DNA of 64,000 nucleotides, from IMG/VR virus record IMGVR_UViG_3300037722_000745, positions 128,001-192,000 of that record; one strand, given 5' to 3'. Made by a program: the position numbers and the translations under genes. The DNA is from a virus. Lineage: Duplodnaviria > Caudoviricetes. Of the stretch, positions 1-64,000 are shown piece after piece (within the stretch, counting starts at the first letter, position 1; each line of letters begins with the position of its first letter). The notes beneath the pieces are model-generated. The model made no database searches and was not told the origin of the DNA. It was given only the letters and a program-made list of their open reading frames with translations.

Positions 1-980
1 ATAGGGTTCGCAGCAGCTCGAATCTCACTGATCTCAATTGGAAACCCGCGCTTCTTGACGGACTCAAACTCATCCTTGAAGACTTCGAGGAAGCCTCCCG
101 CCCGACTGGTGCCGCCAGAGATTACAAACGGCACTGGATCCGGAAGGTCTACTGTGGACTGGACCTTCCGAAATTGAACCGCAATGTTGTCCAAACAGTA
201 CTTGATCAAAGCACGGATGTAGAGGGCGATAGCTTCTTCGTCCCGGTTCTTGGGATCCGCAAGGTTCACACCCTTCTCTTTGACCGCACACATCCGAGAA
301 GCCGTCGAACCGGTTGCCTTAGCCGCATGCGTGTCGACCCAGTCCCCTCCCCGAGCCAGACTGAAATCCATACCCATCATCGCTTGGTACGCCAATGCGA
401 TGTTACACATACCCGAACCGAAGCTGACTGCCAAACCAGAGAAACTCTCGTCCGCACACTGACTGTAGATGATCGCCATCGCCTCGTTCATTGGGTGGGG
501 TGTGTACCCTAACTCCGACAAAATCTTTCGGAACACCTCAGTGTGATAGATGATGTCTTGGGTCTCGTCGTCGATAGGTGAGGCTGGGACACTGTAGAAG
601 CAGTGCTCGCCCGTCGAAACGGGCTCTCCGATCACGTTGCCGATCAGCAGGCTCAAAATCTGTTGAGCGTCAAGCTCACCAGCGGAAATGACGCCGCGAC
701 TGAGTGGGCGACGCACCTCCCGCTTGAAGAGATTAGCCATGTTGAGAGCTGAGTCGCCTAGGACGATGAGGTTGCCCTCATGCTCCACATAATCGACCTT
801 GGACAAACGAAGAGTCTTCTTTGCCTCGGGATCGAGGTCGAGGAAGGCATCTCGAATCCGCTTGGTTTCAACCTTATCACTAGACGCCCACAACCGTCGA
901 GCTGCGACAAGATTCATGGTGCCAACGTCGAGGCCCACAGCAGGGTTGTACTGACCTACATCTTCATCTTTTTTACTCAT
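1..980 (-). CDS. Actin-like ATPase (MreB/ParM/MamK superfamily), 3'-truncated by the window edge; not in the ORF track
   Basis: Manual translation from ATG at 980 (GGAG RBS upstream) is open to position 1. It begins MSKKDEDVGQYNPAVGLDVGTMNLV (phosphate-1 DxGT) and contains MNEAMA (connect-1), AVSFGSGMCNIA (phosphate-2 region), ARGGDWVD and VISGGTS (adenosine motif). Confidence 0.85.
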   Translation of the reverse strand, partial: MSKKDEDVGQYNPAVGLDVGTMNLVAARRLWASSDKVETKRIRDAFLDLDPEAKKTLRLSKVDYVEHEGNLIVLGDSALNMANLFKREVRRPLSRGVISAGELDAQQILSLLIGNVIGEPVSTGEHCFYSVPASPIDDETQDIIYHTEVFRKILSELGYTPHPMNEAMAIIYSQCADESFSGLAVSFGSGMCNIALAYQAMMGMDFSLARGGDWVDTHAAKATGSTASRMCAVKEKGVNLADPKNRDEEAIALYIRALIKYCLDNIAVQFRKVQSTVDLPDPVPFVISGGTSRAGGFLEVFKDEFESVKKRGFPIEISEIRAAANP

Positions 981-1001
981 CTGATCTTCTCCATTTTTGA
1001 A

Positions 1002-1967
1002 CTACAACCCTGTGCGGTCGTAGCTATACTCCAGCTTCCCGCCCCGTTGCTGAAGCAGGTAGAGGAACTCTTCGTGCTTGTCGGCGGCACCTTGGATTAG
1101 GTTGTCAGTGCCATCGGAAAGCTCACCACGCGCCTCAAGAGACTTACGGGCCTCTCCGATGCAATGGACCACACATCGCTCCACGTTAAGACTGGCCTCG
1201 ACCATACCCTCTGCTCCCAGCACACCAGGAGTCCCGCACCACAGCTGGATCAAAAAGCCCATGGACGAGATCTGTAGAGATGGGCTCACGAGCACTGCGT
1301 GCCCCGATCCTACCGCCCGTTCCGCCACCTGATCGATGAAGGTCTGAGAGTCCTCATAGATCCGCATGAACAGCAAGTGGTCTCCATAAAAATGGCCCCC
1401 TCGTGTCTGCCAATGGTGGCTCTGGTGGACGTGAGAAGCCGCACGCAAAATCGCCAGCAAGGCCCCCAACTCAGACATTGGGACCCCCTCGAATCTTTGG
1501 ACAAGCCCACTAAAGACCCCTCCGAATGATTCATGGGCCTCTTTCATCTGACCTTTCTCCGGAAGATATGGGGGGCCGTTGGTCTGACCATCAAAAGTCA
1601 GAGGATCGACCCAGATCGCGTGTATGGAATCCGCTGGCATTCTTACCTTCCAAGGATCCACCGAAGCCGTCTTGTCCCCACCATCCTCTCGCAGATCTTT
1701 CCCAACTTGCGATGGTGTGTGCTTCGTGGGCCGAGCCGTAAAGGTCTTCCCAGAGTAGGGGGACTTGATCGTGAGAACGCGCTCTTCCAAGTAGAAAACG
1801 CCCCCGTCTGGGTCAGTGTACTTCCACAGAAATGCCTGAGCCGCTGTCTTGGGTCGTTCAGAGGGCTTACCCGAGATCTGTTCGACGGTCCGAATGGCGT
1901 GGGTTAGGAGATTGGCTTGACGTGGGTGCATGTCGAAGGGTGATCCTTTCCACGGTAGCCATATCAA
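1002..1967 (-). CDS. Dps/ferritin-like domain protein with N-terminal extension (likely start ATG 1931)
   Basis: HWQTRGGHFYGDHLLFMRIYEDSQTFIDQVAERAVG matches the Dps ferroxidase pattern HWxxxGxxFxxxHxxF...DxxAER. Confidence 0.75.
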   Translation of the reverse strand: MIWLPWKGSPFDMHPRQANLLTHAIRTVEQISGKPSERPKTAAQAFLWKYTDPDGGVFYLEERVLTIKSPYSGKTFTARPTKHTPSQVGKDLREDGGDKTASVDPWKVRMPADSIHAIWVDPLTFDGQTNGPPYLPEKGQMKEAHESFGGVFSGLVQRFEGVPMSELGALLAILRAASHVHQSHHWQTRGGHFYGDHLLFMRIYEDSQTFIDQVAERAVGSGHAVLVSPSLQISSMGFLIQLWCGTPGVLGAEGMVEASLNVERCVVHCIGEARKSLEARGELSDGTDNLIQGAADKHEEFLYLLQQRGGKLEYSYDRTGL

Positions 1968-1975
1968 GAAAGCTT

Positions 1976-1984
1976 TATCAAAGG
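1976..1984 (-). promoter_or_regulatory. Candidate late-promoter motif CCTTTGATA
   Basis: Matches a pyrimidine-run-ATR motif that recurs in short intergenic gaps. Confidence 0.35.
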
Positions 1985-2755
1985 TCAGTCTGACTTCCTC
2001 TTGCGCAACTGACGAAGACGCTCAGCAGCACTCGAAATCTCCGCTGTAGAGGACTCTGCTTGGATGTCGATCCTTACCTCAACGTCCTCCGGCTTGATCT
2101 GCCTAGGGATGAACGTAGGAGCCGCCCCATCAACCACATCCTCCGCCTCTTTAGCAACCCGAACCGGACTTGTCCCCGTAGAGGGCACCAACGCCCCGTT
2201 CTGGAGCGCTAACAGTAAGGCGTCTATCTTGGCCGTCTGAGCCGCCATATCGGTACTCAGACTGGACCGGAGAGAAGAGTTCTCTTCCTGAAGAGAGGCC
2301 AACTGGGAGGTCAACACCGCCACCTGTCTCGCTAAACGCTCACGTTCCTGTTCAACAACTAGGTCCTCGGATGGCGGTTGACGTAGAAATGATGGTGTCC
2401 TGGCGTCAGGACGCAACTGAAACAGCTGCCGTTGAGAGATCCCAAGCCACAAATCCCTGGACTGTAGAGCAAGCTCCGCGGGTATACCCACCTCAACTCC
2501 GTACGGAACCTTGATGTTGAGGTCCAGAATCGTGTGCGCCCCATTGACCAACCCTACCACTCGTACATCTCTCATGACCGGCTTGCGTTTCATAACCTTA
2601 CTCAACCATGCCCAGAAACCTGTCATGCTCACCTCTTCCAGGCCGCACGTCCTTGTTTCCGTAGCTCCTTTTCGAACTTGTCCTTCATGAAAGCCCGACT
2701 TGTCTTCTTGGCTCGATCCACGAATGTGGAAGGGTCCCTGCCAGGATGAACCCAC
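1985..2755 (-). CDS. Coiled-coil protein with basic C-terminal helix (true start probably MTGF or MRDV)
   Basis: Heptad segment ERERLARQVAVLTSQLASLQEENSSL and C-terminus ISSAAERLRQLRKRKSD; lies two genes upstream of the actin-like gene. Confidence 0.6.
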   Translation of the reverse strand: MGSSWQGPFHIRGSSQEDKSGFHEGQVRKGATETRTCGLEEVSMTGFWAWLSKVMKRKPVMRDVRVVGLVNGAHTILDLNIKVPYGVEVGIPAELALQSRDLWLGISQRQLFQLRPDARTPSFLRQPPSEDLVVEQERERLARQVAVLTSQLASLQEENSSLRSSLSTDMAAQTAKIDALLLALQNGALVPSTGTSPVRVAKEAEDVVDGAAPTFIPRQIKPEDVEVRIDIQAESSTAEISSAAERLRQLRKRKSD

Positions 2756-3126
2756 CGGCCATCTCGCATGGATCGAGCACTAGCCCATCGGAAGATCAGC
2801 TCCCCATCCTCCTTGATGATCGGAATCGGGACACGAGCTTTCGTTAACCAGGTCATCTGACGCTGCTTCCGACCACGAACCAAAGGTCCGAAAGCTGGGT
2901 GTTTAGAGATCACCCTAAGGCTAGACGGCTTGATCTCAATTGCCAGAGACCGTGCCAGGGATCGCTTGGCACGGTCTGAAAACGCCGTCTGCATTAGCTC
3001 CTGTTTGAGCCGTCGCATCAGGTCCCGCCGAGCCCGCTTGAGGATCGCCTCCGGATCCCCCGTTTGAAACATCCGCTCGGGGACCAATGGTTTGAGGTAG
3101 ACCCTCGTCGCGACGAACTTACCCAC
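2629..3126 (-). CDS. Basic hypothetical protein, possibly a tail-completion/neck component
   Basis: 165-aa ORF directly after the neck-like gene; function inferred from position only. Confidence 0.45.
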   Translation of the reverse strand: MGKFVATRVYLKPLVPERMFQTGDPEAILKRARRDLMRRLKQELMQTAFSDRAKRSLARSLAIEIKPSSLRVISKHPAFGPLVRGRKQRQMTWLTKARVPIPIIKEDGELIFRWASARSMRDGRWVHPGRDPSTFVDRAKKTSRAFMKDKFEKELRKQGRAAWKR

Positions 3127-3129
3127 GTC

Positions 3130-4551
3130 TCACACAAACCAAAGAATGGCCCTCCACAGTTCCTCCAGATGCGGAAAGACACAGAACGCGACACCGTAGG
3201 AGATGTTCTCCCAAACCTTTGTCCGTCCTCTCAGCTCGCGCTCATCTGGGATGTTGGGCTTCTCTGTGGGATACGCCGCAGCTTGCTGTTCCGGCCCGCG
3301 AGGGGCAAATTGAACCATCGCATGCCTGACTGGGTTTCCGACCGGAACTCGGTATCGGATGTCCTTCTCATCCAGATGCCCGATGTTGAAATGCTGCTGA
3401 AGAACCATCCCCCGGTTGCTCGGGAATCGCACCGATCCGATGGAGTACCGCATACCGTTGATCTTGACGAGAAAGTCCCGCTGACTCAGCAACGGCGTCG
3501 GTCCTGTCCACACCTCATAGACGTGCTCCAGCGTCCGCCCTGTGTCCTTCTGAGAGATGCGACGCTCCGCATCATCCGGAGCGATCAACGCGTCGTAGGG
3601 GCCCTCATAGCCGCCTAGAATAGATGTCCCGTAACAGTGCCGACAATCGTTGATCGGTTGTTGATGGTGCTCGTCCGATACACAAGGGCATGGAATGCCA
3701 ACCGCCTTGCGGATGAAGATCTTCACTCGCTCTCCCCCCTGCTCCAAAATGAAACGATTTCGTCGTACCCCCTCACGCCATATGTAATCGAGTTTCTCGA
3801 TTTCCATCGAGCTGGTGGCTACCGCCTCCTCTAGAGGGGTCTCTACAAGGTGCTCACATCGGACCTGACTCAGGTCGCAGTTGAGCGGGACTCCTACCGT
3901 CGTGACTCTATAGAAAACCCGTTGCCCCAAGTCGGTCTTGAGCAAGCTACGATTTCGACGGTAGGTGCACGTAACCACGCTGTCTGGGCCTGGCACCAGA
4001 GATGGATCGAGCTTCTGGGTTGCCACATTGGCGTAGAGGAAGGGGTTGATCTCAACCTCCCCCGAGAACCCATCCACCCGCAGAGGTACAACCGGAGTAC
4101 CATCGATCTTGACCACCACGTCATCCGGAGCGTTGGCTACGACCGCTTGAGAGCCCTCCTGCACAATAGGGCAGTGGAGAACTTTGAATACCCATCGTGG
4201 CGCGGACGCTCCTGATGCAGAACACTCGCCTCGGAGGATGAAGTTGTTGGACACGTCCTCGTCTATGATCAGCTCGTTGTCTGTGCGATCTCGCCAAAAG
4301 GTCGAACAGACAAGTAACTCACTGATCCGATTGAACGGGCCGAATTCCGAGTCGAAGGACCGGTAGATGTTGACACCCAACAGCTTGTAGCGGCTGTTGA
4401 GTGGAAGGACCGACGGATCGTCCCACCTAAGATCGAACACCCCAGGCTGGTACCCGCTGGCCAGAAACAGATTGAGGGGCGGTAGCGGCCATGGAGTCTT
4501 TGTGTACTCCAGGTCCGTGATGTTCCAATCCCGATTGCTCGCGTATGCCAC
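3130..4551 (-). CDS. Putative neck/head-closure protein with Zn-binding motif
   Basis: C-terminal CPC...CRHCYGTSILGGY followed by a beta-rich segment (RDFLVKINGMRYSIGSV), resembling neck proteins of large tailed phages; supported by position. Confidence 0.55.
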   Translation of the reverse strand: MAYASNRDWNITDLEYTKTPWPLPPLNLFLASGYQPGVFDLRWDDPSVLPLNSRYKLLGVNIYRSFDSEFGPFNRISELLVCSTFWRDRTDNELIIDEDVSNNFILRGECSASGASAPRWVFKVLHCPIVQEGSQAVVANAPDDVVVKIDGTPVVPLRVDGFSGEVEINPFLYANVATQKLDPSLVPGPDSVVTCTYRRNRSLLKTDLGQRVFYRVTTVGVPLNCDLSQVRCEHLVETPLEEAVATSSMEIEKLDYIWREGVRRNRFILEQGGERVKIFIRKAVGIPCPCVSDEHHQQPINDCRHCYGTSILGGYEGPYDALIAPDDAERRISQKDTGRTLEHVYEVWTGPTPLLSQRDFLVKINGMRYSIGSVRFPSNRGMVLQQHFNIGHLDEKDIRYRVPVGNPVRHAMVQFAPRGPEQQAAAYPTEKPNIPDERELRGRTKVWENISYGVAFCVFPHLEELWRAILWFV

Positions 4552-4596
4552 AGTGGGTCCCTTCTCTAAGGTCTACCCACCAAAGGAAAGTGCGCC

Positions 4597-4968
4597 TCAG
4601 CTCGCTGGCGATTCTTCTGAGATCTGAGGTGACTTCGGTGGCTGTAGAACCTCTAGTCTCCCGGTCTTGGAATCGATTGAAACTTGCGCGTCGGCAGCTA
4701 AGCCTCGCTCCAACAACACCTTCTCGAATAGCCGTTGCTGCTGCTGGTCGACCTGATGGGCCGCCGCCAACAGCTTCACGCGGCTTTGCTCCAATTCCAA
4801 AAGCCTCATCGCAATTCCGTAACGGGCTTCCTCTACCTGGTTGAACTCCTTGAGGACTTCCGGAGCGATGGGGTCTTCAGGGGTCAGTTTCTTGGGTTCT
4901 TTGTCATCGGCCATAGGAGAGGGCCTACACCAATGGTTGTTGCAGCCAGTCTTCGAGACGGCTCTCAC
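4597..4968 (-). CDS. Small coiled-coil hypothetical protein (likely start MADDKE)
   Basis: Overlaps the stop codon of the upstream gene; helical heptad content. Confidence 0.55.
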   Translation of the reverse strand: MRAVSKTGCNNHWCRPSPMADDKEPKKLTPEDPIAPEVLKEFNQVEEARYGIAMRLLELEQSRVKLLAAAHQVDQQQQRLFEKVLLERGLAADAQVSIDSKTGRLEVLQPPKSPQISEESPAS

Positions 4969-5591
4969 CCCCCAATGAATTTTCTGGGTGTTAACACCCC
5001 CCGACCGGTATACGGACCGAAGGCACTCCGGATCCCAATGCCGAACCGAGGTTGCTGAAGGCCCTTGACAACATTGATAGTCGCCTTGGCCTGCTCAAGC
5101 TGCTTGTCGAACTGGTCGCTGGAGAACTGGGCGGCGGCTTCGTATTTGCTGGACTTCTCTAGATCTAGCGAGACGCCGCCGATGGAGTAAGAATTGTGGG
5201 CCAAGATCCCATTAGCGAGAACAAAATTTTCCGGACCGGGGACACACAAATCGTATGTGAAATCCTCTGGAGCCGATTTTTCAACTGAAACTACCGGCAC
5301 CGACTCCACTGCGTTCCCATTGACAACCACGACAGAATCCCCCGGGCTCAATTGACCTGCTTCTATCGGTTCAATTCCAGGTCCGACACATTGGAACAAG
5401 GAATGATCTTGCGTGGTTTCCACGGACCTACCGTCCACCAGTTTGGTTACCACGATAGGTCTAGACCCGTGTCTAACAACATCCGACACACGACTTTGCT
5501 TCACCTCACTCGTAGAAGGGTCCACGGACAGAACGCGCAGCCCACCCGACCAAAAGGCTTTCCGAATTTCCTCTCGGGTCTCTGAGTCCAT
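4965..5591 (-). CDS. Split-intein C-fragment (133 aa) fused to the 75-aa C-extein of a probable head-tail adaptor protein
   Basis: Block B TTQDHSLF, block F TYDLCVPGPENF, block G ILAHN followed by Ser(+1) SYSIGGVSLDLEKSSKY; AAGGAG RBS 6 nt before ATG 5591; no block A present. Confidence 0.9.
   Translation of the reverse strand: MDSETREEIRKAFWSGGLRVLSVDPSTSEVKQSRVSDVVRHGSRPIVVTKLVDGRSVETTQDHSLFQCVGPGIEPIEAGQLSPGDSVVVVNGNAVESVPVVSVEKSAPEDFTYDLCVPGPENFVLANGILAHNSYSIGGVSLDLEKSSKYEAAAQFSSDQFDKQLEQAKATINVVKGLQQPRFGIGIRSAFGPYTGRGVLTPRKFIGG
5193..5591 (-). mobile_element. IntC half of an atypically split mini-intein
   Basis: Carries TxxH, block F Asp and terminal His-Asn (Asn codon 5195-5193); no endonuclease domain. 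Confidence 0.9.
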
Positions 5592-6561
5592 CCTTCACTC
5601 CTTCTAACCGTTGTATTTCTCGGCGCACGCGACTCAGACAGTCATGCCAATCCATGTTTATCTCGTGTTCTCGAAGCCGTAAGATGCTCCACCCCCTAGC
5701 CTCCAGATAAGTGGTTTTACGCGCATCGTACACAAGAATAGAGCCCACCCCCGCGTGCCCACACACCACGCAACCGTGCCAGTAACAACCATCCACTTCC
5801 ACTGCCAACTGTAGCCGTGGAAGAGCCTCATCGATCGAGTAGTATCCAACCTCATACTCCGTCACGAACTCATCTAGCCCGGACGAGATCAATTCAGCCT
5901 TAACATAGCGGTGAAGCTTCGAGAACCTTCGTTTGATGTGGCTTCGAGCGTGCTGAGCTAATAACAAAGACCGCTCTCTGTTCTCAGCGTGCCATTTCGC
6001 TACTGCCTCTCTCTGAGAACCTGACTCCCAGCGAGCCTTAGACTCTACGCCTCTAGCTCTCCGGTGCTCAGGATCCTGATTCAATTTCCGTAAAAAGTCC
6101 GCAGCCACCTCACGATAACCCAGTTCATGGTGCAGCCGCTTTGAAGCAGTGCTGATCTGTCGCCGCGTTAAAGTACCCTCAGCGGTCTGGAAACGGACTT
6201 TAAGGGTTTCCGATTGATGTGACCGTTGAGCTTCAGTCTTGGATCTACGTGAGATTGTCAGGGACGACGCTAAAGGAGCTTGCGGGTGAGCCTTCTGGTA
6301 CTTGCTTAATGTCAGACCAGAACAAGCACGGAGGTGTTTAAGAGTGATAGACGCTTGTCTTGCCCCACACTCACAGCAGACCACAAAATGCTCGCCTTCT
6401 TGAAGAAGTCTCACACTCGCTTCTGCTACCCCATACCCCTTACGAGCTAAGATACCCTTCTCTAGCAATGTCCGCAAATGTTTCGCATTGAAACCAAAAT
6501 CGAGCGAAAGCTGTCTCTTAGAAATCGCTCCCTTCTCCAACTTGTACCGAGCCATCTTCAT
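5506..6561 (-). mobile_element. Free-standing Vsr/DUF559-like homing endonuclease gene between the split-intein halves
   Basis: C-terminal EYEVGYYSIDEA...LAVEVDGCYWHGC...GWSILRLREHEI; N-terminal Zn-finger VVCCECG...HLRAC and NUMOD3-like basic helices; overlaps both flanking ORFs. Confidence 0.85.
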
Positions 6562-6649
6562 ACAGAAGATCGTACAAATCCTTTATAGGTAGAGTGATTC
6601 GTCGGTTACCCGGCAGCACAACAGTGACTTCCGTTCGGCCTGTAATACT
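6518..6649 (-). mobile_element. IntN half (43 aa, Ser1) of an atypically split intein
   Basis: Ser1 codon AGT at 6649-6647; S-I-T-G-R-T-E-V-T-V fits block A consensus [CS]-h-x-G-D-T-x-V. Confidence 0.8.
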
Positions 6650-7342
6650 GAATTCGTCAGCGATCCAATTGATTCGCAGGGCGTTGAGCGCGTGGATCAT
6701 CGCCCCGGTCAGCAAGAGGGTTCGCCACTCAGGCCGATACGACACCATCTGATCGATGCTCGAGAATGGGGTTCGAGGTGGAGATGCAGCGATCATGTCG
6801 AGCGCTCGCAAGAGGTACTCTTGCAGCTCCACGTCCTCCCAGATGTAGCCGAAGACCCGGCTGAACTGCTGGACTGTTTCCTCGTGGCTAGGTGGCCTGA
6901 AATGATAATTTCGGTCCGGATTCGAGTCTCGAAGGAGAATCCTAAGCCTACCCATCAAATTCAGCTCAGTCACGGAAGCACTCAGAGCACTGCCCGTGAT
7001 CATGCTCGCACTCGGAGTCGACAAACCCGCCTTGTCAATGACGGAGAACTCTTGCACCACCTGCTGAATCGATCCACCCACGACTTCCCTGAAGGTCCAT
7101 CGGATGCGGTAGTCTCCTAGGTTTGCATCCAGCGGAACCACGATAGAGGCGTAGTATTCCCCGACCGAAGGGTTGGCAGGCTCGCGCTCCGGAACACCGA
7201 TCAGGACTTCAGCCCCCGTGGTGAAGTCATAGAGGGCGTACGAGATCTCAGCCGCGTTAACCGGAGTGTTCGCAGCATTAACCAGAAAGATGTTGAGATC
7301 GTTCCGGCCGAGCTGTTGCCCTCTGTAGTAGGTGACGCTCAA
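6518..7342 (-). CDS. N-extein (231 aa) of a probable head-tail adaptor/neck protein fused to a 43-aa split-intein N-fragment
   Basis: After WIADEF the ORF continues SITGRTEVTVVLPGNRRITLPIKDLYDLL, which fits intein block A plus the PIxDL segment, and stops 43 aa later. The N-terminal Ig-like domain resembles the C-terminal domain of 8700..9455. The neck role is inferred from position. Confidence 0.85.
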   Translation of the reverse strand: MSVTYYRGQQLGRNDLNIFLVNAANTPVNAAEISYALYDFTTGAEVLIGVPEREPANPSVGEYYASIVVPLDANLGDYRIRWTFREVVGGSIQQVVQEFSVIDKAGLSTPSASMITGSALSASVTELNLMGRLRILLRDSNPDRNYHFRPPSHEETVQQFSRVFGYIWEDVELQEYLLRALDMIAASPPRTPFSSIDQMVSYRPEWRTLLLTGAMIHALNALRINWIADEFSITGRTEVTVVLPGNRRITLPIKDLYDLLYEDGSVQVGEGSDF

Positions 7343-7344
7343 GC

Positions 7345-8709
7345 CTACCCCTCAAGGGCTGCCCGGAATGCCTCAGCCGCTGCATTGGCCTTGGCGACCA
7401 AAAAGACAGCGGCCTCCTTGCCACCCGGCGTGTAGCCCTTGTTTTTCATATACCACGACAATGCCCACGGGTTGTCGATCTCGTCCGGGTGCTTCTTCAT
7501 CTTCTTGACGGTGTCCTCCCACCCCGGAGGAGATACCGCCTGGTGATCATGGCCGCAACCGCCGGTGCACTCACCTCCACAGTTGGCGAGAATCTGACGG
7601 AAGGCTTCGGCAGCCTCGGAAGCGGTCTTGGCTGCTTTCGTCTTCGAACCCTCGGACGGATGTTCCATCGCCACCAACGCACGAAAAGACTCCGCAGCCT
7701 CATCGGCTTCCTTCCTGTGTTTGTCTCGCTCCCCCTCCGCTTGTTCTAGCTTCTTCTTCAACTCGGCGATGTTTTTCTCACTCTGCTTGATGTCGTGCTC
7801 GATCTCAGCACGTTCCTTGTCATCCTTAGCTGTCTCCAACGCCTTCTGGTCATCCTTGAGCATCTTTTCATAGCGACCCACATCGCTCTTCATACGCTCC
7901 ACTTTGTAACCACGCTCACGTTGAGGACGCTCCGGCTTCTTGTACTTGTTACTGACCTCGTGCTTCCGCGGGTCAGCACGTGGATGATCCTTGAGATACT
8001 CCCGCAGGGCCTGCGGGGACGGATGGTACATTTTGCCCAAGACTAGACGAAACGCGTCAGCTGCGTCATTCGATGCCATCCTGAGTGCGCGTTCGATGAC
8101 CCTCTTCTGGGCCGCAGGATCGAGCCCCTTCAAAACCTCGAAGCCCTTATCCCCTGACACATCCTTCTGTTTGACTGGCTTGCCGTCATCCGACTTTTCG
8201 TTCAACAGTGCTTTCTGGATGACATCCTCACGCTTAGCTGGGCTCAACTTCTTGAGCTTGTCCCGAACGTCGAGATCCAGGTCACTGTTGTCATCCTTTC
8301 CACTGTCGGCAGGCTTTCCCTTGGGCTTGCTGTCACCCTTCAGCTTGGACTCCAACTTCTCGATGTTCTTATTGCCCGCATCGATGTCCTTCTGGATCTC
8401 CTCTCGCTCTTTGTCGTCCTTAGCTCCCTCTAGAGCGGCTTCATCGTCCTTGAGAATCTTCCGCTGCCTCTGGAGATCCTTCTCGGCACGGCCCTTAGCA
8501 TACTCTTTCTCACGCTTCGGGCGAGCCCGATCCCTGTATTTAGTCGAAACCTGATGCTTGGACTTGTCCGCGTTCGGGTGCTCCTTGAGATACTTGCGGA
8601 GAGCCCCTGGACTGCTGTGGTAGGTGACCGCTATCACAGAACGAAATTCGTCGGCCGCTGCGTTGGCCTTTGCTATGACATTGCGAGACTTATCCATGCT
8701 CAATCCCAT
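7345..8709 (-). CDS. Charged, internally repeated protein, putative internal head protein
   Basis: Two ~110-aa repeats beginning YHSSPGALRKYLKEHPNAD and YHPSPQALREYLKDHPRAD; five AA[DE]xFRxxLA-like motifs; C-terminal KKMKKHPDEIDNPWALSWYMKNKG module. Confidence 0.7.
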   Translation of the reverse strand: MGLSMDKSRNVIAKANAAADEFRSVIAVTYHSSPGALRKYLKEHPNADKSKHQVSTKYRDRARPKREKEYAKGRAEKDLQRQRKILKDDEAALEGAKDDKEREEIQKDIDAGNKNIEKLESKLKGDSKPKGKPADSGKDDNSDLDLDVRDKLKKLSPAKREDVIQKALLNEKSDDGKPVKQKDVSGDKGFEVLKGLDPAAQKRVIERALRMASNDAADAFRLVLGKMYHPSPQALREYLKDHPRADPRKHEVSNKYKKPERPQRERGYKVERMKSDVGRYEKMLKDDQKALETAKDDKERAEIEHDIKQSEKNIAELKKKLEQAEGERDKHRKEADEAAESFRALVAMEHPSEGSKTKAAKTASEAAEAFRQILANCGGECTGGCGHDHQAVSPPGWEDTVKKMKKHPDEIDNPWALSWYMKNKGYTPGGKEAAVFLVAKANAAAEAFRAALEG

Positions 8710-9455
8710 CCGAATTTACAATACCGTTCTAGTGTGTCTCCAGGGATCGGACACGAGACCGAATCCTGAACTTGGAAGTAGCAGTCGCTCTCCACTACAG
8801 GATCCCCATAGATTCTTTGGTGCTGCCAACGGACGGCCCACAAGCCTGGCTGCCCGCACTCGCCCGCAGTACCGGTCACGTAATAGCAGCCAACCCCCGC
8901 CGTGGCCGGCTTGCGGCCCGACGGTCCGATTTGCTTGAGAACGCAGCCCGGCTGCATCTGGTAGAGCGTGTAGGTGATGCAAACCGGACCAAATGGGTTA
9001 CCCCGACCATCGACCACCTTGAACATGAGGTCGCCTCGCGTGAAGACGTGACCCCAGCGGAAAGCTGTTGTAACGACTGGCTGCTGACAGATCGGCGGCG
9101 AGACATGGATGACTTCCATGTGCGCTGTCAAAATGCCCACCCCAACAATGGGATCCGGGACCGAAAAAGCGAACGCCCCCTGACCGCTTAGATAGCCACT
9201 GGCCCCTAGAATCACCTGTGCATCGGCTGAGATGCTACTCCCACCGGAAATAGCCCCCCCAGCGTCCAACAAAGTCTCATCGAGAAGAACTCCCGAACCG
9301 ACCAGATAACCCGAGGAATCAAGGATCTTCTCAGCATCAGCCGAGACGGCAGCGGACCCGACAAAAGATCCAGACAGAATCAGGTCGAGACCTGGACCAG
9401 CGCCTAAACCCCCCAGACCCGCTGCAACAACTCCGGCTGGCGCTACCCCAGACAT
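8700..9455 (-). CDS. Virion-associated protein with C-terminal Ig-like domain
   Basis: GDLMFKVVD...ITYTLY...VGCYYV...GLWAVRW aligns by eye with NDLNIFLVN...ISYALY...VGEYYA...GDYRIRW of 6518..7342. Confidence 0.6.
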   Translation of the reverse strand: MSGVAPAGVVAAGLGGLGAGPGLDLILSGSFVGSAAVSADAEKILDSSGYLVGSGVLLDETLLDAGGAISGGSSISADAQVILGASGYLSGQGAFAFSVPDPIVGVGILTAHMEVIHVSPPICQQPVVTTAFRWGHVFTRGDLMFKVVDGRGNPFGPVCITYTLYQMQPGCVLKQIGPSGRKPATAGVGCYYVTGTAGECGQPGLWAVRWQHQRIYGDPVVESDCYFQVQDSVSCPIPGDTLERYCKFGWD

Positions 9456-11512
9456 CAGTCGTATTCAGAGTACCCCAGCAAGAGGTACCCAGTCCCATCC
9501 ACCGAAGCATACTCATAGGTGGTTTCGAAGACCGCATCTGGTGCCGCTGGTTGAGTCCCAGAAACAAGAACCGTTCTCCCAGCCGCCACAAAACTGACCA
9601 CATGACCCCCGGAACCGTCATTCACAAACAACACTCGACCACCGTACCCGTCCGCACCATTGGTCAGCGTGAGGGTGGTGTCCCCAGACAGACAGTCTAA
9701 CATCTGCCAATTGTTCCGCTCTCTGACATCCAGTGTCACACTGGACGAGTACGCAAAAGTACCACGCTTATGCTGCTCAGCGGCATACACGATCTCGGTT
9801 TCATTGGTCTCTAGTCTAGAGATCACACCACCGCTAGCGTGTGGTGCCTTCGATTCTGCAAAGCCTGCTTGGTTAGTGGCCAAGTCGGACCATGAAAAGG
9901 TCTCTTGGCTAAGATGGCAGTCTCCTTTGTCTCCAGTGAGATTGGGGTTACCGAACTCCAAACTAATGTGGCCACCAGAAGCCGCATTGAGCCCAAACCA
10001 CTCACTGTGGCCATGGGGACCGTAGTTGTTATTGAAAATCTTGATCGTACCTGGGAATAGAGCCCGGACAGCACTACCGGACGTGATGTAGCTGAACACT
10101 CCATTGCTCAGCACAACCTTCGGACCCGTCGTATACAACCGGCAGCGGTCGAACAGAAACGGAACCGTACAGAACCCAATCTCAAAAAAAGCGACCGTGG
10201 TTATACGGATCTGGACCTCAGCTTCTCCTCCATCCAATCCGCCAATCCTCCCTCCGATCAGCGTGCACTTGAATGGATCCAAGGCTGACGCAAAGATACC
10301 ATTCCCCGCGTGCAAGATACCGTAGAAGTTCACCCCTCCATCTAGTCTCATGTTCTGCTTGACATAGGTTCCCCATCCAAGCCAGGCGGAGTTGACGGAG
10401 CTACCACTCAACTCTTCACGGGCAAAGTAACCGCTTAATAGTGAGGTACCCTCGTAACCCAAACGGGCCTCATCATCTACGCGAACTCCATGCATAGTCA
10501 CGGTGCTCGCCGAGAAAGTCAGATAGGTGAAAGGGGTGTCCGCCGTAAAGCTAACGTTCGAAATAGCCACTCCAAGCGGCAATTCCTCATTCGGCTTCTG
10601 GAACACCTGATGATGCCCGGGTCCGAACCCAACGGTGAATGGGAAATTGGTCGCAGGACCACCGACGTCAATCTTGACCGCAGCCTTCACAATCCGGAAC
10701 GTGTCTCCAGCATCCAAGACAGCGGGAAACCAGTAGGCCGGCAGGACAACCAAATCGTCGGTAGACCAAGCCTGTTCGGCGTAATCAGACGACGCCTGAT
10801 AGAAAGTTTTCCCTCCATTGGATGTGCCACTAAGGACTTCGACTTTGGCTGCATCGATCTCCTGAACACTATCCGCGTCCTTAGCCCGCTCCCATGATCC
10901 CGTTCGAACGATGTGGATACCGCTCTCAGCTGCCGTGGTTTGGCCTGGGCATAGAACACGATCTCCATCGGAGAGGGCTACGCCATCAACCGTCTGCTCT
11001 CCACTCAGTGTCAAACTCTCCGTGGCAGCAGCGGCTACAGGCTTCTTTCTCTGGTAGCCTCGAATCGTCCGCCTAGCTGAGCTGTTGAGTGCGTTGGTAG
11101 TGCTTACGGCTTCGAGTGTGCAGTCTTGGTACTCGTCACTACCTACAGACTCTGTCAAGACGAGACGTTCCCGAGTTGAAGCTGCGGAAGCTGTCAAGCC
11201 TGTCGCAAGCTCCTCAAAGTCCTCCCCACGGAATACAAGAGTGCCCGTCGCCGTGAACCGGCTGCCATCAAATGGTAGCAAGGGGCGGAGGATCGTCCCA
11301 TCCCCTAACAGATGTACAACGCACTGACGAATACCGAAGTGCTGCTCTAGCTCTACCCGCAGCTTCTCTAGTCCTTCCTCCGGACCCCAAGGACTCGCCT
11401 CGCTACCGTCTCCGCTTTCGGATGACTCATTGGAGTCAATCCAAAACTCAAGATCCCCAGCACCAATCTTCAATGAACCCATGGCTTGTCCCTTCTTAAA
11501 GCGCTCCAACAA
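9455..11512 (-). CDS. Tail fibre/spike-like protein, paralog of 11496..14006
   Basis: Common fibre module ATESLTLSGEQTVDGVALSDGDRVL...GIHIVRTGSWERAKDAD; G/S/T-rich beta repeats. Confidence 0.65.
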   Translation of the reverse strand: MLERFKKGQAMGSLKIGAGDLEFWIDSNESSESGDGSEASPWGPEEGLEKLRVELEQHFGIRQCVVHLLGDGTILRPLLPFDGSRFTATGTLVFRGEDFEELATGLTASAASTRERLVLTESVGSDEYQDCTLEAVSTTNALNSSARRTIRGYQRKKPVAAAATESLTLSGEQTVDGVALSDGDRVLCPGQTTAAESGIHIVRTGSWERAKDADSVQEIDAAKVEVLSGTSNGGKTFYQASSDYAEQAWSTDDLVVLPAYWFPAVLDAGDTFRIVKAAVKIDVGGPATNFPFTVGFGPGHHQVFQKPNEELPLGVAISNVSFTADTPFTYLTFSASTVTMHGVRVDDEARLGYEGTSLLSGYFAREELSGSSVNSAWLGWGTYVKQNMRLDGGVNFYGILHAGNGIFASALDPFKCTLIGGRIGGLDGGEAEVQIRITTVAFFEIGFCTVPFLFDRCRLYTTGPKVVLSNGVFSYITSGSAVRALFPGTIKIFNNNYGPHGHSEWFGLNAASGGHISLEFGNPNLTGDKGDCHLSQETFSWSDLATNQAGFAESKAPHASGGVISRLETNETEIVYAAEQHKRGTFAYSSSVTLDVRERNNWQMLDCLSGDTTLTLTNGADGYGGRVLFVNDGSGGHVVSFVAAGRTVLVSGTQPAAPDAVFETTYEYASVDGTGYLLLGYSEYD

Positions 11513-14006
11513 TCACATAAGCAGTGCTAGCGATCGTCACGTAGTGATACCGAAGCTCAAATACATCATTGGGGCCAGACGGAACCGTTCCTTTGACGAC
11601 GACCGTTCTACCGCTGGCGACCACGGTGATCACTCGACCTCCGACAGCATCTTGCTGCCCCAAGATGCTGCCTTTCCAACCGTCTACCCCATTCGTCAGA
11701 GTGACAGCCATATCCCCCGTGGCTACATCGCTCAACGCCCAGTCATTACCGATGCGTAGGTCCAAAGTCGGGGTGGCTGCGAATGCGAACGACTGAACAA
11801 CGGTCCTTCTACCGCCTCGGACTCCAACCACGCCGGGTATCCGATAGATGTAAGCGCCTGTGACATAAGGCTCAGAGAAGTCCCCTACCCCTTGGCCCGT
11901 CCCAGAGAATTCGTAGTCCGTCCACAACCCCTGATTAGACTGAACACGCCAGTCCGCCACGTCCCCAGTCAGATTAGGATTGCCATTCTCCAGCTGACAC
12001 CTGCCACCGGATAGGCAGTCAACTCCTACATCCGTAGAGTGACCACTCACGCCGGAGATCAGTTTTGCTTGCCCAGGAGCGAAAACATGTACGGCTGGAG
12101 CACCTTCGATCCACGAAAACAGGGTCCCTCCGGTAGAAAATAAAGCGTTCATCTTTACCGATGGGCCTGTGGTGGATATTCGAGACCGATCGAACAACAC
12201 AGGCACCCGAGAAGAGGTGATGACAAACGACGCTTCGCGCACAATCCTCATCTCGACTATACCTTGACCGCCTCCGCTGCCCCCGATTCGACCACCTTCC
12301 AGCTCAACGTAAAACGGTTGCTCTGAGTTAGCAAATAAACCATTTTCCAAGATGACGTGACCAAACAGCTTTGCGCCGATGTCGTTGTTGAAGTTCTGGA
12401 CATGCCGAAACCCCCACCCCCTCCACGTATTAAAGGATGCCGTACCTGTAAGCCCAGAGTAAGATGCTGTCCCCGACATCATGGTTCCAGAAGGAGCCCG
12501 AAATCTAACTTGACCGATGAAGTCTACTCCCCAGATGGACACGGTTGAACGATCGCAACCCAGCACGGCAAACACGCTTGAGTTCACAGCGAGATTGATC
12601 AGAGTGATGCCAGGAGGGTACTCTCCGGTAGCAAACGCCAGCGTGTCCTCCTGTGTCCCTGAGTAAAAGCCATCGCAAAAAGCGATGGTACTCGCCTGTG
12701 CAGCACCACCAGGAAGCTCAAGCGTTGCTGCGGGCTCGACAACTCTGAACGTGTCCCCGGCCTGGGGAGAACTCGGCCACTCGTAAGACGGGACAACAAC
12801 CCGATCGACGGTTGTCCACGATTGAGTGCTAAAGCTGACCGAAGACTGGTAAAAGGTGGACCCTCCATTGACCGTGCCCCCTGACACACTGACGCTCGCA
12901 GCGGTCACTTCCGCGATACTGTCGGCATCTCTAGCCCGTTCCCACGCGCCAGTTCGAACGATGTAGATGCCGATCTCAGAAGCCGTTGCTTGAACAGGAG
13001 CCAGGCAACGGTTGCCATCCACTAGGGCCACATCATCGACCGTTTGGGCCCCGGACAAGGTCAAGCTCACCGTGGCCGCAGCGTCTACTGGGCGCTTGCG
13101 TTGGTAGCCTCGAATGCGGCGGCGAGTACCGGCATTCGCCCCGGTAATACCCTCCAGACTGGCATTGCCAAGAGCAGCGGTACCGTAATCAGAGTCAAGC
13201 ACGGCTTGAGTGACATCCGAACCTGTGCCAACCGTAACGGACGCAAGCTCAACGAAGTCTTCACCTATGAAGATTAGGCTCCCCGTGGACCCAAACGGAG
13301 CACCATCAAACGGCTGGGCTTGCCTGGGTAGTGACCCAGACCCCATGATGTGGACTTCACACCGATCGATCCGAACATACTTTCGAAGCTCGGACCAGAG
13401 GGCCTCCATGCCCTCATTACCGCCCCAGGGGTCAGCCTGGGTGCCGCTGCCCGCGCCCCCAGGGTCGTCCGTATCGATCCAGAACTCTAGGGTCCCAGCC
13501 GCCCCAATAACGCCCTCCAACTGCTCCACCGTGCGACGGTAGAAGGGGTGGTAGCCACGAACCGACCCTCCGACGTTACGTTCCGTGACTAAAGCAACCC
13601 CAGGACCGTTGTTGAAAAGTGATGCATCCGGATCCCCCCTCTCACCGAGGGCTGGGTAATGCAAGGCGTAGTTAGGGCTAGCGATACTTGCGATGCGACG
13701 AACTTTCTCAACAGCCGCATCAGGCAGAGTTCGTTCTAATTCAATCCTGAAAGGACCGTAGACTGGAGCCGAAAAGGTGATTTGCCATAGGGTTGGCGTG
13801 ATCTCCACTATCGAGGAGTTCGCCCCTTCGGGCTCATCCGCAATCCGCACAACATCCGTCGCCCCTACCACAGGATCTGTGATGGTGATCTCGATGGGAT
13901 ATCCAACACCCCCTCCTGCGTCCTCTCCGGAGATGTCTTCCCTAGCTTCTCCTGGAGTACCTGGAGGGATCCCCGCAGTAGGCTGGTCAATTTGAAACAC
14001 CGGCAT
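11496..14006 (-). CDS. Tail fibre/spike-like protein, paralog of 9455..11512 with an extra N-terminal domain
   Basis: ATVSLTLSGAQTVDDVALVDGNRCL...GIYIVRTGAWERARDAD; shares the LEFWID...PWG and RRxIRGYQRK segments and the C-terminal domain with its neighbour. Confidence 0.65.
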   Translation of the reverse strand: MPVFQIDQPTAGIPPGTPGEAREDISGEDAGGGVGYPIEITITDPVVGATDVVRIADEPEGANSSIVEITPTLWQITFSAPVYGPFRIELERTLPDAAVEKVRRIASIASPNYALHYPALGERGDPDASLFNNGPGVALVTERNVGGSVRGYHPFYRRTVEQLEGVIGAAGTLEFWIDTDDPGGAGSGTQADPWGGNEGMEALWSELRKYVRIDRCEVHIMGSGSLPRQAQPFDGAPFGSTGSLIFIGEDFVELASVTVGTGSDVTQAVLDSDYGTAALGNASLEGITGANAGTRRRIRGYQRKRPVDAAATVSLTLSGAQTVDDVALVDGNRCLAPVQATASEIGIYIVRTGAWERARDADSIAEVTAASVSVSGGTVNGGSTFYQSSVSFSTQSWTTVDRVVVPSYEWPSSPQAGDTFRVVEPAATLELPGGAAQASTIAFCDGFYSGTQEDTLAFATGEYPPGITLINLAVNSSVFAVLGCDRSTVSIWGVDFIGQVRFRAPSGTMMSGTASYSGLTGTASFNTWRGWGFRHVQNFNNDIGAKLFGHVILENGLFANSEQPFYVELEGGRIGGSGGGQGIVEMRIVREASFVITSSRVPVLFDRSRISTTGPSVKMNALFSTGGTLFSWIEGAPAVHVFAPGQAKLISGVSGHSTDVGVDCLSGGRCQLENGNPNLTGDVADWRVQSNQGLWTDYEFSGTGQGVGDFSEPYVTGAYIYRIPGVVGVRGGRRTVVQSFAFAATPTLDLRIGNDWALSDVATGDMAVTLTNGVDGWKGSILGQQDAVGGRVITVVASGRTVVVKGTVPSGPNDVFELRYHYVTIASTAYVIVGAL

Positions 14007-14036
14007 GTGTCTGCGTCTCTTAGATCAGTCAGTTGC

Positions 14037-14420
14037 CTACGTTTCTTGGACCACTAATTGTCCGGCAGGGAAGCGGATTTGGTCGGAGGTCAACACGGTC
14101 CTTGGGGAGTTCAAGGAACCGAAGTACATCATGTTCCCTCCCGCAACAGCATCCATCAACGCTAGAGACACTACAGTGCCCCAAGCCGACGACGCGATCG
14201 GAAACAGGACCTCCGCTGTGTTCGACGTTTGGCCATTAGATGACACCGAGAATGTGACCACCTGTCGAAGGTAGCTCCCACCCGAGACTTCAGTGCCTCC
14301 CCCGCTGACATCCGGAGCCACCGTGAACAATGCCAAGTACACATCAGCCGGAGGCGTGAACGGAGTGTTCCGGAGCGCCAGATTGATGAAATTGTCGTTC
14401 AGGTAGTGGGTCTTTGGCAT
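14037..14420 (-). CDS. Small virion/fibre-associated protein, paralog of 15532..15933
   Basis: VYLALFTVAPDVSGGGTEVSGGSYLRQVVTF...FPIASSAWGTV, a motif common in phage tail modules. Confidence 0.65.
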   Translation of the reverse strand: MPKTHYLNDNFINLALRNTPFTPPADVYLALFTVAPDVSGGGTEVSGGSYLRQVVTFSVSSNGQTSNTAEVLFPIASSAWGTVVSLALMDAVAGGNMMYFGSLNSPRTVLTSDQIRFPAGQLVVQET

Positions 14421-14444
14421 GTTAAACCTTCGTGGTCTCCAACA

Positions 14445-14576
14445 TCACAGCGGACCGGACCCAGATTGACCGAAAGGGGCTACCGGAACAGCCGCAGCCG
14501 CCGTGCGACCTAGGGCTTCCTCAAAGACTCTACGTGCTTCCCTAGCCTCTCGATAGATCTGAGAAGAGTTGGCCAT
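14445..14576 (-). CDS. 43-aa hypothetical peptide (not in ORF track)
   Basis: MANSSQIYREAREARRVFEEALGRTAAAAVPV...; start overlaps the upstream stop as TGATG. Confidence 0.55.
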   Translation of the reverse strand: MANSSQIYREAREARRVFEEALGRTAAAAVPVAPFGQSGSGPL

Positions 14577-14986
14577 CAACAGCAATCTCCACTACCAGGT
14601 TTGACAAACGAAGCATGGATACCCTTCTCGATAGCAGGGGACCCTTCAATCACATCGAAGTCCTGGGCTACGATCTGTTGGCCGGCGCTGTACGTCAGCA
14701 GATTGCGCCAATACCCAACCGCGTTCGGACGAAAACGAACGTTGTAGTAACCAGGACTGCCCGCAATCTCATTGAAGTAGACATTCCCAGCAACGACTTG
14801 CGCATCCGTCACCGCAACACCCGATATGAGAGCCCACGGCTGAAGGAGATTGTTGTAGAAGATCTCCGACACCAAGGAGGCAGGACTTAGTCCTGTAGCC
14901 CTGGTAAACTGGTCCATCTGGAAGAAGTCGACCTGGTCCAGTACCACTTGGTTAGCCTGGACGATTCTTCCTCGAGTGGTGGGCAT
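14576..14986 (-). CDS. Small Ig-like virion protein
   Basis: GYYNVRFRPNAVGYWR motif; TGATG coupling on both sides. Confidence 0.6.
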   Translation of the reverse strand: MPTTRGRIVQANQVVLDQVDFFQMDQFTRATGLSPASLVSEIFYNNLLQPWALISGVAVTDAQVVAGNVYFNEIAGSPGYYNVRFRPNAVGYWRNLLTYSAGQQIVAQDFDVIEGSPAIEKGIHASFVKPGSGDCC

Positions 14987-15147
14987 CAGGACCTGGGCTC
15001 AGCAGGTGATTTCAGAGGTGGAGGAGTCTGCGGCTTCACATAGGAAGCTGCACCACGCAATGTCGCCACAAGAGCCATCCGGCGGATAGGACGCACTAAG
15101 ACTCCAGCCGAACCCTCCATTCTAGTAGAGATGTCTACACGAGCCAT
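14986..15147 (-). CDS. 53-aa hypothetical peptide (not in ORF track)
   Basis: MARVDISTRMEGSAGVLVRP...; TGATG coupling at both ends; N-terminus resembles MAIVEILATMDGESS of the upstream gene. Confidence 0.55.
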   Translation of the reverse strand: MARVDISTRMEGSAGVLVRPIRRMALVATLRGAASYVKPQTPPPLKSPAEPRS

Positions 15148-15491
15148 CAGCGTTCCTCTCTCCGTCGGTTTCGAATACCACTGGGAGACCCCACCGAATA
15201 GGATGGAGCAGGGGGTGATGGGGGCACTATCCTCACGATAGGAACCGTGATCGGCTTAGCTGTAACCGGTATCTGAGGACCTGCTGAGAAGTTGTTGATA
15301 GTGATCCCAGACGGACTGATCACCATTGACGATCCGCCCACCGGGAACAGCCCGAGAGCAGCCTGAAGAGACCCCGAGAAAGTGGTTTCTGACTCTCCCG
15401 CTGCTGTCAAGGAAGCCGCATACGCCATGGCCGCCCCTGACGTCTGCGAGGATTCCCCATCCATCGTTGCTAGGATTTCAACAATCGCCAT
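15147..15491 (-). CDS. Hypothetical protein with Pro-rich tail
   Basis: 114-aa ORF in the coupled operon. Confidence 0.5.
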   Translation of the reverse strand: MAIVEILATMDGESSQTSGAAMAYAASLTAAGESETTFSGSLQAALGLFPVGGSSMVISPSGITINNFSAGPQIPVTAKPITVPIVRIVPPSPPAPSYSVGSPSGIRNRRREER

Positions 15492-15531
15492 CTATCACCT
15501 CAGCGTGCGGCCTACGTGAGTGAAGAAACAA

Positions 15532-15933
15532 CTATGACTCTGTCACCACCAGCGCGCCGATGGCGAAATTCAATTCATCGCCGATACCTACCGCTTTGGG
15601 GTCAGCCAAATTGCCGAAGTACAGGATGTTGCCCGCTCCGACCGTGGCATTATCAGTCATCGCAGCAGCAACCACCGTACCCCAGGAAGCTCCTGCAACT
15701 GGGAATGTCACAGCACCCGTGTTGGATGTTGAGGACGACGCTGCAGCTCCGAACGTGACCGCGACACGATCATACAACGTGCCGCCCGCTGTCACGACCT
15801 CAGTCCCCGAAGTCGTTGCGGTCGGAGCTACCGTGTACAGGGCAGCAAAGACAGCGGCCGGGGACGTGAACGTCGTGTTGCGTAGCACATGGTCAAGCAA
15901 GGCGTTGGACAGGGTCTCAGCTTTCGCAGGCAT
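15532..15933 (-). CDS. Small virion/fibre-associated protein, paralog of 14037..14420
   Basis: VFAALYTVAPTATTSGTEV...YDRVAVTF...FPVAGASWGTV; GAGG RBS upstream. Confidence 0.65.
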   Translation of the reverse strand: MPAKAETLSNALLDHVLRNTTFTSPAAVFAALYTVAPTATTSGTEVVTAGGTLYDRVAVTFGAAASSSTSNTGAVTFPVAGASWGTVVAAAMTDNATVGAGNILYFGNLADPKAVGIGDELNFAIGALVVTES

Positions 15934-15994
15934 TGTCGGTTCCCTCGTTCAGGTTGGGGTCTCGCCTTTAGCGAGAAATCTAATGACACCAGGT

Positions 15995-16003
15995 CATCTA
16001 AGG
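15995..16003 (-). promoter_or_regulatory. Candidate late-promoter motif CCTTAGATG
   Basis: Recurring intergenic motif, 62 nt upstream of the start at 15933. Confidence 0.35.
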
Positions 16004-16022
16004 ATTATCTGCCTCAACCAGT

Positions 16023-16280
16023 TCACGGGTGATGGCAAACTGACTTCAAACTCTTGATGCAATGAGCGTAGGGTTGGGCCGGAACTTTACCTGTGTTGTT
16101 GAACCAGGCTGTTTTGAGTTCGTCCACGTTCGAGATCGAGGTGTCGAACACAAAAAAGACCCGCCCACCGTTCTCACGATCCGTACGCTTCATCACCACG
16201 CCGGCTGTCTGCAGATAGGCTGCGAGGTACAGATCAGGCGTACGAAACTCTCCGGGTTTCGACTGCAATTTTTGTGACAT
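16023..16280 (-). CDS. DUF5659-like small protein
   Basis: FRTPDLYLAAYL...GRVFFVF pattern typical of this small phage family (recognised from memory, not searched). Confidence 0.55.
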   Translation of the reverse strand: MSQKLQSKPGEFRTPDLYLAAYLQTAGVVMKRTDRENGGRVFFVFDTSISNVDELKTAWFNNTGKVPAQPYAHCIKSLKSVCHHP

Positions 16281-16391
16281 CTAACATCCTCATCTGACTC
16301 GCCTCAACGCGAGCTGAAATTTGATCTGTTTAGTCTAATTATCTGAGTCTGGGTCTACATCTAGCCAACGCTCAAAGCGTTGTGAACGTCA

Positions 16392-17498
16392 TCAGGTCGT
16401 AACAGTGAAGACGTTCGAAGCGAAACTCGTGTACTGCACCTGAACCGTGGAGCCCACTGCCAGGCCGCTAAGCAACGACGCAGGGATGACGATCGATGTT
16501 GCCGTCACCGAGCCCTGAGTGCCTCCCGTAAGGGTACCTTCGATCACCGACTGGAACAGCTTGATGCTAGTCGAGCCGTTCGGCGCAACCACCCTGACCA
16601 CAGTGGCCTGCACTTCTGGGTTTCCCAAGTTGGTGCCATCGATGGTGATGTCTCCAGCATTCGGGACGTCCTCTTCAGCGCCCGTGATAACCGTGAGTGG
16701 GGCCGTAAAGGCCGTCCCGTCATCAGACACTACCGAAATGGCCGGGCCCGTCGCCAAGGCCGGCACACGAGTGGGATCTGGAGTGTAGTTGGCATTCAGG
16801 TAGCCCGAGATCATGCCTACTTGAAAGGACTTGATCGCCACATCGGTCTCAACGAACCGGGGGGCCAAAGCGTCCGCCAAAGCCACTCGCTGAGCCGCCG
16901 TGGGACCGAAGCCCAGAGATGTATCCAGGGTAGCGGCCGTCACATCAAGAGGACCCCCGACGGGCAACAGATCCGTGATGACCGCCGCAGCCGTTTGGAC
17001 TGTGAAATCCTCCCCAGCGACGTTGAATCCAGCAACATCGTTGAAGGTGTTGCCGCCCGCTGTAGAATCCGTCTCAATATAGGACCCGGCACCCGTGGCG
17101 ACGCTGTAGAGGATCAGATTCGTCCCTGTGTCATCCAAACGGACCCGGGCGTCAAACGGTTCCGCAATGAGCGCAGCGTTGACCGCGTCCGCGATAGCCT
17201 GTCCCGTCGCGTAGACCGCGTTCGCAATAGCGACGTCCGTGAAGGCATCCCCCGAATCCAAACGCAACCGAAGGGTGTCATTGGTGCCATCCACCGTGTC
17301 CCCTCCAGAAATGTCCGTGGCGCCTTGGAGACCCGCGGGATGCCCCGCAACAAGCGTCTCCACATCGGATAGAACCGGACGTCCTAGCCGACGTTCTTGC
17401 CCTCTGGGCTCGGTCGGGGGGTTGTACTGGCTAACCGGCTCCAAATCCATCAAGGCAACCGAACCCGGCAGATCTCCACGAATGACTCCTACGCGCAT
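16392..17498 (-). CDS. Virion structural protein with C-terminal Ig/TIG-like domain
   Basis: A/G/T/V-rich; C-terminal PNAGDITIDGTNLG...SIVIPASLL is paralogous to the C-terminus of 17912..18520. Confidence 0.6.
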   Translation of the reverse strand: MRVGVIRGDLPGSVALMDLEPVSQYNPPTEPRGQERRLGRPVLSDVETLVAGHPAGLQGATDISGGDTVDGTNDTLRLRLDSGDAFTDVAIANAVYATGQAIADAVNAALIAEPFDARVRLDDTGTNLILYSVATGAGSYIETDSTAGGNTFNDVAGFNVAGEDFTVQTAAAVITDLLPVGGPLDVTAATLDTSLGFGPTAAQRVALADALAPRFVETDVAIKSFQVGMISGYLNANYTPDPTRVPALATGPAISVVSDDGTAFTAPLTVITGAEEDVPNAGDITIDGTNLGNPEVQATVVRVVAPNGSTSIKLFQSVIEGTLTGGTQGSVTATSIVIPASLLSGLAVGSTVQVQYTSFASNVFTVTT

Positions 17499-17502
17499 GT
17501 TC

Positions 17503-17895
17503 CTACACTCCTGTTGTGTTCACCGTTGTTGCGGGTTCTGAAAACTTGCCGCGCAGCTCATCCATCCTCAACAGCTTCAGGACTGCTCCGTAGTCCGAGT
17601 AGAACCCTGCCACGGACTTGAGAAACCGAAGCTGATCCGCTTTCCATGCGAACTTGGCGTCACGCAACCAGATTCGCATTCTCCGGAGGTACTTGAAGTA
17701 TTTGGGCGCTTGCTCAAGCCCCTTGAACTCCTCACTCGCCAACTCAAGATTCGCTTGACGAGACTCCATGTCCTTAAGGATGAGCTGGATCTGCCGCATG
17801 AGAAAGAGATCCCTAGGCCGCCAGCGCTGATGCACTGACTGTAGTTCAGAGCTTTGTTCCTGCTCCAGAATCCAAGGGATGTAGAGATAGCGCAC
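17503..17895 (-). CDS. Hypothetical protein
   Basis: 130-aa ORF closely packed in the operon. Confidence 0.5.
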   Translation of the reverse strand: MRYLYIPWILEQEQSSELQSVHQRWRPRDLFLMRQIQLILKDMESRQANLELASEEFKGLEQAPKYFKYLRRMRIWLRDAKFAWKADQLRFLKSVAGFYSDYGAVLKLLRMDELRGKFSEPATTVNTTGV

Positions 17896-17911
17896 ACTCG
17901 AGGCCCAAAAC

Positions 17912-18520
17912 TCAGGTGATCACAGCCACAGTGTTGGACAGTTGTTCATCCGCCTGAATCTGCACAGACGTTGTCGTGTCGGAAATACCGGCCACCAAGG
18001 CCGCAGGAATTACGATCGCTGTGTCCGAAACCGTCCCGGTGCCGGCCACGATCTGCGCCTGCGTCAGAGTCACCGCACCATCCCCCGTGATGATAACCGT
18101 GGTGATGTCAGGAGCTACCGACAAGAAACCAGTGCCGTCAATCGTCAAGTCGCCAGCACCTGGGACGTCGATTTCAGCCTGAGTCACGACAGGTGCTGCC
18201 AAGTCCGCCGCCACAAACGAGACCGTGCTGATGTACCCAGCGTCTCGCAGCCCCTTGATTTTGCCTCGGCCTTCCGAACTCAACACCCTGCTGGTTTCAT
18301 CAAGATCAATGTAGCCAGCGATCAGCGGGAAACCTTCCGCCGTCCGAGTCCGTGGGACATAACAGTTCTGCTTGGGTTTATCGATCGTCCCATCCCGAAC
18401 GTACGCCTTAGGGTCTGCAGTCGACCCGAGACGATGGTAGGATTTGTTGGGCAGACCATCATCGATATCGTCCACAAGGATCGCCCCTTGGACGGTCTGT
18501 TGGTGAATGAGTCTCAGCAT
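17912..18520 (-). CDS. Virion structural protein with C-terminal Ig/TIG-like domain
   Basis: PGAGDLTIDGTGFL...AIVIPAALV; GGAG RBS upstream. Confidence 0.6.
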   Translation of the reverse strand: MLRLIHQQTVQGAILVDDIDDGLPNKSYHRLGSTADPKAYVRDGTIDKPKQNCYVPRTRTAEGFPLIAGYIDLDETSRVLSSEGRGKIKGLRDAGYISTVSFVAADLAAPVVTQAEIDVPGAGDLTIDGTGFLSVAPDITTVIITGDGAVTLTQAQIVAGTGTVSDTAIVIPAALVAGISDTTTSVQIQADEQLSNTVAVIT

Positions 18521-18568
18521 GTTCTAGCGTCTCCGTCTCGGGCCTAAACCCTAGTGATCTACCCACCC

Positions 18569-18577
18569 CATAAGAGG
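18569..18577 (-). promoter_or_regulatory. Candidate late-promoter motif CCTCTTATG
   Basis: Recurring intergenic motif, 49 nt upstream of the start at 18520. Confidence 0.35.
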
Positions 18578-18667
18578 GTTAGCGTGCGTGGCACAGCCCG
18601 AGACACAGCAACCAGGTCAAATTCCACGTGAACGGGCGTACGACATGGGAGACAAGGGATAAGAAGA

Positions 18668-21580
18668 TCAGTTGTAGGCTAGCAAGATGCCATAATACTC
18701 AACTGTGAGACCGATCCCCTTATGGTCCACAAAAACCCCTCCAAAGTCTCCAGCGCCTAACGAACCCAGCAACGGGGCCAGATCGATGGCCGTGAGAACA
18801 TTGACCACCAAACTGTACGTCGCCGCGGTATCTACTGCAGTGTTCAGATTGGGAGATTCCCCCACTCCAGCATAATTGACTGTGAGATCGATGTCCGCAG
18901 CCGCACTGCTTCCGTTCGGAACCCCTAGTAACTGCGCACTCGAAAGAGACAGGAAATCCGGAGGGACCCAGAAGTCGAATCTCTGCGACCCAGTGGATCC
19001 TATCGATCTAGTCCTCATGTTGTTGAAATTCGAGTTAGGTTCCACCCAAACCATGTGGTACTTCGTAGCCGAAGATCCAACAAGGGAGGTTCCCGATCGG
19101 CGCAAAAGACTCCCGTCTGGAATCGAACCCAGAGTCAGGACCGTCGGACCTCCTGACTCCCGAATTCCACGCACCTGAGACGATTGCAAGGCTGAGCTTC
19201 CATCCAACCCCGCATACCCACTAGCAACGTTCTTCTCATTTCTAAGTTGGTACTGTGGGTGATCATCATCCCCTAACCCGCCCAGAAACCCGTGGTCTCC
19301 ACCAAGGCCCGCACTGAACCCAGATGCTAGCTGTCCAGAGAAGGGGCGCTCATCCACAATCGAAGTGATGACCCCACTACCCTGCTGTGAAACCACCCCA
19401 GAACTGATTAGAGAGTACTGCTTCAGAGCGTCTGGGGGGAACGGTCGAGGGGACGCTTCGGCGGTCGACTGATCCGAATGCGTCTCTTGAGCGTACAGAA
19501 CATGGAACTCAACACCCGCCCCGTCATCATTCGCTGTGATGTAGAGAGCATCTTTCTTCCATTCCCCCGCTGGGACCGGAACTAAGGATCCCGACCCATC
19601 GTCATAGTTGTCTGGGTCTATTTGGACCACTCCCGGCACAAGAGTGTGGCCCCCAGATCCATCACGGTACCAATACGCCCACGTTGCAGCTACAACAGAA
19701 ACAGTAGTGTGTCGATCCTCAGCTTGGTAAAAGATACTCGCATCAACGTCTAACCGTAACGCGTCGCCACCGTTGACGGTGGCCGTTCCCCCAGAAACGG
19801 TTAACGGTCCTACCGCCTCACGAAGATAGGTGTGGATCCTGGCTCCAGTGTTCCCAGCCACAACCTTGTGCGCACTGAGATACACGACATCTGTGGCGTT
19901 GGTCCTAACTACAGCAAGAACCAACGTCTGAGAGGAACTTGTATGAGTAGCACTGCGATTAAGGGTCCCGGAGCTGTCTATGTAGATGAAGCTCACAGAG
20001 TTCGCCGGCAATACAATCGAACCGCCGGCATACACGATACGAGCCGTCTCTCCACCCGATAGGATAAACCCAGAGCCCGCAGCAACATCTACGGTGAGAC
20101 CCGAGTCACGCGTCACCTGGAGACCGTCAGCAATCCCTCGGGCTAACGAAATCGGAAGAGCAAACAGACCATCAGCAGATAGCGGTAGCAGCCCCTCTAA
20201 GCTGATCAGGATCTCGCCATCCGAAACCGAAGTGCGAAGCACACTACCAATTAGCTGCACCTCCCCTGTGAAAGGATCAACATCAGGAGGAGGGCGACTG
20301 AAGGAACCCGAATTACCTAACACTAACTGGTCAGTGATCGAGTACGTCGAGGTGTCTACGCCTGTGAGCACCCCTGCAACCAACCCCAAAGCTGTAGTTG
20401 CGTCGGGAAGATTCCCTTCCAACACAGCCACCGCAGGCCGTAAGGCTTGGCTGTCTTTGTCCGCAGCCGCTACCGTATATGCTTGCTCTGAAGCACTGAA
20501 ACCGGTCGAAACAACTAGCGTCCCTTTCGACAGTAAACCACCGGTCTCATTGCGGACTCGAATCCTAAGGAACCCCAATAACTGCGGCACCCGGGGACTC
20601 ACATGAATAGCCCCAGTCACGGCGTCTGAAAAGATAATGTGCCCAATACGTGTGGTGTAATCGGGTGCAGATGGAGCTGTAGTGGTAAACAAACCAGGAG
20701 TAGTGGCGGACAAAAACACTACAGCACCGCTCGCGAAACTCGAGGTGTCCAAGCCTCTCACGGTCCCGTGGCTACACACGTAACCAGTGGTGCCAGACTC
20801 GATGTCATGAGTCACTACGCCAAGGACCTGAGCCGTTGTCTCGTCCGAAGCTATCGCATACGCAACTGTAGGGAGGCCCGTACCAACGTCAGCACCGGAC
20901 ACGTAGACTGTACGGCCATCTAGTAAAGTAGAGCCAGTGTTGTTGTACACACGGACCCACAGCTCTCGACCCACCTGAAGGGTGGAGTCCAACTCATCGT
21001 TGTAGAAACCCATACACTTGTTGTCATCGTCGTAAAACAGTCTCCCTTCCACATGCGACGGATTCCCCAATCCGGTCTGAAGGTCCACTCCATCCAAGGT
21101 CGGACGAGAAGTCCAATTCGAAGTACCCAAAGACTCCGTTGCCAACACCTGGCCAGCAGGTTCACCGTCTGCATCCAACTTGCTCTTATCCCCACCGGAC
21201 ATGAAACCGGAGGTTGCCGAAGTGGCCTCCGCGTGCAACGTACCCCCGCTCTGATCTCCGTGGGGATGGACGTGATCCGCTCGAGACGCTTGAATGCTCA
21301 CACCAGAAGCCGCTGATCCTAACGGACTTGGATCAACATCGGACAGGTCAATCGCAGCATTCCCAACATCCACCCAAATGACGCTGGGAGTGATCTGTAA
21401 CAACCAATAAAGGTTGTTGGTGTCTGATTGAAGAGCGAACTTGTAGAGGTCATCAGGGTCTACAAGACCGGTATCGTTCAGACGGTCCGCTTCTGTTGGA
21501 TACGTAAACGAGATCGGAGTATGAATTCCATCCGCTGGTCTCTGTTTGCTATGGCTACCAGACATACTTCCCCCGCCCAT
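18668..21580 (-). CDS. Large mosaic fibre/appendage protein
   Basis: Two cement-like modules (VRVYNNTGSTL...GVVTHDI...GTVRGLDTS and IRVRNETGGLL...GVLTGVDTS), plus GDDDHPQY and KNVASGYAGLD fibre motifs. Confidence 0.6.
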   Translation of the reverse strand: MGGGSMSGSHSKQRPADGIHTPISFTYPTEADRLNDTGLVDPDDLYKFALQSDTNNLYWLLQITPSVIWVDVGNAAIDLSDVDPSPLGSAASGVSIQASRADHVHPHGDQSGGTLHAEATSATSGFMSGGDKSKLDADGEPAGQVLATESLGTSNWTSRPTLDGVDLQTGLGNPSHVEGRLFYDDDNKCMGFYNDELDSTLQVGRELWVRVYNNTGSTLLDGRTVYVSGADVGTGLPTVAYAIASDETTAQVLGVVTHDIESGTTGYVCSHGTVRGLDTSSFASGAVVFLSATTPGLFTTTAPSAPDYTTRIGHIIFSDAVTGAIHVSPRVPQLLGFLRIRVRNETGGLLSKGTLVVSTGFSASEQAYTVAAADKDSQALRPAVAVLEGNLPDATTALGLVAGVLTGVDTSTYSITDQLVLGNSGSFSRPPPDVDPFTGEVQLIGSVLRTSVSDGEILISLEGLLPLSADGLFALPISLARGIADGLQVTRDSGLTVDVAAGSGFILSGGETARIVYAGGSIVLPANSVSFIYIDSSGTLNRSATHTSSSQTLVLAVVRTNATDVVYLSAHKVVAGNTGARIHTYLREAVGPLTVSGGTATVNGGDALRLDVDASIFYQAEDRHTTVSVVAATWAYWYRDGSGGHTLVPGVVQIDPDNYDDGSGSLVPVPAGEWKKDALYITANDDGAGVEFHVLYAQETHSDQSTAEASPRPFPPDALKQYSLISSGVVSQQGSGVITSIVDERPFSGQLASGFSAGLGGDHGFLGGLGDDDHPQYQLRNEKNVASGYAGLDGSSALQSSQVRGIRESGGPTVLTLGSIPDGSLLRRSGTSLVGSSATKYHMVWVEPNSNFNNMRTRSIGSTGSQRFDFWVPPDFLSLSSAQLLGVPNGSSAAADIDLTVNYAGVGESPNLNTAVDTAATYSLVVNVLTAIDLAPLLGSLGAGDFGGVFVDHKGIGLTVEYYGILLAYN

Positions 21581-21613
21581 CCCAAGGGTTGATCAAGCGC
21601 AACCGAGATCGGC

Positions 21614-21973
21614 CTACCCTTTGAATACGATCTCGCCGTTATCGTTGACGAGAATGGAATCCCCGATCAACGGCACTACACTCTGGTACGACACTCCATC
21701 TTCGGAGTAGAGAAGAGAACCTGGCTCGGAAGGCGTGAGCAACGTGTCCAAACCACGTAGCGACGGGATCCCAGTCGCTACGAAGTCCTCGTACCAATGC
21801 TCAGTGCTAACCTCCCCAAAAATGATCTGTCGGATACGGCTAAGGACATAGATCTGAAACTGTTCCTGAGTCCCCGACGAGACTATCGCATTCGCAATAG
21901 CCGAAGACCCCTGCTGATCATCGAGATCATCAGCACGTCGAATGCTGTTGTAGCGTTTGAGGGTTGGGGACAT
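21614..21973 (-). CDS. Hypothetical protein
   Basis: 119-aa ORF in the operon. Confidence 0.5.
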   Translation of the reverse strand: MSPTLKRYNSIRRADDLDDQQGSSAIANAIVSSGTQEQFQIYVLSRIRQIIFGEVSTEHWYEDFVATGIPSLRGLDTLLTPSEPGSLLYSEDGVSYQSVVPLIGDSILVNDNGEIVFKG

Positions 21974-21983
21974 ACTGACCCAT

Positions 21984-22307
21984 TCAGGGGGTTACAATAT
22001 AGTCAGCGAAAAGACGATCATTGGACACAGGAGGAGGAACCAGCAGAAACACAGTGTCGTAACCTGTCCCTGCTCCACCGGATTCCACCACCACGTAGTC
22101 TTCCAACAACGTCAAACGGCTGCCGTTGTAGTAGACAGCGATTCCTATGAAGGGAAGGTTGTGCACAAACAACTCCCCTCCAGGAGTCGTGTACGTGACG
22201 TTCACCCCATCCTTCGCGCCTATGAGATGCTGGCCAACCCGAAACCGATCGTTCGCAATAAAGAATTGCGCAGCTAGCTGCAGGGAGAACGGATTGACGA
22301 GGTACAC
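21984..22307 (-). CDS. Small beta-rich virion-associated protein
   Basis: GAKDGVNVTYT...VYYNGSRL...DY...DRLFADY, a module frequent in fibre-associated proteins. Confidence 0.55.
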   Translation of the reverse strand: MYLVNPFSLQLAAQFFIANDRFRVGQHLIGAKDGVNVTYTTPGGELFVHNLPFIGIAVYYNGSRLTLLEDYVVVESGGAGTGYDTVFLLVPPPVSNDRLFADYIVTP

Positions 22308-22315
22308 ACGCGAAC

Positions 22316-23212
22316 CTAGCGAGGAAAGCAGAGTGTCATGTTGAGACTGAAGTCGACCGTGCCCCCACTACCCAAAAGGTAGATGGTGCCCACAGCACCA
22401 TTGAACCCTACGTACTGATCACTTTCTGGGAGCACGAAGTGGTACGGGCCTCCAGACTCTGTACCAACGAGTAGATTCGTGGCGTTATCCGTGTTGACGA
22501 AGTTCAAGTTCTCCATGAGTGTGGGGAAATCCAACCGCAACTCGGTCGCAGGAGCTGTCCCGGAAACAACGAGCGTGATGAGTCCGTGCCTCAAGAAGTC
22601 CGGCAGGATTAGCGTTGGGGCTGTAGGGTCCCCCAACGGGGAGCCGGCTGCCAGAGGTTGCAACTGAAGCCAAAAGCTCTTGCTGTCGTCCAGATTCGAC
22701 AGAGCTTCACTCCACACGATCGAACCATCGTTCGCATCGGGTGAGGCCCCATTGGCGTTCTCCACATCCACACTGGTTGCGGAATTGAATGTCACGATCA
22801 AGAAAGTGCCATTGTTACCCGCCGTATCTGCTCCGGAGATCGTCAAGTAGTGCCCAACAGAGGCAGCGGTCATCCCCGTCAGACCCGTGATCGTGGCGAC
22901 ACCCGCGCCGAAAGCCCCCACTGAGGCAGCCGCTCCCGATTGTCCGGTAATGGGTTGTGCAAACGAAGTCGGGTCAAAAACGATCCTAGCCCTGTCCGAA
23001 GAGGGTTGGACGTCTAAGGTTGCTTGGTTCACGTTGGGATCCAAGTACCCATTCAAGCCAGCATCGATGATCGTCGAGAAGACAGACGTATCGAAGTTCG
23101 GAGCCACCAAAATCCGATACCCGTCTTGCGTGGGTCCTCCCGATCGTCTGGTAGCGTAGAGATCGACCACATGGGGACGCCTACGGACAACAGAAAAGAT
23201 TCGATCACTCAT
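22316..23212 (-). CDS. Putative virion structural protein
   Basis: A/G/T-rich 298-aa ORF containing GHYLTISGADTAGNNGTFLI. Confidence 0.55.
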   Translation of the reverse strand: MSDRIFSVVRRRPHVVDLYATRRSGGPTQDGYRILVAPNFDTSVFSTIIDAGLNGYLDPNVNQATLDVQPSSDRARIVFDPTSFAQPITGQSGAAASVGAFGAGVATITGLTGMTAASVGHYLTISGADTAGNNGTFLIVTFNSATSVDVENANGASPDANDGSIVWSEALSNLDDSKSFWLQLQPLAAGSPLGDPTAPTLILPDFLRHGLITLVVSGTAPATELRLDFPTLMENLNFVNTDNATNLLVGTESGGPYHFVLPESDQYVGFNGAVGTIYLLGSGGTVDFSLNMTLCFPR

Positions 23213-23232
23213 GGGCCTTCATCCTATCCGAA

Positions 23233-23679
23233 CTAGGAGCCAGATATCTGGCGATCGTACGTTTTCGCGCTCTTGGCTGCCGCATCCGCCGCAACCTTAC
23301 TGCCATGCTCTCTCTTCACCTTGTCATAGGTAGACTGGTACGCAGCGTCCTTGGCCTCCTCCCAAGTAGACGTAGTCTGGCCCTGGAAGTTTGGTTGTAG
23401 CCGGTTAGGTCGGACATGGTCCCGCTCACGTTGAGCCATAGTCTCGCAGCGCCGCTTCCGATAGGCGTTCTCTCTCAGTGCCTTCGAAACAAACCCGCCG
23501 GACTCCCCGTCCTTAAGGACGAACGAAACCTCAGACGGGTCAAAGACAAGCTCCACCTGACCCCCGCAAGCACAATCTAGCCGGAGCTGATCCTCTTTCG
23601 CCAGATCATACTGCGCGAACGTCAGCTTACGGTCAGCACATCTACCGCAACCTCGACACTGGGTGTTGTATACAGGCAT
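23233..23679 (-). CDS. FmdB-like zinc-ribbon protein
   Basis: MPVYNTQCRGCG...CACGG N-terminal pattern. Confidence 0.6.
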   Translation of the reverse strand: MPVYNTQCRGCGRCADRKLTFAQYDLAKEDQLRLDCACGGQVELVFDPSEVSFVLKDGESGGFVSKALRENAYRKRRCETMAQRERDHVRPNRLQPNFQGQTTSTWEEAKDAAYQSTYDKVKREHGSKVAADAAAKSAKTYDRQISGS

Positions 23680-23697
23680 ATTTTCGGATCCGATCTG

Positions 23698-24537
23698 TTA
23701 TCTAGCCACGTCCCACGTCTTCGTGTGCGCAAGAACCGCCGCCACATGCTTACACACTCGGTTGACTCCCGAGGGGTCCCGGATGATTGGAAAGCTCGCT
23801 GTTCCGCGGGGCTTTCCGTCCAAGTACTCCTCTTCCTGTGACCAGTGCTCTGGTCCCTGCCACCGCCAGGCCGGACACGAGCACTTGATGTCTAAGTCCA
23901 TCTTGGAGAACTTCGTGATGTTCCCCGTGCGAAACGCCTTGATCTTGACAACCTTGGCTCCGTTGCCACAGTCGACCGAAAAGATCCACCGCAGGTTCTT
24001 CCGGTCAACTCTAGATACACCCACCGAACACCGAGAGGCTCGGTCCACGTACTTTGGGTTGAGACCCTCCACGATAGAGTCCACCCGCAGGGCAACCCGC
24101 ATACCTGTCCGAAGACGTAACGTCGGAGCCGTGTCGGACAACCAAGACGCCACGACGTAGGCCGACTTCTCGTTTGGGATGTCATTCCGGTAAGGGTACT
24201 TGGTCTTTGGACTGTTGTACGGTGTGCCCTTGCCCCAAGTACCGATCCCATCATGCTTGTCGGCGTTGTCTTCGTTGACCTCGTTACGGTCACCCTTGCC
24301 TAGAAGGTCGTCGGGGTTGTCCACTCGATAGATCGACTTGTCCTTGGGTTTGTCGAACTCCCGAGTGTCGTCAAGCGGCTTCGTGAACGTCTGTGTCCCA
24401 GGGATGCCTGAGTCCAGAGGCACCCCCCTCCCAGCAGGACCGCCCTCTGGAAGCCCTGACTCCGCGACTGTACGCTCCCGTTGGCCGTAGGAAGGACGGG
24501 TTACTAAGGGTTGCGTCAGTGCGGATGCCTTCCTCAC
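23698..24537 (-). CDS. Protein with C-terminal SWIM-type zinc finger
   Basis: KCSCPAW...VCKHVAAVL (CxC...CxH). Confidence 0.6.
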   Translation of the reverse strand: MRKASALTQPLVTRPSYGQRERTVAESGLPEGGPAGRGVPLDSGIPGTQTFTKPLDDTREFDKPKDKSIYRVDNPDDLLGKGDRNEVNEDNADKHDGIGTWGKGTPYNSPKTKYPYRNDIPNEKSAYVVASWLSDTAPTLRLRTGMRVALRVDSIVEGLNPKYVDRASRCSVGVSRVDRKNLRWIFSVDCGNGAKVVKIKAFRTGNITKFSKMDLDIKCSCPAWRWQGPEHWSQEEEYLDGKPRGTASFPIIRDPSGVNRVCKHVAAVLAHTKTWDVAR

Positions 24538-24848
24538 GTGCGCTTCTTGGCCGCGGTTTTGCTCTGGCTAGACACACCACCCCACCAGTAGGCGAACTCC
24601 CAAAGAGCCACCGCCATGTTCTCCATGTGGACTGATGGGACACCCAACGAGTTAGGACGGGTCCGCATGGCTGTTTTCCCAGACTCCAGCAGCTCCTTGA
24701 AGGCGTTCTCCAGCTCCTCCCGAGCCTCGGGGTCACCCGCCTCTTGGCCGGCGAAGTACGCCTTCTTCATGGCCTCGATGATAGGGCGTTCCATGGTGGC
24801 TCGCTTGGATTGGGCCTCGGCTGTCTTCCAACGCTCATCCATGATCAA
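24534..24848 (-). CDS. Hypothetical protein
   Basis: 104-aa ORF with ATGA-type overlaps; contains WKTAE and SKTAA. Confidence 0.5.
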   Translation of the reverse strand: MIMDERWKTAEAQSKRATMERPIIEAMKKAYFAGQEAGDPEAREELENAFKELLESGKTAMRTRPNSLGVPSVHMENMAVALWEFAYWWGGVSSQSKTAAKKRT

Positions 24849-26437
24849 TTTGCCTTCCAGGGATCGTTGGCCTCAGCCGCCTTGAACTTGTCCTTGTTCT
24901 TCTCGTGCTCGGTCTTCCACTTCTCAGCGTCGGCCTCGCTCATGTTCTGAGTGGGATCCGCCGGCTTGCCTTCCTCGAAGCGGGATTCCTTCGTGTCATC
25001 CTCGCTTGTCTTCGTCCCCGCCGCCTTGAACTTGTCCTCGTACTTGTCCGTGTTGGCCTCCCACTCCTTGGCCTCTTCCGGACTCATGTTCTTCGTCGGA
25101 TCGGCAGGCTTACCCTCCTCGAAGCGAGATTCCTTCTTGTCGTCCGAAGCGTCCGCAGCCGTACGGTCGATACGCTCCATGTCCGGAGTCACCCTCTTCG
25201 CATCCCGAGCCAGAACTTCCAGGTCATTGGCAACACGACCCATCGCCCAATCAAGGTCTTGCGTCGACTTCTTTAAAGTTTCAGCCCGAGTAATAACAGC
25301 GTCCGGCATACCCGCCAGGGGGCCAATACGCGCGACATACCCCGTCAGAGCATCCCCGATCGCCGTGTGGGCTTGACGGTTCTCACCACGGCACGTGTAG
25401 AGATTGTCCGCCGCAGCTTCCATCGCCGTGGTGAAATCATCGAGAGAGACACCGGAGCCGTGCGGACGATTGCGGATCTTGATGTCCTTGAGACTAGCCG
25501 CCTCAACCGTCATCGTGGCGCCTAGAATTCGACGCAACGTGGATGCCAGCGTCAACCGACTCGGGCGATCCTTAGGGTCAGGCTCATCGACGAGCCCTGC
25601 CGCCAAATGTCGAAGAACCTCTGCAATCTCCTTGGACCCCTCGGAAGCTGTCCTCGGCTGACCCCGCTCAAGATGGGAGATGAGATCAGTAAGATCACCG
25701 GTGTCCACTTGGCCCGTGGCTTCAACATGGGCTGCCAAACGCTCCAAACGAGCCGCAGCTTCCGTGGTGTTCATTGCCTTCTCCGTAGCTTGCTTGAGGA
25801 TCCCGCGCTTGGTATCCGCATACCACGACCCCATCTCCTCTTCGACAAGATCGACCCACTCCTCCATCGAAAGGTCGTCCGGCTTGGTGGACTCCATCTT
25901 CCCACTGTACCGGGTACGATTCCCAGCTCGCATCCTAGCTAACTCGACCATCGTGTCAGCCACAGCCTGCTCAAGGGCGTCCACCGTCTCGCCCTGAAGC
26001 TGCGGTAAAAACAACGAACGGAAGATGCTCAGAGCCCTGGGACCCAGAATGCTCAGACTGCGAGCCAGCTTGTGATTGGATCGACGTCGAACACGCCGAA
26101 TGCGGACTTCTTCTAAAGCTTTTTCCAATTCCTCTACCTTCTCTGGCCGGAGTTCGTCTTTGATCTCTTCGTAGTCAAGCTTGGACGCCGCCAGCGCCGC
26201 AGCACTGAGCGCCTTATCCATCCTCAACAAAGTATCAGGGATCCCGTGGATCAGATGACCCGCGACCTCGAAAAAATGATCCCTAGCACCAGACTTGTCG
26301 ATGAGACTCGTCGCCTCATCAAGATACTTCTTGAGTTGAGCGCAACGAACCCGGGCATCTCCAAGCTCCTCAAGCAGAAAAACTGAGATGCCGCTGGCTT
26401 TAAGCCCACGAGGATGACGGTGAAGGCAAGAGTCCAC
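24845..26437 (-). CDS. Helical multi-module protein with C-terminal tandem repeat, putative internal head protein
   Basis: Modules separated by KQA and RTA motifs; two copies of ESRFEEGKPADPTxNMS...KFKAA. Confidence 0.65.
   Translation of the reverse strand: MDSCLHRHPRGLKASGISVFLLEELGDARVRCAQLKKYLDEATSLIDKSGARDHFFEVAGHLIHGIPDTLLRMDKALSAAALAASKLDYEEIKDELRPEKVEELEKALEEVRIRRVRRRSNHKLARSLSILGPRALSIFRSLFLPQLQGETVDALEQAVADTMVELARMRAGNRTRYSGKMESTKPDDLSMEEWVDLVEEEMGSWYADTKRGILKQATEKAMNTTEAAARLERLAAHVEATGQVDTGDLTDLISHLERGQPRTASEGSKEIAEVLRHLAAGLVDEPDPKDRPSRLTLASTLRRILGATMTVEAASLKDIKIRNRPHGSGVSLDDFTTAMEAAADNLYTCRGENRQAHTAIGDALTGYVARIGPLAGMPDAVITRAETLKKSTQDLDWAMGRVANDLEVLARDAKRVTPDMERIDRTAADASDDKKESRFEEGKPADPTKNMSPEEAKEWEANTDKYEDKFKAAGTKTSEDDTKESRFEEGKPADPTQNMSEADAEKWKTEHEKNKDKFKAAEANDPWKAN
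24875..25144 (-). repeat. Two degenerate in-frame repeats, period 144 nt (48 aa)
   Basis: ggcttgccttcctcgaagcgggattccttc at 24963 and ggcttaccctcctcgaagcgagattccttc at 25107. Confidence 0.9.
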
Positions 26438-26438
26438 A

Positions 26439-26485
26439 GAAAGGCTCCCTGACGGAGCCTTTCAGCCCCGTGCAATAAACGGGGC
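26439..26485. promoter_or_regulatory. Two adjacent perfect hairpins in an intergenic gap
   Basis: gaaaggctcc-ctgac-ggagcctttc (10 bp stem, 26439-26463) and gccccgt-gcaataa-acggggc (7 bp stem, 26465-26485). Confidence 0.7.
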
Positions 26486-26504
26486 CCACAAGAGGAAACC
26501 CAAC

Positions 26505-27629
26505 TCAGACCCTGAAGGTCGTTGGGAACTCCTCGAGAAGCTTAACCTTGAACTCGTCCGTCTCCGCTGCGAATACCGCTCTGAGAACATCCGGACGATC
26601 TTCAAAGTCGGCCTGAAGGCGTGCCATCTTCTTCCTCTCAGATGCCGAAAAATCATAGTTATCCGGGAACTCCGGACACAACATCCGAGCAATGTGGAGG
26701 CGTGTCTCAGAAGTCCCATCAGAAGCAACCTTACCTCTCTCAGTTACCTCTCGAGGATGAGGATCTGTCGTTCTCTCCGGACCATTCGTGGTACGGAAGG
26801 TGATTCCCCCCTCTTCCACCACACTCTCTTTAGCCTTCCCCCCAGTACCACCAAGATCGACGGTCTCTACCCCACCACCCACTGCTTGAGTGAGAGTCAG
26901 GCCCTCGGCCTCTTTAGAGCCAACAGACTCTACACGACCTACAACAGGTGGACCGGGCTCCGTGTCTACGTACTGGGACCTCAGTACTTGTTTCTTAGTG
27001 AAATATGCGACCCGATCTTCATCGGACATCCTTGACAGAACAGCCTCTTCCGAAAGACCTTGACCGGCCTCGATTTGCACGTCTTGCGTCGAAGATAATG
27101 TCCTGGACACAGATTCAGCCGTAACTGAACTGCTGGTCTTAGCAGCCGTCTTGAACGTTCGGCCCACCACCACTCCGTCTTGGGGTTCAACCTCTTGACG
27201 CCTGGCCTTCGGAGCCTCCCCCCCTTTAGCTGAATACCGAAATGTGCCCGGGGCTGAGACTTCTTGCTCGTCCGGCTCAGAAGATTCCCCCATCTCCTGT
27301 GGAGGAGCCTTACCCTCAACCGCAGACCGTACCGATATCTTAGCCCGTGCAGGCCGATCGTACACCTGGCCCTCGAGATAGTTCTCGGCAAGGATGACCC
27401 ACCCCGTCTTCACCGCCGCTCGAAGCTGAGGGAATGCGTAGGAAGACCCACTATACTTCACAGTTGAACCATCAAACTCCAGCTCACTGCCCTTAACCAC
27501 ACTCACATCCGTGGTGCCGAGAGCAAAAGTTCGGGTCGCAACGAAGTTCAGAAAATCCCCGGTCTTGTATTTGATTTCCATGTGTGATCTCCATATAGAG
27601 GGCAAGAGCACCCCCTTATGAAAAACCAC
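26505..27629 (-). CDS. Hypothetical protein with acidic low-complexity middle (likely start MEIKYK at 27581)
   Basis: GGAG RBS before ATG 27581; compact N- and C-terminal domains; contains TFKTAA. Confidence 0.65.
   Translation of the reverse strand: MVFHKGVLLPSIWRSHMEIKYKTGDFLNFVATRTFALGTTDVSVVKGSELEFDGSTVKYSGSSYAFPQLRAAVKTGWVILAENYLEGQVYDRPARAKISVRSAVEGKAPPQEMGESSEPDEQEVSAPGTFRYSAKGGEAPKARRQEVEPQDGVVVGRTFKTAAKTSSSVTAESVSRTLSSTQDVQIEAGQGLSEEAVLSRMSDEDRVAYFTKKQVLRSQYVDTEPGPPVVGRVESVGSKEAEGLTLTQAVGGGVETVDLGGTGGKAKESVVEEGGITFRTTNGPERTTDPHPREVTERGKVASDGTSETRLHIARMLCPEFPDNYDFSASERKKMARLQADFEDRPDVLRAVFAAETDEFKVKLLEEFPTTFRV
27617..27625 (-). promoter_or_regulatory. Candidate late-promoter motif TTTTTCATA
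   Basis: Recurring intergenic motif, 36 nt upstream of ATG 27581. Confidence 0.35.
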
Positions 27630-27636
27630 AAAAGGA

Positions 27637-28090
27637 CTAAAGGACTGTGTCAGGTAGACCCCAGTAGATAGGCTTGTGACCGTAGACTTCGAGGGCGGAG
27701 TTGACCTTCGAGAACGGCTTGCTTCCGAAGAAGCCGTTGCAGGCGCTACGAGGGCTCGGATGTGCCGACTCGAGGATCGTGTTCCTCTCAGTGTCGATCA
27801 GAGCAGCCTTGCTGCGGGCGTATTGACCCCAGAGCACGAAGACTATCGGCTTATCCCGATCGCTGAGGAGCTTGATCACGGCATCCGTGAAGGTCTCCCA
27901 GCCTTGCCCCCTATGGGATCCAGCCTCGTGGGCCCGCACTGTCAAGACCGAATTGCTTGGCCCACCCGATGAGGTTGCCGTCGAGGTGTGAACGCTGCAC
28001 CCCAAGGTCGTCAAGCAGCTCCTTGTGGATGTTCCTCAGGCTGGGCGGGGCCATCACTCCGTCCGGCACCGAGAAGCTCAATCCATGGGC
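27637..28090 (-). pseudogene. ung: Family-1 uracil-DNA glycosylase remnant: N-terminus missing, frameshift at 27955/27954
   Basis: [11 protein letters not shown]...[11 protein letters not shown]...GNLIGWAKQ in one frame, then [14 protein letters not shown]...VFVLWG...AHPSP in another; the GVLLL segment and catalytic GQDPY are absent. Confidence 0.85.
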
Positions 28091-28486
28091 CCCCAGCATG
28101 ACCCCAATGCAGGCTTCTTTTTGCTCCAGAGTCAATTCCACACGAGATGTGGATCGTTCCGTTTTGGATATCGAACGGATTCCAAATTTCTTCAGTCTAG
28201 ATCTGACAGTTGGTTTACTGACACCGAATTTCTTGGCTATGGCCTGCTGGCCCATAGACGAGTACATGGAGGCCAAATTGGCTGGAGTGAGCGTGTCAAA
28301 TTCAAGACAACCCGTTTCGTGGCCCAGCCTGGCAAGCTGACTCTTTGTCTCAATCCCTGCTTTACGCCTCCACTTCGATACGGAAACATCTGAGACACCG
28401 TGCATCTGGGCTATCTCTTTATCCGTAAGATTACGTTCAACGTAGAGGGTGCGCAGTGTCTCCGTGGGGATCTCTTTAGAGGCCAT
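27911..28486 (-). pseudogene. Truncated HTH-HTH-LAGLIDADG homing endonuclease N-terminus fused in frame to the ung fragment
   Basis: Two HTH repeats ([38 protein letters not shown]), then [15 protein letters not shown], breaking off where DG is expected, directly into AHGLSFS. Confidence 0.7.
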
Positions 28487-28536
28487 AGGGATGCTACCTA
28501 GCTACCACGCTTACGAGGGTACCACTAGAAAGTTGC

Positions 28537-28545
28537 CATAAAAAA
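28537..28545 (-). promoter_or_regulatory. Candidate late-promoter motif TTTTTTATG
   Basis: Downstream of the capsid terminator, 51 nt upstream of the start at 28486. Confidence 0.3.
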
Positions 28546-28630
28546 CACACTATCGGTAAATCAAACTACCTACGAAGCCAAGCAACGTACCGCAGGAACC
28601 AACCAGACACTACACCTCTCCTGCGAGATT

Positions 28631-28669
28631 AAAAAGCAAAAGGCCGACCCAGTCTCCCAGGTCGGCCTT
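28631..28669 (-). terminator. Intrinsic terminator after the major capsid gene
   Basis: Minus strand AAGGCCGACC-TGGGAGACTG-GGTCGGCCTT followed by TTGCTTTTT. Confidence 0.8.
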
Positions 28670-28705
28670 CGCCTTGGTTTCTCTAGGCTGTACGCCTAGT
28701 TACGC

Positions 28706-29587
28706 TCACACCCGGGTGATGACAATACGGGTCAAACCACGCGGGTTGAACGCGCCAATGCCCAGGTTCTCGAAGCACGAGAAGCCGATGGTGCGAGCCT
28801 TCGGGTCATCCGCCGACAAGACGGTGACTTCCGTCCTAACGGGGATGCGGCCGAACTGCTCGGGTTCGCAGCACACGTACGAGAAGCCGGTCGGAACGAG
28901 CCTGGACGTGATGATCTGGGCGCCCCACAGAACGGCCTGGAGGCCGGTCTTGAGCAGGGTGGCCTGACTCTCGATGTCCAAGATATCACGACCGAACTTG
29001 CGGATGTCCGCGTAGTCCGTAGCGTTCATGTAGATGCGGGCGACACGAAGGTCGTGACGCTCGATCGCCGCAAACGCATCAGCCAGGACCGCAGGCGACA
29101 CCGGAGCGACCACCGGAACGTCCGGGTTGGTCTGGCCCGGCAGCGTGTCGAAACCCGAGACAGCGATGCTGTCCAAGATCGCGAACACACGCTCATCCTC
29201 CGCTGCCTGGATCTGCGCCTTCGCCAGATCTTGAGCACGCTCGATCAGATCGAAACGACGATCCTTAATCTGAGTGAGAGGGATCTCCGGGTTCGAGGCG
29301 ATCTCGAACAAGGGGAAGATCACGCGCCGAGGCTTCTGGATGGCAAGAATGTTCTCGCCTTCCTCGCCCACGACGTAGGCCGTGACATCCGGATCCTTGT
29401 CGTAGATCGGCAATGCTCCGTCCGGAAGCTGCTCGACGAGGAAGGTCTTACGACCAACCGACGAGTAGTCCCGCCGAAGACGCAGGGGTTGGATCATCGA
29501 AGCTGCGAGCTTCGCACGTCCAGCGGCCGTCTTGATATACTCCGAGATGACCTGCTGCTTTGTGGCGTTTGAGACTTGGTTACCCAT
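28706..29587 (-). CDS. Major capsid protein, HK97 fold
   Basis: 293 aa, strongly biased codons, downstream of protease, scaffold and decoration genes, followed by a terminator; sequence ...DLIERAQDLAKAQIQAAEDERVFAIL...ARIYMN...LWGAQIITSRLVP... fits the HK97 P/A-domain layout. Confidence 0.85.
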   Translation of the reverse strand: MGNQVSNATKQQVISEYIKTAAGRAKLAASMIQPLRLRRDYSSVGRKTFLVEQLPDGALPIYDKDPDVTAYVVGEEGENILAIQKPRRVIFPLFEIASNPEIPLTQIKDRRFDLIERAQDLAKAQIQAAEDERVFAILDSIAVSGFDTLPGQTNPDVPVVAPVSPAVLADAFAAIERHDLRVARIYMNATDYADIRKFGRDILDIESQATLLKTGLQAVLWGAQIITSRLVPTGFSYVCCEPEQFGRIPVRTEVTVLSADDPKARTIGFSCFENLGIGAFNPRGLTRIVITRV

Positions 29588-29615
29588 GGTTCTCTGCTCC
29601 TATTGTCCGAAGTCC

Positions 29616-30242
29616 TCAGACCCTAAGGTCCAACACGAGGAGCGAAGAATTGGCGTCTGGAGCAACCTTAACAATGCCCATGATGGTATTGTTCTCGATC
29701 CCAGCCGCAACCTGGGTCTCGTAGCTGTCCGCGAGTACGTTGGTGAGCAAACCGTTCTGAGAAGCGTACAGTTTGTCACCAGCCGCGTAAGTCAGGGCAT
29801 TCCCGGCGCCACCGCCGATCAGCACCTGTGTCTCGTAGACTGAGACACCAACACACGAGCCGCTCCCGCAGACGTATGGACCGCGTCCCGAAGCCACACC
29901 TGGCGTGTTCTCGAAGGGGTTACCCAAAGCGTCGTTGAGAAACAACCCGAGAGGTCGACAGCCAGCGACAAAGCCAGCCGAGTTGGGGCCACCGATGTAG
30001 TTGTTGCCAACATCGGGCCTGGTGAACGCTACGGTACCACCAAGGACACCTACCTTGATGACGCCCGAAAGCGTGGTGGAGACGGTGTTGGCTACGGTGA
30101 CGATCGGGGGATTGCTCTGTGTGAATGCATCCGCCGTCAGAATACCCACTGAGTTGCGGGTCACGACGTAGAGAGGTTGCAAACGTCCAGAAGTCTCCCG
30201 AAAATCACCCGAGCTTTGACCGCCGATGGCGAAACTAGTCAT
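29616..30242 (-). CDS. Capsid decoration/cement protein
   Basis: Directly upstream of the capsid gene with AAGGAG RBS; RPLGLFLND...YAAGDKLYASQNGLLTN...MGIVKVAP is a typical cement-protein pattern. Confidence 0.65.
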   Translation of the reverse strand: MTSFAIGGQSSGDFRETSGRLQPLYVVTRNSVGILTADAFTQSNPPIVTVANTVSTTLSGVIKVGVLGGTVAFTRPDVGNNYIGGPNSAGFVAGCRPLGLFLNDALGNPFENTPGVASGRGPYVCGSGSCVGVSVYETQVLIGGGAGNALTYAAGDKLYASQNGLLTNVLADSYETQVAAGIENNTIMGIVKVAPDANSSLLVLDLRV

Positions 30243-30304
30243 GGTCTGACTTTCTCCTTCACGGGCAGTTGAACTAGGGTGCTTTACATCCGATTCGATC
30301 TAAG

Positions 30305-30324
30305 CATCTCGGCGAACCGAGATG
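30305..30324 (-). promoter_or_regulatory. UUCG-tetraloop hairpin between scaffold and decoration genes
   Basis: Minus strand CATCTCGG-TTCG-CCGAGATG, preceded rather than followed by CCTTTTT. Confidence 0.6.
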
Positions 30325-30331
30325 AAAAAGG

Positions 30332-31567
30332 TCACTTGAGGTTAAAGGCGTCTCGCACGTCCGGTGCCGACTGCCATAGCTTGGAGAGTTGTTCGATACC
30401 CTCAGATCCACCAGCGGATCCAGCACCGACACCTCCTAGCTTGGACACACCGCCCGTGGGACGGGTCCCAACAGTGCGAGTAGACGCTGTACGAGTTTTG
30501 GCGGCAGCTTGCTTATCCTGCTGCTGCTCATCCTCCTGCTGCTCACCGTCTTCGTCATCTTGAGCAAAGAGCGTACGCAGAATTGCATCCTCCTGGCCCA
30601 AATCACTCGCCCCCACGTCCATCGGAGCGGCTTCCATTTCAATGTCTGCCTCAGACATTGAAGCAGTTTGATCCGCCGACGCTGATAGCATCTGATCGAG
30701 GGTCTCTTCGTCATCCAGCAGAGGATCCTGCTGCACCTGCTGCTGGGGCATCTGCTGCATCTGCCCCATAGCCTCCTGAATCATCTGCTGGATCTGCTGG
30801 GCCATTTGCTGTTGCTGCTGACCCTGCTGCATCTGCTGCTGAGCCTGCTGAACCATTTTCTGGACCTGCTCTTGGGCCGCAGCGTAATTGCCGGAAGACA
30901 CGGCCTGAACAATCTGCTGGGCCATCTGCTGCATGATTTCAGCAGTCTTAGCCTGTTTGCTCTGCTGGCCCTGACCCTGCTGCTGGTCAGCATCCTTGTC
31001 CTCCGACTCCTCATCCTCGGACTGTTGCTGGGCTTGCTTGTCCTGGCCCTCATCGTCGTCATCCGACTGCTGTTGAGCCTGTTTGTCCTGGCCTTCATCT
31101 TCGTCTTGCGAATCGTCGTCGTCACTGTCCTCGTCATCCGAGGCAAGACGGGCATGAGTATCCAGGAGTTCACTGTCCGGCAGGTGCATCAGAGCAACAG
31201 CCTGATCCTCGATCAGCTGTTCAGAGGCGACCTTCTTCCCTCCGAGCATCAACTGAGCGATGGCGATGCAAAGATCGGCTTTCTTCATAAGGACCTCTGT
31301 CGCCGTCTTCTCCGCGTGATTGAAGGTGTCTCCTCGCATCTCGGGCTCACCGATTTCGTTACGCTTAGTCTGACCGCCCTCATACTCCGACTTCCACGTG
31401 CCAGGAGAATGCACATCCTCAGCAAACGCTGAGGGATCCCCAGTCAAGTACTCATCCGCAGGAGGCTGAGGGTGACTTTGATTCATCGTGTAAGGGTCCG
31501 CCTCCTTGTTGATCGAGGCAGCCTTTCGAAGTACGTCTTGTCGATTCCAGGTTGAGCGCTCACGCAT
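30332..31567 (-). CDS. Capsid scaffolding protein, Q/D/E-rich
   Basis: Between protease and decoration/capsid genes; long Gln-rich helical stretch; conserved-looking C-terminal LWQSAPDVRDAF. Confidence 0.7.
   Translation of the reverse strand: MRERSTWNRQDVLRKAASINKEADPYTMNQSHPQPPADEYLTGDPSAFAEDVHSPGTWKSEYEGGQTKRNEIGEPEMRGDTFNHAEKTATEVLMKKADLCIAIAQLMLGGKKVASEQLIEDQAVALMHLPDSELLDTHARLASDDEDSDDDDSQDEDEGQDKQAQQQSDDDDEGQDKQAQQQSEDEESEDKDADQQQGQGQQSKQAKTAEIMQQMAQQIVQAVSSGNYAAAQEQVQKMVQQAQQQMQQGQQQQQMAQQIQQMIQEAMGQMQQMPQQQVQQDPLLDDEETLDQMLSASADQTASMSEADIEMEAAPMDVGASDLGQEDAILRTLFAQDDEDGEQQEDEQQQDKQAAAKTRTASTRTVGTRPTGGVSKLGGVGAGSAGGSEGIEQLSKLWQSAPDVRDAFNLK
31010..31099 (-). repeat. Tandem 45-nt (15-aa) repeat DEGQDKQAQQQS[DE]D[DE] x2
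   Basis: tcctggcc recurs at 31041 and 31086. Confidence 0.85.
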
Positions 31568-31622
31568 GGCAGGGGATCCTTTTTACCTAGGCTGGGGTTG
31601 TCTCCCCGCAGGGGAGCGATTG

Positions 31623-31631
31623 CATAAAAGG
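31623..31631 (-). promoter_or_regulatory. Candidate late-promoter motif CCTTTTATG
   Basis: Immediately after the protease stop codon, 56 nt upstream of the scaffold start. Confidence 0.4.
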
Positions 31632-31632
31632 T

Positions 31633-34600
31633 TTACGATCGGCCCAAAGCATACAAACGACCTTTTTCTAGCAGCCGGGCCGCCTCACTACCTGTAACGG
31701 GTCGGCCAAGAACTTGCCGGCAAGCCGCTAGGTAGGTCTTTTCATCTTCATATGGGGCCGAACCTCCCACATCCAGTACGACCCGATAAACTCTGTTTTC
31801 ACCGGCCATGGTGGTCTTCTGGCCCATGAGATCCATGACCCTAGAGACAGCCAGTATCTCCCTACCTGTGAAGCCTGCTGCCTGCACGCGCTTCCACCCG
31901 CCTTGCTTGTGTAAGATCAGGCCCTGAAGCACTCTCTTAGTTCTCTGCTTACCTACAAAAGAAAACACAGATCTGGCTATCTTTCGCCACTCTGGATGCT
32001 GTAGAGCTGAACGGATCAAAGTATCGTTCTGCGTATTCGGATCATGCGTGCGGATCTCATCCACCTCAGACTTGCTGATCTCGTCCCTAACCTTGCGGAT
32101 AGCCTTTTCCCGAATTGCGTCCGTCAGATCCGAAACTGCCTTGTCAACCGGGTCCTCCTCCACCTCTGGACTCGATTCAGTCTCTGGTTCGAAGGTGTCT
32201 GTGAAATCCTCTTCCTGCCCCAGCGTCCAACGAGCTGCCCTCGACATGTGACTAGGGTCCACTACAGGTGTCGGCATCAAAAACGCCTTGTGGAGCTGCC
32301 TTTCCACACCCTCAGGCACGCCATGCGTGATGATGTTCCTGAGAACGGCTCCTTTGAACGCTGGGTTGGCGACCCATGACGCCTCGATGAAACGGACCGA
32401 GTTAGGATCCGTATAGTGACCGCAATTGTGCGATGCTAGTCCTTCGACCAAATAGGACTCATCCTGATCTACGGCCAGATTGTACACTTTCCCGTCATAG
32501 GTCCGACGACTCAAACCTCTGATGGAGTACAACATGTAACCACGAAACGACCTCCATCTAGGGCCGGTCCCTCTTTCGTGATCAACGTCGAAGCCAAAGA
32601 ACTGCGTTGTCTCGTCGGAAGGTTGGAAATGCAGTTCATGCCTAGGTTTAAGACCATCGATTCCTACACAGGCATCCCCATTCACGACTTGAGCTATCTC
32701 AACAGACCGTCCTTCGTAGACCACTTGCCTACGTGTCCAAAACCCGCATCGTGCAGACACCAATTGCATTTGAGACACCAACGTCTCAGACACAGACGAC
32801 CCGTAATGTCGTGCTACTCGATCAACTGATCCATCCCCATGAACGTAGGCTTTTAGAATTTGCCTTTGAAGCCTAACAGGCCAGTACAATGCTTCTTCTG
32901 ATAGTCGTTTGCTATCTGAGTATTCCCCAGCGTGTCGATAGAACCAATCCGCTGCTGACGTATTGTTGTACGCAACAACGAGCTTGAGGCCACCTTCCGT
33001 TCTCTTGTATAGGTGAACCCGCGGTTCACATCGAGCCCGAGCGTTGTACTGAGTCAGTTTGGCGAGATGTTTACGGCCCGAATTGGCTTCATAGTTAGTT
33101 GTCCTCTCCGACAAAGCTTCGTCTTGAAGTGAACACCACACTCGGGCACGGCTTCTTCTACGACCTTTGACATCCAACCTTTCCCCTGGCTCTAGGGGCC
33201 TAGAAGACACAATCCCTTTACGCGCATAACGGCGAAGAATCGCACCTACATACGACGACGGGAAAATCTGTTTTAAATCACACGTCAGTTTGGGCGTTTT
33301 CAAAGCGTTGAGTAACGAATCAGTTGCATTGCCTCTCCCATGCGAACGCCGCTTTGGTGGAGAGGTCAAACGTTGCTCTGGCGTGAAGCATTTCTCCAAC
33401 AAACCAGCCAACCGGTGCACCACTTCATTCTCATCCTCCCCGTTCAGGGTGAACTGCACACCGCGGCGCTGACCCTTATGCTTGATGAAGGACCCTTCCG
33501 CTAGGAACCAGCCCAACAACTCTGCGCGATCCTCATCTACATCAGAAACTGAGACCCTTTGTTCTGTGAGTATGGGCATGCCAAGCACATCCCCAGGACG
33601 TAGATCTTCAGCTTTCTTGAACACGAACTCAGGAGGGGACAAGGACACCACCTGATTAGGGTTGTGCCCTTTCAAATAACGTCTCCAGAATCTAGCCTTA
33701 CCGAAGTCTTTTGGCCTTGGTAATTTACCTCCACACCCGCAAGCACACTCGTCCCGTACAGACAGTACCCAGAATGGATGTTCTGGCGTAACTTGCAATG
33801 TTTGGGGCACCCCCTCTGCCTTCACGGCGATCAAAGGACCCCGATACGATCGCTCAAACACCCGTGTGACCTCTCGGGGCACACCCTTATGAGTCACGAC
33901 CATGTCCCCGACTTGGAGGGTTTCTACCCCCCTACGGCTCCCATCACTCATCACAACCCGGGATCCGGAAACGAAACAAAGCTCAGCTACTTTTCGCTTG
34001 ATCCCCAGACCGTCGATGAACTCACTGCCCTTGAAGTAACGCACACAAGGGCACAAATGGGTTTCATCCTCCGCAACGTTGCCGCACTTGGTGCAGATCG
34101 TGGACGAGGTTGTGCAGCCCATCGAGAGCGTTCCAAGTTTGCCGCTCTTGATCGCCCGAATAAGCGGGGCGTGCTTGAGATCGTTCGCTATCAGAATGTC
34201 GATGTAGACCGAATCCCCCACATCGCGAGCCGCTGCATCGATGATCCTGCCCTTTGACAGCTCAGGGATCTGAACGTGCTCCACATAAGACTGAGCCCCA
34301 ATGAAAGTCTTGAAGCTCGAGAGCAGCAACTTCCGCTCAAAGGAATCGCAGTTATGAACAGAGACGCCGTTAGCCAAATAGGAGTTGTCCCCTGCAACCT
34401 CCAAGTTGTACACAGGCCCTGAGTAAGAGAATCTATCAATCTTCTCTACCATCTGAAGATGATAGCCGTTCAAAAACCGTAACTCAGGTACGCGCTGAAC
34501 TCCGCCGTTGGCCTCTAACGACGCACGGTATCCAGGTTCGTAGTAAGTACCTTCGACAAGATTCTCTAACCACCCTCCACCACAAGCTACCTGCCAACTG

Positions 34601-35910
34601 ACACACCTCTTTGAAGGATCGCTCTCAATACGAACTGATCCGTCCTCTGATCGCACCCTAGACCGACCATCGGTCTCACTTCTAGTTAGATGTGACGACA
34701 CCCCCAAACGGTGGAGCATCATCTGCATCTGATTAGCCATAGATCGACTAGCTGTGGACCCAGTGAGACGAAAATCAGTCTTGGATGTAGTGAAACTCCC
34801 GTCTCCCTCAAACCACCCTTGCAACAGTTCACGTTGCACCTCTACAGGCGCCCGAAGAAGATCGGAGTGGAGCCTCTTAGTCTTCGACTCACCTGGGACC
34901 CAATGAGAAAAGAACTGAACGAGATCCCTATTGACCGCCGTGTCTACATGGATCCCGTTGTCATTAGAATGAGGGTGGATCTTAGCCTCGACCCCAAACT
35001 CCGACTTGAGCAACGCCACTACAGATTTCGCTAGAGACGCAGTCTCATCCCTGTGGAAAGCCCACGTGGGGGCTACCTTCTCATTGCCCTGGTAAGCGTA
35101 AAGCTTGTAGTAACCCTCAGCAGCGAATAAGCCCAGCAGCCTGGCTTGACCTAAGGTCAAACCAGGGTCAACGGTGTCTCGTAGAACTGGTACCGAAGTG
35201 AAGTCGGTCCTGGACAAATTCTTGGCCTCAACAAACTCACCTGACTTCACCGCCAAGAGCTGCTTGTTCGAGACTCGCTTAGCGTAGTAGCACTCCTTTG
35301 AGCAATAATGCTTACCCAGCAAGAAGGAGATACAGTGCAGACTTCGATGTACTGGCTTAGAGCAGACAACACAGTTAGAAACGGCACGGAACACGAAGAA
35401 CGGATGTTCTCCCGTTACCTCCAGACGTTCTGTAGTCCCACGCGGTTTGATTCTGTAGATCTCTTCAGAGACTTGACGAGACATCACCCGGACTACTTCT
35501 TGCGTGTTCCCTAAGTGGGTGACAACAGAATCCCCCACCTGAACTTGTTCGATGGCCTTCATTGAGCCATCAGCCATCGTGACCAACGTGCCCGGCACGA
35601 AGCAGTTGTTGTTGATGTACTGACTCGTCTCGGGAGTCACATAAAAGTCAGAGTACTTTCGGTTGACTTCAAACCCGTCTACTAGATGACGACCCAGCGG
35701 ATCGGGCGAGTCCGAGACATCCACCGACGCAACGATCGTCGCATGGCTCAGCATGTAACGGGACGGATCGTACTCTTGAAGGATTACCCTGGCTGTGCGC
35801 CTCTGAAAATCAGGTGAGGGGATAACAGCTTTGCTACGCAAGGCGTCCCACTCAGAAAACTTGATGCCAGGCTTTTGGAGCGTGGCTTTGGCGTACTTCA
35901 TGAAGGCCAT
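31633..35910 (-). CDS. Prohead maturation protease (HK97/herpes assemblin fold) with Zn-ribbon, interrupted by two inteins; about 489 aa after splicing
   Basis: Exteins join to give NNN/CDSF...YVEH...SKGRIIDA...LSMGC...CTKC...HLCPC...EL/CG...FIEASWVANPAFKGA, giving catalytic His and Ser (SMG) and a C-terminal ExSxVxxPA motif. Confidence 0.75.
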   Translation of the reverse strand: MAFMKYAKATLQKPGIKFSEWDALRSKAVIPSPDFQRRTARVILQEYDPSRYMLSHATIVASVDVSDSPDPLGRHLVDGFEVNRKYSDFYVTPETSQYINNNCFVPGTLVTMADGSMKAIEQVQVGDSVVTHLGNTQEVVRVMSRQVSEEIYRIKPRGTTERLEVTGEHPFFVFRAVSNCVVCSKPVHRSLHCISFLLGKHYCSKECYYAKRVSNKQLLAVKSGEFVEAKNLSRTDFTSVPVLRDTVDPGLTLGQARLLGLFAAEGYYKLYAYQGNEKVAPTWAFHRDETASLAKSVVALLKSEFGVEAKIHPHSNDNGIHVDTAVNRDLVQFFSHWVPGESKTKRLHSDLLRAPVEVQRELLQGWFEGDGSFTTSKTDFRLTGSTASRSMANQMQMMLHRLGVSSHLTRSETDGRSRVRSEDGSVRIESDPSKRCVSWQVACGGGWLENLVEGTYYEPGYRASLEANGGVQRVPELRFLNGYHLQMVEKIDRFSYSGPVYNLEVAGDNSYLANGVSVHNCDSFERKLLLSSFKTFIGAQSYVEHVQIPELSKGRIIDAAARDVGDSVYIDILIANDLKHAPLIRAIKSGKLGTLSMGCTTSSTICTKCGNVAEDETHLCPCVRYFKGSEFIDGLGIKRKVAELCFVSGSRVVMSDGSRRGVETLQVGDMVVTHKGVPREVTRVFERSYRGPLIAVKAEGVPQTLQVTPEHPFWVLSVRDECACGCGGKLPRPKDFGKARFWRRYLKGHNPNQVVSLSPPEFVFKKAEDLRPGDVLGMPILTEQRVSVSDVDEDRAELLGWFLAEGSFIKHKGQRRGVQFTLNGEDENEVVHRLAGLLEKCFTPEQRLTSPPKRRSHGRGNATDSLLNALKTPKLTCDLKQIFPSSYVGAILRRYARKGIVSSRPLEPGERLDVKGRRRSRARVWCSLQDEALSERTTNYEANSGRKHLAKLTQYNARARCEPRVHLYKRTEGGLKLVVAYNNTSAADWFYRHAGEYSDSKRLSEEALYWPVRLQRQILKAYVHGDGSVDRVARHYGSSVSETLVSQMQLVSARCGFWTRRQVVYEGRSVEIAQVVNGDACVGIDGLKPRHELHFQPSDETTQFFGFDVDHERGTGPRWRSFRGYMLYSIRGLSRRTYDGKVYNLAVDQDESYLVEGLASHNCGHYTDPNSVRFIEASWVANPAFKGAVLRNIITHGVPEGVERQLHKAFLMPTPVVDPSHMSRAARWTLGQEEDFTDTFEPETESSPEVEEDPVDKAVSDLTDAIREKAIRKVRDEISKSEVDEIRTHDPNTQNDTLIRSALQHPEWRKIARSVFSFVGKQRTKRVLQGLILHKQGGWKRVQAAGFTGREILAVSRVMDLMGQKTTMAGENRVYRVVLDVGGSAPYEDEKTYLAACRQVLGRPVTGSEAARLLEKGRLYALGRS
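32425..33978 (-). mobile_element. LAGLIDADG intein (518 aa), second intein of the protease
   Basis: CFVSGSRV start, TPEHPF block B, LLGWFLAEG and KAYVHGDG motifs, VYNLAV...LASHN/C end. Confidence 0.95.
34351..35604 (-). mobile_element. LAGLIDADG intein (418 aa), first intein of the protease
   Basis: CFVPGTLV start, TGEHPF block B, LLGLFAAEG and LQGWFEGDG motifs, VYNLEV...VSVHN/C end. Confidence 0.95.
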
Positions 35911-36287
35911 CAGGCCCCTCCCGAGGAAGCAGCAATACCCATGTAGTCTTCTGGGTGTCGTGCTTGGTCCTCCAGGACCTCCAAAAGCTCCCCAGCTTCC
36001 ACGACAGCGTCCAACACAAACGTTGTGATGTACTTGTGGATTGCGTGCATCCGATGAGCCAAACCTCTAGCCTCTCGTAAGCGATCCGGAGGCAGTGGAA
36101 GAGGTGCCTTGTCTAAAGACGCAATAACATCCCCGAGAATATCGAAGTCCCTTAAGTAGTTAGCCCGATCCAAATCTTGGAGCACACGTTTCAGCTGCTG
36201 AGCCTGGGGGCCTGGACGTAGCAGCCCTCTAGCACGCACTTCCGCCGCATAACGCCGAACCACCCTCTCTTTGACAGACGCTACCAT
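35910..36287 (-). CDS. Hypothetical helical protein
   Basis: 125-aa ORF coupled to the protease start; begins with ERVVRRYAA. Confidence 0.55.
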   Translation of the reverse strand: MVASVKERVVRRYAAEVRARGLLRPGPQAQQLKRVLQDLDRANYLRDFDILGDVIASLDKAPLPLPPDRLREARGLAHRMHAIHKYITTFVLDAVVEAGELLEVLEDQARHPEDYMGIAASSGGA

Positions 36288-37012
36288 CCGAGGGGCTCCC
36301 CCTGCGGACCAAGAAGCGCGTCAGATTTCACAAGGAAGAGATCTCTGGGGCATGCAAACAACCGGATCCGATTACCCTCGGCCATCTTGTATGTCGTCCG
36401 ACGCATCGTTGCGCCGCACTTCGGACAGGAAGGCTTACCCAACTTCAGCTCGTTCTGACTAACCCTGTACTGCCGATTCTGGGCTACCCAATAGGCGGCA
36501 CTCTTGTGGGCAAATTGCTGAAGGCGTAGATCTGCCAACCTAGAGGCTACTTGGTAGAACAATCCAACTTCTGACCTGAGATCCTCATCCAAGACTCCCT
36601 GAGCGGCATAGCGATGCCACAACGTATCGTAAGCCGTTACCTCATTCCCACCTTGGCCCCATAGTCGAGCCAACTCGTGGTAGAACCCGACCGGCATCCT
36701 AGCCCCCTTCCAAAAGGGCCGTCCGCGCAGAGATGCCCAGCGCTCTCGATCTCTTCGACTGTCGTAACTGTCATACGACTGATCAAACGTTGGCGAGAAC
36801 CATGAAGTGATCTTGGGATCGACTCTCACCAGTTCGTCTGGAGACAAACGCTCATTGCCATAGGGAAACTGAACGTCGATTTGCCCCAAACCTCGGTGGA
36901 CACACGTGACATAACCCACATAAGGCGAAAGCGAGTCACCCGAGCTAGGGGCGAATCTCTGCACAGCATCGCCTCGCTTGAAGTCCCTGACGAGCTTCCA
37001 AAAGTCAATCAC
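36281..37012 (-). CDS. Protein with SH3-like N-terminus and C-terminal Zn ribbon
   Basis: GDAVQR...GYVTCVHRGLGQIDVQF...ELVRV; CPKC...ACPRD. Confidence 0.55.
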   Translation of the reverse strand: MIDFWKLVRDFKRGDAVQRFAPSSGDSLSPYVGYVTCVHRGLGQIDVQFPYGNERLSPDELVRVDPKITSWFSPTFDQSYDSYDSRRDRERWASLRGRPFWKGARMPVGFYHELARLWGQGGNEVTAYDTLWHRYAAQGVLDEDLRSEVGLFYQVASRLADLRLQQFAHKSAAYWVAQNRQYRVSQNELKLGKPSCPKCGATMRRTTYKMAEGNRIRLFACPRDLFLVKSDALLGPQGEPLGW

Positions 37013-37050
37013 AGGCTAGGCCCTCTGTCTCCCTAAACGAGGTAACGTCC

Positions 37051-37059
37051 TATCAAGGA
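37051..37059 (-). promoter_or_regulatory. Candidate late-promoter motif TCCTTGATA
   Basis: Overlaps the upstream stop codon, so it may be coincidental; 39 nt upstream of 37012. Confidence 0.25.
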
Positions 37060-39872
37060 GCGAGCGGACGACCGTTCTCAGCCTTACCCTGATGAACACC
37101 AGAGGAGTCGTCGCTTCGATACGCATCCATGTAGGGCTCGTCCGCATCCGTCTGATGAGGCTGCTGGGGATTTTCAAACGTATCCATGTAGGGCTCGTCC
37201 GTCTCCCGTTGGATCACCTGCGCCTGACGGATCGTCATGGAATTCTCACCGTAGGCCGCCACCTCCAGCTCATCAGCAATTCGGTCAATCTCGTTGACTA
37301 GACCCTTTGCCTGCTCGAACCCCATACCCCACTTCCCATGTTGCTCTTGGACCGTTGAAGCAACGCGATCCAAACGAGCCAACAGGCGATCAGCCATAGT
37401 GGTCTCTAACTCGATCTTCTTGGGCATCTCATTCCTCACTGTTCTCGCGGGTGACCCCGCCGTAACCGTTGTCAGAGTCTCGTCGAGCGACTTACCTGCG
37501 AGTCGAGCGAGCAAGTCGTTGTAGACTTTAGGGTGGATCGCATTGCGGTAGTTATTTGCCTGGATCGCTAAATCAAGGGCTGCCCGCAATTGCGTGTCTC
37601 GAACGATCCCGTCGACCTGCTGAGACAAAACTGGGCTGTTTAGCCATTGTCTGGCCGCGGTGAGGATCCGATCCAAGTCGGCTTCGCCCAGATCCCTGGA
37701 CTGAGGCTGAGACCACCCCGGGTGCGTGACAACCTCGGGCTCGACTCCCCAGTAAACAGCCTGGCGGTTCCGTTCCATCGCAATAGTATCGGAATAAGTA
37801 AAAAACGACCCCACAAGAGACCGAACAGCCACCCTGGCCGCTGTTCGTCTCTGGAACCGCTCCCAAAGATCAAGCGAGGAGGCCGCTAACTCCTCTGGAT
37901 GCTGCCTCCTCAGGTCATAGTGGGGTGGTTTGACCGGCTCCTGAGGTTCTAGGATCCCCTCAGCCGCTAACCTATCCAAGGTCGACAAAGGGGGGTCGCT
38001 ATCATCCACACCATCGCGCAGCCGAGAAGAGTACTCCTGGTAATCGCGTTTGAACGCACGACGAGCGTGCTGTTTCGCTTCCTCGTACGCTCGCTGGGCT
38101 CGCTTGTACTGCTTCAACGCACGGTCGTAATACCGGTTATCCTCTTCGTCCAACAGCTCTTGTACAAGCGGCAGTTTCTCTGGGGCCAAAGTCCCCAAAT
38201 GTCTCATCACGCGGGCTCTGAACGTGGTCCCGGTGTCTTGAGAAAGACCTTCGGGGTACCGTAAAGCGCGGGCCCGAAGAAAATCCATCGCTTTAGCGAT
38301 CCGGGACGCAATCACATCCGGAGACTGCCGCTCAGAGATATGGTCCTCAGACCTGGGATCTAGGAACCGTCTACGAGCCTCATTGTAATCGTGAGCCTGA
38401 AAATACCCGACCGCCAGCCGCTGAGACGCCGGGTCCTTTACGGCCCTCAACACCTTCTTGACCGCCCCCGCGGACACAGGCTTTACAGAGCCAGGAGAGG
38501 CTTCCAGGCCCTTGTAGAACAGCGCCTCGGCCTCATGGGTAGCCCGTTTCTGGCGAGCCTCTGGAGCCTCGCCATGCCCCGTCAGCATGAAAGACGCTAG
38601 ATCGCTAGCTAACTCTCTAGGCGCTCCCGCCTTGTGTTCTAATGTGTCCCCAATCACACGATGAGCCGCAAGACTCATCGCAACCGTCTGGAGCTGGTGC
38701 CTTCTCAACGCTTCGGCTTGCTTCTCACCGTCCAATTCCCCAAATGGAACGTCCCTACCGTCCCTGGAAACCGTTTTCGGAGGTCGAACCTGATTTGGGT
38801 TAGTCGTGTAGAATCTGGAGACTGCAGACCTCAAACCCTCAACATTACTAGGTTTTATGGGGAGAGAGCGAGCTTTGTGGTAGTCGCCGATAAGCGTGGA
38901 CACCTCATCCGGGTGCAACGGGGGCCTGATTAGCAGCAGATCGACAGCTACATCCGCTGGAAACGTCCTGACGATCTGCAGCTTAGCCTCGTCCCGTTCT
39001 CCCCTCGAAACTGGCCTTCCAGGGCTCCCCTTGGGCGGTAGAGGTTCACGAGGACCTTGAGGCTGGGGTCTGCCCCCACCGCCCGATGGAGGCCCTTGTG
39101 GGGGCTCAGGAGAAGGTTTACGGGAGGGTTGACCTGAACTCGGGGCTAAACTCGGCTTGTACAACAAGGATTGCTGAAGGTCGCCTAAAGTGACAATGCC
39201 TTTTGGCGGCGTTCGGCCCCTCAAGAACTGCTCGACGGGGATCTCCGGACGAGCCTTCGCCATCTGAAACATATCAGCGTTCGGGTTCGTGAAATCCTTG
39301 AGGACAGCGGCAAACTCTTCGTCTGCTTTTGCCATCTCTTGCAACGACTGATGCAGCTTCTCGTAGTTCTTAGGCCCCGCTCTAGGCTTGGGCTCCACTT
39401 CGGGTGTGGTTGTTGTCTCCTCGTCGTGCTCTAGCTCCTCATACTTACCTGGCTCCCTACGCAACGTATCCGGAGACACCTGAACAACCTGACGGGGGTT
39501 CGATTTCAGACGGACCGTGATCAGGTCACGCTTCTCTGAGCCCCCTATGGTCTTGTAGTTCTTCGACAGGTCAGGATCGCTCTCAACCGTGTCAGGATCC
39601 TTCAAGTCTGGATCCTGATCAGTCTCAACACGCTCCCGACGGCGGTCGTGACGAGGCGGTTTGACCTTAGGGCTCGTACGAACCAGACGCTCGATCTCCT
39701 CGTCCTCACGTTCCCCCTCAGATTTGGTAGCGAATCTACGCGCCACTTCGTTCCGAGAGGGCCGCAGGGTCTCTTCACCCGTGAGCAAAGGACCACCAGC
39801 GTGAATATCCACCTTCGGCGGTTCCTCCGCCACAAGCTGGCGCAGTCTTTCGTGAGAGATCCCGATCCTCAT
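37053..39872 (-). CDS. Large multi-module hypothetical protein with Pro-rich linker, putative head protein
   Basis: 939-aa ORF directly after the portal; modules bounded by FQRRTAARVAVR; C-terminal repeat DEPYMDTF/DEPYMDAY. Confidence 0.65.
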   Translation of the reverse strand: MRIGISHERLRQLVAEEPPKVDIHAGGPLLTGEETLRPSRNEVARRFATKSEGEREDEEIERLVRTSPKVKPPRHDRRRERVETDQDPDLKDPDTVESDPDLSKNYKTIGGSEKRDLITVRLKSNPRQVVQVSPDTLRREPGKYEELEHDEETTTTPEVEPKPRAGPKNYEKLHQSLQEMAKADEEFAAVLKDFTNPNADMFQMAKARPEIPVEQFLRGRTPPKGIVTLGDLQQSLLYKPSLAPSSGQPSRKPSPEPPQGPPSGGGGRPQPQGPREPLPPKGSPGRPVSRGERDEAKLQIVRTFPADVAVDLLLIRPPLHPDEVSTLIGDYHKARSLPIKPSNVEGLRSAVSRFYTTNPNQVRPPKTVSRDGRDVPFGELDGEKQAEALRRHQLQTVAMSLAAHRVIGDTLEHKAGAPRELASDLASFMLTGHGEAPEARQKRATHEAEALFYKGLEASPGSVKPVSAGAVKKVLRAVKDPASQRLAVGYFQAHDYNEARRRFLDPRSEDHISERQSPDVIASRIAKAMDFLRARALRYPEGLSQDTGTTFRARVMRHLGTLAPEKLPLVQELLDEEDNRYYDRALKQYKRAQRAYEEAKQHARRAFKRDYQEYSSRLRDGVDDSDPPLSTLDRLAAEGILEPQEPVKPPHYDLRRQHPEELAASSLDLWERFQRRTAARVAVRSLVGSFFTYSDTIAMERNRQAVYWGVEPEVVTHPGWSQPQSRDLGEADLDRILTAARQWLNSPVLSQQVDGIVRDTQLRAALDLAIQANNYRNAIHPKVYNDLLARLAGKSLDETLTTVTAGSPARTVRNEMPKKIELETTMADRLLARLDRVASTVQEQHGKWGMGFEQAKGLVNEIDRIADELEVAAYGENSMTIRQAQVIQRETDEPYMDTFENPQQPHQTDADEPYMDAYRSDDSSGVHQGKAENGRPLAP

Positions 39873-39892
39873 ACCTTTTGTAGGACCCCATC

Positions 39893-39901
39893 CATCGAAA
39901 G
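39893..39901 (-). promoter_or_regulatory. Candidate late-promoter motif CTTTCGATG
   Basis: Immediately after the portal stop codon, 21 nt upstream of 39872. Confidence 0.35.
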
Positions 39902-39902
39902 A

Positions 39903-42900
39903 CTAGAAACGCGGATCCTGGGCCTCTTCCTCCGGCTTACGCTGCAGCTTGAGGGTCTCAATGATCTTCTCGGCAACGTTCGTCTGCTCCACGATCTCTT
40001 GAGCCACCGTGCTGTAGATAGCCCGTAACACCTCGTTGAACAGAGCATCGTTTACAGTGAACAGATCCTTCTCCAGCTTAACCCGCGTGTCATCTGCATC
40101 GATGTTGAACATCTCCAAAATGAGACTGATGTCGATCGAACCCTTGTTGTAGAGGTTGAACAAGGCATCGTACGTGTCCTGAGAGTCCCTAAGAGGAAGT
40201 CGCGTGAACGACAACCTGGGGTACAGCACAACTTCCTCACCCCACGCGTTCTTCTCGACAAAGCCTTTCCGACGGGAGACCGGTTCAAATAGGTAGCGTT
40301 CAACATACTCTTGAACCATCTCACGAAGGAAGAGGTACCGAGTGTTGATCACCTCCAACTTAAGACGATCACCTGAATAGAGAGTCTCCCCAGACAGCAA
40401 ACTCTCCGTGACCCCCAAGCCAGCGTAGAGTTGTTTATCCGTGATCTCATACTCACTCGACAGATCAAGCAAGCGATCTCTGGCTCCCATTTCCTCCCAT
40501 CGAACCTCATAGTTGGTCACGATAGAGTAGTCTGGGTCGACCAAAGCAAGGTCCACTTGCTCCCTCAAGTCCATAACGTCAACTTCGGAGATCCGATCAC
40601 CCCAGATGATCCGTTTAGGCGTCATCGCCCGGGAAGCAATCTGAGTCTGCGCTTGCCGTAGCTTCTCCCGATACATGAGAGTTCGGAGGACCCGGTCCAA
40701 GATGCTCTGACCCAATGGTTCTCCGGCCCCTCGACGTCCAGCCATGTAGTAGCAAAAAGAGCCCTCGTCCGGATCTGTCCCCAGAGGAATGAGCTTCCCC
40801 TGCTCCATGTAATCACGAACTTCCGCAGGTAATTCCCTGACCACCATCTCCGCGAATTCATCCCCCGACCTAGCCTGCTCAATCAAAGCCCGATCCTTAT
40901 CGGAGGGGATCAGCTCGATCCTCATTTTGTCGGTGAACGAGTGTGCCGTCGTCGCTTTGACTCGATCAATGGGTATGATTATCAGGCGGTCCCAGCCTTT
41001 GTACTCTTTCTGGTAGTGCCCGAGTTCCTGGTTTTCGCGGTCCTCACGCTCTACAAGGCCGATCTCCGGTTCCTCTTTGGCTTCACCGTCCTCCGTGACG
41101 ATGTATTTAACTCCAACCTGCTTCTGGTCGTAGCCAAGCTCCGCAGGGACGTCTACTTCGGAATCCTCTGCGAAGATAAAACAATTGTGTGTGCTAACAA
41201 AACCAGCCCTGAAAGTGTGGTCGCGGTCTACTTGGAAGTTGTATACGGTCTCATCGGGATAACCTTCCACACCCCTAATCAACAAGGCCACTTGGCCTGC
41301 CACGCGTTTGTAGGAAGTGTGACGCGATACCCATTTGGATTGAGCTAGAAGCCGATCCGCTTTGGTCGCGTACTTACACAACCGACGGCTTTCATCCTCG
41401 TCGTTCACAGTCAGAACGTACGACGGCCCATTCGATTGCACCCGCTGACCATCGATATACGAATCTGAGGCGGGCGGGGCTACACGTAAAGACGGAACAC
41501 TCCCAACACGTAGAAACAGATCTCTGATGTGGTAGATGAGCCCTTCGGACACCATACTCAGTTGCACCACAGAGTTAGTTGTCGTCCCAACTGACACGCA
41601 ACCGTCTGAGTCGATCAACCCCGCAACTAAATGCAACTGCTTGTCTGCTGGCAACTGCATGACCCAATTGGGGATACGTTTCGGATTGGGGCCTTTCGAC
41701 GTGCACCCGAATTGAGAAGCCCACCACTCCACAAAAGCAGGATTATGAGTCACAGCCAGAGACACACACTCTCGGTCGGTTCTCTCATAAACTCTCTCTG
41801 AGCCAAACCACTGATCTAGGATCCAACGGACACGTTCCCTGTGCGTGTTCGACTCAGACCCAAAACATACGGACCAGACACCGCGGCCCCACGAGGAGCG
41901 ACTTGTATCACGAGTCAAAGTCCCATCCCCCAGCCAATACCCCAGTAGGTAAAGGAAATCAGCGTCGACAGGAAGTTCTCGCGGAGCTTGGAAACGGTAG
42001 TCTCGGTTGATCTCGTAGTACCAACTATTTTCCTCGCCCGACCAGAGAGGCAGCCAAAGTGTGTGGTCTCCGTGTTTAGGACCGGTCGCAACCCTGCGGC
42101 GGAAGGGGTACGGAAGTTCCTGATCAAGGGTCAAGATGACATTGTGGAGCGTGTAAAGAGGGACCCCGAGTTCTTCCGCTATAGACGCTCGGGATCGCCT
42201 AACCGGTTCTTGTAGAGAGCACAACCACGACAACAAACCCAACCGAGCCCTGGCCGCGTTCTCAGATCGGGGTCTGACCTGAGTTCGAGTTACTCTGTAC
42301 CCACCGTCACAAGGTTCCACGAACGCGGGTAATGGATCCAATAGGGACACCTCGGACACGTCGGCTTCACCTACAGGCCACGTAGCTCGAACGAAATCCC
42401 CTTCTCTAAGGTCTCCAGTTTCAATGAACTCAAACCGATCACCTCGAACCACCTCGATGGGATGTTCTCTTGTCAAGTTCAAGCGACCAGGAAGTCGTGC
42501 GATGTCAAGGCTAAGGATATCCTCGCCCGCTCGTTGTTGGACGGCTTCAACCGTTCGCCAGCGCCCTGTGTGTGTTAAAACCTGATCCCCAAGCCCTATC
42601 TCATCCGCCCTCCGCTCTCCGCTGGGAGTAGAGATCAGCGTCTCACCCGTCACGCACCCGCCGTCCAACCAGTAGTGGTGGACCATGGTGACTAAGCGTT
42701 GGAACAGCTTGATCTTGTCACACATGCGAGTGAAAAACCAAAGGATGTAGTTGGCGTAGTCGTGGGTGTCCTTAAAACGTTCCGGATGCGTTTGAGGCTT
42801 TGGAGTCGCCAACCGGACCTTGGACAATGGCAGTTCTGTGTGGAGGTCGATCGACTGACCTACGATCGGATCTGTGTTGTAGAAGTGGCGATAGATCTCC

Positions 42901-43181
42901 CGCTTCTCGCGAAGGGACTGCGGCAATTCGAGGAAGTCGGTGGAGAGCTGGGGCGAAAAGAACTGCCCGTGACTCGCCATCGTCGTATTGAGACTCCCGC
43001 CAAATCCCCCACCAAGACCGAAGTTAGCCACGCGTTGTTGGCTTTTCAGCGCTCTCGCGGCTCTCTCCTTAGGGGTCAGATTGCTGATCGGCCCCTTTGA
43101 AGTGAACGGTGGTGGTGATGAGGCAGATGACGTGATCACCACGGATTGGGGTCGAACATTCGAGAATTGCCTGGGCATCAC
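39903..43181 (-). CDS. Portal protein with one intein; about 601 aa after splicing
   Basis: Position downstream of terminase; RHFYNTDPIVGQSIDLHTELPLSK, GQSILDRVLRTL and YAGLGVTESLLSG segments fit portal layout. Confidence 0.8.
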   Translation of the reverse strand: MMPRQFSNVRPQSVVITSSASSPPPFTSKGPISNLTPKERAARALKSQQRVANFGLGGGFGGSLNTTMASHGQFFSPQLSTDFLELPQSLREKREIYRHFYNTDPIVGQSIDLHTELPLSKVRLATPKPQTHPERFKDTHDYANYILWFFTRMCDKIKLFQRLVTMVHHYWLDGGCVTGETLISTPSGERRADEIGLGDQVLTHTGRWRTVEAVQQRAGEDILSLDIARLPGRLNLTREHPIEVVRGDRFEFIETGDLREGDFVRATWPVGEADVSEVSLLDPLPAFVEPCDGGYRVTRTQVRPRSENAARARLGLLSWLCSLQEPVRRSRASIAEELGVPLYTLHNVILTLDQELPYPFRRRVATGPKHGDHTLWLPLWSGEENSWYYEINRDYRFQAPRELPVDADFLYLLGYWLGDGTLTRDTSRSSWGRGVWSVCFGSESNTHRERVRWILDQWFGSERVYERTDRECVSLAVTHNPAFVEWWASQFGCTSKGPNPKRIPNWVMQLPADKQLHLVAGLIDSDGCVSVGTTTNSVVQLSMVSEGLIYHIRDLFLRVGSVPSLRVAPPASDSYIDGQRVQSNGPSYVLTVNDEDESRRLCKYATKADRLLAQSKWVSRHTSYKRVAGQVALLIRGVEGYPDETVYNFQVDRDHTFRAGFVSTHNCFIFAEDSEVDVPAELGYDQKQVGVKYIVTEDGEAKEEPEIGLVEREDRENQELGHYQKEYKGWDRLIIIPIDRVKATTAHSFTDKMRIELIPSDKDRALIEQARSGDEFAEMVVRELPAEVRDYMEQGKLIPLGTDPDEGSFCYYMAGRRGAGEPLGQSILDRVLRTLMYREKLRQAQTQIASRAMTPKRIIWGDRISEVDVMDLREQVDLALVDPDYSIVTNYEVRWEEMGARDRLLDLSSEYEITDKQLYAGLGVTESLLSGETLYSGDRLKLEVINTRYLFLREMVQEYVERYLFEPVSRRKGFVEKNAWGEEVVLYPRLSFTRLPLRDSQDTYDALFNLYNKGSIDISLILEMFNIDADDTRVKLEKDLFTVNDALFNEVLRAIYSTVAQEIVEQTNVAEKIIETLKLQRKPEEEAQDPRF
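41184..42656 (-). mobile_element. LAGLIDADG intein (491 aa) in the portal
   Basis: CVTGETLI start, TREHPI block B, LLGYWLGDG and VAGLIDSDG motifs, VYNFQV...VSTHN/C end. Confidence 0.95.
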
Positions 43182-43654
43182 TCACCTATAGACAGATCCT
43201 GTCCATACAAATCTATCAAGGATTCCATTGGGCTCCGCTGAACTGCCTTGCTCTGAGCCTCTTTTTGAGCCTTCCGCTCACGCCTTTGCCTCATGAGCAT
43301 CTCTCCCTCTTTTTCAGCTTCTATGAGAGAGATGCGCTCCAAAATACGAGACGATCGACTAGCCCGCATTGAGATCTGATCGATCGACCCAGCGAACCTG
43401 GTCATCACGTTAGCGTAGGTTAGATAGATCGCCGTGGTGTCATCTGACGTGGATCTGCGGGTCCTTTGTACTATCCCCGCAGCTAAGAGATGTATCCGCT
43501 TCCCACGGTCGCGGATCTCTTCCTGCAATCGAGAAATCTCCGTGACCGTGCTAGCCACCGGAGTGAGATCGAACGGTCCGTTTTCAGCACTCACAATGTC
43601 GCCTGGATCCCTAGAAAGAACTGATTGACTGTTTGTGGGGTCTGCGTCACCCAC
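43178..43654 (-). CDS. Coiled-coil hypothetical protein
   Basis: 158-aa helical ORF overlapping the portal start. Confidence 0.5.
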   Translation of the reverse strand: MGDADPTNSQSVLSRDPGDIVSAENGPFDLTPVASTVTEISRLQEEIRDRGKRIHLLAAGIVQRTRRSTSDDTTAIYLTYANVMTRFAGSIDQISMRASRSSRILERISLIEAEKEGEMLMRQRRERKAQKEAQSKAVQRSPMESLIDLYGQDLSIGE

Positions 43655-44154
43655 CCTACACTGACCGCAGGCGCTAACCCACTGCCCGACAGAGACAGTT
43701 CATCCTCTTTTGTCCACAGCCCTCGAAGAGAGAAGTAAAGGGGGTCATTCGGGGCGTAGGCCAATGGGATGAATGGCGGACCCCCTAGCCTAGAAGCGTA
43801 TGTGAATTGCTCGTAGGAGGATGTCGACAACAGGGGGCTACCGGCAAACAGCACAGCATCCCCGTAATAGATCGATCCTCTAGTAGAGCTTACGTGTTGA
43901 TCTGCTGACTCATCCGAACCCCACACCAAGAAGCCACCGAACAAACCAGTAGAGTACGTGACCGTAAAGTGGTCTGAACTCACATCCACCCATTGGACAC
44001 CCTGCCCTCCAGGCCAACCGGCTTGTAACATGGCACCATCCACCCGCACCGGGAACGTGTCGTCCTTCACAAAGACAACACAGTCTCGGGACCGCACTAG
44101 ATCGATACCATGCGAATCGAACTGGAAAGTTCCTGCTGGAGGTGGGAATGGCAT
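43591..44154 (-). CDS. Decoration/cement-like protein, tandem paralog 3
   Basis: RDCVVFVK...GWPGGQGVQW...WGSDES...FSLRG..T.EDE. Confidence 0.6.
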   Translation of the reverse strand: MPFPPPAGTFQFDSHGIDLVRSRDCVVFVKDDTFPVRVDGAMLQAGWPGGQGVQWVDVSSDHFTVTYSTGLFGGFLVWGSDESADQHVSSTRGSIYYGDAVLFAGSPLLSTSSYEQFTYASRLGGPPFIPLAYAPNDPLYFSLRGLWTKEDELSLSGSGLAPAVSVGWVTQTPQTVNQFFLGIQATL

Positions 44155-44672
44155 CAGATGAATGTCTGCAGCATGAGGTAGTTGTTGTTGCTTGGGTTCG
44201 GGGCCTGAATCACAGACCCAACGACGTTGTCGTTAGGGGCTCTAGGATCTCCGCTGATCGTCCATTCGTCTTGGGATGTGCACAGCCCGCGTAATGAAAA
44301 CTTCACGTGAGTGCCTGGGATGTACACATTCTCTACTAGCGGTGGCACAAGACGAGACTGCAGGGTGTACTGTTCGAAGGTCCGCGTCGCAATGATCCAC
44401 GTGCCCACACACGCAACCGCATACCCGTACCGCGGTTGACTGCCTGTATACGCAACGAACTGGTCGCTATCCTCATTGGACCCCCACAACAGAAATGCCG
44501 CCGGCAACCCATCGGAGAAGTCCAATAAGAACTCATCCGAACCGGTAGGAGCCCAAACGACCCCCTGGCCTCCAGGCCAACCGGCAGCAGACATAGCCGC
44601 CGTTACTCGACACGGGTAGGTCAAGTCCTTGACCAACACAACTACATCCCGTGTGTAAGCACGTTCCGTCAT
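44154..44672 (-). CDS. Decoration/cement-like protein, tandem paralog 2
   Basis: RDVVVLVK...GWPGGQGVVW...WGSNED...FSLRG..T.QDEW..SGDPRAPN. Confidence 0.6.
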   Translation of the reverse strand: MTERAYTRDVVVLVKDLTYPCRVTAAMSAAGWPGGQGVVWAPTGSDEFLLDFSDGLPAAFLLWGSNEDSDQFVAYTGSQPRYGYAVACVGTWIIATRTFEQYTLQSRLVPPLVENVYIPGTHVKFSLRGLCTSQDEWTISGDPRAPNDNVVGSVIQAPNPSNNNYLMLQTFI

Positions 44673-45190
44673 AGCATGGCCTGAATCGTAAGGTAGTCAC
44701 TCCTCGAAGGAGTGGGCCTTTGAACTACCGCGCCGACATAATTGAGATTCGGAGCCCTAGGGTCTCCTGACAAATCCCACTCGTCCTCCACCGTGAAGTA
44801 CCCACGGAGAGAGAACCTGAGGCGATCACTAGCGTTGTACACAAGAGGTACTAACGGTCCTCCACCCGTACGGGATACATAGGTGTACCGCTCATACGTC
44901 GAAGTTGAGAAGATCCAACCCCCCGCGGCTAAGACCACAAAACGGTATGTGGGTTGGTTTCTTGTTGAGGCTGTGAAATCGTCCGACGACTCGTCCGATC
45001 CCCACAAAGCGAACCCACCAAACAACCCATCTGAAACGGTGGCTAGAAGACGATCCCCAACGGGATCCGTCCACACAAACCCCGAACCACCCAACCAACC
45101 AGAGGTAGCTGTGCTCTGTGAGACCTCTACAGTGAAACTGGGGCCTTTGTGGAACACAACCACATCCCGTGTACGAAAAATCTCTGGCAT
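44669..45190 (-). CDS. Decoration/cement-like protein, tandem paralog 1
   Basis: RDVVVFHK...GWLGGSGFVW...WGSDES...FSLRG..T.EDEW..SGDPRAPN. Confidence 0.6.
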   Translation of the reverse strand: MPEIFRTRDVVVFHKGPSFTVEVSQSTATSGWLGGSGFVWTDPVGDRLLATVSDGLFGGFALWGSDESSDDFTASTRNQPTYRFVVLAAGGWIFSTSTYERYTYVSRTGGGPLVPLVYNASDRLRFSLRGYFTVEDEWDLSGDPRAPNLNYVGAVVQRPTPSRSDYLTIQAML

Positions 45191-45438
45191 CAGATCATCT
45201 GGTCCGAACGTCGCTTACGTTCTGGCATCGATCCCCAACCTTTGAGGATCGCCTTCAACAACTCAATAGGGACCTGATCCCCCAAAGCGAACTGCTCCCA
45301 TCGACCTCCACACCGTCTGAACACTATCCGAATCGCCAAATAGTCCTGAGGATCAAGGATGACGTCGTCCGACACCAATTGATCAACCATCAACCTAATG
45401 ATCTTGTTGGAAAAAACCTTTGGAGCGTCATCGTCCAT
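45190..45438 (-). CDS. Hypothetical protein
   Basis: 82-aa ORF coupled (TGATG) to the downstream gene. Confidence 0.5.
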   Translation of the reverse strand: MDDDAPKVFSNKIIRLMVDQLVSDDVILDPQDYLAIRIVFRRCGGRWEQFALGDQVPIELLKAILKGWGSMPERKRRSDQMI

Positions 45439-45462
45439 AGAGGCGTACTCCCAAGAGGATCC

Positions 45463-47475
45463 TTACCGGAGCCGACTCCGTAGCCCCAAACTACGAGGGA
45501 CAGTGCGTTCCGAATACCCGCCATGCTTCAGAGCCCTCATCCTCTGATAGCGGCTTACCGTCATATGCTGACCAGTACCCCTGATACCCGCACTCGCGCC
45601 AAACACATGCTTCTCGTCACGCATACGCTCAGAGGTCAGCCAGACCGAACGGACGAACGCATCACTGCGGTCATCGTGATAGCCAGCTGTCTTAGGGGCT
45701 TCTACGAGGACAATGTGTCGAGACACTTGCTCGGCTTGGAGATGGAGCAGCTCATCAATGAAATCGGAGTGCTTCTTGTTCTGTGGGATTGGCGTGTCGT
45801 ACAGAGTCAAAGACCGATCGAACATGAGCATCTTGGTGTTCTGGTACATACGAGAAGTCATCTCCCGTTGAAACAACTCGCACTTGAATTGAGTTAGGCC
45901 CTTCTTGCGCAATCGTTGCTCCAACGGGATCCCATTCCATCGGTCAAAGAGACCCTCCGAAATATAGAACCTCTTCGTCAGTGCCCAAATCCAGTCCGCG
46001 ATCTCGTCAAAGTCCAAACGCGTTACATCACCAATCGTCTTGCTATAGGGTGTTGAGAACCGACCTCCTAAATGGGGGTTAGACTCACGCCAATCTACCC
46101 CCGCCTGCCAATACTCGTGGTACACCAACACAATCTGACCGCCGACATTCGTCGTGATTGCCACGCACGTACCGTCCTTAACCAAACCCACGTCGATTCC
46201 CATCTGATGGGGTGTTCTAGGGCCTCCGACAATCTGCGGTCTTAACTCAGGATTGATGCAGTCGAGCAAATCCTGCTCGCGTTCAATCCACCCACGAACA
46301 CGATCACTAAACTGGGCCCCGTGCTCCGTCATAAACGAAGCCGGATCCGCATGGTAGTGCTGCTTGTAGTAGGAAGCCGGAACCGTCGGGTTAACCTCCC
46401 AAGTCGGGGCTTGGATCGCAAGAATGTTGTTCGACCCAGGGCCCTTTCTCATTGCCAAGTCAAACTGATCGAAGAACTTGCCGTTCCGGTTGAGCGGGGA
46501 CGAGATCATAATGATCCTCGCCTCAACGTCTCCAATCGGCTTATCAGGGCGATTGGGATCCTTGGGAGAAAAGGCCGCGGTTGAGGGTGTGACCGCCTTG
46601 TAGATATCTTCCGCCGACGCCTGACCCTTGTCCTGGAAGTGAGCCACCTCGTCCAGGATCACAACACAATTGCCAGAACCACGAAGGCCCTTCGCGATAC
46701 AGCTCTTGAAAGTAACACGGAGCGTTGCCTTCCCGTTCAAGCTTTGAAAGCGACCGTCCTGACGATAGACCGTTCCATACTTCTCGATGTCGTACGGGGT
46801 CCTAAACTGAACGTGAGACAGAGTGTTGTTGGCGACGTACGGTTTGAAGTACTCGCACCGAACGAGGTGAGAGGTCACCTCATTGAAAAGGATCCCGGCC
46901 TGCTCTTTGTCCGTAGCAACCGAGATGATCTGGATTCGGTTGCCGTTGGGGAGGCCGTAGTACTCCTGAGGATTGTAGAGATTGAGCAGCCGGTAGACTT
47001 CGTAGCTCGCAAAGATTCCAGAAAGCGTTGTTTTTCCGCCGCGCCTACCGATAGCCAAGACTAACTCACGTCGCTCGTGATCCTGCTCCCCAATATTGCA
47101 GCGACCTTCATTGTAGAGGTACTCCAGGTACTCCTTCTCGGTGAAGGTGTGGAGAACCTTGGTCCCAAGCATGTCAGGGATCTCAATTCTCTTCTCCTTG
47201 TCGTCTAGTTCCAGGTGGTAGTACAGCTTGACGATGAAGCGCTGTGCCGGGAACAACCGCATCCCGAGGCCCCACTGGCTCTCGATGTACTCCAGGATGT
47301 TAAAGATCCGTGGCTTGAAAGGCTTGGGCGTCCCATCGATGACGAGTTCTCCCTCATCATCAACCCCGCCCTGAGCAAGCTCCAGCTCTTTCTGTCCGAC
47401 AGCGAGCTTAGCTTTACTACCCGCATCACGGATGAGAGCGGCAACCCCTTCCCCCGCTCGCCTACGCCCTGCCAT
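45463..47475 (-). CDS. terL: Terminase large subunit
   Basis: Walker A GRRGGKTT, Walker B VVILDE, coupling motif ISSP, nuclease motifs MGIDVG and HDDRSDA. Confidence 0.9.
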   Translation of the reverse strand: MAGRRRAGEGVAALIRDAGSKAKLAVGQKELELAQGGVDDEGELVIDGTPKPFKPRIFNILEYIESQWGLGMRLFPAQRFIVKLYYHLELDDKEKRIEIPDMLGTKVLHTFTEKEYLEYLYNEGRCNIGEQDHERRELVLAIGRRGGKTTLSGIFASYEVYRLLNLYNPQEYYGLPNGNRIQIISVATDKEQAGILFNEVTSHLVRCEYFKPYVANNTLSHVQFRTPYDIEKYGTVYRQDGRFQSLNGKATLRVTFKSCIAKGLRGSGNCVVILDEVAHFQDKGQASAEDIYKAVTPSTAAFSPKDPNRPDKPIGDVEARIIMISSPLNRNGKFFDQFDLAMRKGPGSNNILAIQAPTWEVNPTVPASYYKQHYHADPASFMTEHGAQFSDRVRGWIEREQDLLDCINPELRPQIVGGPRTPHQMGIDVGLVKDGTCVAITTNVGGQIVLVYHEYWQAGVDWRESNPHLGGRFSTPYSKTIGDVTRLDFDEIADWIWALTKRFYISEGLFDRWNGIPLEQRLRKKGLTQFKCELFQREMTSRMYQNTKMLMFDRSLTLYDTPIPQNKKHSDFIDELLHLQAEQVSRHIVLVEAPKTAGYHDDRSDAFVRSVWLTSERMRDEKHVFGASAGIRGTGQHMTVSRYQRMRALKHGGYSERTVPRSLGLRSRLR

Positions 47476-47478
47476 GCA

Positions 47479-48096
47479 TCACCGCACCAATTCTTCGGCC
47501 CTGTCCTCCCAACCGTCCATCGCAGAGGTAAGTCGATTGAAAAACAAGTCGAGAGATTCTGGTTCTAGGGTCTCTTCCGCCACCTCTCGAATAGTGGTAA
47601 CCCAGAGGGCAAAGATCCTCTGGAACTTCTCGCTGTGAACATCGACCTGATCGAACCCGATCTTCCTCATCTCCATCTCGATATCAGCGATCTTCTTGAG
47701 AGCGTCGATACGGCGGGCTGAGATGGTTGTGATGTCCTTCCCCATCTTGGTGTTGATCGTACGTTGGTATGCCAACGTTGCTGCTTCGCGAGCAACCTCC
47801 CCCTTGAGGGTGCTCAGCAGGGCTAACGAATCCTTCCCCTTCGAAGAGCGGACGACTGGATCATTGTCGATGGCCGCATTCCGCTCCGCCGCAGTCTGCT
47901 CGTAGTACGCTTCATCCTCTTCCGTAGGTCGGTTAAAGCGACTACCGGGGGGTTTGTCCTTGCTGCGCTTACCCGCCGCACGGCCCCCCGCCGGTACTGC
48001 AGGCGGCATAAACATCACTTTGGCCTTAGGGCCCATTACAGGTTTCTCCTCCACCCTCTCTAGTAGGTCATTGTCTGGATCGCTCGCGTTACTCAT
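47479..48096 (-). CDS. Putative terminase small subunit
   Basis: Helical 205-aa ORF 3 nt upstream of terL; assigned by position. Confidence 0.5.
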   Translation of the reverse strand: MSNASDPDNDLLERVEEKPVMGPKAKVMFMPPAVPAGGRAAGKRSKDKPPGSRFNRPTEEDEAYYEQTAAERNAAIDNDPVVRSSKGKDSLALLSTLKGEVAREAATLAYQRTINTKMGKDITTISARRIDALKKIADIEMEMRKIGFDQVDVHSEKFQRIFALWVTTIREVAEETLEPESLDLFFNRLTSAMDGWEDRAEELVR

Positions 48097-48512
48097 ACGC
48101 CACCCACCGGGGAGGTCCCCCCACCGCCGCCTGTCTCAATGAGGTATTGACTCAGGTTGTTGACCGTGGCGTACCCCTTATCCCTAGGCACCTGGACCCT
48201 CAACGTGCGGTCCATATCAACGTAGGTGTTGCTATCACCTGGCCAGCCCTTCTCCACGTAGTTAAGAACACCTACGCTGCGAGGCACGGGTTGGAACAAA
48301 TCCTTAGGTCTTAGGTCCCTACGATCAGGCTTGGTACCGTCCTCTCGAGTAGTGTCCGTTTGAGCAAAATCTCGGACAACCTCTCTTGAGATCCCCTTAG
48401 GCTTGTTCACCAGTCGAACAGAATCCCGGGTCTCCTTGCGACCACCGGGAGCCTGGTCCGCAACCCTCCGTTGGAAACGAGCCACGACACGAACTGTCAG
48501 CACAGAACTCAA
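48093..48512 (-). CDS. Hypothetical protein
   Basis: 139 aa; begins with VRVVARFQRRVA. Confidence 0.55.
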   Translation of the reverse strand: MSSVLTVRVVARFQRRVADQAPGGRKETRDSVRLVNKPKGISREVVRDFAQTDTTREDGTKPDRRDLRPKDLFQPVPRSVGVLNYVEKGWPGDSNTYVDMDRTLRVQVPRDKGYATVNNLSQYLIETGGGGGTSPVGGV

Positions 48513-50470
48513 AGTCTGACCTTCCCTGTACCAAACTGAATGGTGACCAAGTCAGGATCTGCAGCCTCCCTCACTGAAACATCCAGCTCGTGCTGCATCT
48601 GAAACTCCGCTACAGTGTTCGTGGCATTGTTTACTAGAGACTCGTACGTGACCTCCATCGATCTCCCAGACGCTAACACCTCACGCTGCTGAGCAGCCTT
48701 GTTGGTGTAAGGTGGTTCAACCACTAGACGCTTGTGGATCTTGGAGCAAAATCCGAGCCTGGTTTGATGCACACAACTATCGCATTTGGACCCTTGTTTG
48801 ACGTAACCCAATCCACGAGACCTGTGTAAACGGGCAGCCTCGTCACAGCCACGACCGTAGTCGTCATAGACTGAAGGGTCTACGTAGAAGATCCCCTGAA
48901 GCCCTTGCTCCGCGAGTATGGGCCTCAACTCTTCTTTTGCCGCTACGAGGTCACGAACTTCGTAACGTGTTTTGAGAGCCATCACGAGATCCTCGCCGTA
49001 AAGACCCTCGTTCATGTAACGACTAGCCTGCCGGGCAATATCCCGACGAGTTATCCCACCAGTACTGTGCTCCAAACGCTGCCCATAGAAGCCCTCCATG
49101 AAGCCCATACGAGCAGGCGCCACCTGAGGCAAGGCAGCTTCCCGTGTGGCATCGTGGATAGCCTTGAGGGCCTTCGCCGGGGTCTCACCCCAGCTCGACG
49201 CGGTCTTCACATCCCACGGGTTGAGACGACCCGAGAGCTTGTGCTCCTGAAGAACCGCTTCGACCGTCTCTTCAGTCAATACGTCAGACGCCGCTTGAAC
49301 TAGGCGTTTACCGTACAACATGCAGCGCGTCTTATTGTAGATGCAAGATCCGCACTTCTCACCCGCTACGACAGCACGGACACCCGGGTTGTGCTTCGCC
49401 AGAAAGTCGGCCCCCTTGTGGCAGGACTCGAAGCTAGCCTGCTTCGTGTAGATCACCCCATAGAGTCCCGCCTCACGGAAGATTGGCTGCCACTGATCAC
49501 GTGTGCGAACTAGCAGGTCCGAACTAAAGGCGAGCTTGAGAGACCGAACGAGTTCTTCACGCGTGAGACCCTTCACCATCTCACGGTGCAAGAAAGCCAC
49601 GACAGGCTTGCCATCAACTTCCGCCTGCTTTTTGCGAGTCAAAGCGGAGACAGAAACGAGCTGTTCCTTAACTAGAGCAGGATCAACCGTAGCCACCCGT
49701 GTCCGGGAAATTCCTTGACCTTCATACGTCTCAGAAGGTCGAGTCCTTCGAGGGGCCAAGAAAGCCCCTCGAATTCGTTCACGCGGGTCTACCCCCTCAA
49801 CAGCCTGAACAGCACGACCCTTACCCTGCTCCGCCCGCTCAATAGCGTCCGCCAGAGAGTTCGAGTAGGGGACCTCCAGCTCGAGCTGCTTGTGGAAAAT
49901 CCCGCAATGGTTTGTTGAACCTGCCGTTGAGCTGACATGCCGGCATCCTTGACAGGCATCCTTGGCGATCACATAGCGGGCATCTCGTGCGTACCGTTTG
50001 ACAAACTCCGCAGCTCGGCCTCCTCTAGCACACGTAGGGAAGTCCTCAGCCATCACGTAGAGCGGCCCCAAAAGGCCACGTTCGGTCAACACCTCTGCTA
50101 ACACCTGTCGGTGTTCACGGAGGATCTCAACACTTCCAATACGCTTGATCAGTTCACTCCTCAATCGAGAGGGATCACTTGACTGCATGAGCGCTAGGCG
50201 TGAAATCCTACGGATGGTCTCTGCTTGAGGGCGCAAAGGACCGTGCACCTGAGATAGGTCTCCCATGGTGTTCGGACCTGTGTTAGGAACCAGGTAGCTA
50301 GTAGGATCCTCATCGTTGCGGGCCCACAAGGCTTCAAGATCGGGTTGGACATCCAAGTTCTGCTTGGGCAGATCTTCAGATTCCCGATACGCCTCTTCAT
50401 CAATGTCCAACCAATCCAGGTCGGCCACTGAGGAATCCTTCAAGAAGTTGCTGAGATCAAACTCCGCCAT
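48509..50470 (-). CDS. Protein with three Cys-rich metal-binding repeats
   Basis: Three E[RAQ]GLxG...C...CxxC...C...KxL modules. Confidence 0.65.
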   Translation of the reverse strand: MAEFDLSNFLKDSSVADLDWLDIDEEAYRESEDLPKQNLDVQPDLEALWARNDEDPTSYLVPNTGPNTMGDLSQVHGPLRPQAETIRRISRLALMQSSDPSRLRSELIKRIGSVEILREHRQVLAEVLTERGLLGPLYVMAEDFPTCARGGRAAEFVKRYARDARYVIAKDACQGCRHVSSTAGSTNHCGIFHKQLELEVPYSNSLADAIERAEQGKGRAVQAVEGVDPRERIRGAFLAPRRTRPSETYEGQGISRTRVATVDPALVKEQLVSVSALTRKKQAEVDGKPVVAFLHREMVKGLTREELVRSLKLAFSSDLLVRTRDQWQPIFREAGLYGVIYTKQASFESCHKGADFLAKHNPGVRAVVAGEKCGSCIYNKTRCMLYGKRLVQAASDVLTEETVEAVLQEHKLSGRLNPWDVKTASSWGETPAKALKAIHDATREAALPQVAPARMGFMEGFYGQRLEHSTGGITRRDIARQASRYMNEGLYGEDLVMALKTRYEVRDLVAAKEELRPILAEQGLQGIFYVDPSVYDDYGRGCDEAARLHRSRGLGYVKQGSKCDSCVHQTRLGFCSKIHKRLVVEPPYTNKAAQQREVLASGRSMEVTYESLVNNATNTVAEFQMQHELDVSVREAADPDLVTIQFGTGKVRL

Positions 50471-50485
50471 GGATCAATCGTCTCC

Positions 50486-51871
50486 CTATCCTTGAATGTG
50501 GTCGTCTTGGGCCACATAAGGACCTTGGACTTCGCGCTGGTATGTGTAATCCGGACGCATACTACGAGTCGTGTAATCCCATTTGATATACGGTTGACTC
50601 TGCTCTAGACGCTCCCCCACTCCTGGCACATCTAAATCATGGTCATACCTAGTGTCAGGGACCTCTGGGATCCCCGACGAAGCCGATTGTTGAGGGTAGT
50701 AGTCAGACCTAGCCACCGGAGGCAACACGTCTTGAGGGAGCAATGTAGCCGCCTTCCATCGGGACTGACCCACAGCCAATTCCACAACAGGAGTCGTGTC
50801 ACTCACTCCAAGAGAAGCAGCTCCGCCCGGGAGTTCAGAATGAGGTCCGTAAACCCCTTTCCCAGTCGAAGTTGGGTTCGGTACCTCCAAACCACCCCCA
50901 TGCCCATCACCTAACCCAAAGGAATCAGCATCTGTCGGAGTGCGGTCAACCGGCAAGCCAGAGCCTGCAACCGTCGCAGAGGGGCTCTCCAAACGATTCT
51001 CCCACTCCATGTTGTAGTCATATTCGCGGGGGCCAGCGTCGTTCAAACTCCACAGATCCTCATCATTGGTGCGATCCAAATCTTCGACCCGAGGTCCAGG
51101 CAAAGTCGAAGGCGGAATTGACGAGTTGGCAGTTCTAGCCAAGACTCTCGCTTGCAACGACGCTTGCTTTAGGCTCTGTTCTACCGGGTCCGCCGGAGAC
51201 TTGGGATCCACGTAGTTATCCGCCAAGTCCTTACCATCAGGTGTTCTAGACGCCCTTCCCTCTCCGTCTCCATCTAGATCAACCCTGTCCCCCTCCTGCT
51301 CGACCTCCTCCATATCGTCCTTGGTCTCTCTATCAGGGTCATCCATATTCCGTTCCGCCTCACCCACAAGGCGCTCTACGGTCTCGACATCACTGCTCTC
51401 GAGTTCCGCCAATTTGGGTTTCCAATGAGAGGCATTCAGTTCGTCATGAACCGTATCCGAGATCGCGGAAAGGCTCTCGCACGCATCGTAGAGAGCCTTC
51501 CTGACATCCTTGATAGACATCACATACCCACGCCCACCGATCAAACCATCCGGAGAAATGGTAGAAGACTTGACCTTAGCGAACTGCCGATGTGCGGTCA
51601 TCGCATGCCCCAAAGCTACGGACATCGCCCACAGCATTCTAGCTAGCGGCTTGAGAGCCTTGGGGTTGTAGTCGTAGTCCTTTGGGATCGCACGCTTGAG
51701 ATGATCGACCATCTCGTTGTCAGGGCCAGAAGCTGTCTTAGGTACCTGCCCCACAACATGCACACCTCCCCCTCGATACCCAGCTAGCTTCATCTGAAGT
51801 TGAAGCTGTGTCCTCTCCAGCTCTTGAACATGCCGATTGAGAGCGGCTAGTGTGTTCTCGCGTGCACTCAC
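50486..51871 (-). CDS. Acidic multi-module hypothetical protein, putative internal head protein
   Basis: Helical N-half and low-complexity C-half; PKTAS and LKQASLQARVLARTANS motifs. Confidence 0.6.
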   Translation of the reverse strand: MSARENTLAALNRHVQELERTQLQLQMKLAGYRGGGVHVVGQVPKTASGPDNEMVDHLKRAIPKDYDYNPKALKPLARMLWAMSVALGHAMTAHRQFAKVKSSTISPDGLIGGRGYVMSIKDVRKALYDACESLSAISDTVHDELNASHWKPKLAELESSDVETVERLVGEAERNMDDPDRETKDDMEEVEQEGDRVDLDGDGEGRASRTPDGKDLADNYVDPKSPADPVEQSLKQASLQARVLARTANSSIPPSTLPGPRVEDLDRTNDEDLWSLNDAGPREYDYNMEWENRLESPSATVAGSGLPVDRTPTDADSFGLGDGHGGGLEVPNPTSTGKGVYGPHSELPGGAASLGVSDTTPVVELAVGQSRWKAATLLPQDVLPPVARSDYYPQQSASSGIPEVPDTRYDHDLDVPGVGERLEQSQPYIKWDYTTRSMRPDYTYQREVQGPYVAQDDHIQG

Positions 51872-51876
51872 GGTAT

Positions 51877-52143
51877 TCAGCCCTTGAGGGGCTCCCCCTT
51901 GTCATCAAATAGCCTCTCAATGTAGTAGCCGTCCCCCTCTTTCTTAAGGGTCCAGAGTTCCCTCTCGCTCCGATGGATCAACGTGTCAGAAGACAGTCGG
52001 ATGAACGGACGAATGTCCGCCATGGACGCCACCTTGGTACGTCCTGTCTGGTGTGGTTTGAGGATATGGGCCTCCCTCTCGAACAAGGCATCTAAGCCTG
52101 TCTCACCGGCCATTCTCATCGCACTCAGATCGAAGTCGTCCAT
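51877..52143 (-). CDS. Small hypothetical protein
   Basis: 88 aa with GAGG RBS; MDDFDLS start resembles MAEFDLS of 48509..50470. Confidence 0.55.
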   Translation of the reverse strand: MDDFDLSAMRMAGETGLDALFEREAHILKPHQTGRTKVASMADIRPFIRLSSDTLIHRSERELWTLKKEGDGYYIERLFDDKGEPLKG

Positions 52144-52150
52144 CCTACCC

Positions 52151-53047
52151 TCACGTAATGTTCAAGGTCACAGTCACATCCACGCTCAGGTTCGAGCTGT
52201 AACCAGTGATCCTCAATGTCTCCGTGTATGTTCCAACAAGCATGCCATCCGAAGGTGCCACCAACACAGTGATCGGTTGTGAGGCCCCGCCGTTGAGTGA
52301 CCCGTAGGTCGGAGAGAAGCTGGCCAGCCAAGTGACCCCTTGCAGTCTCTTCACCTGGAAATCCAACACAGAGGCCGCCGGACCCGAGTTGGTCAACAAG
52401 ATCTGTTGGGACGGAATCGCTGGGAAGGACCCAGTTAGAGGGGCCGCCACATTGAAGGTCAGACTTGTAGGTGCAGGCGAGATCTCCGCCTTTGGTCGCA
52501 CTTCAACCGTCACCGGGATCGTCTGCGGGCTGTTCGGCGCATCCGAAGCTTGCACCGTCAGCTGAGCTGAGTACGGGCTCCCTGTCTCGAGCAAGTTGGT
52601 GCTGTCAACCTGCACATCAAAACTACCCGAGGCGTTCGCCACCAACGCCTCCACAGTGGCCGGTAACGGGTACACGTACGAAACGGATGACGTAACCGTC
52701 GCCGACAACAACGACCCCAGAATCCCATTGTTGGTCAGAAGAACGGACTTAGCGATTGACACCCCCCGACCCTCATCGACGACAAAAACCAAGGTCGTAG
52801 GAGACAAGAGGATGCTTGGCGTGTACGCCTGACGCACCTCATCGATCGAATCCGACATCGCCTTCGCCACATCACCGGGTATCGGCACCATGTCGCGCAG
52901 GAACCCGTACGGGGTGATCACGTCCCGGATCTCGGTCCTCACGACCGCTTGCGACACATCCACACGCGTCGTCCACCTCCAAGGCCCGTCAAGCAAAGTG
53001 ACCTGGAAGTGGTAATCCTGGTGTCGGAGTAGCGATTGACTAGACAA
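52151..53047 (-). CDS. Ig-like (viral BACON-type) domain protein
   Basis: ISPAPTSLTF...ILLTNSG...VTWL..FSPTYGSL...ITVLV...VGTYTETLRIT...VTVTLNI, with a second similar domain upstream. Confidence 0.65.
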   Translation of the reverse strand: MSSQSLLRHQDYHFQVTLLDGPWRWTTRVDVSQAVVRTEIRDVITPYGFLRDMVPIPGDVAKAMSDSIDEVRQAYTPSILLSPTTLVFVVDEGRGVSIAKSVLLTNNGILGSLLSATVTSSVSYVYPLPATVEALVANASGSFDVQVDSTNLLETGSPYSAQLTVQASDAPNSPQTIPVTVEVRPKAEISPAPTSLTFNVAAPLTGSFPAIPSQQILLTNSGPAASVLDFQVKRLQGVTWLASFSPTYGSLNGGASQPITVLVAPSDGMLVGTYTETLRITGYSSNLSVDVTVTLNIT

Positions 53048-53071
53048 GGATAGCCTCGTCTGATCGCACTA

Positions 53072-53080
53072 TATAAAAGA
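53072..53080 (-). promoter_or_regulatory. Candidate late-promoter motif TCTTTTATA at the start of the structural operon
   Basis: AT-rich gap at the replication/structural boundary, 25 nt upstream of 53047. Confidence 0.45.
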
Positions 53081-53112
53081 AAACCCTGGATTTAGGACCT
53101 CACAGGGAAAGG

Positions 53113-53841
53113 TCAGAGGCAGCGATCCACACCACGATTCGCCCATTGAGGCAACTGCACCGCTCTCAGGATGTTGAACTTCTTGCTGCTGATCGACGAG
53201 AATATCTTGTGGTATGGGGTGTAGACCGAAATCTCGTCTCTGACTCCCGCCTGCTCGACTTCCCTCTTAAGGGTGTCAACAGCCTTGAAAAACCGGTGGC
53301 GCACACGACCCTGGGTCAACTGCAACTCCTTGGCGACCTCAGACTGGCAAGTCGTTTTCCACATACCGACCAAGATATTGATATCGATCTGCTCAAACAA
53401 ACCCTTCAAATCTTCCCGCATGTCCTCTTCCAGGACATCCGGTATAGACAAGAGGAACTTGATCCTCTGGATGCCGCGGTCCAAACGGTACGAGATGGCT
53501 GCCTGGGTCACGCCAAAAATAGTGGCAATATCCGCCTGCCTCTTCTTGCAGACGTAGTAGAGGTCGATCAGATCTGCCTCTCGCTTCGGTATTCGGTCAA
53601 GTAACGGCAGAATTCTAGTCTCGTAGTCATCGCCGGAGAACAACGCCTCCACCTCCTCAGCGTCCTCTCGCTCACACTCATCAAGGAGACTGTCAGGATC
53701 GGCGAAACGATTTGCCAGTTCGGCTGGGTCTACCGGAATCACGTATCCGCTTGACATAGATCGCATCCTCCTGCGGCATAGCCGCTTTTCAAACTCACGA
53801 CTCTGGGATCGTGAGCTGACGATCAAAGAACGCAGACACAA
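53113..53841 (-). CDS. Sigma-factor-like protein with two region-4 HTH motifs (likely start MSSGY at 53757)
   Basis: LDRIPKREADLIDLYYVCKKRQADIATIFGVTQAAISYR and CQSEVAKELQLTQGRVRHR. Confidence 0.7.
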   Translation of the reverse strand: MCLRSLIVSSRSQSREFEKRLCRRRMRSMSSGYVIPVDPAELANRFADPDSLLDECEREDAEEVEALFSGDDYETRILPLLDRIPKREADLIDLYYVCKKRQADIATIFGVTQAAISYRLDRGIQRIKFLLSIPDVLEEDMREDLKGLFEQIDINILVGMWKTTCQSEVAKELQLTQGRVRHRFFKAVDTLKREVEQAGVRDEISVYTPYHKIFSSISSKKFNILRAVQLPQWANRGVDRCL

Positions 53842-55591
53842 TAGGACCGGGTTTGATCCCTAAGCCCTCTAACCTGCCCACGACTGTTGTTTGATCTGGA
53901 TTTGATTCGATCTTGGAAAAGGACACGTCCCGCAGCTTCAGCAAGTCCACGTTCTTTCGAACCTGATCTGCATGGGCCCGAAGATTCGAGACCTGAGCTT
54001 TTCCCAACCCTGCAAGGTTAGACCCCAACAGAGCCGACACAGTTCCGTACAGTTTGACTACCTTACCGGAGGTCTTCAACCCAAATCCAGGCACTCCCTG
54101 GATATTGTCCGAGCTGTCTCCGCTCAGAGCACGGAGTTGGACCATGCTCCCGGGTGGAACTCCGTACTCCTTCTCCACCAAGACTGGATCATAGAGCTTC
54201 TCTTTGCCAGCACCCACAGCAGGACAGAGCTGCTGCGTAAACTCCGACACCACTTGCAGAAGATCCCGATCCGTGGTGACCAGGACGTTAGGAGCGCCCG
54301 CAAGGTCGCCTCGAACCAAAGACGCCATCACATCATCAGCTTCTTCTTCGGGGTTGAAGGCTTGATGGACCCCTAATGATGGAAGAGTCTCTTGAAGCCA
54401 CTGCAACCCAAAAGGACGCTCCTCAGAACGAGATGACCGATTGGCTTTGTACGCAGGGTCCATCCTCTTACGGCGTTGGGATGACCCGTCCCAACACACA
54501 TACACAACAGCTCCAGGGAACCTCTTCTTATACGAGCCGAGACTCCTGAGAAAACCGACGATACCACCCGTAGGGCGTCCCTGGTCATCAGTGAGAGAGC
54601 TTAGACCAGGAGCCTCTGAGCACCTGATGTAAAGTTGGGTACCGTCAACGATCAAATTCACGGGTCTGGTCTCTGTCATGCGACTCACGTCTGAGTAGAT
54701 AGTTAGGATTCGTTCAAGAACTGACGTGAGAAAGATCAACTCACGTTGCTTTCTCTCCACCAGATGCACATCAGGAAGGGGGTTCGACAAGGCTACGACC
54801 TGACCTTGCAGCATTAGCCCAGAACACAACCGTTGGAACTCGGTCCATTTCAGATACACGAGACTCAAATCGACTTGAGTGTGGTAGGCCGCAACAAACC
54901 GATAGATCGTAGAGATGCGATTCAACCAGGACTCACAACAAACATACGAGCTAACCGCATTGTAGAATATCTCGATAGGGACCCTAGGCCATTGGAGCAA
55001 GCACTGTGCCGCCCGTATCCAAGATTGAACTGATTCCAGACGAGGTCGATACACGATCAGAGGCGACTTGTGGAGCAGGCGAAGAAACGCCCTGGGCATC
55101 GTGACCAACCGATCAGTCGATCTCAGTTGGATATGCACCGTCACGGCGTCCTGCTCTCTGATTTCCTCTTTGACCACCGCTGAGATGCTTTTGTAGGGTC
55201 CGGAGGTAATTAGAACAGTGTCGCCAATCTCAATCCCCTGATCGACCTCAGCCTTGATCTGTCTCCTCAACTGATCAATCTGAGACTGAGGAACGGTGGC
55301 TATCTTTCTCTCACGCTTAGGCCCCTTCGAGATGTACAAAGGACTCTGTACGTACTTGGTGTCTTCCAACCGGGCATACTGCCCGGGAGAGTGCCGATCG
55401 AGGATAAAGGCGTAACCCTCCATCAGGTAGTGGTAGACACGTTGCTCCCCCCTCTGCACAATCGACGCAGGCACAAAAACCTCAGCATCCCGGATGTGAT
55501 GCCGGATAGAAGCTCGAACCAAATCGGGGTCCTCGCTCTCCGCCTTGGCTGACAACTCAAGTACCACCCACTGTGCGCCTGGCGATTGCAT
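53795..55591 (-). CDS. NusG-like (NGN+KOW) domain fused to a 5'-3' exonuclease (PolI-exo/FEN/T4 RNase H family)
   Basis: QWVVLEL...VFVP...LMEGYAFI (NGN); IEIGDTVLITSGPY (KOW); LIVDG, CWDG, RRKRMDPAYKANR, EADDV, TDRDLLQ and GDSSDNIQGVPGFGLKT (exonuclease), all in one 598-aa frame. Confidence 0.85.
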   Translation of the reverse strand: MQSPGAQWVVLELSAKAESEDPDLVRASIRHHIRDAEVFVPASIVQRGEQRVYHYLMEGYAFILDRHSPGQYARLEDTKYVQSPLYISKGPKRERKIATVPQSQIDQLRRQIKAEVDQGIEIGDTVLITSGPYKSISAVVKEEIREQDAVTVHIQLRSTDRLVTMPRAFLRLLHKSPLIVYRPRLESVQSWIRAAQCLLQWPRVPIEIFYNAVSSYVCCESWLNRISTIYRFVAAYHTQVDLSLVYLKWTEFQRLCSGLMLQGQVVALSNPLPDVHLVERKQRELIFLTSVLERILTIYSDVSRMTETRPVNLIVDGTQLYIRCSEAPGLSSLTDDQGRPTGGIVGFLRSLGSYKKRFPGAVVYVCWDGSSQRRKRMDPAYKANRSSRSEERPFGLQWLQETLPSLGVHQAFNPEEEADDVMASLVRGDLAGAPNVLVTTDRDLLQVVSEFTQQLCPAVGAGKEKLYDPVLVEKEYGVPPGSMVQLRALSGDSSDNIQGVPGFGLKTSGKVVKLYGTVSALLGSNLAGLGKAQVSNLRAHADQVRKNVDLLKLRDVSFSKIESNPDQTTVVGRLEGLGIKPGPIVSAFFDRQLTIPES

Positions 55592-55626
55592 TCCTCTATT
55601 CTCGTGTGCCTACACTGTAACTTAGC

Positions 55627-56925
55627 TTACGGCAACCTCACCGGCGTTCTTTTCCGAAGGGTGTGCTCAAAAAGCTGTCTCCACTCTCTCGGAGACATGT
55701 TTCTCGGCTTCGAGCGTTCCGTTGAGAAGGAACTCACTGACCTTCGTTGGCGCGGCATGGGGACGTTAACGACCTGCCTCTCCAAGTCCGTGTAGTCGTC
55801 CACAGGCTCGACTGGCGCCTTAGGACCAACGCTAGTCGCCTCAACCGAAACGCTCGTCTCTGACGTCGGAGGGGGCACTGCTGTCGGCAAGTGATCCCGA
55901 GTGTGGCTAAAAACAACTATATCTCTCGTCAAACTCAATTTACTCGGGTACTTGGAACTCAGAAACCAATGCGCAAACCTCACAACCTGGTCCCCATACA
56001 GCTTGTACACAGACTCAGCTAACTCAGCATCCACAAACGCAAAGTCTGTGTGCATCCGATGAGCCAGCCGATACGAGTTCATGGCTGCTTCAGCTAGACC
56101 TGCTGCCACATCTTCCGGAGCAACCTGCTCACAGACCCGATCCAAGAACTCAATCGACTTGGACGGCTCCGACAAGCTCAACAGGATTTGGTAGTACAAC
56201 GTGATTGACGACAGATTGAGGTACTCGCGGACATTGTCGACCGTCACCGGCCCCAACTGCGAGATCATCTCCAACTTGTTGACGACATCGCGAACATGAC
56301 CACCCGAATGGTCGATCACGATCAGCACCGCATCATCCTGAGATTCGACCCCCTCCTTCTCCAAGATCATCCTCATCCGCGTGAGAATATCCTCCCTCGA
56401 GACCTTACGGATTGTGTACTCCTCACAACGAGATCGGATTGGACCCCGCACCTTCCCCGCCTCAGTGGTGCAGAACATACCGACCATCTTCTTCTCCTCG
56501 AGAGGCTTAAGGAGAACATCCTGAGCAGCGATGCTCATTCGATGCGCCTCATCGAAGAGATAGATTCTCTTCTTGGCATTAGGTAGGACGTACGCCAACT
56601 CCTCAACGATTGCCCGAATATGGTCAACCGTTCCCTGGCTCGCTGCGTCGCGCTCTACAAACGCTCCAGGACCATCGCTCAAAAACGATTTGCAGTTGTC
56701 GCACTCGTTGCAGGGCTCCGGATCACTGCTGTCAAGACTCTGGCACAGCATCGCCCGAGCGTAGATACGACTCAACGTTGTCTTCCCACGCCCGAAGGCA
56801 CCCGAGAAGATATACGACGTGTCGAATGCCGTCCCGTTCCTCAATCGAGACTTGAGAAGCTGAACAGTGCCTTCTTGCCCTAAGACATCACTGAACCGGA
56901 AGGGTCTATACCTCGTGTCCCACAC
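55627..56925 (-). CDS. dnaX: DNA polymerase III gamma/tau-like clamp-loader ATPase
   Basis: RYRPFRFSDVLGQE, GAFGRGKTT, C...PCNECDNC, DAAS, DEAHRMS, LLKPLEE, IRSRC. Confidence 0.9.
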   Translation of the reverse strand: MWDTRYRPFRFSDVLGQEGTVQLLKSRLRNGTAFDTSYIFSGAFGRGKTTLSRIYARAMLCQSLDSSDPEPCNECDNCKSFLSDGPGAFVERDAASQGTVDHIRAIVEELAYVLPNAKKRIYLFDEAHRMSIAAQDVLLKPLEEKKMVGMFCTTEAGKVRGPIRSRCEEYTIRKVSREDILTRMRMILEKEGVESQDDAVLIVIDHSGGHVRDVVNKLEMISQLGPVTVDNVREYLNLSSITLYYQILLSLSEPSKSIEFLDRVCEQVAPEDVAAGLAEAAMNSYRLAHRMHTDFAFVDAELAESVYKLYGDQVVRFAHWFLSSKYPSKLSLTRDIVVFSHTRDHLPTAVPPPTSETSVSVEATSVGPKAPVEPVDDYTDLERQVVNVPMPRQRRSVSSFSTERSKPRNMSPREWRQLFEHTLRKRTPVRLP

Positions 56926-56927
56926 GA

Positions 56928-57413
56928 CTAGTCTTCGCTCTGCCGGACCTCAGCATCCGTGACTTCCTGCACACGGGCCTGGATATTCAGCCTCTGTGCC
57001 ACCTCCACCATTCCCACCAACCTGTCGTTCCACGCTCCATGGCGATGCAGCACTGACGTGAACTCTTGAATGTCCGGTGTCCGCATGGACCATCGCATTT
57101 CACCAGTGTCCTCGTCCTCTACGCCGGTGCAGAGTTCCAACAAGTGGTCCACCAGCGCTTCACGTTGGCTCATACCCGCTTCGTTCCATTGATCAAGCGC
57201 CACGGTGATGAGGAAGTCCTTCCCGAGCAAGAACTCCATCTCTCCGGTTAGACGCCTAGCCTTCCCCAATACCGGTTGCCCGTTCTTTTGACTAGCCCGA
57301 TCGACGAAGACGTACTCAATCTTCGCAGTAGCCAACTCTGAATGGTAAGTAGGGATGATCTTCCCTGCGATCTCCTCTACTTCCTCTGCCGATCCGTACA
57401 GTTTCTGGGCCAT
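56928..57413 (-). CDS. Phage putative metallopeptidase-like protein with degenerate HExxH
   Basis: VLGKAR...DFLITV...W...REALVDHLLELC...PDIQEF. Confidence 0.6.
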   Translation of the reverse strand: MAQKLYGSAEEVEEIAGKIIPTYHSELATAKIEYVFVDRASQKNGQPVLGKARRLTGEMEFLLGKDFLITVALDQWNEAGMSQREALVDHLLELCTGVEDEDTGEMRWSMRTPDIQEFTSVLHRHGAWNDRLVGMVEVAQRLNIQARVQEVTDAEVRQSED

Positions 57414-57422
57414 CCATGTCTC

Positions 57423-58136
57423 CTATTCTTGCAAGGTAAAAAGGTCTGCTTGAGCCAGCACCGAGTGTACAAACGGAATCACCTGGGCATCGCCCAAGGC
57501 TTCCCATAAGTCACCAGGATCTTTGATCTGCGCACCGTTTACCCTTGGATAGTCGACCGTATACACCTGAAACTCATGACCGTGATCTTTTTGGAACTTC
57601 GAGCAGCCCGACCTCCCAGGTGAGTCCATATCGTACCCCAACCACACTCTACGAACGATCCGCCGAAACACCCTCACCGCAGACTGACTAGCGTGGGCAG
57701 TCAAGGTCGCTACCACGGCTGGCATCGCACGCTGAATAGGGAACAGGTCGAACGCTCCCTCAACCAAATACACGGATCGTGTTGCCCACATCGCCTCGAC
57801 TGCCTGATGGAGCCCAAACAAACACGCCTCTCCTCTGCGGTCCAAGAAGTAGTCCATGTACCTCGAACGACCGCGGTCTACATGTCGGAACTGGAAACCG
57901 CGAACCTCCCCAAGGGTCGTTGTCAGCGGTAAGACGAACACATCATCGAGCTTCTTCCCACCCTTGGCCCAGTTCAGGAAATGCTTCGGTAGACCGGGGA
58001 TCAGCTCCCGATCCAAGTACCCCACCCGATAGAGTCGGGCCTGCTCATCTGATACCCCTCGAGCTAACAGCGACTCCCGAACACGGTCCGAAAGCTGAGA
58101 CTCTGCAAACGCTGTGAGGTCTTCAGGCCACCCCAT
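57423..58136 (-). CDS. DnaG-like primase core (TOPRIM) without Zn-binding domain
   Basis: LLARGV...VGY, VLPL...GEVRGFQFR, VYLVEGAFD, YDMDSPG, KDPGD. Confidence 0.8.
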   Translation of the reverse strand: MGWPEDLTAFAESQLSDRVRESLLARGVSDEQARLYRVGYLDRELIPGLPKHFLNWAKGGKKLDDVFVLPLTTTLGEVRGFQFRHVDRGRSRYMDYFLDRRGEACLFGLHQAVEAMWATRSVYLVEGAFDLFPIQRAMPAVVATLTAHASQSAVRVFRRIVRRVWLGYDMDSPGRSGCSKFQKDHGHEFQVYTVDYPRVNGAQIKDPGDLWEALGDAQVIPFVHSVLAQADLFTLQE

Positions 58137-58155
58137 AAAATCGCCCTACACCACT

Positions 58156-58707
58156 TCATGGGACCACCACCACGAACACTTTGTCCACGCGATAAGCCAG
58201 GATGCCCACGTAGTTGCCTATACGAGTGTACACCCCTGAAGCCACAGGACCTGCGGATACAAGAGCCGCTCCCGGAGGTAGCTCCGAAACGAGGCATCGC
58301 AGTCCTGTCTCCAGGGCCTCAGGCGCCACTACGACCGCTGGACGGACTCCCCTTAGGGTCATCAGCTCACAAGCCTCAGAGACGGTCCTAACCGTCCCCC
58401 AGCCCTCGCGTTCAGCCTCTCGCACCAACGTTTGGTAGAACACCCGAAACAGCGCCGGCTCTTGGTCCAAGGCGCACTCAGAATAACCGTACCGGGCTGT
58501 TCCCGCTCGAGACACCCGAGTCCGCAGGAACCCTCCTCGCATATTCGTCGCTAGTAGAGGTTCGATGTCTCCATCAGCCACATCGATCTCAGTAATTGCC
58601 GGCACCGAGAAGCCCACCTCTCCGGCCCGAGGACGATGGCGCTCGACTGTGAAGAGCTGCGACAGCGCAGAAAACACCGGTTCAGATGTCATCCGCCCAC
58701 TGATCAT
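58156..58707 (-). CDS. Hypothetical protein
   Basis: 183-aa ORF in the operon. Confidence 0.5.
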   Translation of the reverse strand: MISGRMTSEPVFSALSQLFTVERHRPRAGEVGFSVPAITEIDVADGDIEPLLATNMRGGFLRTRVSRAGTARYGYSECALDQEPALFRVFYQTLVREAEREGWGTVRTVSEACELMTLRGVRPAVVVAPEALETGLRCLVSELPPGAALVSAGPVASGVYTRIGNYVGILAYRVDKVFVVVVP

Positions 58708-58762
58708 AGTGCTGCCATACAGGGTGAGCCGTTTTGAAGTCCGGGTGCGTACTGCAACTGTC

Positions 58763-59320
58763 TCATGGACTTAGTTTTGGAGTCTCCACCCGAACCAAAG
58801 GATCCGGACGAACCCTGAGAAGACGGTACCACAACGCCACCCACCACGGTAGAGGTGGAGCCACTTGTGACCCGAGAGCCCAGAGCAAACCATAGACTTC
58901 TGGTAGCTCCGAAACGAGCCACTTCAAGTCCTTGATTTGAGTCTGGAACTCCTCTTTGATGCCTTCCTTCGTCAGACCAGAGTCAAAGTAAGGACATCGT
59001 TGAGCATCGATGGGATCCTCACATATTGCCCCTCGCCACTCTGTCGGGTCTTCGGCACCCAACATACATAACCCAATGACCGGAAGTCGTTCGCCCCCCA
59101 CGCGGTTGTAGGTTTCGTTCACTTCCCCATCGACTTGCTTCCGCAGGTCCAAAGGTTGAATGTGGTTGTGCACACAACGCCTAGGAAGTCGAACCCCCGC
59201 TTCCTGGATTCTCCGCTCCAACTCTTGGGTCAACAGATACCGGATCCGGTTTTGGACTTCATCTTCAGAGCGCATGGCCTGCCTCCCGTCGAAGCTGCAA
59301 GTAGCGTACCCCGTCGGCAT
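58763..59320 (-). CDS. Hypothetical Cys/His-containing protein (likely start MRSED)
   Basis: Spaced Cys/His residues and a Trp-rich C-terminus. Confidence 0.5.
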   Translation of the reverse strand: MPTGYATCSFDGRQAMRSEDEVQNRIRYLLTQELERRIQEAGVRLPRRCVHNHIQPLDLRKQVDGEVNETYNRVGGERLPVIGLCMLGAEDPTEWRGAICEDPIDAQRCPYFDSGLTKEGIKEEFQTQIKDLKWLVSELPEVYGLLWALGSQVAPPLPWWVALWYRLLRVRPDPLVRVETPKLSP

Positions 59321-59942
59321 CAGTTTCCGCGGACCCTGTATACCCGATCACAGCATGATCGAGAAACGCTCGATTGTGAGTCACGAGCAAAATTGTGATA
59401 CCAGTCTTACGTGCCAAACCCCGTAGGAAAAGACCAGTCTGATCCACATAGTCCACCGAGACCGCAGCCAAGGTCTCATCCATCACCAACAGTGGCCACT
59501 TCTTTAGCCGCCGGAGAGCCAGAACTTTCAGAATGAGCGAGGCGATACTCGCCGGACCTCCGCCGAAGGCTTCCAGCGGATGGGCTCGAACCGAAACCCG
59601 CTGATTGTCCTCTCGGATGAAGAAGTCGATCGCCAACTTGTTGTAGCGTTGGCTGACTTCCGCTTCAAATGTCAAGTCTTGATCAACGAAGATGGTTTGC
59701 AGGCCCTCTGTGATCACATTCTCGATGGATTGGACATGATCTAGCACTAGGAGATCCATGAGAGCCCGAAACAACTCTCCAACCTTCGTCAATCGATCCA
59801 GTTTCTCTGAAAGGCCATCCACCTCCTTCAGCCGCGAAGACAGATCCCGTTGGAGCTGCCCTCGCAGAGCTTGGAGGCCAGAAGATTTCTCCCTGAGCGA
59901 CTTCAGCCGGATCTGCCCGGCGCGTATCTCGTCACTGCGCAC
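59265..59942 (-). CDS. sbcC: SbcC/Rad50 C-terminal half (coiled coil plus ABC signature, Walker B, H-loop)
   Basis: FGGGPAS (degenerate signature), LLVMDE, LLVTH. Confidence 0.75.
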   Translation of the reverse strand: MRSDEIRAGQIRLKSLREKSSGLQALRGQLQRDLSSRLKEVDGLSEKLDRLTKVGELFRALMDLLVLDHVQSIENVITEGLQTIFVDQDLTFEAEVSQRYNKLAIDFFIREDNQRVSVRAHPLEAFGGGPASIASLILKVLALRRLKKWPLLVMDETLAAVSVDYVDQTGLFLRGLARKTGITILLVTHNRAFLDHAVIGYTGSAETDADGVRYLQLRREAGHAL

Positions 59943-61168
59943 TGGTGTGTCCCTTCCGGCACCTGTTCAACCCCGCTTCCTCCGACCACCGCCCCGGTAG
60001 CCTCATCTAGAAGAAACACGTCAATCGTCCGGAACAAATAGGTGGTCTTACCGTGATCTGGAGTGGCCCGAATACGGAACTCTACTCGGGCCCCCTTTGT
60101 GCCACGAAACAGGTCCAGAAGATACGAGACGTTGACGTTCGCCGTAATCGGGTCTTCGACCTTACAGGTGTCGATCGAATCGATCGCGACTGGCAGGCTA
60201 GTGGCCTGAACCGCCTCGTCTACGCTAGAGAACCAGAAGACTTTCCTTGCCGGGTCAAAGTGCAAACGAACCTTGGTTTGATCCTTCGGGATCGCCGCAC
60301 GCATGAACTGAAGTTGTTCGCGCATAGCTTCAGTGTCCACTTGCGTTATGATGTCATCGTCCAAGTTGAAATAGACGAACCCCTTGTGCACCTCCGCCGT
60401 ACGAGGCCACCCCAGCACATCCCCCTGCGCGTTCTCCGCATAGTAGATATCGGGCAGGGTGTAGACCTTCAGCAACCCCGTCGTCTTACCTAGGAACTTC
60501 TCCAACAGCCCCCCGCCAGGGATCACCAGGCTCTTGTCCTTGAACGCTTCGGTCTTGAAAAAGAACTGACACTTACTATTCATCGCGTAGAGAGTGCCAT
60601 TGACCTTGGCCGCCTGAGAAGGATCGTCCCCAGAGTCAAAGATCTGAATGACTTTGTGCACCTCTGGGGCAACCTTATCGTTATCAGGGGTCGCTATCTC
60701 CCTCGCATGGGGAACTGCTTCCTGAAGCAGTGCAATTGGATACACCTTAGGCTCCTGGTCCCTCACTGCATCAGCGATCTTGCGCTCGAACATCGCCATT
60801 GTTCCAGGGTTGAAAGACACTCGATCGACCTCTCCAGAGGCTCCGAAGCGGTACACGACCTTGTAACTATCCCCTTCCATCCCAACACTGAACTGGATAG
60901 GGCCCTTGATGAAGTTGAACTCGTCGGAGTTCTCCGCCGGGTACATGAAAGCGCCTTCCCCACTCACCTCAGTGATCGGGAAGGACGACCGAGCTTGAAA
61001 TGCAGCTCCAGACCCAGACCCTCGTGAGTAGACCCTGCACACCTCGCCTTGGACCACCATCAGGTACCCACGACTTTGAGTCGCATCCGTCCCTTGTGGT
61101 TGGACAATCGAGACCGTTTTGAGGGCTCTCTTCAGAGCACTCGCATCCACTGTGAATTTGATGTCCAT
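59903..61168 (-). CDS. Probable DNA sliding clamp (beta-clamp-like)
   Basis: MDIKFTVDASALKRALKTV start, ANVNVSYLLDLF near the C-terminus; about 420 aa next to clamp loader and primase. Confidence 0.55.
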   Translation of the reverse strand: MDIKFTVDASALKRALKTVSIVQPQGTDATQSRGYLMVVQGEVCRVYSRGSGSGAAFQARSSFPITEVSGEGAFMYPAENSDEFNFIKGPIQFSVGMEGDSYKVVYRFGASGEVDRVSFNPGTMAMFERKIADAVRDQEPKVYPIALLQEAVPHAREIATPDNDKVAPEVHKVIQIFDSGDDPSQAAKVNGTLYAMNSKCQFFFKTEAFKDKSLVIPGGGLLEKFLGKTTGLLKVYTLPDIYYAENAQGDVLGWPRTAEVHKGFVYFNLDDDIITQVDTEAMREQLQFMRAAIPKDQTKVRLHFDPARKVFWFSSVDEAVQATSLPVAIDSIDTCKVEDPITANVNVSYLLDLFRGTKGARVEFRIRATPDHGKTTYLFRTIDVFLLDEATGAVVGGSGVEQVPEGTHQCAVTRYAPGRSG

Positions 61169-61172
61169 CTAG

Positions 61173-61466
61173 TTAGTTTTCCTTTTGGTTGAAGGATGAC
61201 AACGCCGTCTCCACCTCTGTCAACTCCGCATCAAGCTTAGAGATGATTCTCTTCAGCTCCTCTCGAGCTTGATCCCTCTCTCTAGAGATGTGTTTAGGAT
61301 CGTACCCTGCATCACGGATCTCCTGCACCACCGTAGCGAGTTCTTCTTTCTTAGCCTTGAGTTCCCCACTCAGCTCAGCTTTCGCTTTGGACGCCTTGTT
61401 CCACCGTTTTTGAAGATCCTCGATCTGCTGTTTGATGATGTCATCGTCGTCGGGCATTCCACACAC
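61173..61466 (-). CDS. Short coiled-coil protein
   Basis: Continuous heptads in two arms around YDP. Confidence 0.6.
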   Translation of the reverse strand: MCGMPDDDDIIKQQIEDLQKRWNKASKAKAELSGELKAKKEELATVVQEIRDAGYDPKHISRERDQAREELKRIISKLDAELTEVETALSSFNQKEN

Positions 61467-61481
61467 CTCGTTAGAGCCAGT

Positions 61482-62414
61482 TCAGAAACTAACCCCGCCG
61501 TCCTCTACACCACGAATTCGGTCCTTAGCGATCTTTGTCTTGGTGCTTTTGGACATTGCCTTAGCACCCTCCGGACACAAAGAGAGATACCGACAGAGCT
61601 TGCAATGTGAGCCTGTGTTAGCCCAAAAAACTCTCTCCGGATTGACACTAGAATCGGACTCTTTCTGGAGCCTAAGCTCCACCCATTCTTCCTTATCTCG
61701 CTCGATCTCTTTCAGAGTTGAGAGAACCGCTCTCAAGAGATCCTCCAACTCCGACTCTGTGGTCTCAAACCAATCCATACTCTCCGCAGGATCGTACCGC
61801 CAGTACAGGAAGCCAAGACGATCCGGAATGACCCCATACCTGAGCCAATACAGCATGGCGTACCACCGGAGCTGGCGTTCATTTACATACTGGCCTCTCC
61901 ACCTAGACCCCTTACCGTCGACAATGACCAAGTCCTTATGAGGAGGGATCCGGGTCATCACAAAATCAGCCCTCCCGCCGATCTTGAACCCATCCACCAC
62001 AGTATCGAGCACCACCTCAGCCTCAGCATCCAGAGAAATTAGGCTGTGGTGCCTGATGCTTCTGAGCCCACGCGGAATGGTTTCCTTTACCTCAACCTCC
62101 ACCTCATCCACCGATCGATTGCCCGGTTTGAGACCAGACTCCCCCCAATCAAAGACCCCTCCCTTCTCGGACTCTTTGATCATCACCCGTGTGAGAGTCG
62201 AACGAACCATCTGCAGCAGATTGAGCCCTACAACCTTACTGTCCCACATTTGATCTGCGTAGAACCTCTCAAAGAGCTTCCCTACAGTCTCTCCATAGAG
62301 CATGTGGGCTCGATTGTCTGGCTTAGGCGCAGGGGTTTTAGCTATGTACTGATGGTAGTGCTCTCGAGGACACTCATCCCTGACCTTGTACCCTGAGTAG
62401 GAGATGTACATCAC
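61482..62414 (-). CDS. PD-(D/E)XK nuclease (RecB/AddB/Cas4-like) with probable Fe-S staple
   Basis: ISYS...CPR; GRADF...IVDGKG; QLRWY; CKLCRYLSLC. Confidence 0.8.
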   Translation of the reverse strand: MMYISYSGYKVRDECPREHYHQYIAKTPAPKPDNRAHMLYGETVGKLFERFYADQMWDSKVVGLNLLQMVRSTLTRVMIKESEKGGVFDWGESGLKPGNRSVDEVEVEVKETIPRGLRSIRHHSLISLDAEAEVVLDTVVDGFKIGGRADFVMTRIPPHKDLVIVDGKGSRWRGQYVNERQLRWYAMLYWLRYGVIPDRLGFLYWRYDPAESMDWFETTESELEDLLRAVLSTLKEIERDKEEWVELRLQKESDSSVNPERVFWANTGSHCKLCRYLSLCPEGAKAMSKSTKTKIAKDRIRGVEDGGVSF

Positions 62415-63442
62415 GACTCCCGAGCCTTGCTTAGGTACTCCATAGCCAGATCTCGAACGTCAGCAGCGAAATCTAGCTTCTGAATGTTCGTCTCGATCGT
62501 CGACTCAGGGTCTAGCAGCACGTCTTGCTGGAGATGTTCTATGAAAGCGTCGATGCTTCTACTCTCATGTTCCACTCGCTCTTTTCGTTCAAGATCGAAC
62601 ACCTCCTCAGGTGGCGCCACAACCAAGGGCAACACAGTGCAAGTGATCGAGTCCGGCTCAAACTCCAAAAGAGATACCTGAGGGGTTCGCGTGATGTTCT
62701 CGTGGATCAGCGCGCCACGAGACACTGCTCCCTGGTTGACGAAATGCTTACCCCCCACTTGGACAATCCCTTGATCCCGGTGCCAGTGCCCGAACAACCA
62801 CACGTCCGGACCCTCCCGCGTTACCAAGTCGTCGTACTTGAAGACAGGTTCTCCGAAGAAATCCTCAACCTTAGAGGGCGGGTTCTCTGATGCCAACGCG
62901 TGAACAACCGCCACGAGATGATCATCCCCTGGTTGCTTTTGAATGGCGAGCAGCTCGTCTAGCGTACGCCGCGGGTGGTACGGGACCCCAACAACACGAA
63001 CCTGCATACCTCCATCAGTGAAGACGGAGTCCCTCAAGTGTTGGAAGATCCCTGCCGCATACAACACCCCCAAGGGCTGACGCTCCAGACTGTCTAAGTT
63101 GTTGTATGTGATGTCATGGTTCCCCTCGACACAATAGGTGTCACACGGGTATCTCCGATGGATCTCAGCCGTCCGGTAAATCAACCCGTGGCTATTACGA
63201 GATGCAGCCTTCACGTGGAAGTAGTCCCCACCGTCAAGCACGGCAGCGGCCCTATACCGTGCCGCCATCTGACCGATTTGCTCCAAGCTAGACCAAATCT
63301 CAGCAGGGTAATCGCCTTTCCAGGACGCCGGACCTCGATCCGCCACATGGGTGTCCGTTCGAAAGATGAAAGCAACCCTAGACATGTTCATGTGCCTCGT
63401 AGAGAGCCCTGTTACACGTGGGGCATACCCCAAGGACCCCAA
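62411..63442 (-). CDS. sbcD: SbcD/Mre11-like metallophosphoesterase nuclease (likely start MSRVAF at 63385)
   Basis: TDTH, GGDYFH, GNHD, VH, GHWH motifs; NQGAVSR. Confidence 0.85.
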   Translation of the reverse strand: MGSLGYAPRVTGLSTRHMNMSRVAFIFRTDTHVADRGPASWKGDYPAEIWSSLEQIGQMAARYRAAAVLDGGDYFHVKAASRNSHGLIYRTAEIHRRYPCDTYCVEGNHDITYNNLDSLERQPLGVLYAAGIFQHLRDSVFTDGGMQVRVVGVPYHPRRTLDELLAIQKQPGDDHLVAVVHALASENPPSKVEDFFGEPVFKYDDLVTREGPDVWLFGHWHRDQGIVQVGGKHFVNQGAVSRGALIHENITRTPQVSLLEFEPDSITCTVLPLVVAPPEEVFDLERKERVEHESRSIDAFIEHLQQDVLLDPESTIETNIQKLDFAADVRDLAMEYLSKARES

Positions 63443-64000
63443 ACTCCCTCAAAGCCTCGTCTGCATCCCGTTCAGCCGCAGACAATTCACCCTCCAATCG
63501 ATTCACAATTTGAAGCATTCTCAGTAAGCACTGCTCCCAAGCCGAAAGACGGCCGTACTTACTTTCAGCTGCTCCCAACGGATCCAACGCTGGAGCTTCA
63601 ACGTCCTGAGACTTCTGCATCCGTTCAAAAAATGCCTTCAGGAATCTCAGTCTCATGGACCATGCCGCCAAGGTCCGGTACTTCTCTTCCAACAGCGTAG
63701 AGCTAGCTGGAGAAGGAACGGCTATCTCCTCCACCTTAGACAGGGCTTCCACACCTCGGGTTTTCCCTGCCAACGCCTCAGCAAAAGACCTAAGAGACAG
63801 GTATGTCTCCCCACTGCTCTGTAGAGCGGAGATCTCTGGGACCTCTACACTCTCAACCGAAGACAGGTCTTTCACACACTTAGCGACGCTCAACAGAATC
63901 CCTAAGTACCGATCCAGACGTTCTACTTCTACCTCTGCTTCATAAGCTTGGCGCCCCAAATCTTCAACGCTACCAACCCTGGACACAACCTCGTCAAGTC
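63378..64000 (-). CDS. sbcC: SbcC/Rad50 N-terminal half, 5'-truncated by the window edge, ending at the zinc hook
   Basis: Frame is open to 64000; coiled-coil repeats end in GVCPTCNRAL about 10 aa before the stop. Confidence 0.7.
   Translation of the reverse strand, partial: LDEVVSRVGSVEDLGRQAYEAEVEVERLDRYLGILLSVAKCVKDLSSVESVEVPEISALQSSGETYLSLRSFAEALAGKTRGVEALSKVEEIAVPSPASSTLLEEKYRTLAAWSMRLRFLKAFFERMQKSQDVEAPALDPLGAAESKYGRLSAWEQCLLRMLQIVNRLEGELSAAERDADEALREFGVLGVCPTCNRALYEAHEHV

Follow-up and report, generated by a model that had tools for sequence, protein, structure and literature searches.

A candidate fractured gene for an adaptor-like protein of a jumbo phage, with a putative atypically split Ser1 intein and a Vsr-like endonuclease gene in the break

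We analyzed a window of 64,000 nucleotides (IMGVR_UViG_3300037722_000745:128001-192000) from a 323-kb record of a jumbo phage that comes from soil and sediment. The locus presented here consists of three minus-strand ORFs, which lie in three different frames and overlap in sequence. The ORF reading gave exactly the layout, the coordinates and the overlaps reported in the original prediction. The features, including two candidate intein fragments (IntN and IntC), are as follows.

6518..7342, minus strand: ORF of 274 aa (231 + 43), N-extein and IntN, by ORF reading
6650..7342, minus strand: N-extein with a TTG start (adaptor-like protein, residues 1-231), end ...NWIADEF
6518..6649, minus strand: candidate IntN, 43 aa (SITGRTEV...LYED + GSVQVGEGSDF), and stop codon
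5506..6561, minus strand: ORF of 351 aa, putative free-standing endonuclease, by Pfam DUF559 and PHROG match
4965..5591, minus strand: ORF of 208 aa (133 + 75), IntC and C-extein
5193..5591, minus strand: candidate IntC, 133 aa, with NX R40-H41, block B T60-x-x-H63, block F D114 and H132-N133
4965..5192, minus strand: C-extein, 75 aa from Ser+1 (SYSIGGVSLDLEKSSKY...), and stop codon
5592..5604, minus strand: ribosome-binding region of the IntC ORF, GAAGGAG at 5598-5604 and GAAGG at 5592-5596, by sequence reading

The first ORF reads ...WIADEF/SITGRTEV...GSDF at its junction and end, and Ser1 is residue 232 of this ORF. In the third ORF the IntC terminates in AHN, after which the extein continues with SYSIGG. 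The IntN and endonuclease ORFs overlap by 44 nt (6518-6561), the endonuclease and IntC ORFs by 86 nt (5506-5591). The ATG of the IntC ORF (5591) has a GAAGGAG Shine-Dalgarno sequence 6 nt ahead of it. A 6-bp hairpin (AUCUUC/GAAGAU) can be drawn around the first AUG of the endonuclease; the 121-nt region folded no better than its shuffles (z = -0.73). The joined exteins (231 + 75) come to 306 aa, and many uninterrupted homologues are just as long. The ORFs and the homologues therefore bear out the lengths predicted at the outset for the IntN (43 aa), the IntC (133 aa), the C-extein (75 aa) and the joined product (about 306 aa).

The joined exteins were modelled as a single protein (pLDDT 80). 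The model presents an outer beta-sandwich (residues 1-102), a helical core and a beta-hairpin, and the C-extein supplies the hairpin together with the last long helix. Beta-sandwich, helical core and beta-hairpin make up the architecture of the phage 812 adaptor (PMC12886913). The modelled protein resembles this adaptor, T4 gp13 and the podophage adaptors in these elements and in its length of ~300 aa, but no sequence similarity to them was detectable. Residues 123-284 matched Pa223 9nwi_A (Z = 10.9), A4 9k09_d (10.3), GP4 8jov_2 (9.9, rmsd 2.4), T4 gp13 9lu4_D (9.8) and phage 812 8q01_b (8.2), where Z of 8-11 may, by the aligner's own warning, reflect just a common arrangement of helical proteins. 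The adaptor signal came solely from this exhaustive aligner; when the extein model was run against the PDB in Foldseek, nothing came up except matches of the N-domain to Ig-like folds and a single weak adaptor row. The homologue in a cultured relative, Tunturiibacter phage Tunturi_5, is annotated by its depositor as a head-tail connector. We did not find any family for the N-extein ORF in Pfam or PHROGs. The 43 intact homologues gave noise only against Pfam, and their profile had no match below E 0.38 among PDB sequences. The earlier guess of a neck or adaptor protein thus stands as far as the fold, the 812-type architecture and the Tunturi_5 annotation are concerned, while no sequence family in Pfam, PHROGs or the PDB backs it. 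At the level of the fold, these results support a conserved ~306-aa protein of the virion module with a head-to-tail adaptor fold, which would be located in the virion. In a language-model atlas, gp13 and connector families came up weakly (0.81-0.83), and we take them as leads only. The same phage carries other inteins in its portal and head-maturation genes, and a split intein in an adaptor gene would fit these.

Most of the intein is encoded in the third ORF. Residues 15-133 of this ORF matched positions 18-155 of the 155 positions of the Pfam profile Intein_splicing (E = 1e-12; 48.6 bits against a cut-off of 35.8), and only the first profile block was absent from it. All of the class 1 splicing residues were present at the locus: Ser1, the NX Arg-His (motif defined after Pasch 2023, PMC10189870), TxxH, the block-F Asp, His-Asn and Ser+1. 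Block B reads T60-Q-D-H63 in ORF 4965..5591, and the +1 residue is S134. Across 31 aligned contiguous alleles, Ser1, the NX His, the block-B His, the block-F Asp and the terminal His-Asn were invariant, and the Thr of TxxH was kept in at least 90%. Among 114 IntC-bearing proteins the +1 residue was Ser in 86, Thr in 28 and Cys in none; TxxH was found in 109 and the [RK]H NX motif in 100 of them. The junctions of the present locus are cysteine-free (S232, S134), but two non-junction cysteines, C68 and C116, lie inside the IntC.

At 43 aa the IntN holds N1 only, while the IntC holds NX, N3, C2 and C1, which is the pattern of an atypically split intein. A Ser at position 1 starts every split allele listed, and the other split alleles terminate 29-43 aa past this same Ser. 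The last 13 residues of the IntN are an unconserved tail, and the functional part of the fragment appears to be only about the first 30 residues. A contiguous allele (P0002:228-408) was modelled as a HINT fold (pLDDT 93.2). The model matched the Pho RadA, TFIIB and DnaB mini-inteins with TM of 0.66-0.86, Pho RadA being the best (0.75/0.81), and a phmmer match of the intein to 4e2u was obtained at 7.8e-10. In the same model, helix 26-33 and helix 48-59 flank the loop that contains the break site. The predicted docking of the two halves scored 0.79, whereas the best control scored 0.01. Among solved complexes, 51 of 78 attained the 0.79 mark, as did 2 of 108 mismatched pairs; the score may stem in part from the model's memory of solved inteins. 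The docking runs had at least 76% of contacts in common, with a partner pLDDT of 62, and the predicted interface was confined to ORF residues 230-261, with residues 232-261 as the contacting part of the IntN. The two fragments are thus predicted to dock. Judging by the residues and the modelled HINT fold, this would be a class 1, Ser1/Ser+1 intein, presumably competent in splicing.

Binding of the halves would be compatible also with a more modest role, in which they form a non-covalent dimerisation module only and hold the exteins in a complex without ligation, as reported for the intein-less fractured NrdA of phage Aeh1. Fractured genes whose parts assemble without splicing have been described (Dassa 2009; PMC3045599). 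However, the strict conservation of Ser1, of the NX and block-B His, of the block-F Asp, of the terminal Asn and of Ser/Thr+1 concerns residues that serve the chemistry only and are irrelevant for binding. Moreover, a dodecameric adaptor ring would not easily accommodate an intein of ~176 aa left at the base of the channel-forming hairpin. We consider this explanation very improbable.

The middle ORF scored 29.5 bits against Pfam DUF559 (cut-off 20.6; E = 7e-7) and 13.8 bits, below the cut-off of 27, against Pfam Vsr. It also matched a PHROG homing endonuclease. Its C-terminal part forms a DUF559/Vsr-like (EDxHD) nuclease domain with E255, D257, H262 and D279, all invariant in 36 homologues, and the profile built from these homologues matched 3hrl (DUF559) at 1e-7 and I-Bth0305I (3r3p) at 8.5e-4. 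In the N-terminal part a zinc-finger-like motif, C62/C65/H76/C80, was conserved and weakly resembled a Ros/MucR finger (E 0.08); no Pfam match to NUMOD/HTH DNA-binding motifs was obtained for this ORF. It is the only copy of the endonuclease in the 323-kb record. I-Bth0305I is the prototype of the EDxHD/Vsr-like homing endonucleases (Taylor et al. 2011, PMC3239194). Both proteins have a C-terminal Vsr-fold nuclease (Glu, Asp, His, Asp), an N-terminal DNA-binding region and a link to phage mobile elements; I-Bth0305I, however, is intron-encoded and carries NUMOD/HTH, whereas the protein described here has a CxxC...H...C motif, and the likeness is at the profile level only. We regard the product of the middle ORF as a putative EDxHD/Vsr-like homing endonuclease, which may be active.

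At least 55 clusters of relatives encode an endonuclease-IntC fusion in frame, and the 86-nt overlap exceeds the 6-69 bp overlaps between endonuclease and IntC in 15 loci of Dassa 2009. A ribosomal frameshift in this overlap might produce an endonuclease-IntC-extein fusion in addition to the separate products, as a counterpart of the in-frame fusion in the relatives. This seems hardly likely, since the endonuclease ORF finishes in ~30 residues of unconserved read-through, the IntC has a strong Shine-Dalgarno sequence and its ATG within the overlap, and in close relatives with the three-ORF layout the corresponding overlaps are merely 20-32 nt. In these relatives the start of the endonuclease overlaps the IntN by 1-26 nt.

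The insertion point lies between F231 and the residue ahead of the conserved YSIGG hairpin. Intein-free alleles of 306 aa, which it had been proposed to look for, were found, and they read WIADEF-[D/N/S]-YSIGG at this junction. Contiguous alleles carry a Ser1 intein of 157-208 aa at the same point, and there are about 40 split alleles. The SITG... tail is absent from the uninterrupted 306-aa homologues, so that the objection that it might be a normal part of the host protein fails. The N-extein was 89-90% identical to the intein-free 306-aa homologue P0005; the C-extein aligned to residues 232-306 of the intein-free homologues, with 76% identity to P0005. Hundreds of unannotated alleles are present in databases; the family is not absent from them, a point that the original prediction had left unconfirmed.

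We did not observe any second copy of the host gene in the record; as the record is 68% complete, an intact second copy may lie elsewhere. This incompleteness, together with the unconserved tail of the IntN ORF, would fit a decaying pseudogene, in which the insertion of the endonuclease killed the intein gene, the fragments stay unjoined and another protein acts as the adaptor. We find such decay very improbable. The catalytic residues are all kept here and in about 100 alleles, the split alleles occur in many phages (contigs of 165-590 kb), no other copy was seen in the record, and the extein halves, 76-89% identical to intact homologues, contain no stops.

Contigs from four other sequencing runs matched positions 4900-7400 without a single differing letter or gap. 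The junction at 6518-6561 was bridged in three of these runs and that at 5506-5591 in four, at a low read depth of about 5x in the independent runs. All of the runs that contain the stretch are recorded as DNA and none as RNA. The layout of N half, endonuclease and C half was repeated in separately assembled relatives from other samples at 60-77% identity. In searches able to admit an in-frame maxi-intein of ~800 aa, neither the top 150 representatives nor the top 120 matches to the fused form included one. Although the three pieces lie on the same strand and overlap, and the endonuclease is truly in frame with the IntC in distant relatives, the idea that assembly or sequencing indels broke one continuous frame, a maxi-intein with a nested endonuclease domain, can be dismissed almost entirely in view of the identical contigs across both junctions, the diverged relatives with the same three overlapping ORFs, the IntC's own Shine-Dalgarno sequence and ATG, and the lack of any ~800-aa form in those searches. 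The check for assembly indels, suggested beforehand as a way to refute the prediction, failed to do so, and the locus is no assembly error.

Taking these results together, we conclude that the locus is very probably a genuine fractured adaptor-like gene, with a split Ser1 intein and an EDxHD endonuclease in the break, whose product would be made by trans-splicing. The fractured-gene reading proposed at the beginning is supported by the ORFs, the Pfam matches, the homologues, the docking and the profile. The intein is broken in a variable loop past its first helix, ~30 residues in, and the endonuclease gene fills the break. According to the mechanism that we propose, the three ORFs would be translated separately, the C half from its own strong Shine-Dalgarno sequence. 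The short IntN would then dock on the nearly complete IntC and complete the HINT fold. Standard four-step splicing via oxyester intermediates would yield the 306-aa adaptor with Ser at the junction, the predicted spliced junction peptide being ...ADEFSYSIGGVSLDLEK. Finally, the endonuclease would cut endonuclease-free alleles of co-infecting relatives, and the element would spread. If so, virion assembly would depend on trans-splicing.

The insertion site occurs among relatives as empty, with a contiguous mini-intein, as a split form with the endonuclease fused in frame to the IntC as its N-terminal domain, and as a split form with a fully free-standing endonuclease. The intein states were interspersed on the N-extein tree (42 changes vs 57.8 +/- 2.3 with shuffled labels), and GC3 was 0.68-0.69 in the exteins vs 0.51-0.52 in the IntC and the endonuclease. 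The contrast in GC3 and the interspersed states favour a mobile origin. Tentatively, and with somewhat more doubt than belief, we suggest that the forms make up a true evolutionary series, with the post-N1 loop of the intein as the place where the endonuclease came in or dropped out. If the series is true, an endonuclease would be naturally associated with an intein outside the canonical N4/C2 site, and an EDxHD nuclease would function within an intein fragment.

The architecture as such is already known. Dassa 2009 (PMC2677866) reported a terminase among the fractured hosts and one intein fractured "at an unusual point", with only N1 upstream. The novelty claimed in the original prediction was thus overstated, and the locus adds another fractured gene. 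The Dassa terminase locus, GOS-TerL, AceL-TerL and the present locus are all phage genes with an intein broken near its N end and an endonuclease gene between the halves. The long C part with all motifs but N1 has 122 aa in the Dassa locus, 104-115 aa in the TerL inteins and 133 aa here; the equivalence of the break points with the TerL inteins was judged from published lengths and motif content, not by alignment. The IntN has 25-37 aa in the Dassa terminase and TerL inteins vs nominally 43 aa, of which ~30 would be functional, here; the range for known atypically split inteins is 15-37 aa. The junctions are Ser1/Ser+1 here vs Ser1/Cys+1 in GOS-TerL and Cys1/Cys+1 in AceL-TerL, and the host is a non-enzymatic adaptor-like virion protein instead of the terminase of the Dassa and TerL loci.

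With the canonical fractured genes (gp41-1, NrdJ-1, IMPDH-1 and others; Dassa 2009) the locus shares three same-strand ORFs, a phage origin and a free-standing Vsr-like or GIY-YIG endonuclease whose 3' end overlaps the IntC ORF. Unlike the present locus, they are broken at N4/C2, with an IntN of 88-105 aa and an IntC of 33-54 aa, and their hosts are enzymes of DNA metabolism. Upstream of the endonuclease, the Dassa loci have a non-coding spacer of 27-51 nt, whereas the endonuclease here overlaps the IntN. A further relative in kind is PolB16 OarG (PMC10189870), also a natural atypical split with Ser1, Ser/Thr+1 and an NX [R/K]-His (R40-H41 here); its host is a PolB DNA polymerase, its IntN has 15 aa vs ~30-43 aa here, and its block-B His is dispensable. 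Humberg 2026 (PMC13014065) states that no natural cysteine-less atypically split intein other than PolB16 is known, and that natural alternatives to it are lacking.

Within an incomplete literature coverage, we did not find any report of an intein in head-to-tail adaptors, nor any report of this family in connection with split inteins in neck or adaptor proteins or in structural proteins of jumbo phages. A host that is a non-enzymatic virion protein, Ser1/Ser+1 chemistry combined with a short IntN, and a family as large as about 40 split alleles were not found in the literature searched and appear to be new.

If our reading is true, the family comprises dozens of natural Ser1/Ser+1 pairs with a ~30-aa IntN. 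The locus and the about 40 split alleles (IntN of 29-43 aa, Ser1, Ser/Thr+1, NX His) are candidate ligation tools that would be independent of reducing agents, and so short an IntN is within reach of peptide synthesis. Empty, contiguous, half-fused and fractured alleles of this one site are spread over hundreds of related genomes, and comparing them offers a test of how genes become fractured according to the model of Dassa 2009. If the adaptor assignment holds, this phage would make a structural adaptor via trans-splicing, and fractured genes would extend past nucleic-acid enzymes.

The region 4965-7342 was filled, on the minus strand, by three ORFs, each in a different frame, in agreement with the original prediction, which had also given the overlaps of 44 nt (first and middle) and 86 nt (middle and third).

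6518..7342, minus strand: first ORF, 274 aa, N-extein (231 aa) and IntN, the N-fragment of the split intein (43 aa)
5506..6561, minus strand: middle ORF, 351 aa, endonuclease, DUF559 match above the cut-off
4965..5591, minus strand: third ORF, 208 aa, IntC, the C-fragment (133 aa), and C-extein (75 aa), Pfam Intein_splicing match

The first ORF ended in ...NWIADEF, followed by SITGRTEV...LYEDGSVQVGEGSDF and a stop codon. On reading the sequence, we found GAAGGAG ahead of the start ATG of the third ORF. A 6-bp hairpin (AUCUUC...GAAGAU; 6550-6575, minus strand) around the first endonuclease AUG resembles the translational hairpins in other fractured genes; the fold of this region was no better than that of shuffled sequences. 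The virus record is 323 kb long and 68% complete, with every gene on one strand, and also has a terminase, a portal gene and several further intein matches.

An assembly artefact was ruled out by identical independent contigs and by the same order in separately assembled relatives. Assembly indels had been named as a concern in the original prediction; contigs of four further sequencing runs (three sediment, one soil) covered 4900-7400 with 0 differing letters and 0 gaps, and single contigs bridged both ORF junctions in three or four of those runs (depth ~5x). The relatives with the three-ORF order (a 434-kb and a 371-kb JGI contig and two ENA assemblies) showed 60-77% protein identity. In each of them the N part measured 253-263 aa, the DUF559/MTES_1575 endonuclease 319-328 aa and the C part 207-228 aa, and the overlaps were small.

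Used as a protein query, the first ORF retrieved three groups: many homologues of 296-311 aa that aligned to its first 231 residues alone, intein-domain proteins of 455-480 aa, and many proteins of 252-267 aa that covered ~95% of the ORF. In the alignment, WIADEF-N-YSIGG ran uninterrupted through the 306-aa proteins. Those of 455-480 aa carried a contiguous intein of ~165-175 aa, from Ser at exactly the same point to HN/S, and the short proteins ended 29-43 residues past the same Ser. The two exteins together (231 + 75 = 306 aa) are as long as P0005, the closest intein-free homologue, whose N-extein was 89-90% identical to that of the window; the spliced length had been predicted as about 306 aa. 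Judged from these alignments, the first and third ORFs are one gene in two pieces. Among 408 proteins, mostly cluster representatives at 90% or 50% identity, we counted 128 empty-site forms, 38 contiguous forms (inteins of 157-208 aa), about 40 N-side split forms and 59 forms with the endonuclease fused to IntC.

Residues 15-133 of the third ORF matched Pfam Intein_splicing above the cut-off (E 1e-12). Because the match ran over profile positions 18-155 of 155, this ORF lacks only the first intein block. Its intein ended in ...GILAHN, and SYSIGGVSLD followed. Ser1, the NX histidine, the block-B Asp-His-Ser, the block-F Asp and the terminal His-Asn were invariant in 31 contiguous alleles, and the block-B Thr was present in at least 90% of them. 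The window has their equivalents at S232 of the first ORF and at R40-H41, T60/H63, D114, H132-N133 and S134 of the third. The +1 residue of 114 IntC-bearing proteins was Ser in 86, Thr in 28 and Cys in 0; TxxH was found in 109 and [R/K]-His at the NX position in 100. Pasch et al. 2023 (PMC10189870) gave the NX motif as the signature of inteins with Ser1 and Ser/Thr+1. By its sequence, the intein looks fully splicing-competent.

A contiguous allele was modelled as a HINT domain (pLDDT 93), and the nearest solved structures were the Pho RadA, TFIIB and DnaB mini-inteins. The break of the split alleles fell in the loop between helices 26-33 and 48-59, the sole hypervariable stretch of the contiguous-intein alignment (roughly 0-50 extra residues). 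We docked IntC (1-150) with residues 215-274 of the first ORF. The score was 0.79 (best of three controls, 0.01), a level that 51 of 78 solved complexes attained, as did 2 of 108 mismatched pairs. At least 76% of contacts agreed between runs (partner pLDDT 62), and they were confined to first-ORF residues 230-261. The prediction supports binding of IntN to IntC and may partly reflect memory of solved inteins. The last 13 IntN residues are unconserved, lie within the overlap with the endonuclease ORF and probably are not needed.

The middle ORF passed the DUF559 cut-off and matched PHROG homing endonucleases. Its 36 homologues shared an invariant or near-invariant N-terminal motif (C62, C65, H76, C80) and C-terminal block (E255, D257, C259, Y260-W261-H262, C264, C267, D279). 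Their profile matched the DUF559 protein 3hrl (1e-7) and I-Bth0305I (3r3p, 8.5e-4), the prototype of EDxHD/Vsr-like homing endonucleases (PMC3239194), which were first noted in fractured genes (PMC2677866). The N-terminal motif weakly resembles a Ros/MucR zinc finger (E 0.08), a lead at most. These matches bear out the predicted Vsr-like endonuclease between the halves, as the conserved catalytic residues, the Pfam match and the alleles at the same insertion point do the split Ser1 intein. The endonuclease was present in a single copy in the 323-kb record. GC3 was 0.51-0.52 in IntC and endonuclease vs 0.68-0.69 in both exteins, which fits their joint arrival as a mobile element.

We built a FastTree of 180 N-exteins in three states (empty, contiguous, split). 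The labels required at least 42 changes, compared with 57.8 +/- 2.3 for shuffled labels (minimum 50); intein presence alone required at least 34 and split versus contiguous at least 11. The nearest relatives of the window extein were empty (90%, 88%) or contiguous (87%) alleles and no split ones, whereas its IntN was nearest to that of another split allele. Such interspersed states and discord point, qualitatively, since the tree was quick and recombination is likely, to an element often gained, lost or exchanged. In many more distant phages (at least 55 clusters, contigs up to 590 kb) the endonuclease was in frame with IntC and C-extein, as a 508-523-aa protein; the N part, encoded separately before it, had an IntN of 57 aa. 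We observed this layout in two unrelated samples. The endonuclease of this more distant clade was of EDxHD type (relatives' loci L011:3069-5451 and L012:1597-3979; proteins P0147-P0151, P0302-P0352). The family also had inteins at two other points, LRDN/C...N/(S or C)PDRNY (Cys1) and PDRNY/S...HN/SF (Ser1), and some members carried two inteins, or one contiguous and one split (further sites: P0163, P0166, P0181, P0223, P0366, P0161, P0214). Elsewhere in the window, a portal-like 1092-aa ORF (39903-43181, minus) and a 1425-aa ORF with a head-maturation-protease match (31633-35910, minus) had intein-type matches, to PHROG families made up mainly of intein-bearing enzymes. At least 5 further Intein_splicing matches lie in the whole record.

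The host protein, coded by both exteins, had no sequence family match: the first ORF had none in Pfam or PHROGs, and its 43 intact homologues had none in Pfam or, as a profile, in PDB sequences. The intein-free homologue, modelled from 43 sequences (pLDDT 80), had a beta-sandwich (1-102), a helical core (124-229 and 245-268) and a small hairpin (233-240) made by the conserved YSIGGVSL. In an exhaustive structural search, residues 123-284 matched neck or portal-tail complex chains of many phages (Pa223, Z 10.9; cyanophage A4, 10.3; KHP30, 10.1; GP4, 9.9, rmsd 2.4; T4 gp13, 9.8; PhiM1 adaptor complex, 8.3; phage 812 neck, 8.2; P1 connector, 7.7), although Z values of this size can be common among helical proteins. 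The N-domain matched macroglobulin/Ig-like domains. The three-part architecture agrees with the published one of the phage 812 adaptor, where the DNA channel tube is made of the hairpins (PMC12886913). The sole cultured relative found, Tunturiibacter phage Tunturi_5 (309 kb, soil), has a homologue (31% identity over 93%) annotated as head-tail connector protein. The consistency of these fold matches gives moderate support to the neck/adaptor role guessed originally, with which this architecture and annotation agree. Since the intein falls where the long helix ends, just ahead of the hairpin, unspliced pieces would leave the hairpin and last helix apart from the remainder. We found no second copy of the gene in the 323-kb record (68% complete).

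Directly upstream of the split gene lies a very charged, coiled-coil-like 454-aa protein (7345-8709, minus) with repeated internal segments (YH.SP.ALR.YLK.HP.AD..KH... and A.EAFR motifs) and no match in Pfam or PHROGs. The neighbouring 251-aa ORF (8700-9455, minus) contains a domain akin to the beta-sandwich N-domain of the adaptor-like protein (8742-9056; 28% identity, E 4e-5), which may be a paralogous decoration or neck domain. Two adjacent large ORFs (9455-11512 and 11496-14006, minus; 685 and 836 aa) have in common one ~90-aa domain matching PHROGs annotated as tail fiber, head decoration or virion structural protein. In BFVD, gp160 and gp165 of Bacillus phage G both matched the adaptor-like model. 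In an intein-free relative, a Pfam Volactin (actin-like) match lies a few kb downstream of the allele (L014:8919 onward).

The definition of fractured genes comes from 26-27 loci of marine origin, whose hosts are terminase and enzymes of DNA metabolism and whose Vsr-like endonucleases overlap IntC at their 3' end; in one terminase intein, 'fractured at an unusual point', the C part of 122 aa had all motifs but N1 (Dassa et al. 2009, PMC2677866). Our locus differs in its host, a predicted non-enzymatic virion protein (adaptor-like by fold), and in that the endonuclease start overlaps IntN, where those loci have a spacer. Atypical TerL inteins have an IntN of 25-37 aa and Cys at one or both junctions. 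PolB16, with a 15-aa IntN, is described as the only known natural cysteine-less atypically split intein (PMC13014065), and the other characterised cysteine-less split inteins in these papers (including PMC13014065 and PMC10189870) are from PolB-type polymerases. The locus, in contrast, combines Ser1/Ser+1 with a break ~30 residues in, and its allelic family differs from known cases in size and variety. We found no papers on this family in the literature searched (coverage incomplete); its proteins are present, unannotated, in public databases.

In summary, the observation was confirmed and its interpretation, a fractured gene with a split intein, was essentially right, with splicing, cleavage and virion location as predictions. 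The novelty is more modest than first proposed, given the layout and the atypical terminase split of Dassa et al. 2009. The practical and evolutionary interest of the locus is real.

What the first reader, a model, noticed from the sequence alone, without database searches (positions are those of the whole stretch)
53795..55591. NusG-5'-3' exonuclease fusion: a possible RNAP-tethered nuclease (torpedo or R-loop resolver)
Seen: one uninterrupted frame holds NGN+KOW (aa 1-172), a ~140-aa helical spacer with ~35-aa quasi-repeats (SWLNRISTIY, SVLERILTIY) and a 5'-3' exonuclease with its acidic motifs intact (from aa ~311); no strong RBS precedes the internal Met305. Known: NusG/Spt5 binds the RNAP clamp; 5'-3' exonucleases terminate transcription by the torpedo route (Rat1/Xrn2, archaeal FttA aided by Spt4/5, RNase J1); the PolI-exo/FEN family removes RNA primers and flaps. 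Inference: the phage tethers a nuclease to elongating RNAP for host shut-off, termination, R-loop removal, or T4-like coupling of late transcription to DNA nicks. I know no characterised protein with this architecture.
Basis: partly seen in the sequence, partly recalled or inferred. Interest (0 to 1): 0.75.

Follow-up and report, generated by a model that had tools for sequence, protein, structure and literature searches.

The report
Huge-phage NusG fused to flap nuclease
A family of uncultured huge phages joins a copy of the universal transcription-elongation factor NusG to their only DNA flap nuclease in one protein, which probably places a replication/repair nuclease on the host's RNA polymerase; no paper in the searched library describes it.

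Summary
The 598-aa ORF (53795-55591, minus strand) is real. Folds and profiles confirm four parts: NusG-type NGN (aa 7-112), KOW barrel (118-175), four long helices (177-306), and a PolI-type 5' nuclease/FEN (312-598) with every catalytic carboxylate invariant. The claimed ~35-aa quasi-repeats are not supported.

Over 130 protein clusters carry the fusion, often on contigs of 100-550 kb. All four parts are under purifying selection. The gene always lies between the DnaX clamp loader and a sigma-like gene. That slot holds three forms: NusG-like alone, NusG-like+helices followed by a separate, tightly adjacent FEN gene, or the fusion. Split forms arose at least three times. Relatives fuse the same module to HTH domains or to a sigma factor.

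In three genomes of 68-87% estimated completeness the fusion is the only PolI-type FEN found. The module keeps the RNAP-binding hallmark (G59, Y60, F62) but has lost NusG's Rho-contact loop.

Best reading (about 0.5): a specialised phage NusG paralogue that tethers the phage flap/RNA-primer nuclease to host RNA polymerase. RNAP binding and the substrate are inferred. A torpedo role is unlikely.

This scan found the family before on other DNA (e1-5401117, e1-5391377). No paper in the searched library describes it.

The parts
53795..55591 (-). Whole NusG-FEN fusion gene, 598 aa plus stop (P0001)
   Evidence: full-length homologues in over 130 clusters
55592..55597 (-). AGAGGA Shine-Dalgarno-like site directly abutting the ATG
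   Evidence: the start matches the homologues' N-termini (M, 5-6 residues, then WVVLEL)
55256..55573 (-). NGN domain, aa 7-112; invariant W8, P41, L56, G59, Y60, F62
   Evidence: Pfam NusG hit in 23 of 40 members
55067..55240 (-). KOW five-strand barrel, aa 118-175; invariant G131, L156, S158, P166, R167 (R157 nearly invariant)
54674..55063 (-). Four long helices, aa 177-306: a fast-evolving spacer or adaptor of no known family
   Evidence: structure; 23% mean pairwise identity; dN/dS 0.14; no Atlas hit
54677..54679 (-). Internal Met305 codon, 7 residues before the nuclease's first strand; a relic of the FEN gene's start or a minor internal start
   Evidence: a Met within 10 aa of this point in 33 of 40 homologues
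54161..54658 (-). 5' nuclease N-terminal (resolvase-like) domain, aa 312-477, with D316, D368, E417, D419, D420, D441, D443
53798..54160 (-). 5' nuclease H3TH/SAM-fold domain and closing helices, aa 478-598, with D492 and D495
   Evidence: AFDB PolI 5'-nuclease matches run to residue 598
55627..56925 (-). DnaX-like clamp-loader gene, invariant upstream neighbour
53113..53757 (-). Sigma-70-family (region 4) gene, invariant downstream neighbour; likely start ATG 53757 with AGGAGG 9 nt upstream

Best explanation
The gene encodes a specialised, phage-specific NusG paralogue. Its NGN domain rides on the host RNA polymerase elongation complex. Behind a KOW barrel and a four-helix spacer it carries the phage's only PolI-type 5' flap endonuclease. 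The nuclease is thereby held at or just behind transcribing polymerase on replicating phage DNA. There it would remove 5' flaps, nick-adjacent RNA primers or the RNA of RNA:DNA hybrids (R-loops), while the NusG module probably also acts as an elongation/antitermination factor alongside the neighbouring phage sigma-like factor. Shown here: the four-part architecture; an intact nuclease active site; NusG-superfamily fold with the RNAP-contact hallmark residues; purifying selection on all four parts; a fixed gene slot; and repeated fusion/fission with FEN. Inferred: RNAP binding, the substrate, and the benefit to the phage.
For: (1) NGN+KOW fold and profile matches to NusG/RfaH/Spt5. (2) The strand that forms the beta' clamp-helix-binding patch is kept. 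Invariant L56, G59, Y60 and F62 align to 'LFPGYVFV' of T. maritima NusG. F62 falls where RfaH has F56, a residue required for RNAP binding (PMC7593976). (3) NGN and KOW are at least as constrained as the nuclease: 57/65% vs 61/57% mean identity; dN/dS 0.06/0.02 vs 0.08. (4) The module always sits next to a sigma-like gene (43 of 43 loci). A relative fuses it to sigma r2+r4 (P0150), and others fuse it to HTH domains. (5) NusG-like and FEN occur fused, as tightly adjacent separate genes (gene ends from a 4-nt overlap to a 3-nt gap) or adjacent in a deep branch. Split forms arose at three or more positions in the tree. This is a Rosetta-stone pattern of functional linkage. (6) All FEN carboxylates are invariant. 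(7) It is the only 5_3_exonuc gene in G000, G004 and G005. PolA is a separate gene, and no RNase H1 was found. (8) No phage RNAP was detected, so the partner would be the host enzyme.
Against: RNAP binding was not tested and the host is unknown. The single-sequence NGN match is below the Pfam cut-off (13.9 bits). A FEN needs a free 5' end, and how an RNAP-tethered FEN would reach one is unclear. The gene lies at the end of a replication module, so the fusion could be a tolerated join of neighbours. A Met near the nuclease start in 33 of 40 members leaves room for a free nuclease product. Stand-alone-NusG relatives show no FEN in what was recovered of their genomes, so the FEN is not essential to the NusG-like factor. 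The genome records are 15-87% complete.
Confidence: 0.5

Rival explanations
1. Two independent functions in one chain. A phage NusG-like elongation factor and a replication FEN were neighbours at a module boundary and became joined (and re-split) without mechanistic coupling; each part works on its own.
For: Adjacency without fusion exists (L015), as do split forms. The slot is the border between replication genes and the sigma-like gene. The spacer is poorly conserved (23% identity). A Met sits near the nuclease start in 33 of 40 members.
Against: The fusion persists down to 37% overall identity in over 130 clusters. The 130-aa helical domain is under purifying selection (dN/dS 0.14). It was absent from the stand-alone forms I examined. 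Split genes remain directly adjacent, from a 4-nt overlap to a 3-nt gap.
Confidence: 0.2
2. Replisome adaptor. The NGN-KOW module no longer binds RNAP and has been recruited to dock the FEN onto the phage replisome (clamp loader, clamp, primase or SSB) for Okazaki-fragment maturation.
For: The gene follows primase, metallopeptidase and DnaX in every locus. It is the only FEN found. The KOW loop that binds Rho in NusG (I164-F165-G166) is replaced by L156-R157-S158 (L156 and S158 invariant, R157 nearly so), which implies a different partner.
Against: The NGN RNAP-contact hallmark is invariant. Stand-alone versions occupy the same slot with no FEN in what was recovered of those genomes, so the module has a FEN-independent role. 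The same module is fused to sigma and to HTH domains in relatives. No NGN domain is known to me to bind anything other than RNAP (own knowledge).
Confidence: 0.15
3. Torpedo terminator or host shut-off. The tethered nuclease degrades nascent RNA 5'-to-3', or nicks DNA in host elongation complexes, to terminate transcription.
For: Precedent for a nuclease recruited through a NusG-family protein: archaeal FttA with Spt4/5. The Spt5 chain of that complex (9bct_G) is among the fold hits. From my own knowledge, Xrn-type nucleases share a distant fold with FEN.
Against: The domain is a PolI-type, structure-specific 5' nuclease. The Pfam scan found no match to the torpedo RNase families. As the genome's only FEN found, it probably has a DNA-replication duty. 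A phage that depends on host RNAP gains little from a general terminator travelling with it.
Confidence: 0.07

Closest known systems
Specialised NusG paralogues (RfaH, LoaP, UpxY, ActX/TaA)
   Same: NGN+KOW architecture. Loss of the housekeeping NusG Rho-contact loop. A Phe at the position of RfaH F56. Encoded on a mobile element, next to the genes it presumably serves.
   Different: Scores far below the curated cut-offs of all named subfamilies (nusG 26.3 bits vs 135.7; UpxY, LoaP and RfaH lower still). Carries a 130-aa helical domain and a complete nuclease, which no described paralogue has.
Archaeal FttA (aCPSF1) working with Spt4/5
   Same: A 5' nuclease brought to the elongation complex by a NusG-family protein.
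   Different: There the link is non-covalent, the nuclease is a beta-CASP RNase, and the outcome is termination. Here the link is covalent (or between adjacent genes) and the nuclease is a PolI-type FEN.
Pol I 5' nuclease domain, T4 RNase H, T5 D15 and bacterial FenA/ExoIX-type FENs
   Same: Same fold and the full set of metal-binding carboxylates and H3TH motif. Probable role in removing RNA primers and 5' flaps.
   Different: Those enzymes stand alone or are fused to a DNA polymerase; none is joined to a transcription factor.
T4 late transcription (sliding clamp gp45 with gp33 and sigma-like gp55)
   Same: A physical link between replication machinery and host RNAP in a large phage; clamp loader, clamp and a sigma-like factor are encoded close by.
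   Different: No homology. No clamp-binding tail was found: the C-terminal helix belongs to the nuclease fold.
Uncharacterised phage NusG/RfaH-like proteins in BFVD (for example A0A6J5PZH6, A0A6J5MAV8)
   Same: Phage-encoded NGN+KOW proteins, like the stand-alone members of this family.
   Different: About 170-220 aa, with no nuclease.

Membership tests
NusG/Spt5 superfamily | N-terminal NGN alpha/beta domain | tested here: met
   RfaH NGN 8pen_P Z 9.9, rmsd 3.3 A over 97 residues; T. thermophilus NGN Z 7.7, rmsd 3.2 A over 100 residues; Foldseek top hits all NusG/RfaH/Spt5
NusG/Spt5 superfamily | KOW beta-barrel following the NGN | tested here: met
   M. tuberculosis NusG CTD: Z 9.3, rmsd 2.4 A, 62 aligned; Foldseek rmsd 1.8 A, TM by target 0.82. 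Pfam KOW in 31 of 40 members
NusG/Spt5 superfamily | Sequence-profile membership (Pfam PF02357, cut-off 22.2 bits) | tested here: inconclusive
   This protein scores 13.9 bits. 23 of 40 members match at E<0.1. Relatives P0146, P0153 and P0172 pass the cut-off. Family profile vs T. maritima NusG E 2.5e-8
NusG/Spt5 superfamily | Conserved strand forming the beta' clamp-helix-binding patch (FPGY-x-[FL]-V) | tested here: met
   Invariant L56, G59, Y60 and F62 align to LFPGYVFV; the Pro is replaced by Asp/Glu; role of RfaH F56 from PMC7593976
NusG/Spt5 superfamily | Binds the RNAP elongation complex | not testable with these tools
   Host unknown; no binding job was run on this pair
Housekeeping bacterial NusG | Curated equivalog score (TIGR00922, 135.7 bits) | tested here: not met
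   26.3 bits
Housekeeping bacterial NusG | Rho-contact KOW loop I164-F165-G166 | tested here: not met
   Aligned positions are L156-R157-S158 (L156 and S158 invariant, R157 nearly so); loop role from PMC7593976
RfaH / UpxY / LoaP | Curated NCBIfam cut-offs | tested here: not met
   UpxY 22.7 bits vs 100; LoaP 22.1 vs 125; RfaH 16 vs 124
RfaH | KOW that folds as an alpha-hairpin masking the NGN (autoinhibition) | tested here: inconclusive
   AF2 predicts a beta-barrel KOW. Whether the following helices mask the NGN could not be read, because model coordinates are not exposed
PolI-type 5'-3' exonuclease / FEN (PF02739 + PF01367) | Both Pfam domains above gathering score | tested here: met
   85 bits vs 34.3 and 51 bits vs 40
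PolI-type 5'-3' exonuclease / FEN (PF02739 + PF01367) | Complete set of metal-binding carboxylates and the H3TH GD-x-SDN motif | tested here: met
   D316, D368, E417, D419, D420, D441, D443, D492 and D495 aligned to Taq and invariant in 40 sequences
PolI-type 5'-3' exonuclease / FEN (PF02739 + PF01367) | Flap/5'-exonuclease activity | not testable with these tools
   Needs an enzyme assay
Torpedo exoribonucleases (Xrn/Rat1, RNase J, FttA) | XRN or beta-CASP/metallo-beta-lactamase catalytic domain | tested here: not met
   The Pfam scan at E<=1 lists only the two 5_3_exonuc domains and KOW models

The most novel reading that the evidence does not exclude
The protein is a physical coupler of replication and transcription of a new kind. 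Its FEN recognises 5' flaps, nicks or RNA primers on freshly replicated phage DNA, while its NusG module holds host RNAP. Either late transcription is licensed by replication intermediates (a functional analogue of the T4 clamp-gp33-gp55 system, built from unrelated parts), or Okazaki-primer and R-loop removal becomes transcription-coupled. The wider family, in which the same module is joined to FEN, HTH domains or sigma, would then be a general phage strategy of hanging DNA-acting domains on RNAP through NusG.
Probability: 0.25. Interest if true: 0.85.

Novelty: new variant of a known kind. Interest (0 to 1): 0.65.

Why it matters
NusG/Spt5 is the only transcription factor conserved in all domains of life, and its KOW domain is known as a docking site for partners such as Rho, the ribosome and, in archaea, FttA. 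A lineage that hard-wires a DNA flap nuclease to it would be the first case I know of a nucleic-acid-cutting enzyme covalently carried by a NusG-family factor. It would also give a direct handle on how very large phage genomes reconcile heavy transcription with replication: R-loops, primer removal and transcription-replication conflicts. The natural series of stand-alone, split and fused forms in one gene slot is a ready-made experiment for asking what the tether adds.

Tried and rejected
1. Complex prediction on the natural split pair from L012 (N-part P0099 with its separate FEN) gave no verdict (score 0.00, controls not run). It is not evidence either way.
3. The cultured/GenBank phage collection holds no full-length match; only the nuclease part hits.
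4. Atlas search by features on the helical part (aa 176-310) gave no usable hit. Its fold is therefore untested, not new.
5. Clamp-binding tail idea: the conserved C-terminal '...L-x-A-F-F' looked like a PIP or beta-clamp motif. But PolI 5'-nuclease models align through residue 598 and the helix is confidently folded. I dropped the idea.
6. The promoter/terminator scan of 52000-58300 found nothing above shuffled expectation.
7. Quasi-repeat: BLASTP of the two halves of the spacer found nothing. hhalign gave a weak helix 2 vs helix 3 match (probability 92%, 13% identity).
8. Internal start at Met305: the upstream SD is weak in the window (GTGAG) and variable in L005 and L006. It is neither supported nor excluded.
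9. The AlphaFold DB cluster search with the full model returned only nuclease matches; no cellular NusG-FEN architecture surfaced.
Full report
OBSERVATION. The window holds one uninterrupted 598-codon frame at 53795-55591 on the minus strand. Its ATG directly abuts an AGAGGA site, and its N-terminus matches that of its homologues. The C-terminal half is a PolI-type 5' nuclease. PF02739 covers aa 313-477 (E 6e-24) and PF01367 covers aa 478-555 (E 2e-13), both above Pfam's cut-offs. The Taq Pol I 5' nuclease matches at E 1e-26, with D316, D368, E417, D419, D420, D441, D443, D492 and D495 aligned to its acidic residues.

The N-terminal part is only weakly recognised by single-sequence profiles. 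KOW scores 19.5 bits, the NGN model 13.9 bits, and PHROG 'transcription antiterminator' gives E 3e-8. An AlphaFold2 model built on 40 homologues (pLDDT 84.5 for the whole protein, 88.9 for aa 1-310) shows four parts: an alpha/beta domain at aa 7-112, a five-strand barrel at aa 125-174, four long helices at aa 177-306, and the nuclease.

Fold searches of the N-terminal model return NusG, RfaH and Spt5 throughout the top ranks. The best Foldseek hit is E 1.7e-9. VIA gives Spt5 Z 10.8 (rmsd 8.3 A over 141 residues), RfaH NGN Z 9.9 (rmsd 3.3 A over 97 residues) and NusG KOW Z 9.3 (rmsd 2.4 A over 62 residues). The family profile finds T. maritima NusG at E 2.5e-8.

The two decamers lie 69 aa apart, are not conserved, and BLASTP sees no repeat. 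The remark that no strong SD precedes Met305 is correct.

A CONSERVED FAMILY. A search with the non-nuclease part found 94 clusters, nearly all 550-690 aa and carrying both nuclease Pfam domains, on contigs up to 549 kb. JGI's automatic names already read '5'-3' exonuclease/transcription antitermination factor NusG'. In a 40-member alignment (37-66% identity to the query) the mean pairwise identity is 57% for NGN, 65% for KOW, 23% for the helices and 61/57% for the two nuclease domains. From the few gene pairs with unsaturated synonymous divergence (n = 4), dN/dS is 0.06, 0.02, 0.14 and 0.08 respectively. So the NusG-like module is at least as constrained as the enzyme. The spacer evolves fast but is not drifting.

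ONE SLOT, THREE ARCHITECTURES. In the window and in every related locus the order is Toprim primase, phage metallopeptidase, DnaX clamp loader, the NusG-like gene, then a sigma-70-family (region 4) gene. Of 43 loci from the viral contig collection, 38 are fused and 5 are stand-alone. All 43 have DnaX upstream and the sigma-like gene downstream. The search patterns favour the fused clade, so these proportions are biased.

An exhaustive profile search with NGN+KOW alone found 376 representative proteins.
- The strongest matches are mostly fused forms.
- Five representative clusters stop exactly at the helix/nuclease border. For three of these clusters, on five contigs from different assemblies, the next gene is a separate FEN, with gene ends from a 4-nt overlap to a 3-nt gap and with clear SD sites inside the end of the upstream gene (L007, L010/L011, L012/L013).
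- A second tier consists of NusG-sized proteins of about 165-190 aa. One (P0167) occupies the same slot with no FEN. A deep-branching one (P0173) is followed directly by a 341-aa FEN gene.
- Other relatives carry the module fused to HTH_3/CI-type HTH domains (P0153, P0156, P0157), to an unknown 223-aa extension (P0172, same slot), or placed after sigma regions 2 and 4 in one chain (P0150).

A quick maximum-likelihood tree of the module (140 representatives, SH-aLRT support only, many forks unresolved) separates a stand-alone-rich half from a FEN-linked half. It needs at least three separate changes to explain the split forms. The NusG-FEN link is therefore old, has been made or broken repeatedly, and is kept.

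GENOME INVENTORY. The window's genome is a 323-kb viral record, 68% complete by CheckV. Another note of this scan says it carries Cas12j.
- This gene is its only 5_3_exonuc match.
- A family-A DNA polymerase is a separate gene elsewhere.
- No DnaE, RNase H1, RNAP beta or beta' was found. The T7-type RNAP search also found nothing, but its control genomes were all silent, so that result is uninformative.
- A probable sliding clamp lies nearby at 59906-61168 (PHROG processivity factor, E 3e-7).
- In two further fused-type genomes (323 kb; 417 kb at 87% complete) the fusion is again the only FEN. Three stand-alone-type records (15-66% complete) show none.

So where this FEN exists it is probably the phage's primer/flap nuclease. 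The partner polymerase of the NusG module would be the host's. All absences carry the caveat of incomplete genomes and divergent families.

WHICH KIND OF NusG. The invariant residues W8, P41, L56, G59, Y60 and F62 align with the NusG hallmarks 'KWY', 'VP' and 'LFPGYVFV'. The last is the strand of the hydrophobic patch that binds the beta' clamp helices. RfaH F56, required for RNAP binding, falls at the position of F62 (PMC7593976). By contrast, the KOW loop I164-F165-G166 that contacts Rho in NusG (PMC7593976) is aligned to L156-R157-S158, of which L156 and S158 are invariant and R157 nearly so. NCBIfam scores for nusG, UpxY, LoaP and RfaH all lie far below their cut-offs. This is a divergent, specialised member of the superfamily. 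It has a preserved RNAP-contact signature and a KOW surface conserved for some other partner.

MECHANISM. I commit, at about 0.5, to an RNAP-tethered flap/hybrid nuclease. The NGN binds the host elongation complex, and the KOW and helices project the FEN towards upstream DNA and the RNA exit side. The FEN would then remove 5' flaps, primer RNA or R-loop RNA on replicating phage DNA, while the NusG module also supports phage transcription together with the sigma-like neighbour. The architecture, active site, selection and linkage are shown. Binding, substrate and benefit are inferred. The weak point is geometric: a FEN needs a free 5' end, and I cannot say how a tethered one finds it.

The rivals are as follows.
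- Two independent functions joined by chance at a module border (0.2).
- A replisome adaptor that no longer binds RNAP (0.15).
This one is disfavoured because the enzyme is a structure-specific PolI-type FEN with no Pfam match to the torpedo RNase families, and because it is the genome's only FEN found.

KNOWN OR NEW. The held library contains no paper with NusG together with 'jumbo phage' or 'huge phage', and none with NusG, exonuclease and huge phages. The only two papers with NusG, flap endonuclease and fusion are origin-of-life reviews. The 2021 NusG review never uses 'nuclease', 'fused' or 'fusion'. Phage NusG/RfaH-like proteins exist in BFVD but are stand-alone and uncharacterised. The AlphaFold DB cluster search showed no cellular counterpart of the architecture.

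This scan has reported the same family on two other genomes (e1-5401117, e1-5391377), with the same overall reading. New here are:
- the three-state slot and the recurrent split forms;
- the sigma and HTH fusions placed on a tree;
- the per-domain selection figures;
- the loss of the Rho-contact loop;
- the apparent absence of a FEN from what was recovered of stand-alone-type genomes.

I class it as a new variant of a known kind: a specialised NusG paralogue carrying an unprecedented enzymatic cargo.

LIMITS. The complex-prediction job on a natural split pair gave no verdict. The host is unknown.

Noticed in passing
window 53113-53841 (-): The sigma-like ORF listed from TTG 53841 would overlap the fusion's 3' end by 47 nt. 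An ATG at 53757 with AGGAGG 9 nt upstream gives 214 aa, matching the homologues (203-231 aa). The protein shows two region-4-like HTH hits and no detectable region 2.
   Followed up: partly
window 55609-55615, 58145-58151, 43655-43661, 17502-17508 (all -): GTGTAGG occurs 7 times in the window (5.6 expected by chance). Six copies are on the coding strand, and four lie 1-18 nt upstream of start codons (the fusion, the primase, and the ORFs starting at 43654 and 17498). It may be part of a translation or promoter signal; compare the GGTGTAG motif noted elsewhere in this genome.
   Followed up: partly
L014:3612-5237 (P0150): A 541-aa protein joins sigma-70 regions 2 and 4 to a C-terminal NGN-KOW module of this family, on an 18-kb contig next to a DEAD/ResIII helicase and a Ku gene. 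Sigma region 2 and NGN are known to bind the same beta' clamp-helix site (own knowledge), so this looks like a built-in initiation-to-elongation hand-off.
   Followed up: no
P0153, P0156, P0157; L016:5001-6188 (P0172): Relatives of the NusG-like module carry C-terminal HTH_3 or CI-repressor HTH domains, or an unidentified 223-aa extension in the same DnaX/sigma slot. This suggests the module is a general platform for DNA-acting domains.
   Followed up: partly
window 56928-57413 (-): A 'phage metallopeptidase' (PF18894, E 2e-25) sits between the primase and the clamp loader in every related locus. That is an odd but strictly conserved member of the replication cassette.
   Followed up: no
window 59906-61168 (-): A 421-aa protein with no Pfam hit matches PHROG 'DNA polymerase processivity factor' (E 3e-7) over aa 275-366. 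It is probably a divergent beta-clamp-like sliding clamp.
   Followed up: partly
L015:6567-8024 (-): In the deep-branching locus with a stand-alone NusG-like gene plus an adjacent FEN gene, a 485-aa HEAT-repeat-like gene on the opposite strand is inserted between the FEN and the sigma-like gene.
   Followed up: no
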